Below, in pieces: positions 1 through 64,000 of a stretch of DNA of 64,000 nucleotides. The position numbers and the translations under genes are program-made. A model generated the notes under the pieces. The model did not search any database. It saw nothing but the letters and a program-made list of their open reading frames with translations, and was not told where the DNA came from. The stretch is from Schmidtea polychroa (lineage: Eukaryota). Each line of letters opens with the position of its first letter. Within the stretch, counting starts at the first letter, position 1. The stretch is taken from NCBI GenBank assembly GCA_044892525.1, contig CM097885.1, positions 26,290,001-26,354,000 of the forward strand. The letters are read 5' to 3'.

Positions 1-2
1 AT

Positions 3-389
3 CCAATTTTATTCTTCAAGAGCGGGAAATGTAGGATAATGGGATGTAAGAAACCATTACAGGAAGGCGATCTCAAATATCAGATTCAAGATTTACAAAT
101 CCAATCAATTACATTAACGTTAGATATGGTTACATGTATTGATTTAAATGCATTGTCAAGGAAAACCGATAGTTACTACGAGCCTGAAATATTTCCAGCT
201 TTACGTATTCTCCAGTATAACCCCCTATGTGTAAATGTTTTTTCAAGCGGGAAAGTTGTTATATTAGGGATTAAAACATTTGATTATTTTAATCAAATTC
301 AAGAAATTCAGAAATTCATTATCATGCAGAAATCATTAACTATAAATATCACAACAAATGAAGAAATATTGGAATATTTATTAAGTTAA
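3..389 (+). CDS. TATA-binding-protein-like protein, 5'-truncated by the window edge (intronless, divergent, probably viral)
   Basis: The frame is open from position 3 (PILFFKSGKCRIMGCK...). It has two TBP-repeat motifs, FFKSGKCRIMGCK and YEPEIFPALR...VNVFSSGKVVILGIK (cf. TBP YEPELFPGL...LIFxSGKxVxTGAK). Confidence 0.8.
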   Translation, partial: PILFFKSGKCRIMGCKKPLQEGDLKYQIQDLQIQSITLTLDMVTCIDLNALSRKTDSYYEPEIFPALRILQYNPLCVNVFSSGKVVILGIKTFDYFNQIQEIQKFIIMQKSLTINITTNEEILEYLLS

Positions 390-452
390 TTAAATTAATT
401 TAATTAATTGTGTTTAAATTAACTGAATATCTACAATAACAAAAATTCAAAA

Positions 453-800
453 ATGGATGACGATAAGCAGGCTTACATATTCCAGACTATATTAACAAAG
501 ATGGAAGAATTGTTCCCGAATATAAAGAATAGACTTTCGTATTGTGCTCCGGAATTATTAGCTTATAGAATCAAGCAATTAACGGGGATCAATATAGAAG
601 AACTTCTACGAAGACATTACGAGTCTGTACAAGAATCAAGATTTAAATGCATAGACGATTGTGAAGTATGTATGGATCCAATGAAATTATCATGTCCGTT
701 TAGATGTAGATGCTGCCAAGAATATAAGATGAAAGAAGTTGTTCATATTTTACTAGCAGAATTAAGAAGAGCTTATTACAAGCAAATATTGGATGAATAA
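453..800 (+). CDS. Hypothetical 115-aa Cys-rich protein
   Basis: ATG in AAAATG context, protein-like composition, CxxxCxxC...CxxxCxCC cluster; family not recognised. Confidence 0.5.
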   Translation: MDDDKQAYIFQTILTKMEELFPNIKNRLSYCAPELLAYRIKQLTGINIEELLRRHYESVQESRFKCIDDCEVCMDPMKLSCPFRCRCCQEYKMKEVVHILLAELRRAYYKQILDE

Positions 801-1094
801 ATTTTATATCTTTACATTTGTTATTTGTTTGGTAAATTTTTATGTGTCTAGTTCAATTTTTATGTATTTGGTCGATATATTATTATTATTATTATTATTA
901 TTTCATTAAAAATTATCTTAAAAATTTCCATCTAAAATTATCATTGAAAAATATTTCATAAAAATTTCCATTAAAAATTAACTTAAAAAATTATTTCATA
1001 ACAATTACCATTGAAAATTATTCATAAAAATTTTCATTAAAAAATTTCAGTTCTCAAACACCTTCTATTATTTTGTAATTAAATTTTAAAATCT

Positions 1095-1260
1095 TACTTT
1101 AATTTACTTATTTTAAAATTTTTACCATTGATTACTTTATATAAAAATTATTACTTTAATTTACTTATTTTAAAATTTTTACCATTGATTACTTTATTTA
1201 AAAATTATCACTTTAATTTACTTATTTAAAATTCTTTACCATTGATTACTTAATTTTAAA
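1095..1260. repeat. ~57-bp AT-rich tandem repeat, ~3 copies
   Basis: ACTTTAATTTACTTATTT...TTTACCATTGATTACTT recurs at ~1095, 1152 and 1209. Confidence 0.8.
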
Positions 1261-1330
1261 ATTTGAGCCATAATTTACTGTAATTTAATTTTTTAGAACC
1301 ATAATTTACTGTAATTTAATTTTTTAGGAC

Positions 1331-2236
1331 TGTTGGGTTTTGGATTATTTCAAGTCGGTTCTCTCTGACTCCTGTGTTCTTTAAATCAAAACAATGAACG
1401 ACCCAACGTATATTGAAACAACAGGTTCACAATTTATTATCACGCTACAATTACCAATCAAAGTTTTATACGATTCTCCGCTCGGCGTTGATGCTTTGCA
1501 AACAAACAATATTCACCTTTTGATCCTTTAGTTCTCTTGACTCTCGTTTTCCTCGGTTTCTGTTTGGTTTGATCCCTTTTCGCCTTTCCGTATTCTTAAT
1601 TCTATTTCTTTTTTTCCCTACTTCCCTAATTCGTTTACCACTTCCTCTACAGTCTAATTCTTCGAACCCTAGCTGAGGCAGAATGCCGATTTTCTCTGAT
1701 TTTCCCTTTGCTTATATACTCCTCGAAATCAGGATGACAAATGGTTATTGCCGAGCCAATCTTTTGTTTGACATTTTCTCCTACGTGTTTGCTTCGGCTG
1801 TCATCCATAATGGTCCAACGAATCCAGATAATTAATGGCCCTACCGGTCTTCCTACGCGCGCTATCTTCTCCTTACTCTTTTCCCATTAATCATTGTGTC
1901 AAGCTAATGGGCCCAAATCTTCCTTTTGTTTGCCTTTCTTCTTGTTTACCCAGCTCGGGTTTCCTTTATCTCTCGGGTTCTCCATTGGCTCGGGTTTCCC
2001 ATTAGCTCGGGTTTTCCATTAGCCAATTAATTAACGTTTTCTGTTTTCATACGTTTGAGTGTTTTTCGCATTTCGTAATTGCTTTTTGCATTTTCTAATA
2101 CTGTTTCCATCACACTTTACTATTGATTCTGTACACGATCCCGCTTTTATTTGCCTTTTTTCCTCGCTTACTTTCCATTTGAATTATTATCCTAAATTTT
2201 ATTTAAATTTTTAATTTTAATTTACAGACCTCAACA
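1331..2236 (-). mobile_element. 3' LTR (906 bp) of a Gypsy-like LTR retrotransposon
   Basis: On the minus strand it runs TGTTGAG...CCCAACA (TG..CA termini with TGTTG/CAACA inverted ends). It has TATATAAG at ~1711-1718, AATAAA at ~1433-1438 and higher GC than its flanks, and is immediately preceded by a polypurine tract. Confidence 0.8.
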
Positions 2237-2275
2237 TATCTCCCCCCTCAAAAAATTTTTTCGTCCTCGAAATCT
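2237..2275 (-). promoter_or_regulatory. Polypurine tract plus short internal remnant of the LTR element
   Basis: Minus strand TTTCGAGGACGAAAAAATTTTTTGAGGGGGGAGATA abuts the LTR start, a typical Gypsy end-of-pol/PPT layout. Confidence 0.75.
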
Positions 2276-2533
2276 ATGTTTTGCTGTGATTATGTCCTTG
2301 GATGTAATTTTACATGCATTTAAATTGTACTTTATACTTTTAAATTATTAAATTTTTTTTTTAAAATCTATAATAATTTTTACGATGTAAAACTAAAATA
2401 TTTTAATTTAATTTGATGCCATTTTCGCTTTATTAAGAAAATTAATCGACTAGTTTAAACGGACTTGATTTAAACGATTTGATTCAATTTGTGTTGATAA
2501 TTTGGATATTACCATTTAGAATATTTTATATAA

Positions 2534-2691
2534 ATAAGTTAGTTTTATGTACATTATTCAAAAAATATAACTAAAATCTGTAAATTTTAAAACTAATAAA
2601 TATTTAAAGTGTATAAGTTAGTTTTATGTACATTATTCAAAAATATAACTAAAATCTGTAAATTTTAAAACTAATAAATATTTAAAGTGTA
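2534..2691. repeat. 79-bp direct tandem duplication
   Basis: ATAAGTTAGTTTTATGTACATTATTCAAAAA...TTTAAAGTGT at 2534 and 2613. Confidence 0.85.
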
Positions 2692-3119
2692 ATAAAATGT
2701 GACAAATCCACAATCTAGATAGGAATATATTCAACAAACATCAATAAAACTATTTTTTTTATAAACTAATTTAATATAGTTTTAAATATATATGTTACGA
2801 GCATTTGCTGTCGCACACAACCTATTTCTAATCGTACAGGTCTGGGAAGAAATATCAACAATATTTTTAAAATGAATTTGATTGGATCACTATTTTTACT
2901 AGTTTCTTTTTAATTGTGCATGGTTCGAAATTTCTCTACATACTCTCTTCAATTTGATTGCCCATTTGTCAACGGCTGAAAGAGAGAAAATATAGCTTTT
3001 TAAAATCAGGAAATCTTGGAAAATTCAGTCACTTTATTTTCGCAAACGAATTATGTCAAATAGTCGTGATTTGATATTAAATTTTGATGAACTAATGTAA
3101 TATTAGTTAACATGTTTTG

Positions 3120-3554
3120 TTAAAATCTTATATAGTCAATTTCTAATGGATCTAAAATCGTATCATCATCAAATTCTTGTAATGGAATATCAACACCATC
3201 TTCAGTCACAGTTAAATCTCGTAAAAATACATCGGAAATAAAAGATGTATACAGAGCTTTTTTGCGGATATTGGTTATAAAATTATCTTTAAAGTATATT
3301 TGATCTTCAATAAAAGAACCAATTATCCTTTCAATAAATTCTTCATTATTTTCATTAATTATTAATTTCCTAATTAAATGATATATTTTTGTTAAATAAT
3401 TTGATGCCGAATCGGTATTTTCAACGAGTATTTTAATTCCGAAAAAACTAGTATTCAAATAATCATTGAGCACAATTATATATTTTTTAAAATTTGCAAA
3501 AGGAGAATTTCGATTTCGTGCTTTGATACTATTTAATATATATTCCAAATCCAC
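3120..3554 (-). CDS. Hypothetical protein or 5'-disrupted gene (144 codons, no ATG start)
   Basis: Long open frame in very AT-rich DNA with an acidic C-terminus. It starts at GTG three codons after a stop, so it may be a frameshifted remnant. Confidence 0.4.
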   Translation of the reverse strand: MDLEYILNSIKARNRNSPFANFKKYIIVLNDYLNTSFFGIKILVENTDSASNYLTKIYHLIRKLIINENNEEFIERIIGSFIEDQIYFKDNFITNIRKKALYTSFISDVFLRDLTVTEDGVDIPLQEFDDDTILDPLEIDYIRF

Positions 3555-3629
3555 AGGTGTTTATCTTATATATTTTATCAGTTTGCGGTTGATATTTCTA
3601 ATACAGGATCTAAAACAAAGTTTATAAAA

Positions 3630-3830
3630 TTATTGTTTCAGATTAAATAATCTCATATAATCTATAAATAAATCTTTCTTCTTTAATAAATCCAATTCAA
3701 GTCTGTCATGCGGGCAATGAGTATAATCATTTAACCAATGTAAGAAACAATTAGTACAAATCGAATGGTTACAGCCAGTAGTTGTAAACAATTCTATAGC
3801 TAATTCATCGTAGCAAACAACACATTCCAT
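3630..3830 (-). CDS. Small RING-finger protein (C3HC4-type, last ligand Asp)
   Basis: MECVVCYDE...GCNHSICTNCFLHW...CPHDR; ATG at 3830 in AAAAATG context. Confidence 0.8.
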   Translation of the reverse strand: MECVVCYDELAIELFTTTGCNHSICTNCFLHWLNDYTHCPHDRLELDLLKKKDLFIDYMRLFNLKQ

Positions 3831-4150
3831 TTTTATTTTTTTTCGATAAGCATATAACAAAAGCAAGAATAATAGAGTAAGTAAATGATTTTTTATAATT
3901 TATAAATAAATCAATTGCATAAAATTAATTTAAATTATTTCAATATATTTAATTATTTCAATATATTTGATTATTAAAATTTAAATTTTTACTTCATTAT
4001 TAAACTAAATCTTTAATTAATTTAATTATTATGTAAGATATTAAATCATTTAATTATTATGTAAGGTATTAAATTTAATCCTTTAATTATTACGCAAGGT
4101 ATCAAATTTAATCCTTTAATTATTAAGTAATGTATTAAGTAGAAGAAGAA

Positions 4151-4151
<1 letters not shown>

Positions 4152-4202
<51 letters not shown>
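4152..4202. repeat. (TA)n microsatellite
   Basis: ~25 perfect TA units. Confidence 0.95.
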
Positions 4203-4205
<3 letters not shown>

Positions 4206-4327
4206 TTGTTTCTTAAATTTGGTCATAATTTGCTAGTACCAAGGATTGTATGAATTTTATTTTTTAATTATTAAAATTTAATTATTTTTTAGATAAAAAA
4301 TCAAATAAATTCACAAAAATGATTGAA

Positions 4328-4560
4328 AATAATAAAACTATGAAAATTAACAATAATGAAACTAAGAAAATGAATAATAATGAAACTGAAAATTAATAAT
4401 AATGAAACTATGAAAATTAATAATAATGAAACTATGAAAATGAATAATAATGAAACTATGAAAATGAATAATAATGAATAATAATGAAACTATGAAAATG
4501 AATAATAATGAAACTACGAAAATGAATGAAAAAATTAATGAAACTATGAAAATTAGCAAT
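4328..4560. repeat. ~24-bp minisatellite (AATAATAATGAAACTATGAAAAT-like)
   Basis: About 9 degenerate tandem units. Confidence 0.85.
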
Positions 4561-4695
4561 AATGTCAAATGTAAGTATTTTTAACTATTTTTTATAAAAT
4601 TTTATCTATTTTTTATAATGATAAGATGAAATTTAAATTTTTTAAATGATTATTATTGATATTTTTTATAAAATTATTATTAATAATTTAATGTT

Positions 4696-14489
<9,794 letters not shown>

Positions 14490-15329
14490 AGAAGTAGTGT
14501 GGTTATATACCCAACCAAAACAGCCCCCCAACAAAAACATGCCTCCAAATCACTTAAGCTATTAGAAAAACAACCTAAAACTTATACTTTTATAGTATTT
14601 TAACCCTATATTTTGAAAACAACCACCCTTAATGACTCTAACTGTTGTAATCTTTAAAGCCTCAAACTCAAAAGCTTCAAAATAAAAAGAGAATAGAAAA
14701 GAAAATGGCATTATGAAAAAGTTAGAGGGCTATTTGATCTTTATCAGATTATTGATTTTAAATTATATAAATTAAAAAATAAATGAAAAATAGTAAAACT
14801 GCTCTGAGGGGACAGTGGTATTTTTTTTTTCACTGTCCCCTCAACAGTTTTTTTTGATCCGGATCATTTTTTTTATTTATCAACCTCTTTCGTTTATCGA
14901 ATCTCTTCCAATATACAAGCTGGCCAGACTCATACATCAGAATCAATCCTATAATAGCAGCACACCTTATTATTCGCTTCTCGCTCGAATACGATTTCAT
15001 CGGCGTTTTAAGTGTGCTGCTCGAAAGTACAAATGAATTCGAAAGCGAATCCGAAAGAGGTCCGAAAACAACTGAGAAATAAATGTGCACATTACCGGAA
15101 TCGATCCGGGGGTGTTCGAAAGACAGGTGGCGATAATTACCGGTTCGCCACCATCACCCGTTTCAATATTTTTTTTTTCATATTTATGTTTAAAAAATAA
15201 AATAATAAATAAAAAAATAAAATAAAATAAATAAAATAAAATATACAAGTACTTTATAAATATAAGATACCCACACTATTTTCAATATTATTTTCAAATT
15301 TTTAATATTATTTTATGTTGAAAAAAAAC

Positions 15330-15404
15330 TAACCTCAGATGTGATTTGAACCACTATCCATTTGAACCACTGTGCCAGTCTATTCCCACTGCGCCATCAA
15401 GGTT
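15330..15404 (-). ncRNA. tRNA-like Pol III unit 1 (copy in truncated element 1)
   Basis: A box TGGCGCAGTGG, B box GGTTCAAATC, downstream T-run. Confidence 0.55.
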
Positions 15405-15650
15405 TGAATTTTTGTCATTTTTTAGACTATAAATAATCGATTCAAGTTCTTTAACTCTTCCTTGTAATTGTTTCATTTTCTTCAATCTTATATCAGCAAC
15501 ATCGACAGCCTTCATATAAAAATGTCGATACTTTTCATTATCTACTATCAACTCTTTGATGTATTCTAATGGTTCTTCTTCTCTTCTTTTCATTCTCTTA
15601 TGTTTAACTTCATTCAATTCATTTCTCATTCTTTCTTTTAACTCATCCAT
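15354..15650 (-). CDS. Polinton 98-aa coiled-coil hypothetical protein (copy 1)
   Basis: Identical to 29162-29458. Confidence 0.5.
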   Translation of the reverse strand: MDELKERMRNELNEVKHKRMKRREEEPLEYIKELIVDNEKYRHFYMKAVDVADIRLKKMKQLQGRVKELESIIYSLKNDKNSNLDGAVGIDWHSGSNG

Positions 15651-15815
15651 TTTTATAAATATTTTTTTTATTGGATATATTTATTTTTGGTAGTTAAAAC
15701 GTTTTTGATCTTAAATTTCCAAGAGTTGCCGTTGACCAATCTCCTTAAAAATTTGTACAAGTACTAAATCGAGTATGCTGATCAATATTTCGTTAAAAAT
15801 AAATTTGAAAAAAAA

Positions 15816-15888
15816 TGACCGAAATGGGATTTGAACCCATTGGTATTGGCAATGCAGTCGAGTGCTATTACCACTAAGCTATTAGAGC
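15816..15888 (-). ncRNA. tRNA-Cys(GCA)-like Pol III unit 2 (copy in truncated element 1)
   Basis: Identical to 29624-29696. Confidence 0.65.
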
Positions 15889-16057
15889 TATACTCAATAT
15901 AAAATAAGTTGTTAATGTGTGACTATTTATTGATGAAATTAATAATTAATTATTCATTTTCTCGACAACTACCACTCAGATCCATCTGAAAATTTAAATA
16001 TATACTAAAATCAGTACGCTGAATCAGATTCCGTTGAAAAAAAATATCGAAAAAAAT

Positions 16058-16131
16058 TGACCAAAATCGAAAATTGAACCCGGTACTCCCGGTGATAAAA
16101 TTTAAGCCTATTCCCACTCCGCTATAATGGC
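16058..16131 (-). ncRNA. tRNA-like Pol III unit 3 (copy in truncated element 1)
   Basis: One SNP relative to 29866-29939. Confidence 0.5.
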
Positions 16132-16187
16132 TTACATAATATATTTAATTAATCCTATTTTGTGTGTGTAAATTTTAATATATAAAA

Positions 16188-17480
16188 ATGAATAATATAA
16201 ATCTTAAAATTCAAGAAAAAAATAAATTAAATCTTGATTATAATAAAGAATTTACTCATGAAATCAAGAAAAATGATGTACTTAAAATATCCCCTACGTC
16301 AGGATCGATTGCAAACTTAAATCGTAGGGGTGATATAGTTTTTCAATCTCTTCAAACATCAAACCCTATAGATATTTGTAATGCCAAATTATATTATAAA
16401 ATCGAATTAGAAATTGAAGCAAACAAAGATATAACCCTAGAAAATAATTTCTTTCCAAATTTATTCTCCAACATGAGATTAAAACTAGGATCATCAGAAA
16501 TTGAAACTGTTTTGCATCCGGGAGTATATTCTACAATGTTAAATTTTATTTTGACTGGTTGTGATTATAAAAACGAATATGGTGAATTAACAGGTTGGAT
16601 TCCTGATGTTAATAAAGGGGATTTAGATAAAGATGGTTTAGATGTAAACCATGGTTACCATAAAAGAGCTGAACTTTATAAATCTAAAAAATTTGAAGGT
16701 TATTTTGAATTAAAACACTTATTTGGATTCCTTCAAAACTATAATCGTATACTTCATAATGTTTTTATAGAATTCATCTGTAATAGAGTAGAAGGTGATA
16801 AAAGATTGTTCTATGGAGCTGTAGATACAAAAGCTAAATTAAAATTATCAACACTTGAATTACATATACCTGAATGGACATTAAACCCACATTCTGAGAT
16901 TAAACTCCTTGAAAGATTAAATTCCAACAAGTCTATAAATGTAAATTATTTAAATAGAATCTGTAGTGAATTTAGTATGACAGAGGGTTCAACATATTCA
17001 ATAAAGGTAGCAAATTTAGCATACCGACCAAGATATATCTTAATTGGATTCAAAGAAGTAGATTCATCTTTCCAAAAAAATAACAACTTGTTTATTCAAA
17101 AGATTGGAGTTGATAATTTAAAAACAATCCAAATTCAATTAAATAGTTCTTATTATCCAATAAATAGAATGGAATTTAATATTGAAAATAATGAAAACAT
17201 ATTCCCATATCTAAATTATATTGAAACATGTTATGATTTCAAAGTTGAACCGCAATTAAGTTTAGAAGATTTCAAAAATTTATATTCTATATTTTGTATA
17301 AATGTTTCAGACCAAGATGATCGCCTAGCCATAAATAATGTTGATGTTACACTTCATGTAACAAAGGATTCTAATTTTAAAGCTAAAGTATATACATTAA
17401 TATTAGAAGAAAAGAAAATAGAAATGAAATTATATGGTGGAAAGATTTCAATAATCGAAAATGTTAGGGGAGATTCTTGA
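16188..17480 (+). CDS. Polinton major capsid protein (double jelly-roll, PY/hexon-like), copy 1
   Basis: 430 aa, identical protein to 29996-31288. Confidence 0.85.
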   Translation: MNNINLKIQEKNKLNLDYNKEFTHEIKKNDVLKISPTSGSIANLNRRGDIVFQSLQTSNPIDICNAKLYYKIELEIEANKDITLENNFFPNLFSNMRLKLGSSEIETVLHPGVYSTMLNFILTGCDYKNEYGELTGWIPDVNKGDLDKDGLDVNHGYHKRAELYKSKKFEGYFELKHLFGFLQNYNRILHNVFIEFICNRVEGDKRLFYGAVDTKAKLKLSTLELHIPEWTLNPHSEIKLLERLNSNKSINVNYLNRICSEFSMTEGSTYSIKVANLAYRPRYILIGFKEVDSSFQKNNNLFIQKIGVDNLKTIQIQLNSSYYPINRMEFNIENNENIFPYLNYIETCYDFKVEPQLSLEDFKNLYSIFCINVSDQDDRLAINNVDVTLHVTKDSNFKAKVYTLILEEKKIEMKLYGGKISIIENVRGDS

Positions 17481-17726
17481 TATAATCCCTGATATTTTAA
17501 CATTTTAAAATGTCTCTAAATAAATATTGGAGATGTGAAAGTTGTAATTGTCAAGTTACAAGACATCATAAAGCAAGTCATTTAAAAACTAAAAAACATA
17601 CAGGAGGTGATCTAATTCCACGAGCTGGAGGCGATTTGCAATCTTCAAAAACAACATCTTCAATATTAAAACCTTTTACTACAGAAAAATATCCAGGTGA
17701 AAGACATTTATTTAAACACAACTATA

Positions 17727-22715
<4,989 letters not shown>

Positions 22716-23579
22716 AGAAGTAGTGTGGTTATATACCCAACCAAAACAGCCCCCCAACAAAAACATGCCTCCAAATCACTTAAGCTATTAGAAAAACAAC
22801 CTAAAACTTATACTTTTATAGTATTTTAACCCTATATTTTGAAAACAACCACCCTTAATGACTCTAACTGTTGTAATCTTTAAAGCCTCAAACTCAAAAG
22901 CTTCAAAATAAAAAGAGAATAGAAAAGAAAATGGCATTATGAAAAAGTTAGAGGGCTATTTGATCTTTATCAGATTATTGATTTTAAATTATATAAATTA
23001 AAAAATAAATGAAAAATAGTAAAACTGCTCTGAGGGGACAGTGGTATTTTTTTTTTCACTGTCCCCTCAACAGTTTTTTTTGATCCGGATCATTTTTTTT
23101 ATTTATCAACCTCTTTCGTTTATCGAATCTCTTCCAATATACAAGCTGGCCAGACTCATACATCAGAATCAATCCTATAATAGCAGCACACCTTATTATT
23201 CGCTTCTCGCTCGAATACGATTTCATCGGCGTTTTAAGTGTGCTGCTCGAAAGTACAAATGAATTCGAAAGCGAATCCGAAAGAGGTCCGAAAACAACTG
23301 AGAAATAAATGTGCACATTACCGGAATCGATCCGGGGGTGTTCGAAAGACAGGTGGCGATAATTACCGGTTCGCCACCATCACCCGTTTCAATATTTTTT
23401 TTTTCATATTTATGTTTAAAAAATAAAATAATAAATAAAAAAATAAAATAAAATAAATAAAATAAAATATACAAGTACTTTATAAATATAAGATACCCAC
23501 ACTATTTTCAATATTATTTTCAAATTTTTAATATTATTTTATGTTGAAAAAAAACTAACCTCAGATGTGATTTGAACCA

Positions 23580-23876
23580 CTATCCATTTGAACCACTGTG
23601 CCAGTCTATTCCCACTGCGCCATCAAGGTTTGAATTTTTGTCATTTTTTAGACTATAAATAATCGATTCAAGTTCTTTAACTCTTCCTTGTAATTGTTTC
23701 ATTTTCTTCAATCTTATATCAGCAACATCGACAGCCTTCATATAAAAATGTCGATACTTTTCATTATCTACTATCAACTCTTTGATGTATTCTAATGGTT
23801 CTTCTTCTCTTCTTTTCATTCTCTTATGTTTAACTTCATTCAATTCATTTCTCATTCTTTCTTTTAACTCATCCAT
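23580..23876 (-). CDS. Polinton 98-aa coiled-coil hypothetical protein (copy 2)
   Basis: Identical to 29162-29458. Confidence 0.5.
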   Translation of the reverse strand: MDELKERMRNELNEVKHKRMKRREEEPLEYIKELIVDNEKYRHFYMKAVDVADIRLKKMKQLQGRVKELESIIYSLKNDKNSNLDGAVGIDWHSGSNG

Positions 23877-24413
23877 TTTTATAAATATTTTTTTTATTGG
23901 ATATATTTATTTTTGGTAGTTAAAACGTTTTTGATCTTAAATTTCCAAGAGTTGCCGTTGACCAATCTCCTTAAAAATTTGTACAAGTACTAAATCGAGT
24001 ATGCTGATCAATATTTCGTTAAAAATAAATTTGAAAAAAAATGACCGAAATGGGATTTGAACCCATTGGTATTGGCAATGCAGTCGAGTGCTATTACCAC
24101 TAAGCTATTAGAGCTATACTCAATATAAAATAAGTTGTTAATGTGTGACTATTTATTGATGAAATTAATAATTAATTATTCATTTTCTCGACAACTACCA
24201 CTCAGATCCATCTGAAAATTTAAATATATACTAAAATCAGTACGCTGAATCAGATTCCGTTGAAAAAAAATATCGAAAAAAATTGACCAAAATCGAAAAT
24301 TGAACCCGGTACTCCCGGTGATAAAATTGAAGCCTATTCCCACTCCGCTATAATGGCTTACATAATATATTTAATTAATCCTATTTTGTGTGTGTAAATT
24401 TTAATATATAAAA

Positions 24414-25706
24414 ATGAATAATATAAATCTTAAAATTCAAGAAAAGAATAAATTAAATCTTGATTATAATAAAGAATTTACTCATGAAATCAAGAAAAAT
24501 GATGTACTTAAAATATCCCCTACGTCAGGATCGATTGCAAACTTAAATCGTAGGGGTGATATAGTTTTTCAATCTCTTCAAACATCAAACCCTATAGATA
24601 TTTGTAATGCCAAATTATATTATAAAATCGAATTAGAAATTGAAGCAAACAAAGATATAACCCTAGAAAATAATTTCTTTCCAAATTTATTCTCCAACAT
24701 GAGATTAAAACTAGGATCATCAGAAATTGAAACTGTTTTGCATCCGGGAGTATATTCTACAATGTTAAATTTTATTTTGACTGGTTGTGATTATAAAAAC
24801 GAATATGGTGAATTAACAGGTTGGATTCCTGATGTTAATAAAGGGGATTTAGATAAAGATGGTTTAGATGTAAACCATGGTTACCATAAAAGAGCTGAAC
24901 TTTATAAATCTAAAAAATTTGAAGGTTATTTTGAATTAAAACACTTATTTGGATTCCTTCAAAACTATAATCGTATACTTCATAATGTTTTTATAGAATT
25001 CATCTGTAATAGAGTAGAAGGTGATAAAAGATTGTTCTATGGAGCTGTAGATACAAAAGCTAAATTAAAATTATCAACACTTGAATTACATATACCTGAA
25101 TGGACATTAAACCCACATTCTGAGATTAAACTCCTTGAAAGATTAAATTCCAACAAGTCTATAAATGTAAATTATTTAAATAGAATCTGTAGTGAATTTA
25201 GTATGACAGAGGGTTCAACATATTCAATAAAGGTAGCAAATTTAGCATACCGACCAAGATATATCTTAATTGGATTCAAAGAAGTAGATTCATCTTTCCA
25301 AAAAAATAACAACTTGTTTATTCAAAAGATTGGAGTTGATAATTTAAAAACAATCCAAATTCAATTAAATAGTTCTTATTATCCAATAAATAGAATGGAA
25401 TTTAATATTGAAAATAATGAAAACATATTCCCATATCTAAATTATATTGAAACATGTTATGATTTCAAAGTTGAACCGCAATTAAGTTTAGAAGATTTCA
25501 AAAATTTATATTCTATATTTTGTATAAATGTTTCAGACCAAGATGATCGCCTAGCCATAAATAATGTTGATGTTACACTTCATGTAACAAAGGATTCTAA
25601 TTTTAAAGCTAAAGTATATACATTAATATTAGAAGAAAAGAAAATAGAAATGAAATTATATGGTGGAAAGATTTCAATAATCGAAAATGTTAGGGGAGAT
25701 TCTTGA
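24414..25706 (+). CDS. Polinton major capsid protein, copy 2
   Basis: 430-aa identical protein; synonymous SNP at 24446. Confidence 0.85.
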   Translation: MNNINLKIQEKNKLNLDYNKEFTHEIKKNDVLKISPTSGSIANLNRRGDIVFQSLQTSNPIDICNAKLYYKIELEIEANKDITLENNFFPNLFSNMRLKLGSSEIETVLHPGVYSTMLNFILTGCDYKNEYGELTGWIPDVNKGDLDKDGLDVNHGYHKRAELYKSKKFEGYFELKHLFGFLQNYNRILHNVFIEFICNRVEGDKRLFYGAVDTKAKLKLSTLELHIPEWTLNPHSEIKLLERLNSNKSINVNYLNRICSEFSMTEGSTYSIKVANLAYRPRYILIGFKEVDSSFQKNNNLFIQKIGVDNLKTIQIQLNSSYYPINRMEFNIENNENIFPYLNYIETCYDFKVEPQLSLEDFKNLYSIFCINVSDQDDRLAINNVDVTLHVTKDSNFKAKVYTLILEEKKIEMKLYGGKISIIENVRGDS

Positions 25707-25952
25707 TATAATCCCTGATATTTTAACATTTTAAAATGTCTCTAAATAAATATTGGAGATGTGAAAGTTGTAATTGTCAAGTTACAAGACATCATAAAGC
25801 AAGTCATTTAAAAACTAAAAAACATACAGGAGGTGATCTAATTCCACGAGCTGGAGGCGATTTGCAATCTTCAAAAACAACATCTTCAATATTAAAACCT
25901 TTTACTACAGAAAAATATCCAGGTGAAAGACATTTATTTAAACACAACTATA

Positions 25953-28297
<2,345 letters not shown>

Positions 28298-28999
28298 AGA
28301 AGTAGTGTGGTTATATACCCAACCAAAACAGCCCCCCAACAAAAACATGCCTCCAAATCACTTAAGCTATTAGAAAAACAACCTAAAACTTATACTTTTA
28401 TAGTATTTTAACCCTATATTTTGAAAACAACCACCCTTAATGACTCTAACTGTTGTAATCTTTAAAGCCTCAAACTCAAAAGCTTCAAAATAAAAAGAGA
28501 ATAGAAAAGAAAATGGCATTATGAAAAAGTTAGAGGGCTATTTGATCTTTATCAGATTATTGATTTTAAATTATATAAATTAAAAAATAAATGAAAAATA
28601 GTAAAACTGCTCTGAGGGGACAGTGGTATTTTTTTTTTCACTGTCCCCTCAACAGTTTTTTTTGATCCGGATCATTTTTTTTATTTATCAACCTCTTTCG
28701 TTTATCGAATCTCTTCCAATATACAAGCTGGCCAGACTCATACATCAGAATCAATCCTATAATAGCAGCACACCTTATTATTCGCTTCTCGCTCGAATAC
28801 GATTTCATCGGCGTTTTAAGTGTGCTGCTCGAAAGTACAAATGAATTCGAAAGCGAATCCGAAAGAGGTCCGAAAACAACTGAGAAATAAATGTGCACAT
28901 TACCGGAATCGATCCGGGGGTGTTCGAAAGACAGGTGGCGATAATTACCGGTTCGCCACCATCACCCGTTTCAATATTTTTTTTTTCATATTTATGTTT

Positions 29000-29232
29000 A
29001 AAAAATAAAATAATAAATAAAAAAATAAAATAAAATAAATAAAATAAAATATACAAGTACTTTATAAATATAAGATACCCACACTATTTTCAATATTATT
29101 TTCAAATTTTTAATATTATTTTATGTTGAAAAAAAACTAACCTCAGATGTGATTTGAACCACTATCCATTTGAACCACTGTGCCAGTCTATTCCCACTGC
29201 GCCATCAAGGTTTGAATTTTTGTCATTTTTTA
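29000..29232 (+). repeat. Inner part of left terminal inverted repeat
   Basis: Reverse complement of 42426-42628 with several mismatches and a ~20-bp indel. Confidence 0.9.
29138..29212 (-). ncRNA. tRNA-like Pol III unit 1 (in left TIR)
   Basis: AACCTTGA-TGGCGCAGTGG(A box)-GAATAGACTGGCACAGTGGTTCAAATGGATAGT-GGTTCAAATC(B box)-ACATCTGAGGTTA, then G and a T-run; AACCTT/GAGGTT terminal stem. Confidence 0.55.
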
Positions 29233-29458
29233 GACTATAAATAATCGATTCAAGTTCTTTAACTCTTCCTTGTAATTGTTTCATTTTCTTCAATCTTATA
29301 TCAGCAACATCGACAGCCTTCATATAAAAATGTCGATACTTTTCATTATCTACTATCAACTCTTTGATGTATTCTAATGGTTCTTCTTCTCTTCTTTTCA
29401 TTCTCTTATGTTTAACTTCATTCAATTCATTTCTCATTCTTTCTTTTAACTCATCCAT
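29162..29458 (-). CDS. Polinton 98-aa coiled-coil hypothetical protein
   Basis: TATAAAAATG start context, charged helical sequence; 3' end runs into tRNA-like unit 1. Confidence 0.5.
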   Translation of the reverse strand: MDELKERMRNELNEVKHKRMKRREEEPLEYIKELIVDNEKYRHFYMKAVDVADIRLKKMKQLQGRVKELESIIYSLKNDKNSNLDGAVGIDWHSGSNG

Positions 29459-29623
29459 TTTTATAAATATTTTTTTTATTGGATATATTTATTTTTGGTA
29501 GTTAAAACGTTTTTGATCTTAAATTTCCAAGAGTTGCCGTTGACCAATCTCCTTAAAAATTTGTACAAGTACTAAATCGAGTATGCTGATCAATATTTCG
29601 TTAAAAATAAATTTGAAAAAAAA

Positions 29624-29696
29624 TGACCGAAATGGGATTTGAACCCATTGGTATTGGCAATGCAGTCGAGTGCTATTACCACTAAGCTATTAGAGC
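29624..29696 (-). ncRNA. tRNA-Cys(GCA)-like Pol III unit 2 (73 nt; not a canonical cloverleaf)
   Basis: GCTCTAA TA GCT TAGTGGTAAT AGC A CTCGA CTGCATT GCCAA TACCA ATGGG TTCAAAT CCCAT TTCGGTC A + T8. Perfect T-arm, D-arm and GCA at the anticodon position; acceptor and anticodon stems are mispaired. Confidence 0.65.
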
Positions 29697-29865
29697 TATA
29701 CTCAATATAAAATAAGTTGTTAATGTGTGACTATTTATTGATGAAATTAATAATTAATTATTCATTTTCTCGACAACTACCACTCAGATCCATCTGAAAA
29801 TTTAAATATATACTAAAATCAGTACGCTGAATCAGATTCCGTTGAAAAAAAATATCGAAAAAAAT

Positions 29866-29939
29866 TGACCAAAATCGAAAATTGAACCCGGTACTCCCGG
29901 TGATAAAATTGAAGCCTATTCCCACTCCGCTATAATGGC
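29866..29939 (-). ncRNA. tRNA-like Pol III unit 3
   Basis: A box TAGCGGAGTGG, B-box-like GGTTCAATT; ends GGTCA + A + T-run like unit 2; shares AGTGGGAATAG with unit 1. Confidence 0.5.
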
Positions 29940-29995
29940 TTACATAATATATTTAATTAATCCTATTTTGTGTGTGTAAATTTTAATATATAAAA

Positions 29996-31288
29996 ATGAA
30001 TAATATAAATCTTAAAATTCAAGAAAAAAATAAATTAAATCTTGATTATAATAAAGAATTTACTCATGAAATCAAGAAAAATGATGTACTTAAAATATCC
30101 CCTACGTCAGGATCGATTGCAAACTTAAATCGTAGGGGTGATATAGTTTTTCAATCTCTTCAAACATCAAACCCTATAGATATTTGTAATGCCAAATTAT
30201 ATTATAAAATCGAATTAGAAATTGAAGCAAACAAAGATATAACCCTAGAAAATAATTTCTTTCCAAATTTATTCTCCAACATGAGATTAAAACTAGGATC
30301 ATCAGAAATTGAAACTGTTTTGCATCCGGGAGTATATTCTACAATGTTAAATTTTATTTTGACTGGTTGTGATTATAAAAACGAATATGGTGAATTAACA
30401 GGTTGGATTCCTGATGTTAATAAAGGGGATTTAGATAAAGATGGTTTAGATGTAAACCATGGTTACCATAAAAGAGCTGAACTTTATAAATCTAAAAAAT
30501 TTGAAGGTTATTTTGAATTAAAACACTTATTTGGATTCCTTCAAAACTATAATCGTATACTTCATAATGTTTTTATAGAATTCATCTGTAATAGAGTAGA
30601 AGGTGATAAAAGATTGTTCTATGGAGCTGTAGATACAAAAGCTAAATTAAAATTATCAACACTTGAATTACATATACCTGAATGGACATTAAACCCACAT
30701 TCTGAGATTAAACTCCTTGAAAGATTAAATTCCAACAAGTCTATAAATGTAAATTATTTAAATAGAATCTGTAGTGAATTTAGTATGACAGAGGGTTCAA
30801 CATATTCAATAAAGGTAGCAAATTTAGCATACCGACCAAGATATATCTTAATTGGATTCAAAGAAGTAGATTCATCTTTCCAAAAAAATAACAACTTGTT
30901 TATTCAAAAGATTGGAGTTGATAATTTAAAAACAATCCAAATTCAATTAAATAGTTCTTATTATCCAATAAATAGAATGGAATTTAATATTGAAAATAAT
31001 GAAAACATATTCCCATATCTAAATTATATTGAAACATGTTATGATTTCAAAGTTGAACCGCAATTAAGTTTAGAAGATTTCAAAAATTTATATTCTATAT
31101 TTTGTATAAATGTTTCAGACCAAGATGATCGCCTAGCCATAAATAATGTTGATGTTACACTTCATGTAACAAAGGATTCTAATTTTAAAGCTAAAGTATA
31201 TACATTAATATTAGAAGAAAAGAAAATAGAAATGAAATTATATGGTGGAAAGATTTCAATAATCGAAAATGTTAGGGGAGATTCTTGA
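29996..31288 (+). CDS. Polinton major capsid protein (double jelly-roll, PY/hexon-like)
   Basis: 430 aa, beta-rich; motifs NNFFPNLFS, LKHLFGF, RPRYILIGF, YYP, LSLEDFKNLYSIFCINVS typical of Polinton MCP; genomic context. Confidence 0.85.
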   Translation: MNNINLKIQEKNKLNLDYNKEFTHEIKKNDVLKISPTSGSIANLNRRGDIVFQSLQTSNPIDICNAKLYYKIELEIEANKDITLENNFFPNLFSNMRLKLGSSEIETVLHPGVYSTMLNFILTGCDYKNEYGELTGWIPDVNKGDLDKDGLDVNHGYHKRAELYKSKKFEGYFELKHLFGFLQNYNRILHNVFIEFICNRVEGDKRLFYGAVDTKAKLKLSTLELHIPEWTLNPHSEIKLLERLNSNKSINVNYLNRICSEFSMTEGSTYSIKVANLAYRPRYILIGFKEVDSSFQKNNNLFIQKIGVDNLKTIQIQLNSSYYPINRMEFNIENNENIFPYLNYIETCYDFKVEPQLSLEDFKNLYSIFCINVSDQDDRLAINNVDVTLHVTKDSNFKAKVYTLILEEKKIEMKLYGGKISIIENVRGDS

Positions 31289-31317
31289 TATAATCCCTGA
31301 TATTTTAACATTTTAAA

Positions 31318-32727
31318 ATGTCTCTAAATAAATATTGGAGATGTGAAAGTTGTAATTGTCAAGTTACAAGACATCATAAAGCAAGTCATTTAAAAACTAA
31401 AAAACATACAGGAGGTGATCTAATTCCACGAGCTGGAGGCGATTTGCAATCTTCAAAAACAACATCTTCAATATTAAAACCTTTTACTACAGAAAAATAT
31501 CCAGGTGAAAGACATTTATTTAAACACAACTATACTGGACCAGGAACACGTCTAGATATTAGATTAGATGAAAATAATAATCCCAAACAAGGAGAAGAAC
31601 CAATAAATAGAATTGATCAAGCAGCTTTAAAACATGACATTGCATACAATTCAACAAATCTTAGAGATAGACATGTTGCAGATGTGAATTTAATACATGA
31701 TTTAAATAGTATCCAAAATCCATCAACCCAAGAAAAGATTCAAAGAGCTCTAGTTAAATTAGCAATGAAAGGTAAGATTTTCATAGGCTTAGGACACAGT
31801 CCGATCACCATGGGTGCAAGACTTCCTAGGAAAGCAAAAGATGTTGCTTATAAAAAGATTATCGAACAAGCAGAGATTGAAAGATCCCTCGAGAGTACAG
31901 CCAAGACTAGTTTACAAACCCCAACAGAATCAGAAATAAAATATGCAAAGGAATTACACCATGAATTTAGAAAAAATAAAAAATATTTAAAAGTTCAAGT
32001 ACATGAAAAAGATCAAACATTGTCTGCAGATTTAGTCTTTATGCCCAAATCATCAGACCCTGAAAAATATAAAATAATTTTAACTGTAATAGATTTATAT
32101 ACAAGATTTGCTTTTGCAAGATGTTTAGAAAATAAAACAGGATATTCTATTACAGAAGCATTTGAAAATATATTTGAAGAAAATCAAAGAATTCCAAAAT
32201 ATTTATGGTGTGATAAAGGAACAGAATTTTATAACAAAGTTTTTACAAAGTTTTTAAATGAAAATGATATTAAATTATATTCAACAGAAAACGAAGGAAA
32301 AGCAGTCGTAGTTGAAAGATTAAATAGAACATTAAAAAATAAAATGTGGAAATATTTTACTACTATTGGAAAACAAAAATGGAACAATGAATTGTTACAA
32401 AAGATTGTAAATGAATATAATAATGATGTACATAGTTCTATAAAATTAACACCTTTAAATGCTTCCATGAAGCCTGAAACCATTAAAGTGGTAAATATTG
32501 AAAATGATGTTATTGAAAAACCAAAGTTTAAAATTGGTGACCGAGTAAGAATATTTAAATATAAAAATAAATTTGAAAAAGGATTCACAGCAAAATGGAC
32601 AAATGAAATTTTTATTATAAATAAAATACATTATACAAATCCAATAACATATACCATCTTTGATTTAAATAATGAAAAAATATTAGGTAGATTTTATAAT
32701 AATGAACTACAGAAAACAGATTTTTAA
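31318..32727 (+). CDS. Retroviral-like (rve) integrase with N-terminal C2H2 Zn finger and parvovirus-type phospholipase A2 domain
   Basis: Zn finger CESC..HLKTKKH. PLA2 NYTGPGT...PINRIDQAALKHDIAY...RHVAD. Integrase ADLVFM, VIDLYTRF, WCDKGTEF, VERLNRTLK (DDE). C-terminal KFKIGDRVRI. Confidence 0.93.
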   Translation: MSLNKYWRCESCNCQVTRHHKASHLKTKKHTGGDLIPRAGGDLQSSKTTSSILKPFTTEKYPGERHLFKHNYTGPGTRLDIRLDENNNPKQGEEPINRIDQAALKHDIAYNSTNLRDRHVADVNLIHDLNSIQNPSTQEKIQRALVKLAMKGKIFIGLGHSPITMGARLPRKAKDVAYKKIIEQAEIERSLESTAKTSLQTPTESEIKYAKELHHEFRKNKKYLKVQVHEKDQTLSADLVFMPKSSDPEKYKIILTVIDLYTRFAFARCLENKTGYSITEAFENIFEENQRIPKYLWCDKGTEFYNKVFTKFLNENDIKLYSTENEGKAVVVERLNRTLKNKMWKYFTTIGKQKWNNELLQKIVNEYNNDVHSSIKLTPLNASMKPETIKVVNIENDVIEKPKFKIGDRVRIFKYKNKFEKGFTAKWTNEIFIINKIHYTNPITYTIFDLNNEKILGRFYNNELQKTDF

Positions 32728-33528
32728 GTCGACAAGCCCTAAAAAAACTTTTCCATATTTCAGCTTCTTCTCTATCCAAATAAATATAATTATATTTTTT
32801 TTCCAATGATTATCAACAAACATATCAAACATATTCTTATCAGGTTCAACATTTGAAAATAAATCATTATAAATCATATTCTTATCACGGCGATCTAATT
32901 TAAAAAATATAAAACAATTGGAATTATTTCTTATTGAATTTTTATCTAAAGCATAATATGTTTGAGATATATAAATAACATTACAATTATTATGTCGACC
33001 TCGTGTAAAGTAACTCTTTTGAATCTCTTGATTTTTCATATTAACAACATCATCAAATATAACTAGATTCTTTTTATCTTTAGGAAGTAAATCACAATGT
33101 AAAACATCTTCAGGTTTATTAGAGAATAAAACTTGAATTGCCTCCTGCCCTTCTTCACAAATATAATCATTTTTATTACTAATATCTGATTCTAAAATCT
33201 TTTCCTTATACCAATCAACCATATCACAAGGTTGAAAAACTTCTTCAGGACACCTATGTTGATTTTTAAAAATATCAATTATTGCTTTTTTAGTTAATTT
33301 ATTTTCAAATCCACATTTCAAAAGTTGTAATTCTGGTTGATTTATGGTTGTAGAATAAAAGATTAAATTATTATAATCTAAAAAATCATCTTCAAGTAAC
33401 ATTCTCAAAACAAGTACATTCTTTCCACATCCAGAAGAACCAACAATTAATAATCTAAAATTATCAGGAAATACTTTATTATTAAATTTACTCTTATGTC
33501 TATTTAAAATTGGTTTCCAAATATCCAT
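32707..33528 (-). CDS. A32/FtsK-like genome-packaging ATPase
   Basis: Walker A LLIVGSSGCGKN, Walker B LVIFDD, FTRGRHNN, YISQ, IRNN; likely start ATG 33528 (MDIWKP). Confidence 0.92.
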   Translation of the reverse strand: MDIWKPILNRHKSKFNNKVFPDNFRLLIVGSSGCGKNVLVLRMLLEDDFLDYNNLIFYSTTINQPELQLLKCGFENKLTKKAIIDIFKNQHRCPEEVFQPCDMVDWYKEKILESDISNKNDYICEEGQEAIQVLFSNKPEDVLHCDLLPKDKKNLVIFDDVVNMKNQEIQKSYFTRGRHNNCNVIYISQTYYALDKNSIRNNSNCFIFFKLDRRDKNMIYNDLFSNVEPDKNMFDMFVDNHWKKNIIIFIWIEKKLKYGKVFLGLVDLKICFL

Positions 33529-33543
33529 TTTGTTTATTATAAA

Positions 33544-34122
33544 ATGACAACTGAAGAATCTTTGCAAGAATTAATAAATTCAAATAAAAATAAATCAGTA
33601 GTAATTGATGGTAAAAAATATTCTATTGGAAAACATGTAAAAGAACAAGTTAGAGCGAAGCTCCACGAAGCTAAAGAAGGTGGCATTCTTCCATTAGCTG
33701 CTTTAATACCTGCAATCATTGCTGGTTTATCAGGTGCTGCTGGAATAGCTGGAGGAATTGCAACTACAGTTCAAAAAGCTAAAGAATCTCAAAAGACAGA
33801 CCTAGAAAAAGAAAAACTACAAACTGAAATCGATTCAATGAAGAAGGTAGGGCAAGCTAAAGGGGGAGTGTCCGTTGGAAAGGGTCTCTATCTTAATCCA
33901 TATGAGGGGAGTCGGCAAAAGTCTCAGGGCAAAGGTCTCTATCTTGATCCTTATAAAGGTAGAGGTTTAAATGATTTTTTAAAAAATCAAATTTCTACAT
34001 CTGAATCTTTATCTTCAAAAGATAAAGAAGATTTAAAAAAAATATGTAAATCTTTAAAGAATGGATGCCTTTGTAAAACTAAAAATGGTAAAGGATTATA
34101 CTTGAAGCCCTTCGAACTATGA
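33544..34122 (+). CDS. Virion core/membrane-active protein, adenovirus pX-like
   Basis: EGGILPLAALIPAIIAGLSGAAGIAGG resembles the hydrophobic C-terminal part of adenovirus pX; four G(K/R)GL motifs. Confidence 0.65.
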   Translation: MTTEESLQELINSNKNKSVVIDGKKYSIGKHVKEQVRAKLHEAKEGGILPLAALIPAIIAGLSGAAGIAGGIATTVQKAKESQKTDLEKEKLQTEIDSMKKVGQAKGGVSVGKGLYLNPYEGSRQKSQGKGLYLDPYKGRGLNDFLKNQISTSESLSSKDKEDLKKICKSLKNGCLCKTKNGKGLYLKPFEL

Positions 34123-34144
34123 TACCATTTTTGATACCATTAAA

Positions 34145-35026
34145 ATGGTATATGAAGAAAGATTAGCACTTTTAAAAAAATTACAATCAGAACAAGATAA
34201 ATATAATAAAAAAGATACAACTCAACATGCTGAATCTATAATATTAAATGAGGTAATAACACAACAACAGGGGCCAACAATTAAAGCTATAAAAGAGTTG
34301 GAAGATTTCAATGAGCAAGCAAAATTTAAAGAGTTACAAGATAAAAAACAAAAAATAAAAGAACTAGAGTGGCAGGATAAAGAAAAAGAATCCAGTGAAA
34401 ACCATCCTGAAAGAAATCAAAGAAAACGCAGAAGAATTTCTAATGTGGAAGAAGAAGAAATGTTTTTAAAAACAAAAGCTCTTAAAGTTGATCCTAAAAT
34501 TAGAGATGATTTACCTCCTTCAATTAGACCCACATTTAATACTAATACTGAAGGATATCAAATAATAACAATTAATAAACAAAACTTTACTTTATATTCA
34601 AATTCAGAAAATAAATCACGTATTCATTCACAAAATGTTTATAATAATGAATATTTAGACTTTGAATTTACAGATGATTTTTATAGATTACTTTGTGGAT
34701 ATTCTTCAGATGATGTTGAAGAAATTAAAAAATATTTAAATTTAATAAGATTAATAAGAGCTAGTTCTAAAGCAAAATATATTCAAGATTTAAAGAATTA
34801 TTTAAATAAAAATGAAAAGGGTTATGTTGTTACAGAGGGAGAGGGATTAATTAGTGAAGGTGGTAAACCAAATCCCATCAATCTTTTTATTGAATTAAGA
34901 AAACTATTAGCTGCAAGGAAAGCAGGACATAATAATTTAGATTCTGATATTTTAAAGATTTCTAAAGATTTGTTAAAACAAGGAATAATTTCAAAAGATA
35001 AATTTAATAAGTATACGAAGTTATAA
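34145..35026 (+). CDS. Polinton PZ-like conserved protein
   Basis: C-terminal GEGL...NPINLFIELRKLLAARKAGHNNL...DLLKQGII matches the recurrent Polinton helical C-terminal motif; NLS-like RKRRR. Confidence 0.7.
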   Translation: MVYEERLALLKKLQSEQDKYNKKDTTQHAESIILNEVITQQQGPTIKAIKELEDFNEQAKFKELQDKKQKIKELEWQDKEKESSENHPERNQRKRRRISNVEEEEMFLKTKALKVDPKIRDDLPPSIRPTFNTNTEGYQIITINKQNFTLYSNSENKSRIHSQNVYNNEYLDFEFTDDFYRLLCGYSSDDVEEIKKYLNLIRLIRASSKAKYIQDLKNYLNKNEKGYVVTEGEGLISEGGKPNPINLFIELRKLLAARKAGHNNLDSDILKISKDLLKQGIISKDKFNKYTKL

Positions 35027-35048
35027 ATACGAAGTTTTAAAATACATA

Positions 35049-35513
35049 ATGACTCCTTCAATATTAGATTTTTTAAAAACATTTGGAATAAATGCAAAAA
35101 CAAATTTTGATTTAAAAGATTATGCAAATTATTTAAATTTAAAAATTAAAATATTAATGAATGATGAATTATCAAGTCTGGAGAGTCCCCTGAATATAAT
35201 AATCAATTATCAAAATTCAAATGAAAAAGGATCTCATTGGGTTTGTATATATAAGAAATCTATCTACTTTGATTCTTTTGGGATTAAACCTACTAAAGAA
35301 GTTGAAGATTATCTCTTGAGGGGTTCTCCGATTGATTTCCCAAATGGTTATACTTTTAACTCTTTACAAGTTCAACCTTTGAATACTAAAATATGTGGTA
35401 TTTTAAGTTTATATGTTTTGTATAGATTGAATAAGGGAGAGGGAAAGGGGCATACGCAGGATTTTGAATCTATAATTCAAGAAATTTATAATGATCTAGA
35501 ATCTCTACTATAA
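35049..35513 (+). CDS. Adenain-like cysteine maturation protease
   Basis: GSHWV (His), YFDSFG (Asp), QVQ...ICG (Gln/Cys). Confidence 0.93.
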   Translation: MTPSILDFLKTFGINAKTNFDLKDYANYLNLKIKILMNDELSSLESPLNIIINYQNSNEKGSHWVCIYKKSIYFDSFGIKPTKEVEDYLLRGSPIDFPNGYTFNSLQVQPLNTKICGILSLYVLYRLNKGEGKGHTQDFESIIQEIYNDLESLL

Positions 35514-35561
35514 GGATTTTTACTATAAGGATTTTTACTATATGAATTTACTACTAAAGAA

Positions 35562-36326
35562 ATGGAGCTTCACAACCCTCCGGAAGATAATTTAAAAAAA
35601 ATGGTAAACATAATGTCAGATAAATATTCAAGAACTTTATCTATAAATTCAAAAGAATCAGACTTTACTATAAACTTTCAAGATTCAATTAAATTAGATC
35701 AAAATTTAAATTATGAATTGGGGCTATTATGGTTTTGTGCTTATAATACTATTTTTAATATAACTAAAGATAATAATAAATTTACTATTCAAACTCGTGA
35801 TGGGCATAAACCAGAAATTATAACAATAGAACCTGGGGCATATGAGATAAAAGATTTAAATGATATACTTTCTAAAAAAACAAATGAAGGTATTAAAATT
35901 AAAATGGATATACCAACTTCAAAATGTGTAATGACTTTGAAGAATATAAAAATTAGTTTTTTAGATAATTGTTTCTTTCACACAGTTTTAGGATTTAAAC
36001 CTATGGATATAACAATAAAAGAAGATAAAATAATAACATCAGAACATATTATAAAAATAATAAATACAAACACAATAAATATTCATTGCGATTGTATAAC
36101 AGGTTCTTATAATAATGGTAAACAAACAAATGTTTTATATTCCTTTCCCTCAAACACAGTTCCTATGGGATATAAAATAGTTGAAAGAATGAATCCTCCA
36201 AATTATTTACCTTTATGTAGAAAATATATAATGGATATTAATTTTAAAATTCTTAATCAAGAAGGAGAATTGATTGATTTTAATGGAGAAGAGATTTCAA
36301 TGTATTTACATTTGAAACAGGTTTGA
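35562..36326 (+). CDS. Minor capsid protein (penton, PX-like)
   Basis: YELGL, YNTIFNIT..NN, IEPGAYEI, LGF, INIHCDCITGSY.NG, LYSF, YLPL, IDFNGEEI...LHLK. Confidence 0.85.
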   Translation: MELHNPPEDNLKKMVNIMSDKYSRTLSINSKESDFTINFQDSIKLDQNLNYELGLLWFCAYNTIFNITKDNNKFTIQTRDGHKPEIITIEPGAYEIKDLNDILSKKTNEGIKIKMDIPTSKCVMTLKNIKISFLDNCFFHTVLGFKPMDITIKEDKIITSEHIIKIINTNTINIHCDCITGSYNNGKQTNVLYSFPSNTVPMGYKIVERMNPPNYLPLCRKYIMDINFKILNQEGELIDFNGEEISMYLHLKQV

Positions 36327-36350
36327 AGATTCATTTTAAATTATTAATAA

Positions 36351-37361
36351 ATGAGTTCTTATATTCCATGTAATAGAGGTGGTGGAACAATAAAAACAGG
36401 GTTTAATACAGAAGAAATATTAACTTTAACAGAAAATAAATATATTAATGAAAGAGGTGATTCAATGAAGGGTGATTTAATTTTAAATGGACACAAGATA
36501 AAAGAATTATCTTTTCCAACTGATGAAGCTGATGCAGTTAATAAGAAATATGTAGATGGTGTTAAAAAATATACTGATTTAACAACAACAAGAATTGAAA
36601 GTTCATTAACAACAAAAATTGATTCAATGGAATCAAAGCTTAATAATATCGAACAACGATTTAATGATAAATTTGACAAGTTACAAAGTCTGTTAACTGA
36701 ACAAGTTGTAAAGTTAAATACTGCTATATTAAATTCTAAAGATAAACAAATTATGAATACTAAATTTAATACAATATATAAAATAATAAATGAGATGATT
36801 ACATCATTTAATAAAAGAATTTCAAATTTAGAGTCTCATGGAACACACATTAACACCACACATAGTATTAGAAAAAGAGCTGCTGAATTAGAACAGAATA
36901 AAACATTATTACCCCATACATATAAACATTTTATAGAACCAAGTTTAATAACAACAAACAGTAAAGAATGGGGTGTTTTTATGGTTGTAAAAATTATTGA
37001 TCCTTATTTCTTTTTGTTTGATGATGATAATGAAAGAATGAAATGGTTTGTGAAATGTGATTATAATAGTAAGCTTGAAAAGGGTGATGTTATAATGACT
37101 AGTTATGATTTACCACACGGAGATTGGTATGTTAATACTCATTCACATGGACTACATAAAGTTAAAAGTAAGAATATTCATTTTTCTAGTTCACTTGTAC
37201 AATATATAGATTTAATATTTTATGAAAAAAAGGTTGATGTTGATGAAGTTCGTAAAGCATTGATGGAATTGTATAAAGATATCCTCTCAACAAGAGTTTC
37301 TTTTGATATCCGAGTATTGGTGCCAGATGGTGCTCAGAAGAATAAAGTCTTATTTTTTTAA
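36351..37361 (+). CDS. Putative fibre/spike-like protein
   Basis: GDSMKGDLILNGHKIKEL..PT...DAVNKKYVD fibre-type motif, long coiled coil, RKR site, C-terminal globular domain. Confidence 0.6.
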   Translation: MSSYIPCNRGGGTIKTGFNTEEILTLTENKYINERGDSMKGDLILNGHKIKELSFPTDEADAVNKKYVDGVKKYTDLTTTRIESSLTTKIDSMESKLNNIEQRFNDKFDKLQSLLTEQVVKLNTAILNSKDKQIMNTKFNTIYKIINEMITSFNKRISNLESHGTHINTTHSIRKRAAELEQNKTLLPHTYKHFIEPSLITTNSKEWGVFMVVKIIDPYFFLFDDDNERMKWFVKCDYNSKLEKGDVIMTSYDLPHGDWYVNTHSHGLHKVKSKNIHFSSSLVQYIDLIFYEKKVDVDEVRKALMELYKDILSTRVSFDIRVLVPDGAQKNKVLFF

Positions 37362-37369
37362 TTATTAAA

Positions 37370-37966
37370 ATGGAAGAAGTAAGAGAAGAAAAAATTTACC
37401 CAGAATTGAGATCATCAGGATATTATTCTTCCAAGGCCTCGGCTCCCACAGAACTTGAAATTATGAGAGTAAAAGAATTTAAATCAGAAACCTTACATTT
37501 ACAAGATTTATTAAAGCATTATAAAAAAATTAAAAATAGATGGAATAAAGGGAATACAGTTTTAAAAGTTATAGGTTATTCTTTAGGATTTGCATCTGCA
37601 ATATTAACAGTTATTTTACCCATAACTTTACCAGTTGTTACTCTTGCACCTGTAATACTTGGAAGTATTTCTGTGGCTGATGGTTTCTTAACTGAAATAG
37701 TTTCATTATCTTATACTTCTAAAAAGAAAAGTTTATATAGAGAAGTTTGTTTATCAATAGAATTAGGAATCTCTAAATTATTTTTATTTCAATTAAAAGC
37801 TTTGGAAGATGGAATCCTGACAGACGAAGAAATAATGAAATCAAATCAAATAATACAAGATATAAAGAATGAGGTTATAAGATTAAAAAGGGAGGGCATG
37901 GTGGCTAATGTTATAAGTAATAAAAAAACATCTCGAGAAAAATGGTTAAAGAATTCTTACTTATAA
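37370..37966 (+). CDS. Two-helix membrane protein of Polinton-type elements
   Basis: N-terminal IYPEL, hydrophobic hairpin (aa ~64-112), KALEDGILTDEE C-terminal motif. Confidence 0.65.
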   Translation: MEEVREEKIYPELRSSGYYSSKASAPTELEIMRVKEFKSETLHLQDLLKHYKKIKNRWNKGNTVLKVIGYSLGFASAILTVILPITLPVVTLAPVILGSISVADGFLTEIVSLSYTSKKKSLYREVCLSIELGISKLFLFQLKALEDGILTDEEIMKSNQIIQDIKNEVIRLKREGMVANVISNKKTSREKWLKNSYL

Positions 37967-38207
37967 AATGGGTGTATTTTTAAAAAAGTAGATCAGGTTG
38001 CTATAGTTGCTTAAATTAATTGTCGACATTTTATTATTAAAAAATTAAATATCGTTGGTTTCAGTTATGGTTGAAAGCCAACCTATGAATCATTAATTTA
38101 TGATCTTTAAATTCTTTATCACTTAGACCTTTTATATATTCAGGATCAGTATTAAAATATTTAAGTTCTAAACATATAGGATTAAAAACTTGAGAATATA
38201 AAGGTTT

Positions 38208-41200
38208 CTAGATTTCTCTCTCGGGATAAATAATTTCAACATTATAAATATCAAGATCAGTAATCTTTGTATCATATAACTTATTCAACTTTTCTAGATT
38301 TTTTATTATAGGGATTAAATTATTTCCAATAGGTAGAGTTGTCTTTAAATCACTTAGTATGAATCTCTTATCATCATAATTTGATAATGATACTTTTTGA
38401 GATTCTATCAAGTGAATATCATGGTTTTCACTTTTAAGTTGATGTAGTTCATCAATTTTATCTTTATGATTTGGATTGAATGTATCTATATAATCTTGAT
38501 GAGAAAGATTCTTTGCCACCACTCTCTGTATTCCTTTACATCTGTTATCCTTTACAGGTTTTTCTTCTTTAGGAAATATAGGATATCTATGTGTAATGGT
38601 TTCTTCTGTTTCTGGAGTTTTAAATATAAATGATCTAGTTATAAATTCAGGGTTTCTAAATGTTTCGTATGAATATTGTTTAGCACGAATAAATATTCCA
38701 TTTTCTATAGGAGTAAAAGGTTTTTCATCTTTAAACGAAAATAGTTCTCCAGATGAATTTATTAAATTTGAAAGTATAGGATTTTCTTTCATATCTTTTT
38801 GTAAATCATGAGTTCTTATTGTTAAAAACATTGAATCTGTATCCATTGCATGCATTGATATATTTGCTCCGTATATAGGTTGTAAGATGTTATAATATGT
38901 TTCATACATTTGTAATTTTGAAAGTTCTAAAATTGTAAACCCTATAAATATTGGTTTGTTATATGTTTTCTCATAATTTTTTAATTCTACTGCAGTAAGA
39001 TTTTCAGAAAATACTTGTGCGTTTTTAAATGTAGGCTTTCCTAGCATGCGATTATAACGCTTAATATCTTTGGTAGTATTTGTTAGGAGTTCAATATGAG
39101 TATATTTATCAACATTCTCCATTGTTTTCCCAAAGACTGAATTGTTTAAAATTTTATAATTATTATCTTTAAAAAGATTACCTTCTCTTTTTGCAATGTT
39201 TCGGCACCTAATGTTCTCCTCGATAAAAGCTTTCATGAATGGAGCTTGTTTAAATCTTATGACACTATGAACTTTTTTTAATATCATTCCTCGTGAAAGA
39301 TAAAATTGGAGGAGTCTATAGTGACAAAGATAAAACCTTCGATCTGTTTGATCACAAAGAAGTTTCATTGTTGGAGGTTTATCTTGTGAGATTTGCCATT
39401 CAGAAAGTTCGTTGATATCAATCTTTCTTCTTATGGGAGCTAAAGGAAAATATCTTGTTCCTGATTTTATATCATCTGGATAGTCGAGGTCGCATTCTAT
39501 AAAGTAACCTATTGGAGAATCTTTCGATGTTGAAAGTATTTCTTTCATAAGGTCATCTGTTGGGTTCTCTATTTCAGTGAAATCACCCATTGGTAAAAAT
39601 TGAGTCATAATTCCTGAATATAAAGCTGTTGCATCTATATAAAGTATAAATATAGGATTTTTCATTGTTTCTAATAATTCTTTTAATTCCTCATTGTTAA
39701 TTTTCATATATGGGTCATCAGGGTGTTTAGATAGTCTTCGGCTAGTAGTTATTGCATTTCTAGCTTTTATTTCTCTATTCCCCATTACTGAAGAGACTCC
39801 TCCTCTAATGTTTGTTTTAATTTGGTTAAACATATCGAGGTTAGTTAAAAGATCTATAATTTTATCACCTTCTTCTATATTTGAAGTCCAAATGGTATAT
39901 AACATAGTATCCCAAGCTAAAGAGGGTGCAGTTATATAATTATAAGGTTTAAGAACAAAAGATTTTGTAAATTCTTCAAAGCAATCTGCTAGAATATAAA
40001 CATCCAAGGATAAATATATACTTGTATATTCTCCTAAAGTTTTACACTTGAATAATTCCCACATTTTATTTGCTCGAGAATATTCTTGATTTGAAATATG
40101 ATTTTTTTGAAGTTGTGAATAGAAATCTTCTTGGCTAGGAAGACTTGTTTCATTATATCTTTCAAACGAGTCAACATAGTCATAAGGATATATTCCTTTT
40201 GCTAAACATGTAGGATATTCTTCTAGAGGAATATTATTTTTTTCCAAGAATTCTCGAGTGATTTTAAAATTTTCTGGTTTCATTGTTTTTGCTACTGCAT
40301 CTAAAGACATTTGGAGAAAGTTTAACGAGTCTATAAATTTTAATTTTCCATATTCAATTGATTTATATTTTTCCTTTGTTAAGCCGATAACTTTGAAAGA
40401 GTTTTTAGCATTTGCTGCGAGGTGTTTAATAAATAGATGTATGTCATATCCAAAAAGATTATGAAATATAACAGGTATAAATTTAGGAGTATGGCAATTA
40501 AGATTGCAATTTTTATGAGCTGCTCCTCGATAATTATTTTCCTTTTTTAAATGATCATGATCTATAACTTTTTCATCAGGAAGAATATTCTGTCTACACA
40601 TCCAACAGTTGGAAGTATTTTCATATTCTTGTTGTTGTTGATTAGAAATATTTTGAGGATACTTTGTTTTTAATATTTTAAATATTTCATGTTCTAGATC
40701 ATTTATATTTTTAGTAAAATGATTCAAGACTTCTTCAGGGGTACCTCCTAGAATTGAATATTCTCTAGATTCTATGAGTTCAGGATAATTACTTTTAAAT
40801 AATAATTTATAAGCAGATGGTAATTGTTTAGTTTTTTTAACACTATTAGGTTTATTTCTTTTTCTTAGAAAGGCTTTCATCCTCTCTGGTTTCATCTTCT
40901 CTCCTGAGGAGTTCCATAAATCCATGAGTTTATTTTTTTCTATTATTTTTAAATATTGATAAACCAAATCTTGTTTATGGTTTATAGATTCAAAGTCACC
41001 ATAAAGAACTCCAACTGTTTGTAGTAAATTTGAAAAGTTTTTAAAATACATCTTGGGATTATTAGGCATTTTAATTAAAGCTGGATCATCTTTTTCACAA
41101 AATCTTGTATGTTTAATCATAGAGTTTTTAGTTGTTGAATAATGAAGACATCTTTTACATGTTCCTCCTCCACTAGTTGGATTCTCTGGAGATGTAAAAG

Positions 41201-42380
41201 CTTGAAAGTTTTTTATTAAAACATAATGTTGATTATTTTCTTGTTCCAAGATTAAAAGATATATCTCGTTGTCCTGTGCTCCGTTATCCTTGGTTCCACT
41301 ATCTGAAATATAAATTGGAATAATTTCTTTCCCTATAACATGTTCATAAATATTAAGTTTAAGATTATTTAATTTTTCAAATTCTGGAATGTCTTCTAGT
41401 TTCATTGGGTGTTTGAATCCTTTGGGAAATATTAATTCATTTTCATATTGTTTGTATTTTGAAACTCTTTGGGGATTTGTTGCTTGAGGATGTAAATGTG
41501 CAAGTATTGACCAGATGAAACATTTGTTATCATTATTCTGTACATTTATAACATTTTTAGATTTAAAGGGTGTAGGAATATAAGATTTAGGATTGGGTGG
41601 TAATCCTCTCCAATAATCAATCACTAAAGTTTGGAAAGAGTTGAATACTAAGTTTGAATCTCCTAATTCATTTTCTACTTCCTCTTGTTTTGCTTCTGCT
41701 GCTTTAATTATTTCTTTGATGGTTTTATCAAATCCTTTAATTGAAAATAAATATTTAAAAGGTATTCCAATTTCAACATCTAAGGGTGTTGTCTTTTCTT
41801 CTGCTCCTCGCCAGTATTTTGCTTTGATTATAATTTTATATTTTATAACATTATACCTTGTCGGTTTATAATTTTTTAAAGCTTCAGTGAAAGAATTTTT
41901 AATATTTTTTTTATTTTTATTTATATATTCTCCAGGAGTTGCAGGCCCATTAATTTTTAATTGAAATTCATCTATATGATTAAAATTATCCCAGTTATAT
42001 TTTTCTCTTTCAACATGATCAGGCTCTCCTTCTGAATGACATTCCTCATCGTCAGAATTTTGTTTTTTATTTTTACATTCTTTTATATGTTCTAAATAAT
42101 AGAAATTTAGTTTTGTTGAAAAGTTACAATGAGGACATGTAAATATTTCTCTATTTTTCCCGATACAATTTTCAAAATGTTTATTATATCCAGAATGTAG
42201 AAATCTTCCTTTACATTTAAGACAAAGTTTTGAATTTGTATCATTAAGATTGTTTTCTTTTAATAAATGAGCTTTCGATTTTAAGTGAGAAATTAATCCA
42301 GTTTTATTTTTAAAAACTTTATTGCAAATATTACAATTCATTTTTAGAAAAAAATTTTTTATTGGATACCCTGTTTTCAT
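38208..42380 (-). CDS. polB: Protein-primed family B DNA polymerase with N-terminal Zn fingers, OTU-like protease domain and endonuclease VII-like insert
   Basis: Exonuclease motifs YGDFES, FHNLFGYD, YLSLDV; KGIYPY; polymerase motifs YIDATALYS, KILNNSVFGK, MDTDS; EndoVII CWMC..DHDH..YRGAAHKNCN; OTU-like NDNKCF...HYVLI. Confidence 0.96.
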   Translation of the reverse strand: MKTGYPIKNFFLKMNCNICNKVFKNKTGLISHLKSKAHLLKENNLNDTNSKLCLKCKGRFLHSGYNKHFENCIGKNREIFTCPHCNFSTKLNFYYLEHIKECKNKKQNSDDEECHSEGEPDHVEREKYNWDNFNHIDEFQLKINGPATPGEYINKNKKNIKNSFTEALKNYKPTRYNVIKYKIIIKAKYWRGAEEKTTPLDVEIGIPFKYLFSIKGFDKTIKEIIKAAEAKQEEVENELGDSNLVFNSFQTLVIDYWRGLPPNPKSYIPTPFKSKNVINVQNNDNKCFIWSILAHLHPQATNPQRVSKYKQYENELIFPKGFKHPMKLEDIPEFEKLNNLKLNIYEHVIGKEIIPIYISDSGTKDNGAQDNEIYLLILEQENNQHYVLIKNFQAFTSPENPTSGGGTCKRCLHYSTTKNSMIKHTRFCEKDDPALIKMPNNPKMYFKNFSNLLQTVGVLYGDFESINHKQDLVYQYLKIIEKNKLMDLWNSSGEKMKPERMKAFLRKRNKPNSVKKTKQLPSAYKLLFKSNYPELIESREYSILGGTPEEVLNHFTKNINDLEHEIFKILKTKYPQNISNQQQQEYENTSNCWMCRQNILPDEKVIDHDHLKKENNYRGAAHKNCNLNCHTPKFIPVIFHNLFGYDIHLFIKHLAANAKNSFKVIGLTKEKYKSIEYGKLKFIDSLNFLQMSLDAVAKTMKPENFKITREFLEKNNIPLEEYPTCLAKGIYPYDYVDSFERYNETSLPSQEDFYSQLQKNHISNQEYSRANKMWELFKCKTLGEYTSIYLSLDVYILADCFEEFTKSFVLKPYNYITAPSLAWDTMLYTIWTSNIEEGDKIIDLLTNLDMFNQIKTNIRGGVSSVMGNREIKARNAITTSRRLSKHPDDPYMKINNEELKELLETMKNPIFILYIDATALYSGIMTQFLPMGDFTEIENPTDDLMKEILSTSKDSPIGYFIECDLDYPDDIKSGTRYFPLAPIRRKIDINELSEWQISQDKPPTMKLLCDQTDRRFYLCHYRLLQFYLSRGMILKKVHSVIRFKQAPFMKAFIEENIRCRNIAKREGNLFKDNNYKILNNSVFGKTMENVDKYTHIELLTNTTKDIKRYNRMLGKPTFKNAQVFSENLTAVELKNYEKTYNKPIFIGFTILELSKLQMYETYYNILQPIYGANISMHAMDTDSMFLTIRTHDLQKDMKENPILSNLINSSGELFSFKDEKPFTPIENGIFIRAKQYSYETFRNPEFITRSFIFKTPETEETITHRYPIFPKEEKPVKDNRCKGIQRVVAKNLSHQDYIDTFNPNHKDKIDELHQLKSENHDIHLIESQKVSLSNYDDKRFILSDLKTTLPIGNNLIPIIKNLEKLNKLYDTKITDLDIYNVEIIYPEREI

Positions 42381-42425
42381 TTTATTTTTTAAGATTTATA
42401 TTATTCATTTTTTATAATAAAAATT

Positions 42426-42628
42426 TAAAAAATGACAAAAAATCCAAACCTTGATGGCGCAGTGGGCTAGACTGACACAGTGGTTCAAAATGATAGCGGT
42501 TCAAATCACATCTGAGGTTAGTTTTTTTTTCAACATAAAATAATATTGAAAATAGTGTGGGTATCTTATATTTATAAAGTACTTGTATATTTTATTTTAT
42601 TTTATTTTATTTTTTTATATTTTTTTAT
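42426..42628 (-). repeat. Residual right terminal inverted repeat
   Basis: Reverse complement of 29000-29232; joins satellite at AGCTTCAAACAT (42629). Confidence 0.9.
42447..42520 (+). ncRNA. tRNA-like Pol III unit (right-TIR copy of unit 1)
   Basis: A box TGGCGCAGTGG and B box GGTTCAAATC retained, followed by G + T9. Confidence 0.55.
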
Positions 42629-42781
42629 AGCTTCAAACATCATACAATCATAAGTACCCATAGAAATAACAGCAAGTTTGAAATAGGTCTACAAAAGGGC
42701 GATATCTGGATTTATGACTTCCCAGAAGGCATTTTTGTGAAGGTTTTCATCGGGAATTTCAAATTGATATCAATAATCAGA

Positions 42782-43072
42782 TATAAGGAATGGATGTTCT
42801 TAAGGCCTAAATGCTATAGCCTTTTGAGTGATAAAGAGAGCAACAAGGCTAAGGGAATAACATTGAAGGTTACCGACTTAAAACATCAATCGTAACTTGA
42901 TTGTTATCATAATAATTCGATGATTTCAATACCACAATCTCGAATAGTAAGTAATAATCATCAGTTATTTACAAAAAAATATATAAAATTAGCCCTAACT
43001 ATTCTTGATGATAATAGGCATTGGGTAAATAAAAATGAAAGTTTAGCATATGGTCATTATGAAATAGTTAAC
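42782..43072 (+). pseudogene. pPolB C-terminal fragment forming the satellite core (representative copy)
   Basis: YKEWMFLRPKCYSLLSDKESNKAKGITLKVTDLKHQS*LDCYHNNSMISIPQSRIVSNNHQLFTKKYIKLALTILDDNRHWVNKNESLAYGHYEIVN; single in-frame TAA at 42893. Confidence 0.85.
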
Positions 43073-46000
43073 ATTTTTGTGAAGGTTTTCATCGGGAATT
43101 TCAAATTGATATCAATAATCACAGTTCACAATCAATAGGTTACACTTTCATCTAAATCCTACGGTGAGAATGATTCTTCGTACTTAAATAATGGGATAAC
43201 AATAAGGAACCCATGTCTTCAGGGACAACAGAAGATATCTTAGAGTTTTATCTAGTCAAATGGAAGATCTTGATATATACAAAATACGAAATCATTCTCA
43301 CTACTAGAGCACCCTCGACAATGGTAAAGAGCTTCAAACAACATACAATCATAAATATCCATAGAAATAACAGCAAGTTTTATATAGGTCTACAAAAGGG
43401 CGATTTATGATTTCCCAGAAGGCATTTTTGTGAAGGTTTTCATCGGGAATTTCAAATTGATATCAATAATCAGATATAAGGAATGGGTGTTCTTAAGGCC
43501 TAAATGCTATAGCCTTTTGAGTGACAAAGAGAGCAACAAGGCTAAGGGAATAACATTGAAGGTTACCGACTTAAAACATCAATCGTAACTTGATTGTTAT
43601 CATAATAATTCGATGATTTCAATACCACAATCTCGAATAGTAAGTAAAAATCATCAGTAATTTACAAAAAATATATAAAATTAGCCCTAGGCATTGGGTA
43701 AATAAAAATGAAAGTTTAGCATATGGTCATTATGAAATAGTTAACACGGATATGGGTAATAGTAACAATGCTGAAGTTAATGATCCGGACGAAGATAATA
43801 ATCATTATGTTAATCCACATTTCCCAAATGATGATTATGGCCACTCACACTTTCCATATGAAAAGGAACATCAATATGTACTTGAATGAATTTTGAATTA
43901 AAATAAAATTTATTTAATATAATTATTGTTTTAGTTCTTACTTGTATCATTTGCATTTTATCTTGTTATTGTAAAGTATCCTTTAGACTATTTTATTGTG
44001 AAATAGTCAAAGTTTTTATTGTTGTGAACAATTTAGTTATTAAAAGGTTTTATCATTATTATTATTATACAATTATTCAACAGATATCTTAGGTTTTTAT
44101 CTAGTCAAATGGAAGATCTTGATATATACAACATACGAAATCATTCTCACTACTAGAACATAAAATAAAGCACCCTCGAAAATGGTAAAGAGCTTCAAAC
44201 ATCATACAATCATAAATATACATAGAAATAACAGCAAGTTTGAAATAGGTCTCCAAAAAGGCGATATCTGGATTTATGATTTCCCAGAAGGCATTTTTGT
44301 GAAGGTTTTCATCGGGAATTTCAAATTGATATCAATAATCAGATATAAGCAATGGATGTTCTTAAGGCCTAAATGTATAGCCTTTTGAGTGATAAATAGA
44401 GCAACAAGGCTAGGGGAATAACATTGAACGTTACCGACTTAAAACATCAATCGTAACTTGATTGTTATCATAATAATTCGATGATTTCAATACCACAATC
44501 TCGAATAGTAAGTAATAATCATCAGTTATTTACAAAAAAATATATAAAATTAGCCCTAACTATTCTTGATGATAATAGGCATTGGGTAAATAAAAATGAA
44601 AGTTTAGCATATGGTCATTATGAAATAGTTAACATTTTTGTGAAGGTTTTCATGGGGAATTTCAAATTGATATATATCATTTTATTGTTTTATTATTATT
44701 ATTATTCCAGCTGAATTATCTCTACGCCGGCTTTCTCTATAAGCTTCGGCATTTCCGTTTTTGGTTTATCATCATGGATTTCAAGGCCCCAAATTTCTTT
44801 GTACAACATATACAACATACGAAATAATTCTCACTACTAGAACATAAAATAAAGCACCCTCGACCATGGTAAAGAGCTTCATTGTCGATAAATATCCATA
44901 GAAATAACAACAAGTTTGAAATAGGTCTACAAAAGGGCGATATCTGGATTTATGACTTACCAGAAAGCATTTTCGTGAAGGTTTTCCTCGGGAATTTCAA
45001 ATTGATATCAATAATCACAGTTCACAATCAACAGGTTACACTTTCATCTAAATCCTACGGTGAGAATGATTCTTCGTACTTAAATAATGGGATAACAATA
45101 AGGAACCCATATCTTCAGGGACAACAGAAGATATCTTAGAGTTTTATCTAGTCAAATGGAAGATCTTGATATATACAACATACGAAATCATTCTCTTAAA
45201 AACTTAAAACATTAATTGTAACTTGATTGTTATCATAATAATTCGATGATTTCAATACCACAATCTCGAATAGTAAGTAATAATCATCAGTTATTTACAA
45301 AAAAATATATAAAATTAGCCCTAACTATTCTTGATGATAATAGGCATTGGGTAAATAAAAATGAAAGTTTAGCATATGGTCATTATGAAATAGTTAACAT
45401 TTTTGTGAAGGTTTTCATCGGGAATTTCAAATTGATATCAATAATCACAGTTCACAATCAATAGGTTACACTTTCATCTAAATCCTACGGTGAGAATGAT
45501 TCTTCGTACTTAAATAATGGGATAACAATAAGGAACCCATGTCTTCAGGGACAACAGAAGATATCTTAGAGTTTTATCTAGTCAAATGGAAGATCTTGAT
45601 ATATACAACATACGAAATCATTCTCACTACTAGAGCACCCTCGACAATGGTAAAGAGCTTCAAACATCATACAATCATAAATATCCATAGAAATAACAGC
45701 AAGTTTGAAATAGGTCTACAAAAGGGCGATATCTGGATTTATGACTTCCAAGAAGGCATTTTTGTGAAGGTTTTCATCGGGAATTTCAAATTGATATCAA
45801 TAATCAGATATAAGGAATGGGTGTTCTTAAGGCCTAAATGCTATAGCCTTTTGAGTGATAAAGAGAGCAACAAGGCTAAGGGAATAACATTGAAGGTTAC
45901 CGACTTAAAACATCAATCGTAACTTGATTGTTATCATAATAATTCGATGATTTCAATACCACAATCTCGAATAGTAAGTAAAAATCATCAGTAATTTACA

Positions 46001-46323
46001 AAAAAATATATAAAATTAGCCCTAGGCATTGGGTAAATAAAAATGAAAGTTTAGCATATGGTCATTATGAAATAGTTAACACGGATATGGGTAATAGTAA
46101 CAATGCTGAAGTTAATGATCCGGACGAAGATAATAATCAATATGTTAATCCACATTTCCCAAATGATGATTATGGCCACTCACACTTTCCATATGAAAAG
46201 GAACATCAATATGTACTTGAATGAATTTTGAATTAAAATAAAATTTATTTAATATAATTATTGTTTTAGTTCTTACTTGTATCATTTGCATTTTATGTTG
46301 TTATTGTAAAGTATCCTTTAGAC

Positions 46324-46496
46324 CAGTGTTTCTCAAACTATGGGTCGCGATGACTTATGGAAAGATCTACAAATATAAATTTTGGAAGTTTAAGCCTTTT
46401 AAATTTATTTAATCTTTGTCATGTGGGTCGCAATAAAATTTTTGGCATGAAATGTCAAAAATTTGGGTCGTGATCAAAAAAGTTTGAGAACCACTG
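46324..46496. mobile_element. 173-bp hAT (Charlie-type) MITE, copy 1
   Basis: TIRs CAGTGTTTCTCAAACT / AGTTTGAGAACCACTG; 8-bp TSD CTTTAGAC; empty site present in other monomers. Confidence 0.95.
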
Positions 46497-49033
46497 CTTT
46501 AGACTATTTTATTGTGAAATAGTCAAAGTTTTTATTGTTGTGAACAATTTAGTTATTAAAAGGTTTTATCATTATTATTATTATACAATTATTCAACAGA
46601 TATCTTAGGTTTTTATCTAGTCAAATGGAAGATCTTGATATATACAACATCCGAAATCATTCTCACTACTAGAACACAAAATAAAACACCTTCGACAATG
46701 GTAAAGAGCTTCTCTCAAATTTGGTCATAATTTTTTTATAATGATATTTAATGATGAAATTATTAGTATTTTTTAATGATATTTAAATTTTTATAATGAT
46801 CTTAAGAGTAAAAATATTTTGAAATAAATATAAGGGGAAATCCCTCGCAAAAATTTGGTTTTTTGGTTTATCATCATGGATTTCAAGGGCCCAAATTTCT
46901 TTTTACAACATATACAACATACGAAATCATTCTCAGTACTAGAACACAAAATGAAACACCCTCGACAATGGTAAAGAGCTTCAAATCTCAGACAATCATA
47001 ATTATCCATAGAAATAACAACAACTTTGAAATAGGTCTACGAAAGTGCGATATCTCAATTTATGTTTTCCCTGATGAAAATTTATTATGACATAATTCGA
47101 ATAAAGCAAAAGAATTTCAAATTGATATCAATAATCACAGTTCACAATCATCAAAATACTCCGGTGAGAATGATCCTTCGTACTTTAAAATTGGGATAAC
47201 AATAAGCAACCCATATCTTCATGGACAACAGAAGATATCTTAGAGTTTTATCTAGTCAAAGGGAAGATCTTGATATATACAAAATCCGAAATCATTCTCA
47301 CTACTAGAGCACCCTCGACAATGGTAAAGAGCTTCAAACATCATACAATCATAAATATCCATAGAAATAACAGCAAGTTTGAAATAGGTCTACAAAAGGG
47401 CGATATCTGGATTTATGATTTCCCAGAAGGCATTTTTGTGAAGGTTTTCATCGGGAATTTCAAATTGATATCAATAATCAGATATAAGGAATAGGTGTTC
47501 TTAAGGCCTAAATGCTATAGCATTTTGAGTGACAAAGAGAGCAACAAGGCTAGGGGAATAACATTGAACGTTACCGACTTAAAACATCAATCGTAATTTG
47601 ATTGTTATCATAATAATTCGATGATTTCAATACCACAATCTCGAATAGTAAGTAATAATCATCAGTTATTTACAAAAAAATATATAAAATTAGCCCTAAC
47701 TATTCTTGATGATAATAGGCATTGGGTAAATAAAAATGAAAGTTTAGCATATGGTCATTATGAAATAGTTAACATTTTTGTGAAGGTTTTCATGGGGAAT
47801 TTCAAATTGATATATATCATTTTATTGTTTTATTATTATTATTATTCCAGCTGAATTATCTCTACGCCGGCTTTCTCTATAAGCTTCGGCATTTCCGTTT
47901 TTGGTTTATCATCATGGATTTCAAGGCCCCAAATTTCTTTGTACAACATATACAACATACGAAATAATTCTCACTACTAGAACATAAAATAAAGCACCCT
48001 CGACCATGGTAAAGAGCTTCATTGTCGATAAATATCCATAGAAATAACAAAAAGTTTGAAATAGGTCTACAAAAGGGCGATATCTGGATTTATGACTTAC
48101 CAGAAAGCATTTTCGTGAAGGTTTTCCTCGGGAATTTCAAATTGATATCAATAATCACAGTTCACAATCAACAGGTTACACTTTCATCTAAATCCTACGG
48201 TGAGAATGATTCTTCGTACTTAAATAATGGGATAACAATAAGGAACCCATATCTTCAGGGACAACAGAAGATATCTTAGAGTTTTATCTAGTCAAATGGA
48301 AGATCTTGATATATACAACATACGAAATCATTCTCACTACTAGAGCACCCTCGACAATGGTAAAGAGCTTCAAACATCATACAATCATAAATATCCATAG
48401 AAATAACAGCAAGTTTGAAATAGGTCTACAAAAGGGCGATATCTGGATTTATGACTTCCAAGAAGGCATTTTTGTGAAGGTTTTCATCGGGAATTTCAAA
48501 TTGATATCAATAATCAGATATAAGGAAAGGATGTTCTTAAGGCCAAAATGCTATAGCCTTTTGAGTGATAAAGAGAGCAACAAGGCTAAGGGAATAACAT
48601 TGAAGGTTACCGACTTAAAACATCAATCGTAACTTGATTGTTATCATAATAATTCGATGATTTCAATACCACAATCTCCAATAGTAAGTAAAAATCATCA
48701 GTAATTTACAAAAATATATATAAAATTAGCCCTAGGCATTGGGTAAATAAAAATGAAAGTTTAGCATATGGTCATTATGAAATAGTTAACACGGATATGG
48801 GTAATAGTAACAATGCTGAAGTTAATGATCCGGACGAAGATAATAATCAATATGTTAATCCACATTTCCCAAATGATGATTATGGCCACTCACACTTTCC
48901 ATATGAAAAGGAACATCAATATGTACTTGAATGAATTTTGAATTAAAATAAAATTTATTTAATATAATTATTGTTTTAGTTCTTACTTGTATCATTTGCA
49001 TTTTATGTTGTTATTGTAAAGTATCCTTTAGAC

Positions 49034-49206
49034 CAGTGTTTCTCAAACTATGGGTCGCGATGACTTATGGAAAGATCTACAAATATAAATTTTGGAAGTT
49101 TAAGCCTTTTAAATTTATTTAATCTTTGTCATGTGGGTCGCAATAAAATTTTTGGCATGAAATGTCAAAAATTTGGGTCGTGATCAAAAAAGTTTGAGAA
49201 CCACTG
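49034..49206. mobile_element. 173-bp hAT MITE, copy 2
   Basis: Same sequence and TSD. Confidence 0.95.
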
Positions 49207-49254
49207 CTTTAGACTATTTTATTGTGAAATAGTCAAAGTTTTTATTGTTGTGAA

Positions 49255-51515
49255 TAGGGTTTTACATTACTGTTAAACAGCAACAGTAAAACAGCTGTTT
49301 TTTTGTCTTAATCGGAAAACATTAAACAGCTGTTTTTTCGAAGCTGTTTATACTGTTTTTTAACGATCCTTTTTCAATTTTTTTAAAAAGAATTTTTAAT
49401 ATTATAATATAACTTACAAAAGTCAATATTTAATTGATATTGTTGATAAATATTTGTTTGATTATTTATATACTAACAAACTTCTAAAAACATAATTTTA
49501 TATTTCACCCATGTCTTCAGTTTGGGATTATGCTATAAAACGAAAAAATGTGTTAAAAAAGGTGCTTGAAGGTCAATGCAAGCGATGTAATAAAGTTATA
49601 ACTTGTTCTGGCAATTCTACAACAACTTTAAAAAATCATCTCAAAACCCATGGCATCGACATGGAAAAGCCAACAGTTAGTGCATCGAAAGAAGATACAA
49701 TATCAGAGAAGAGAACAAAATCAATTTCAGATTTTCTAGTTAAAAAATCTCTCAAAGAAATAGTATCAGATCTTGCTACTGATGGTATAACTATTAGAGC
49801 TATTACAAGAAATAATTACATCAGACAATCTATTACTCGCGATGGTCTTAAACTTCCTATCAATGAACGCGATGTCATGAAACTGATTATTGAAGATTTT
49901 TTAGAGAAAAAAGCTAAAATGATAACACTTGTTAAACAAAAGATTGATTCTGGAACCAAATTTTCAATGACAGTTGATGAATACACAACAATTAGAGGTA
50001 GACGCTTTTTTGGTGTTAACATACATACTAGTGACGATAAAATGACAATGAAAACTGGCCTTGTTCGAATTTTTGGTTCTTGCACAGCAGAAGTTATGAT
50101 AAATGCAATGAAAGAACATTTAGCCGATTTTGGAATTGATATGAATAAGGATATTGTTGGATCTACTCAAGACGGAGCAGCAATTAACAAGAAATTTATT
50201 CAATTGCTAGATATTATAGGTCAGTTTTGTTTAAATCATGCTATTCATTTGGGAGTTTGTGATACTTTGTATAAGAAAAAAAGTATTGATGAAGAAAGGT
50301 CGTATTGGAATAACGATGAGATTGAAGATACAGAATGCTATGATGATTGCCTTGGTTTATCAAATGATATTGATATTGAGAATGTTGATTTGAACTATCA
50401 CGATCTGCTTCAAACATCTCGAAAACTTGTCAAATTTATAAAGAACTCAACAGTTCGCAATAATGTTTTCCTAACAAAAAACAAAGCTTTGACAGGCCGC
50501 AACAGTGAATTATATCTGGATATTAAGACGCGTTGGAATTCAATTCCTACCATGTTGGATTCAATTATAAAATCAGAATTGGCTATTCGAGAAACGTTAA
50601 CTGAATTTAATGCAATATATCAAATAGATTCTGTTGATTTTGATGCTCTTAATAATCTTCTTTGTGCTATGGAACCGATTAAACTTGCTGTTGAACGCTT
50701 AAGTCAAGATGATGCGACATTAGTAAGTGCTGAAATAATATTAGAGTTTATGTTCAAGAAACTTTCGATGATTAATAGTGAAATATGTCAAGATCTGCAT
50801 GATAACTTAAAGCAACGAATCGATGAAAGAATAAATAAAGATGTTATGAATCTTTTGAAAAGTCTCAAAGATTCATCAGTTGTTCCATCAGAAACAACAT
50901 TAACATTTGCTGGACGTTTAGCTTCACGCATATTTGAATTTGATGATGGCGATGATATACGTGGTTCTACCCAAGAAGAATTTGAAAACACCAATCTTTC
51001 GCTAAAAGAAGAACTTAATATGCTTTTATATATGGATCAAACCCCGAAAGTACTTGGAGTAGATTTTAAATGGCTTAAGTCAGAATTCACTTTGTATAAG
51101 AATACTGGACAACGAACGGAAAATCTTCAAAAACTTTACAATGCACTTCTTAGCATCAAACCAACATCGACTGACATTGAGCGTGTATTCTCAATTTGCA
51201 CAAATTTTTGCACTAAAATTAGATCACGCTTATCAGATGATGCTCTTAAAGCTTTGGTTTTCTTGAAATTTTACTATAAAAAATAAATAAGTTTTCTGAT
51301 GTTATATGAATTAAGTTGTTATAAAAGATAATAAATATTTTCCAAGATATTAATAAATTGAAAAAAAATAAATATATACATTTTCAGTATTTTTTAAATA
51401 TTAAAATTATGGGAAAATTGAAAAAACAGTAAAAACAGCTAATATCAGCTGTTTTTTCGAAAATAAAAAACAGTAACAGCTGTTTTTTGAAAACCGCTGT
51501 TTTTGTAAAACCCTA
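49255..51515 (+). mobile_element. Autonomous hAT DNA transposon (2261 bp), copy 1
   Basis: 12-bp TIRs TAGGGTTTTACA / TGTAAAACCCTA; 8-bp TSD GTTGTGAA; subterminal AACAGCTGTT palindromes. Confidence 0.97.
49511..51286 (+). CDS. hAT transposase (BED finger, DDE core, dimerisation domain)
   Basis: SSVWDY..CKRC..TTTLKNHLKTH; TVDEYT; TQDGAA; CLNHAIHL; TRWNS; STDIERVFS; RSRL. Confidence 0.96.
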   Translation: MSSVWDYAIKRKNVLKKVLEGQCKRCNKVITCSGNSTTTLKNHLKTHGIDMEKPTVSASKEDTISEKRTKSISDFLVKKSLKEIVSDLATDGITIRAITRNNYIRQSITRDGLKLPINERDVMKLIIEDFLEKKAKMITLVKQKIDSGTKFSMTVDEYTTIRGRRFFGVNIHTSDDKMTMKTGLVRIFGSCTAEVMINAMKEHLADFGIDMNKDIVGSTQDGAAINKKFIQLLDIIGQFCLNHAIHLGVCDTLYKKKSIDEERSYWNNDEIEDTECYDDCLGLSNDIDIENVDLNYHDLLQTSRKLVKFIKNSTVRNNVFLTKNKALTGRNSELYLDIKTRWNSIPTMLDSIIKSELAIRETLTEFNAIYQIDSVDFDALNNLLCAMEPIKLAVERLSQDDATLVSAEIILEFMFKKLSMINSEICQDLHDNLKQRIDERINKDVMNLLKSLKDSSVVPSETTLTFAGRLASRIFEFDDGDDIRGSTQEEFENTNLSLKEELNMLLYMDQTPKVLGVDFKWLKSEFTLYKNTGQRTENLQKLYNALLSIKPTSTDIERVFSICTNFCTKIRSRLSDDALKALVFLKFYYKK

Positions 51516-54020
51516 GTTGTGAACAATTTAGTTATTAAAAGGTTTTATCATTATTATTATTATACAATTATTCAACAGATATCTTAGGTTTTTATCTAGT
51601 CAAATGGAAGATCTTGATATATACAACATCCGAAATCATTCTCACTACTAGAACACAAAATAAAACACCTTCGACAATGGTAAAGAGCTTCTCTCAAATT
51701 TGGTCATAATTTTTTTATAATGATATTTAATGATGAAATTATTAGTATTTTTTAATGATATTTAAATTTTTATAATGATCTTAAGAGTAAAAATATTTTG
51801 AAATAAATATAAGGGGAAATCCCTCGCAAAAATTTGGTTTTTTGGTTTATCATCATGGATTTCAAGGGCCCAAATTTCTTTGTACAACATATACAACATA
51901 CGAAATCATTCTCAGTACTAGAACACAAAATGAAACACCCTCGACAATGGTAAAGAGCTTCAAATCTCAGACAATCATAATTATCCATAGAAATAACAAC
52001 AACTTTGAAATAGGTCTACGAAAGTGCGATATCTCAATTTATGTTTTCCCTGATGAAAATTTATTATGACATAATTCGAATAAAGCAAAAGAATTTCAAA
52101 TTGATATCAATAATCACAGTTCACAATCATCAAAATACTCCGGTGAGAATGATCCTTCGTACTTTAAAATTGGGATAACAATAAGCAACCCATATCTTCA
52201 TGGACAACAGAAGATATCTTAGAGTTTTATCTAGTCAAAGGGAAGATCTTGATATATACAAAATCCGAAATCATTCTCACTACTAGAACACAAAATAAAT
52301 CACCCTCGACAATGGTAAAGAGCTTCAAACCTCAGACAATCATAAATATCCATAGAAATAACAAGTTTATAATAGGTCTACAAAAGGGCGATATCTGGAT
52401 TTATGATATTCCAGAAGGCATTTTTGTGAAGGTTTTCATCGGGAATTTCAAATTGATATCAATAATCAGATATAAGGAATGGATGTTCTTAAGGCCTAAA
52501 TGTATAGCCTTTTGAGTGATAAATAGAGCAACAAGGCTAGGGGAATAACATTGAACGTTACCGACTTAAAACATCAATCGTAATTTGATTGTTATCATAA
52601 TAATTCGATGATTTCAATACCACAATCTCGAATAGTAAGTAATAATCATCAGTTATTTACAAAAAAATATATAAAATTAGCCCTAACTATTCTTGATGAT
52701 AATAGGCATTGGGTAAATAAAAATGAAAGTTTAGCATATGGTCATTATGAAATAGTTAACATTTTTGTGAAGGTTTTCATGGGGAATTTCAAATTGATAT
52801 ATATCATTTTATTGTTTTATTATTATTATTATTCCAGCTGAATTATCTCTACGCCGGCTTTCTCTATAAGCTTCGGCATTTCCGTTTTTGGTTTATCATC
52901 ATGGATTTCAAGGCCCCAAATTTCTTTGTACAACATATACAACATACGAAATAATTCTCACTACTAGAACATAAAATAAAGCACCCTCGACCATGGTAAA
53001 GAGCTTCATTGTCGATAAATATCCATAGAAATAACAACAAGTTTGAAATAGGTCTACAAAAGGGCGATATCTGGATTTATGACTTACCAGAAAGCATTTT
53101 CGTGAAGGTTTTCCTCGGGAATTTCAAATTGATATCAATAATCACAGTTCACAATCAACAGGTTACACTTTCATCTAAATCCTACGGTGAGAATGATTCT
53201 TCGTACTTAAATAATGGGATAACAATAAGGAACCCATATCTTCAGGGACAACAGAAGATATCTTAGAGTTTTATCTAGTCAAATGGAAGATCTTGATATA
53301 TACAACATACGAAATCATTCTCACTACTAGAGCACCCTCGACAATGGTAAAGAGCTTCAAACATCATACAATCATAAATATCCATAGAAATAACAGCAAG
53401 TTTGAAATAGGTCTACAAAAGGGCGATATCTGGATTTATGATTTCCCAGAAGGCATTTTTGTGAAGGTTTTCATCGGGAATTTCAAATTGATATCAATAA
53501 TCAGATATAAGGAATGGGTGTTCTTAAGGCCTAAATGCTATAGCCTTTTGAGTGATAAAGAGAGCAACAAGGCTAAGGGAATAACATTGAAGGTTACCGA
53601 CTTAAAACATCAATCGTAACTTGATTGTTATCATAATAATTCGATGATTTCAATACCACAATCTCGAATAGTAAGTAAAAATCATCAGTAATTTACAAAA
53701 AAATATATAAAATTAGCCCTAGGCATTGGGTAAATAAAAATGAAAGTTTAGCATATGGTCATTATGAAATAGTTAACACGGATATGGGTAATAGTAACAA
53801 TGCTGAAGTTAATGATCCGGACGAAGATAATAATCAATATGTTAATCCACATTTCCCAAATGATGATTATGGCCACTCACACTTTCCATATGAAAAGGAA
53901 CATCAATATGTACTTGAATGAATTTTGAATTAAAATAAAATTTATTTAATATAATTATTGTTTTAGTTCTTACTTGTATCATTTGCATTTTATGTTGTTA
54001 TTGTAAAGTATCCTTTAGAC

Positions 54021-54193
54021 CAGTGTTTCTCAAACTATGGGTCGCGATGACTTATGGAAAGATCTACAAATATAAATTTTGGAAGTTTAAGCCTTTTAAA
54101 TTTATTTAATCTTTGTCATGTGGGTCGCAATAAAATTTTTGGCATGAAATGTCAAAAATTTGGGTCGTGATCAAAAAAGTTTGAGAACCACTG
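54021..54193. mobile_element. 173-bp hAT MITE, copy 3
   Basis: Same sequence and TSD. Confidence 0.95.
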
Positions 54194-54241
54194 CTTTAGA
54201 CTATTTTATTGTGAAATAGTCAAAGTTTTTATTGTTGTGAA

Positions 54242-56502
54242 TAGGGTTTTACATTACTGTTAAACAGCAACAGTAAAACAGCTGTTTTTTTGTCTTAATC
54301 GGAAAACATTAAACAGCTGTTTTTTCGAAGCTGTTTATACTGTTTTTTAACGATCCTTTTTCAATTTTTTTAAAAAGAATTTTTAATATTATAATATAAC
54401 TTACAAAAGTCAATATTTAATTGATATTGTTGATAAATATTTGTTTGATTATTTATATACTAACAAACTTCTAAAAACATAATTTTATATTTCACCCATG
54501 TCTTCAGTTTGGGATTATGCTATAAAACGAAAAAATGTGTTAAAAAAGGTGCTTGAAGGTCAATGCAAGCGATGTAATAAAGTTATAACTTGTTCTGGCA
54601 ATTCTACAACAACTTTAAAAAATCATCTCAAAACCCATGGCATCGACATGGAAAAGCCAACAGTTAGTGCATCGAAAGAAGATACAATATCAGAGAAGAG
54701 AACAAAATCAATTTCAGATTTTCTAGTTAAAAAATCTCTCAAAGAAATAGTATCAGATCTTGCTACTGATGGTATAACTATTAGAGCTATTACAAGAAAT
54801 AATTACATCAGACAATCTATTACTCGCGATGGTCTTAAACTTCCTATCAATGAACGCGATGTCATGAAACTGATTATTGAAGATTTTTTAGAGAAAAAAG
54901 CTAAAATGATAACACTTGTTAAACAAAAGATTGATTCTGGAACCAAATTTTCAATGACAGTTGATGAATACACAACAATTAGAGGTAGACGCTTTTTTGG
55001 TGTTAACATACATACTAGTGACGATAAAATGACAATGAAAACTGGCCTTGTTCGAATTTTTGGTTCTTGCACAGCAGAAGTTATGATAAATGCAATGAAA
55101 GAACATTTAGCCGATTTTGGAATTGATATGAATAAGGATATTGTTGGATCTACTCAAGACGGAGCAGCAATTAACAAGAAATTTATTCAATTGCTAGATA
55201 TTATAGGTCAGTTTTGTTTAAATCATGCTATTCATTTGGGAGTTTGTGATACTTTGTATAAGAAAAAAAGTATTGATGAAGAAAGGTCGTATTGGAATAA
55301 CGATGAGATTGAAGATACAGAATGCTATGATGATTGCCTTGGTTTATCAAATGATATTGATATTGAGAATGTTGATTTGAACTATCACGATCTGCTTCAA
55401 ACATCTCGAAAACTTGTCAAATTTATAAAGAACTCAACAGTTCGCAATAATGTTTTCCTAACAAAAAACAAAGCTTTGACAGGCCGCAACAGTGAATTAT
55501 ATCTGGATATTAAGACGCGTTGGAATTCAATTCCTACCATGTTGGATTCAATTATAAAATCAGAATTGGCTATTCGAGAAACGTTAACTGAATTTAATGC
55601 AATATATCAAATAGATTCTGTTGATTTTGATGCTCTTAATAATCTTCTTTGTGCTATGGAACCGATTAAACTTGCTGTTGAACGCTTAAGTCAAGATGAT
55701 GCGACATTAGTAAGTGCTGAAATAATATTAGAGTTTATGTTCAAGAAACTTTCGATGATTAATAGTGAAATATGTCAAGATCTGCATGATAACTTAAAGC
55801 AACGAATCGATGAAAGAATAAATAAAGATGTTATGAATCTTTTGAAAAGTCTCAAAGATTCATCAGTTGTTCCATCAGAAACAACATTAACATTTGCTGG
55901 ACGTTTAGCTTCACGCATATTTGAATTTGATGATGGCGATGATATACGTGGTTCTACCCAAGAAGAATTTGAAAACACCAATCTTTCGCTAAAAGAAGAA
56001 CTTAATATGCTTTTATATATGGATCAAACCCCGAAAGTACTTGGAGTAGATTTTAAATGGCTTAAGTCAGAATTCACTTTGTATAAGAATACTGGACAAC
56101 GAACGGAAAATCTTCAAAAACTTTACAATGCACTTCTTAGCATCAAACCAACATCGACTGACATTGAGCGTGTATTCTCAATTTGCACAAATTTTTGCAC
56201 TAAAATTAGATCACGCTTATCAGATGATGCTCTTAAAGCTTTGGTTTTCTTGAAATTTTACTATAAAAAATAAATAAGTTTTCTGATGTTATATGAATTA
56301 AGTTGTTATAAAAGATAATAAATATTTTCCAAGATATTAATAAATTGAAAAAAAATAAATATATACATTTTCAGTATTTTTTAAATATTAAAATTATGGG
56401 AAAATTGAAAAAACAGTAAAAACAGCTAATATCAGCTGTTTTTTCGAAAATAAAAAACAGTAACAGCTGTTTTTTGAAAACCGCTGTTTTTGTAAAACCC
56501 TA
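54242..56502 (+). mobile_element. Autonomous hAT DNA transposon, copy 2
   Basis: Same TIRs and TSD. Confidence 0.97.
54498..56273 (+). CDS. hAT transposase, copy 2
   Basis: Identical 591-aa protein. Confidence 0.96.
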   Translation: MSSVWDYAIKRKNVLKKVLEGQCKRCNKVITCSGNSTTTLKNHLKTHGIDMEKPTVSASKEDTISEKRTKSISDFLVKKSLKEIVSDLATDGITIRAITRNNYIRQSITRDGLKLPINERDVMKLIIEDFLEKKAKMITLVKQKIDSGTKFSMTVDEYTTIRGRRFFGVNIHTSDDKMTMKTGLVRIFGSCTAEVMINAMKEHLADFGIDMNKDIVGSTQDGAAINKKFIQLLDIIGQFCLNHAIHLGVCDTLYKKKSIDEERSYWNNDEIEDTECYDDCLGLSNDIDIENVDLNYHDLLQTSRKLVKFIKNSTVRNNVFLTKNKALTGRNSELYLDIKTRWNSIPTMLDSIIKSELAIRETLTEFNAIYQIDSVDFDALNNLLCAMEPIKLAVERLSQDDATLVSAEIILEFMFKKLSMINSEICQDLHDNLKQRIDERINKDVMNLLKSLKDSSVVPSETTLTFAGRLASRIFEFDDGDDIRGSTQEEFENTNLSLKEELNMLLYMDQTPKVLGVDFKWLKSEFTLYKNTGQRTENLQKLYNALLSIKPTSTDIERVFSICTNFCTKIRSRLSDDALKALVFLKFYYKK

Positions 56503-59359
56503 GTTGTGAACAATTTAGTTATTAAAAGGTTTTATCATTATTATTATTATACAATTATTCAACAGATATCTTAGGTTTTTATCTAGTCAAATGGAAGATC
56601 TTGATATATACAACATCCGAAATCATTCTCACTACTAGAACACAAAATAAAACACCTTCGACAATGGTAAAGAGCTTCTCTCAAATTTGGTCATAATTTT
56701 TTTATAATGATATTTAATGATGAAATTATTAGTATTTTTTAATGATATTTAAATTTTTATAATGATCTTAAGAGTAAAAATATTTTGAAATAAATATAAG
56801 GGGAAATCCCTCGCAAAAATTTGGTTTTTTGGTTTATCATCATGGATTTCAAGGGCCCAAATTTCTTTGTACAACATATACAACATACGAAATCATTCTC
56901 AGTACTAGAACACAAAATGAAACACCCTCGACAATGGTAAAGAGCTTCAAATCTCAGACAATCATAATTATCCATAGAAATAACAACAACTTTGAAATAG
57001 GTCTACGAAAGTGCGATATCTCAATTTATGTTTTCCCTGATGAAAATTTATTATGACATAATTCGAATAAAGCAAAAGAATTTCAAATTGATATCAATAA
57101 TCACAGTTCACAATCATCAAAATACTCCGGTGAGAATGATCCTTCGTACTTTAAAATTGGGATAACAATAAGCAACCCATATCTTCATGGACAACAGAAG
57201 ATATCTTAGAGTTTTATCTAGTCAAAGGGAAGATCTTGATATATACAAAATCCGAAATCATTCTCACTACTAGAACACAAAATAAATCACCCTCGACAAT
57301 GGTAAAGAGCTTCAAACCTCAGACAATCATAAATATCCATAGAAATAACAAGTTTATAATAGGTCTACAAAAGGGCGATATCTGGATTTATGATATTCCA
57401 GAAGGCATTTTTGTGAAGGTTTTCATCGGGAATTTCAAATTGATATCAATAATCACAGTTCACAATCATCAAAATACTCCGGTGAGAATGATCCTTCGTA
57501 CTTTAAAATTGGGATAACAATAAGCAACCCATATCTTCATGGACAACAGAAGATATCTTAGAGTTTTATCTAGTCAAAGGGAAGATCTTGATATATACAA
57601 AATCCGAAATCATTCTCACTACTAGAACACAAAATAAATCACCCTCGACAATGGTAAAGAGCTTCAAACCTCAGACAATCATAAATATCCATAGAAATAA
57701 CAAGTTTATAATAGGTCTACAAAAGGGCGATATCTGGATTTATGATATTCCAGAAGGCATTTTTGTGAAGGTTTTCATCGGGAATTTCAAATTGATATCA
57801 ATAATCAGATATAAGGAATGGATGTTCTTAAGGCCTAAATGTATAGCCTTTTGAGTGATAAATAGAGCAACAAGGCTAGGGGAATAACATTGAACGTTAC
57901 CGACTTAAAACATCAATCGTAATTTGATTGTTATCATAATAATTCGATGATTTCAATACCACAATCTCGAATAGTAAGTAATAATCATCAGTTATTTACA
58001 AAAAAATATATAAAATTAGCCCTAACTATTCTTGATGATAATAGGCATTGGGTAAATAAAAATGAAAGTTTAGCATATGGTCATTATGAAATAGTTAACA
58101 TTTTTGTGAAGGTTTTCATGGGGAATTTCAAATTGATATATATCATTTTATTGTTTTATTATTATTATTATTCCAGCTGAATTATCTCTACGCCGGCTTT
58201 CTCTATAAGCTTCGGCATTTCCGTTTTTGGTTTATCATCATGGATTTCAAGGCCCCAAATTTCTTTGTACAACATATACAACATACGAAATAATTCTCAC
58301 TACTAGAACATAAAATAAAGCACCCTCGACCATGGTAAAGAGCTTCATTGTCGATAAATATCCATAGAAATAACAACAAGTTTGAAATAGGTCTACAAAA
58401 GGGCGATATCTGGATTTATGACTTACCAGAAAGCATTTTCGTGAAGGTTTTCCTCGGGAATTTCAAATTGATATCAATAATCACAGTTCACAATCAACAG
58501 GTTACACTTTCATCTAAATCCTACGGTGAGAATGATTCTTCGTACTTAAATAATGGGATAACAATAAGGAACCCATATCTTCAGGGACAACAGAAGATAT
58601 CTTAGAGTTTTATCTAGTCAAATGGAAGATCTTGATATATACAACATACGAAATCATTCTCACTACTAGAGCACCCTCGACAATGGTAAAGAGCTTCAAA
58701 CATCATACAATCATAAATATCCATAGAAATAACAGCAAGTTTGAAATAGGTCTACAAAAGGGCGATATCTGGATTTATGATTTCCCAGAAGGCATTTTTG
58801 TGAAGGTTTTCATCGGGAATTTCAAATTGATATCAATAATCAGATATAAGGAATGGGTGTTCTTAAGGCCTAAATGCTATAGCCTTTTGAGTGATAAAGA
58901 GAGCAACAAGGCTAAGGGAATAACATTGAAGGTTACCGACTTAAAACATCAATCGTAACTTGATTGTTATCATAATAATTCGATGATTTCAATACCACAA
59001 TCTCGAATAGTAAGTAAAAATCATCAGTAATTTACAAAAAAATATATAAAATTAGCCCTAGGCATTGGGTAAATAAAAATGAAAGTTTAGCATATGGTCA
59101 TTATGAAATAGTTAACACGGATATGGGTAATAGTAACAATGCTGAAGTTAATGATCCGGACGAAGATAATAATCAATATGTTAATCCACATTTCCCAAAT
59201 GATGATTATGGCCACTCACACTTTCCATATGAAAAGGAACATCAATATGTACTTGAATGAATTTTGAATTAAAATAAAATTTATTTAATATAATTATTGT
59301 TTTAGTTCTTACTTGTATCATTTGCATTTTATGTTGTTATTGTAAAGTATCCTTTAGAC

Positions 59360-59532
59360 CAGTGTTTCTCAAACTATGGGTCGCGATGACTTATGGAAAG
59401 ATCTACAAATATAAATTTTGGAAGTTTAAGCCTTTTAAATTTATTTAATCTTTGTCATGTGGGTCGCAATAAAATTTTTGGCATGAAATGTCAAAAATTT
59501 GGGTCGTGATCAAAAAAGTTTGAGAACCACTG
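59360..59532. mobile_element. 173-bp hAT MITE, copy 4
   Basis: Same sequence and TSD. Confidence 0.95.
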
Positions 59533-59580
59533 CTTTAGACTATTTTATTGTGAAATAGTCAAAGTTTTTATTGTTGTGAA

Positions 59581-61841
59581 TAGGGTTTTACATTACTGTT
59601 AAACAGCAACAGTAAAACAGCTGTTTTTTTGTCTTAATCGGAAAACATTAAACAGCTGTTTTTTCGAAGCTGTTTATACTGTTTTTTAACGATCCTTTTT
59701 CAATTTTTTTAAAAAGAATTTTTAATATTATAATATAACTTACAAAAGTCAATATTTAATTGATATTGTTGATAAATATTTGTTTGATTATTTATATACT
59801 AACAAACTTCTAAAAACATAATTTTATATTTCACCCATGTCTTCAGTTTGGGATTATGCTATAAAACGAAAAAATGTGTTAAAAAAGGTGCTTGAAGGTC
59901 AATGCAAGCGATGTAATAAAGTTATAACTTGTTCTGGCAATTCTACAACAACTTTAAAAAATCATCTCAAAACCCATGGCATCGACATGGAAAAGCCAAC
60001 AGTTAGTGCATCGAAAGAAGATACAATATCAGAGAAGAGAACAAAATCAATTTCAGATTTTCTAGTTAAAAAATCTCTCAAAGAAATAGTATCAGATCTT
60101 GCTACTGATGGTATAACTATTAGAGCTATTACAAGAAATAATTACATCAGACAATCTATTACTCGCGATGGTCTTAAACTTCCTATCAATGAACGCGATG
60201 TCATGAAACTGATTATTGAAGATTTTTTAGAGAAAAAAGCTAAAATGATAACACTTGTTAAACAAAAGATTGATTCTGGAACCAAATTTTCAATGACAGT
60301 TGATGAATACACAACAATTAGAGGTAGACGCTTTTTTGGTGTTAACATACATACTAGTGACGATAAAATGACAATGAAAACTGGCCTTGTTCGAATTTTT
60401 GGTTCTTGCACAGCAGAAGTTATGATAAATGCAATGAAAGAACATTTAGCCGATTTTGGAATTGATATGAATAAGGATATTGTTGGATCTACTCAAGACG
60501 GAGCAGCAATTAACAAGAAATTTATTCAATTGCTAGATATTATAGGTCAGTTTTGTTTAAATCATGCTATTCATTTGGGAGTTTGTGATACTTTGTATAA
60601 GAAAAAAAGTATTGATGAAGAAAGGTCGTATTGGAATAACGATGAGATTGAAGATACAGAATGCTATGATGATTGCCTTGGTTTATCAAATGATATTGAT
60701 ATTGAGAATGTTGATTTGAACTATCACGATCTGCTTCAAACATCTCGAAAACTTGTCAAATTTATAAAGAACTCAACAGTTCGCAATAATGTTTTCCTAA
60801 CAAAAAACAAAGCTTTGACAGGCCGCAACAGTGAATTATATCTGGATATTAAGACGCGTTGGAATTCAATTCCTACCATGTTGGATTCAATTATAAAATC
60901 AGAATTGGCTATTCGAGAAACGTTAACTGAATTTAATGCAATATATCAAATAGATTCTGTTGATTTTGATGCTCTTAATAATCTTCTTTGTGCTATGGAA
61001 CCGATTAAACTTGCTGTTGAACGCTTAAGTCAAGATGATGCGACATTAGTAAGTGCTGAAATAATATTAGAGTTTATGTTCAAGAAACTTTCGATGATTA
61101 ATAGTGAAATATGTCAAGATCTGCATGATAACTTAAAGCAACGAATCGATGAAAGAATAAATAAAGATGTTATGAATCTTTTGAAAAGTCTCAAAGATTC
61201 ATCAGTTGTTCCATCAGAAACAACATTAACATTTGCTGGACGTTTAGCTTCACGCATATTTGAATTTGATGATGGCGATGATATACGTGGTTCTACCCAA
61301 GAAGAATTTGAAAACACCAATCTTTCGCTAAAAGAAGAACTTAATATGCTTTTATATATGGATCAAACCCCGAAAGTACTTGGAGTCGATTTTAAATGGC
61401 TTAAGTCAGAATTCACTTTGTATAAGAATACTGGACAACGAACGGAAAATCTTCAAAAACTTTACAATGCACTTCTTAGCATCAAACCAACATCGACTGA
61501 CATTGAGCGTGTATTCTCAATTTGCACAAATTTTTGCACTAAAATTAGATCACGCTTATCAGATGATGCTCTTAAAGCTTTGGTTTTCTTGAAATTTTAC
61601 TATAAAAAATAAATAAGTTTTCTGATGTTATATGAATTAAGTTGTTATAAAAGATAATAAATATTTTCCAAGATATTAATAAATTGAAAAAAAATAAATA
61701 TATACATTTTCAGTATTTTTTAAATATTAAAATTATGGGAAAATTGAAAAAACAGTAAAAACAGCTAATATCAGCTGTTTTTTCGAAAATAAAAAACAGT
61801 AACAGCTGTTTTTTGAAAACCGCTGTTTTTGTAAAACCCTA
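59581..61841 (+). mobile_element. Autonomous hAT DNA transposon, copy 3
   Basis: Same TIRs and TSD. Confidence 0.97.
59837..61612 (+). CDS. hAT transposase, copy 3
   Basis: Identical 591-aa protein; synonymous SNP at 61387. Confidence 0.96.
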   Translation: MSSVWDYAIKRKNVLKKVLEGQCKRCNKVITCSGNSTTTLKNHLKTHGIDMEKPTVSASKEDTISEKRTKSISDFLVKKSLKEIVSDLATDGITIRAITRNNYIRQSITRDGLKLPINERDVMKLIIEDFLEKKAKMITLVKQKIDSGTKFSMTVDEYTTIRGRRFFGVNIHTSDDKMTMKTGLVRIFGSCTAEVMINAMKEHLADFGIDMNKDIVGSTQDGAAINKKFIQLLDIIGQFCLNHAIHLGVCDTLYKKKSIDEERSYWNNDEIEDTECYDDCLGLSNDIDIENVDLNYHDLLQTSRKLVKFIKNSTVRNNVFLTKNKALTGRNSELYLDIKTRWNSIPTMLDSIIKSELAIRETLTEFNAIYQIDSVDFDALNNLLCAMEPIKLAVERLSQDDATLVSAEIILEFMFKKLSMINSEICQDLHDNLKQRIDERINKDVMNLLKSLKDSSVVPSETTLTFAGRLASRIFEFDDGDDIRGSTQEEFENTNLSLKEELNMLLYMDQTPKVLGVDFKWLKSEFTLYKNTGQRTENLQKLYNALLSIKPTSTDIERVFSICTNFCTKIRSRLSDDALKALVFLKFYYKK

Positions 61842-64000
61842 GTTGTGAACAATTTAGTTATTAAAAGGTTTTATCATTATTATTATTATACAATTATTCA
61901 ACAGATATCTTAGGTTTTTATCTAGTCAAATGGAAGATCTTGATATATACAACATCCGAAATCATTCTCACTACTAGAACACAAAATAAAACACCTTCGA
62001 CAATGGTAAAGAGCTTCTCTCAAATTTGGTCATAATTTTTTTATAATGATATTTAATGATGAAATTATTAGTATTTTTTAATGATATTTAAATTTTTATA
62101 ATGATCTTAAGAGTAAAAATATTTTGAAATAAATATAAGGGGAAATCCCTCGCAAAAATTTGGTTTTTTGGTTTATCATCATGGATTTCAAGGGCCCAAA
62201 TTTCTTTGTACAACATATACAACATACGAAATCATTCTCAGTACTAGAACACAAAATGAAACACCCTCGACAATGGTAAAGAGCTTCAAATCTCAGACAA
62301 TCATAATTATCCATAGAAATAACAACAACTTTGAAATAGGTCTACGAAAGTGCGATATCTCAATTTATGTTTTCCCTGATGAAAATTTATTATGACATAA
62401 TTCGAATAAAGCAAAAGAATTTCAAATTGATATCAATAATCACAGTTCACAATCATCAAAATACTCCGGTGAGAATGATCCTTCGTACTTTAAAATTGGG
62501 ATAACAATAAGCAACCCATATCTTCATGGACAACAGAAGATATCTTAGAGTTTTATCTAGTCAAAGGGAAGATCTTGATATATACAAAATCCGAAATCAT
62601 TCTCACTACTAGAACACAAAATAAATCACCCTCGACAATGGTAAAGAGCTTCAAACCTCAGACAATCATAAATATCCATAGAAATAACAAGTTTATAATA
62701 GGTCTACAAAAGGGCGATATCTGGATTTATGATATTCCAGAAGGCATTTTTGTGAAGGTTTTCATCGGGAATTTCAAATTGATATCAATAATCAGATATA
62801 AGGAATGGATGTTCTTAAGGCCTAAATGTATAGCCTTTTGAGTGATAAATAGAGCAACAAGGCTAGGGGAATAACATTGAACGTTACCGACTTAAAACAT
62901 CAATCGTAATTTGATTGTTATCATAATAATTCGATGATTTCAATACCACAATCTCGAATAGTAAGTAATAATCATCAGTTATTTACAAAAAAATATATAA
63001 AATTAGCCCTAACTATTCTTGATGATAATAGGCATTGGGTAAATAAAAATGAAAGTTTAGCATATGGTCATTATGAAATAGTTAACATTTTTGTGAAGGT
63101 TTTCATGGGGAATTTCAAATTGATATATATCATTTTATTGTTTTATTATTATTATTATTCCAGCTGAATTATCTCTACGCCGGCTTTCTCTATAAGCTTC
63201 GGCATTTCCGTTTTTGGTTTATCATCATGGATTTCAAGGCCCCAAATTTCTTTGTACAACATATACAACATACGAAATAATTCTCACTACTAGAACATAA
63301 AATAAAGCACCCTCGACCATGGTAAAGAGCTTCATTGTCGATAAATATCCATAGAAATAACAACAAGTTTGAAATAGGTCTACAAAAGGGCGATATCTGG
63401 ATTTATGACTTACCAGAAAGCATTTTCGTGAAGGTTTTCCTCGGGAATTTCAAATTGATATCAATAATCACAGTTCACAATCAACAGGTTACACTTTCAT
63501 CTAAATCCTACGGTGAGAATGATTCTTCGTACTTAAATAATGGGATAACAATAAGGAACCCATATCTTCAGGGACAACAGAAGATATCTTAGAGTTTTAT
63601 CTAGTCAAATGGAAGATCTTGATATATACAACATACGAAATCATTCTCACTACTAGAGCACCCTCGACAATGGTAAAGAGCTTCAAACATCATACAATCA
63701 TAAATATCCATAGAAATAACAGCAAGTTTGAAATAGGTCTACAAAAGGGCGATATCTGGATTTATGATTTCCCAGAAGGCATTTTTGTGAAGGTTTTCAT
63801 CGGGAATTTCAAATTGATATCAATAATCAGATATAAGGAATGGGTGTTCTTAAGGCCTAAATGCTATAGCCTTTTGAGTGATAAAGAGAGCAACAAGGCT
63901 AAGGGAATAACATTGAAGGTTACCGACTTAAAACATCAATCGTAACTTGATTGTTATCATAATAATTCGATGATTTCAATACCACAATCTCGAATAGTAA

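Follow-up and report, generated by a model that had tools for sequence, protein, structure and literature searches.

The window, by which we mean the whole 64-kb stretch of Schmidtea polychroa DNA analysed here, contains a Polinton/Maverick copy in which genes for pPolB, an rve integrase, a DJR capsid protein and an A32 ATPase are all recognised by Pfam, in agreement with what the sequence-only reading had taken the carrier element to be. Terminal inverted repeats (TIRs), AG...CT termini and 6-bp target-site duplications (TSDs) complete the Polinton/Maverick anatomy, the TSDs being read from other copies and the right end of the window copy being cut at 42628; the copy is embedded in a satellite-like array. 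Perfect 6-bp TSDs were found in 8 out of 11 other Polinton copies, with termini AGTAGT/ACTACT. The inverted repeats measure 950-990 bp in the full copies L063, L079 and L080, and in the window copy 29005-29232 pairs with 42426-42628. The element and its features are as follows.

28301..42628, plus strand: Polinton/Maverick copy (Pfam matches to MCP, rve, A32 and pPolB; AGTAGT terminus)
28301..29232, plus strand: left TIR, made of terminal head, hairpin cassette and unit 1
29129..29212, minus strand: unit 1 (A box 29194-29204, fused second A/B-like box 29168-29185, B box 29151-29160, T8 terminator)
29162..29458, minus strand: 98-aa ORF entering unit 1 (some subfamilies only; no Pfam match)
29616..29696, minus strand: unit 2, tRNA-Cys-like, with a T8 terminator (Rfam tRNA 32.4 bits)
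29858..29939, minus strand: unit 3, with A box, imperfect B box and T7, back-to-back with the MCP start
29996..31288, plus strand: major capsid protein, MCP (PF21738, E 6e-26)
31318..32727, plus strand: integrase with PLA2-like domain (PF00665, PF08398)
32707..33528, minus strand: packaging ATPase, A32 (PF04665)
38208..42380, minus strand: protein-primed-type DNA polymerase B, pPolB (PF03175)
42447..42530, plus strand: unit 4, mirror of unit 1 in the right TIR, back-to-back with the pPolB start

In addition, a 154-aa ORF without a Pfam match (35049-35513) carries HW and DSFG motifs, which we take to resemble those of an adenain-type protease. The left end of the element (satellite flank, TIR, units and MCP) is duplicated twice within the satellite array, in 99.9% identical stretches of 4 kb each (13693-17726 and 21919-25952), reflecting either tandem amplification or an assembly effect. 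The array also holds a 591-aa hAT transposase with a BED finger in three tandem copies (49511-51286, 54498-56273 and 59837-61612; Pfam scan on the first copy).

tRNA-like units and the conservation of their boxes

All four units match the A box TRGCNNAGTGG and carry, at tRNA spacing, a B box that reads GGTTCAAATC in units 1, 2 and 4 and GGTTCAATT in unit 3, where it is imperfect and lacks C61; each unit is followed by a run of T7-T9. Unit 1 is a mosaic in which the A box is followed by a second A box fused to a B-like box and then by the B box proper. A strict pattern of A box, B box and T-run, composed after the units had been seen and following the textbook consensus, gave four matches in 28301-42628 and none in 300 dinucleotide shuffles of the element; across the window it matched ten sites, four in the element and six in the two left-end duplications. 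The four sites, their boxes and their T-runs are those described by the sequence-only reading; unit 4, however, lies on the plus strand of the right TIR and mirrors unit 1 (69 of 75 aligned columns identical), so that there are three unit types, not four, and all units point outward.

Of what marks a functional tRNA gene, the units hold the boxes and the T-run, and none forms a cloverleaf with paired acceptor, anticodon and T stems. The Rfam tRNA model scores unit 2 at just above its cut-off of 29 bits, with acceptor and anticodon stems broken and the T-arm intact, and does not match units 1, 3 or 4 at E up to 10; ARAGORN reports no tRNA gene in the 64-kb window and, at a lowered threshold, only noise, in line with the low or pseudogene-like scores that had been predicted. 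Among the three host isotypes compared, the local alignment score of unit 2 is 43 against tRNA-Cys, 26 against tRNA-Lys and 14 against tRNA-Arg, and in global alignment Cys (54) and Lys (53) are not separated. The tRNA-Cys features, broken stems and perfect T-arm ascribed to unit 2 from sequence are thus supported, and the refolding proposed for it is its minimum-free-energy structure. The host genes for tRNA-Cys (992 pattern matches), tRNA-Lys, tRNA-Arg and 7SL lie in long tandem arrays (C1:269.25 Mb, C4:76.66 Mb, C140, C333 and C2:31.93 Mb in assembly G000).

Investigating the variation of unit 1, we compared 64 units from 50 of 53 distinct loci picked by their MCP (60 taken, seven duplicates dropped). 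Polymorphic columns amount to 1 of 21 within the boxes vs 17 of 31 outside (Fisher p 2e-4), and among G/C columns to 0 of 11 in the boxes vs 29 of 66 G/C third codon positions of MCP (p 0.005), p values that are optimistic, the copies being related and recombining and their columns non-independent, and that stem from unit anchors tolerating 1-2 box mismatches, a bias toward box conservation. The sole polymorphic box column is the consensus-tolerated R of TRGC, and a terminator of T7 or longer is present in 63 of 64 copies. The same pattern, boxes kept and the remainder drifting, recurs in 36 unit 1 copies sampled by position, after exclusion of two units in which the B box was absent. Conservation comparable to that of the boxes is also seen in the AT-rich stretch following unit 1, where 49 of 64 are identical over 30 nt. 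Variation within units 2 and 3 is no lower than in the spacer and too limited for testing box selection; the earlier proposal of boxes and terminators being kept while the cloverleaf decays is supported for unit 1. In 11 of 30 copies, unit 2 has another sequence in place of the acceptor 5' strand and an unchanged A box. As to position, 39 of 64 copies have an A box at a distance of 40-80 nt from the MCP start, and in 23 of 64 the unit closest to MCP is 300-340 nt away; for type-A pPolB, an A box stands 60-100 nt from the start in 13 of 15 copies.

The units retain A box, B box and long terminator together, as a transcribed gene requires, which raises the possibility that the 75-80-nt RNAs of units 1-4 are themselves effectors, acting as VA-like or tRNA-mimic decoys against antiviral or RNAi defences. 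Unit 2 beats its shuffles in folding (z -2.85), unit 1 is doubled in tandem at 14 of the 50 loci that carry it, and in MHV68 the tRNA-like part by itself rescues pathogenesis (PMC8223928). Nevertheless, we consider such decoys unlikely, given that unit 1 outside its boxes varies more than MCP third positions (non-major fraction 0.13-0.23 vs 0.04), that its end duplexes range from -10.9 to +0.6 kcal/mol with terminal-stem covariation rejected (permutation p 0.26), and that no Rfam VA, EBER or similar model matched at E up to 10. Units 1, 3 and 4 moreover fold like shuffles (z -0.5, 0.1 and 0.7, respectively), which speaks against the sequence-only proposal of 75-nt VA-RNA analogues. Since boxes and terminator of unit 1 are kept without a conserved fold, selection seems to target promoter and terminator rather than RNA shape, and the other option raised at the time, a TFIIIC-binding DNA element, would fit units 1-4 better than a VA-like RNA.

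A fifth box pair and a structured block in the TIR

Around 160 nt past the unit 1 terminator, the left TIR contains a further box pair at tRNA spacing, which heads a block of hairpins on the same strand; both had been missed by the sequence-only reading.

28596..28972, minus strand: candidate structured RNA of ~370 nt with box pair, hairpins and then T-runs (fold z -8.37, 0/100 shuffles as good)
28948..28958, minus strand: fifth A box, exact in 48/50 distinct copies
28905..28915, minus strand: fifth B box of the A54 type, 43 nt after the A-box start (core GATCGATYC in 46/50 copies)
28873..28876, minus strand: internal T4, in 50/50 copies; possible weak terminator giving an RNA of ~100 nt
28764..28830, minus strand: 12-bp stem with one compensatory pair (A-U 16, G-U 8, G-C 4 of 28 lettered rows; z -3.5)
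28700..28763, minus strand: pre-miRNA-shaped, G-U-rich hairpin (z -4.2; 6 one-sided pair-keeping changes)
28603..28659, minus strand: 21-bp terminal hairpin with A-tract loop, then T-runs (z -9.6; A-U/G-C swap in 8/30 copies)

Thirty block copies were aligned, drawn from a set of 50 distinct copies and the window copy; 99.4% of cells are paired, and shared variants keep the pair in 9 of 9 cases vs 1 of 12 singletons (p 3e-5), pair-keeping that is inflated by the block structure having been derived from the same alignment. Eight of the nine shared pair-keeping variants involve a G-U pair, workable on the minus strand only, and thus favour a minus-strand RNA. Compensatory changes on both sides occur at 2 of 106 pairs, a number reached in 440 of 500 shuffles. 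The plus strand of the block also folds well (z -5.8), and inverted repeats can be homogenised at the DNA level, a caveat for the block pairing as a whole. All 40 sampled copies possess the last hairpin, and the block is found attached to no fewer than three terminal heads that show no alignment to one another. In a sliding 200-nt fold scan (step 400) the block was cut by the windows and not singled out (z -1.4).

The minus strand of the block is free of T5 until its end, and the plus strand has four T8-T10 runs. The head consists of one A box and a B box in a 7-nt loop, with no cloverleaf, and the A box, lying inside a stem, may be kept for the fold. A local alignment to the 5' end of host 7SL, performed for the block and units 1-3, led us to reject an SRP (7SL) Alu-domain origin (p 0.15-1.0), and a search of all Rfam families at E up to 10 gave no match besides the weak tRNA hit of unit 2. 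Both arms of the 28760-28830 stem contain a word resembling the miR-15/16 seed (Rfam mir-15 15.6 bits, E 2), which is probably due to chance.

The internal T4 is found in every copy, and only T3/T4 runs follow the tRNA-Cys gene of the host, which counts against a long Pol III transcript; Pol III starting from the fifth pair would then stop at T4 after ~100 nt, and the hairpins might function differently, as RNA made by Pol II from a TATA-like site close by or as a single-stranded DNA structure in replication or packaging. The 101-nt head that such a short RNA would comprise folds with a closing stem (z only -1.4), the B box is of the non-canonical A54 type, and the block lies within the TIR and folds on both strands, all of which agrees with a function apart from Pol III. 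We regard this explanation as doubtful though worth serious attention, because pair-keeping through minus-strand G-U favours RNA, because the pair stands at tRNA spacing, at the 5' end and on the right strand and was found in none of 5,000 block shuffles (with a pattern widened after the pair was seen), because T-stem-like pairing around the fifth B box is lost in most copies though the box is retained, and because units 1-4 as well as the host tRNA-Lys and tRNA-Arg genes use T6-T9 terminators. Overall, the block at 28596-28972 is a likelier small-RNA candidate than units 1-4.

Furthermore, we inspected contigs of four sequencing runs presumed to be RNA. The hairpin block and unit 1 are covered by contigs of X1, X2 and X3, which come from two studies, and X10 gave none; the runs may hold DNA. 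Summed contig depth peaks at 28601-28900, although contig depth from runs that may hold DNA cannot rank the parts. A contig of X3 links unit 1 with the beginning of MCP, and 29176-29489 is spanned by a contig of X1; both are equally compatible with DNA or with longer transcripts.

Distribution and origin of the cassette

Genome-wide, the unit 1 pattern has 3,004 exact matches and the fifth box pair 2,804. Position-based sampling of 40 loci on contig C1 gave unit 1 in 34, unit 2 in 12 and unit 3 in 9, the latter two being restricted to a subset of copies. A host tRNA-derived SINE inserted into the Polinton could account for a tRNA-like head with a body and for the A-tracts within the block, but is very improbable as the source of either the units or the block. 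The best 30 matches to unit 2 all lie in Polinton left-end DNA, and of 40 box pairs sampled by position, 38 are next to Polinton coding sequence and the remaining two still carry unit 1; within these samples, no solo copy outside the carrier was seen. The genome-wide counts of unit 1 and box pair are alike as well, and the units end in T-runs, not, as far as seen, in a 3' A-tail or simple repeat with TSD, and have flanks common to the copies. The earlier view that the units belong to the Polinton and are no dispersed SINE therefore stands.

The Polinton copies are 90-100% identical to each other, and this would also be expected if the units were neutral relics of captured host tRNA genes that a very recent expansion had spread and inter-copy recombination had homogenised. 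Units 2 and 3, in which no box-specific signal is seen, are dispensable to many copies, and a related full-length element in the same genome (L214-L215, 71-89% DNA identity) carries neither the units nor the block. Two observations nevertheless make neutral relics quite unlikely: the unit 1 variants shared between copies fall outside the boxes, save at the consensus-tolerated position, and the cassette persists through exchange of the termini and of the pPolB gene. The ends of L214 (288-519), L215 (13829-14060 of the pair) and L216 (279-520) are self-palindromic AGTAGT...ACTACT heads of 230-240 bp without units or hairpin block.

A type-B subfamily (L061-L076 and L004-L024) shares the left cassette and the virion genes and has a different pPolB (~72% DNA identity) and a 370-bp TIR; the cassette is present at the left end of type-B copies and absent from their right end, and the subfamily is a recombinant with the cassette at one end only. 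Together with the related element that is devoid of it, these left-only copies indicate that the cassette is lineage-specific and not needed by every Polinton of the clade.

Searching more widely, we found 41 MCP homologues. Two divergent MCPs used as queries against the own genome recovered no family other than the one studied here, and the viral_contigs set yielded no loci by protein and none by two box patterns. In 37 metagenome loci (19-52% MCP identity, 94 kb) the box scan gave three stray matches and no unit, and Rfam found no tRNA in 20 of the 37; the examined loci show no element end, so that the absence of units there says little. In L141 and L142, MCP is preceded by a gap of just ~50-75 nt. 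An intergenic gap of a distant Polinton (L163:5784-5798) holds 15 nt identical to the fused A2/B2 core of unit 1, preceded by an SRP-like word; the match is not significant (E 0.07-0.13). An intergenic hairpin of a Polinton with a 50% identical MCP (L142:5436-5515, minus strand) scores 48.6 bits with Rfam mir-754 (E 9e-7), below the cut-off of 84. The mir-754 family is a multi-member planarian one (PMC3854530) and, judging by the hairpin, may be Polinton-linked; a search for mir-754 in the own genome gave an empty return that carries no weight.

Relation to known Pol III systems and proposed function

Virus-borne type-2 A and B boxes with a T-run are shared with adenovirus VA RNA I/II and the EBV EBERs. 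VA RNA is ~160 nt long, and units 1-4 are half its length. In contrast to VA RNA and EBERs, for which no Rfam match was obtained at E up to 10, units 1-4 are without a conserved fold and lie in or beside TIRs; for VA RNA, the internal type-2 promoter is present as sequence boxes and the family-model match with the terminal, apical and central fold is absent. The fifth B box shares with the EBERs the A54 that their B-box consensus allows, having W at position 54 (PMC12498455, Table 1).

By analogy, the cassette would work most like the TMERs of MHV68, without qualifying as one of them. TMERs likewise have type-2 boxes at the 5' end, hairpins of pre-miRNA size downstream and units clustered at the genome end, and weak terminators extending transcripts have been described for TMER-like modules (PMC8223928, PMC12498455). 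In the Polinton, pre-miRNA-like hairpins are predicted downstream of the boxes on the same strand, and a cloverleaf head with a triplicated A box is missing: TMERs have triple overlapping A boxes, whereas the fifth unit has a single A box and no cloverleaf. Moreover, the clearly tRNA-derived Polinton units have strong terminators and no attached hairpins, and there is no sequence match to TMERs. The BLV Pol III miRNA cluster (PMC12498455) is again carried by an integrating element with hairpins under type-2 promoters, but consists of separate short hairpin transcripts with the B box past the terminator, unlike the one box pair before several hairpins found here.

Polintons are relatives of adenoviruses (PMC8502044), and tRNA and other ncRNA calls in polinton-like viruses (PLVs) have already been published (PMC12220804). 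The tRNA genes of PLVs, virophages and MELD viruses resemble our units in being tRNA-derived and probably host-captured (PMC12220804, PMC8502044). They are, however, Rfam or ARAGORN tRNAs read as codon supply, while the Polinton units fail ARAGORN and have broken stems. Likenesses also extend to chromatin. tDNA and ETC barriers work via TFIIIC binding independent of RNA shape and occur in tandem copies; a TFIIIC-based function of the Polinton units, themselves found in tandem, would by analogy be equally independent of RNA shape, with the difference that the units ride a mobile element and stand back-to-back with capsid and polymerase genes.

What we observe, namely the anatomy of the element, the copy numbers, the conservation of the unit 1 boxes, the minus-strand pair-keeping in the block and the retention of the block across exchanged termini, is best explained, at a probability that we put at about one half, by a two-part cassette of Pol III type at the element ends, in which units 1-4 are docking sites and the fifth pair heads a functional hairpin RNA. 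Host TFIIIC would bind the boxes, and units 1-4 would attract TFIIIC, TFIIIB and Pol III, with their effect at the DNA level beside the capsid and polymerase promoters; the outward-facing units might hold these promoters and the TIR in an open state or protect them against heterochromatin. At the fifth box pair, Pol III would start near 28970, and the transcript would end at the internal T4 (~100 nt) or read through to the T-runs at ~28600 (~370 nt), so that the hairpins could give rise to miRNA-sized RNAs or dsRNA decoys, as in gammaherpesvirus TMERs.

A bolder version, which we offer tentatively as possible and no further, holds that an expanding Polinton encodes a TMER-like polycistronic Pol III hairpin RNA in its TIRs next to promoter-only tRNA relics, that this RNA blunts host silencing via miRNAs or dsRNA decoys, and that gain of the cassette enabled thousands of copies while cassette-less relatives stayed rare.

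To our knowledge, Polintons are known almost solely from their proteins, and a full-text literature search, with most subscription journals outside its scope, found no title or abstract opening on Pol III units in Polintons. A Pol III cassette in the TIR provides a concrete non-coding mechanism to test, with a parallel to VA RNAs and TMERs in relatives of adenoviruses. With ~3,000 copies each, the two extra box pairs could draw on the TFIIIC and Pol III of the host and spread barrier elements genome-wide. If the bolder version is true, Polintons would join adenoviruses, herpesviruses and retroviruses as encoders of Pol III small RNAs.
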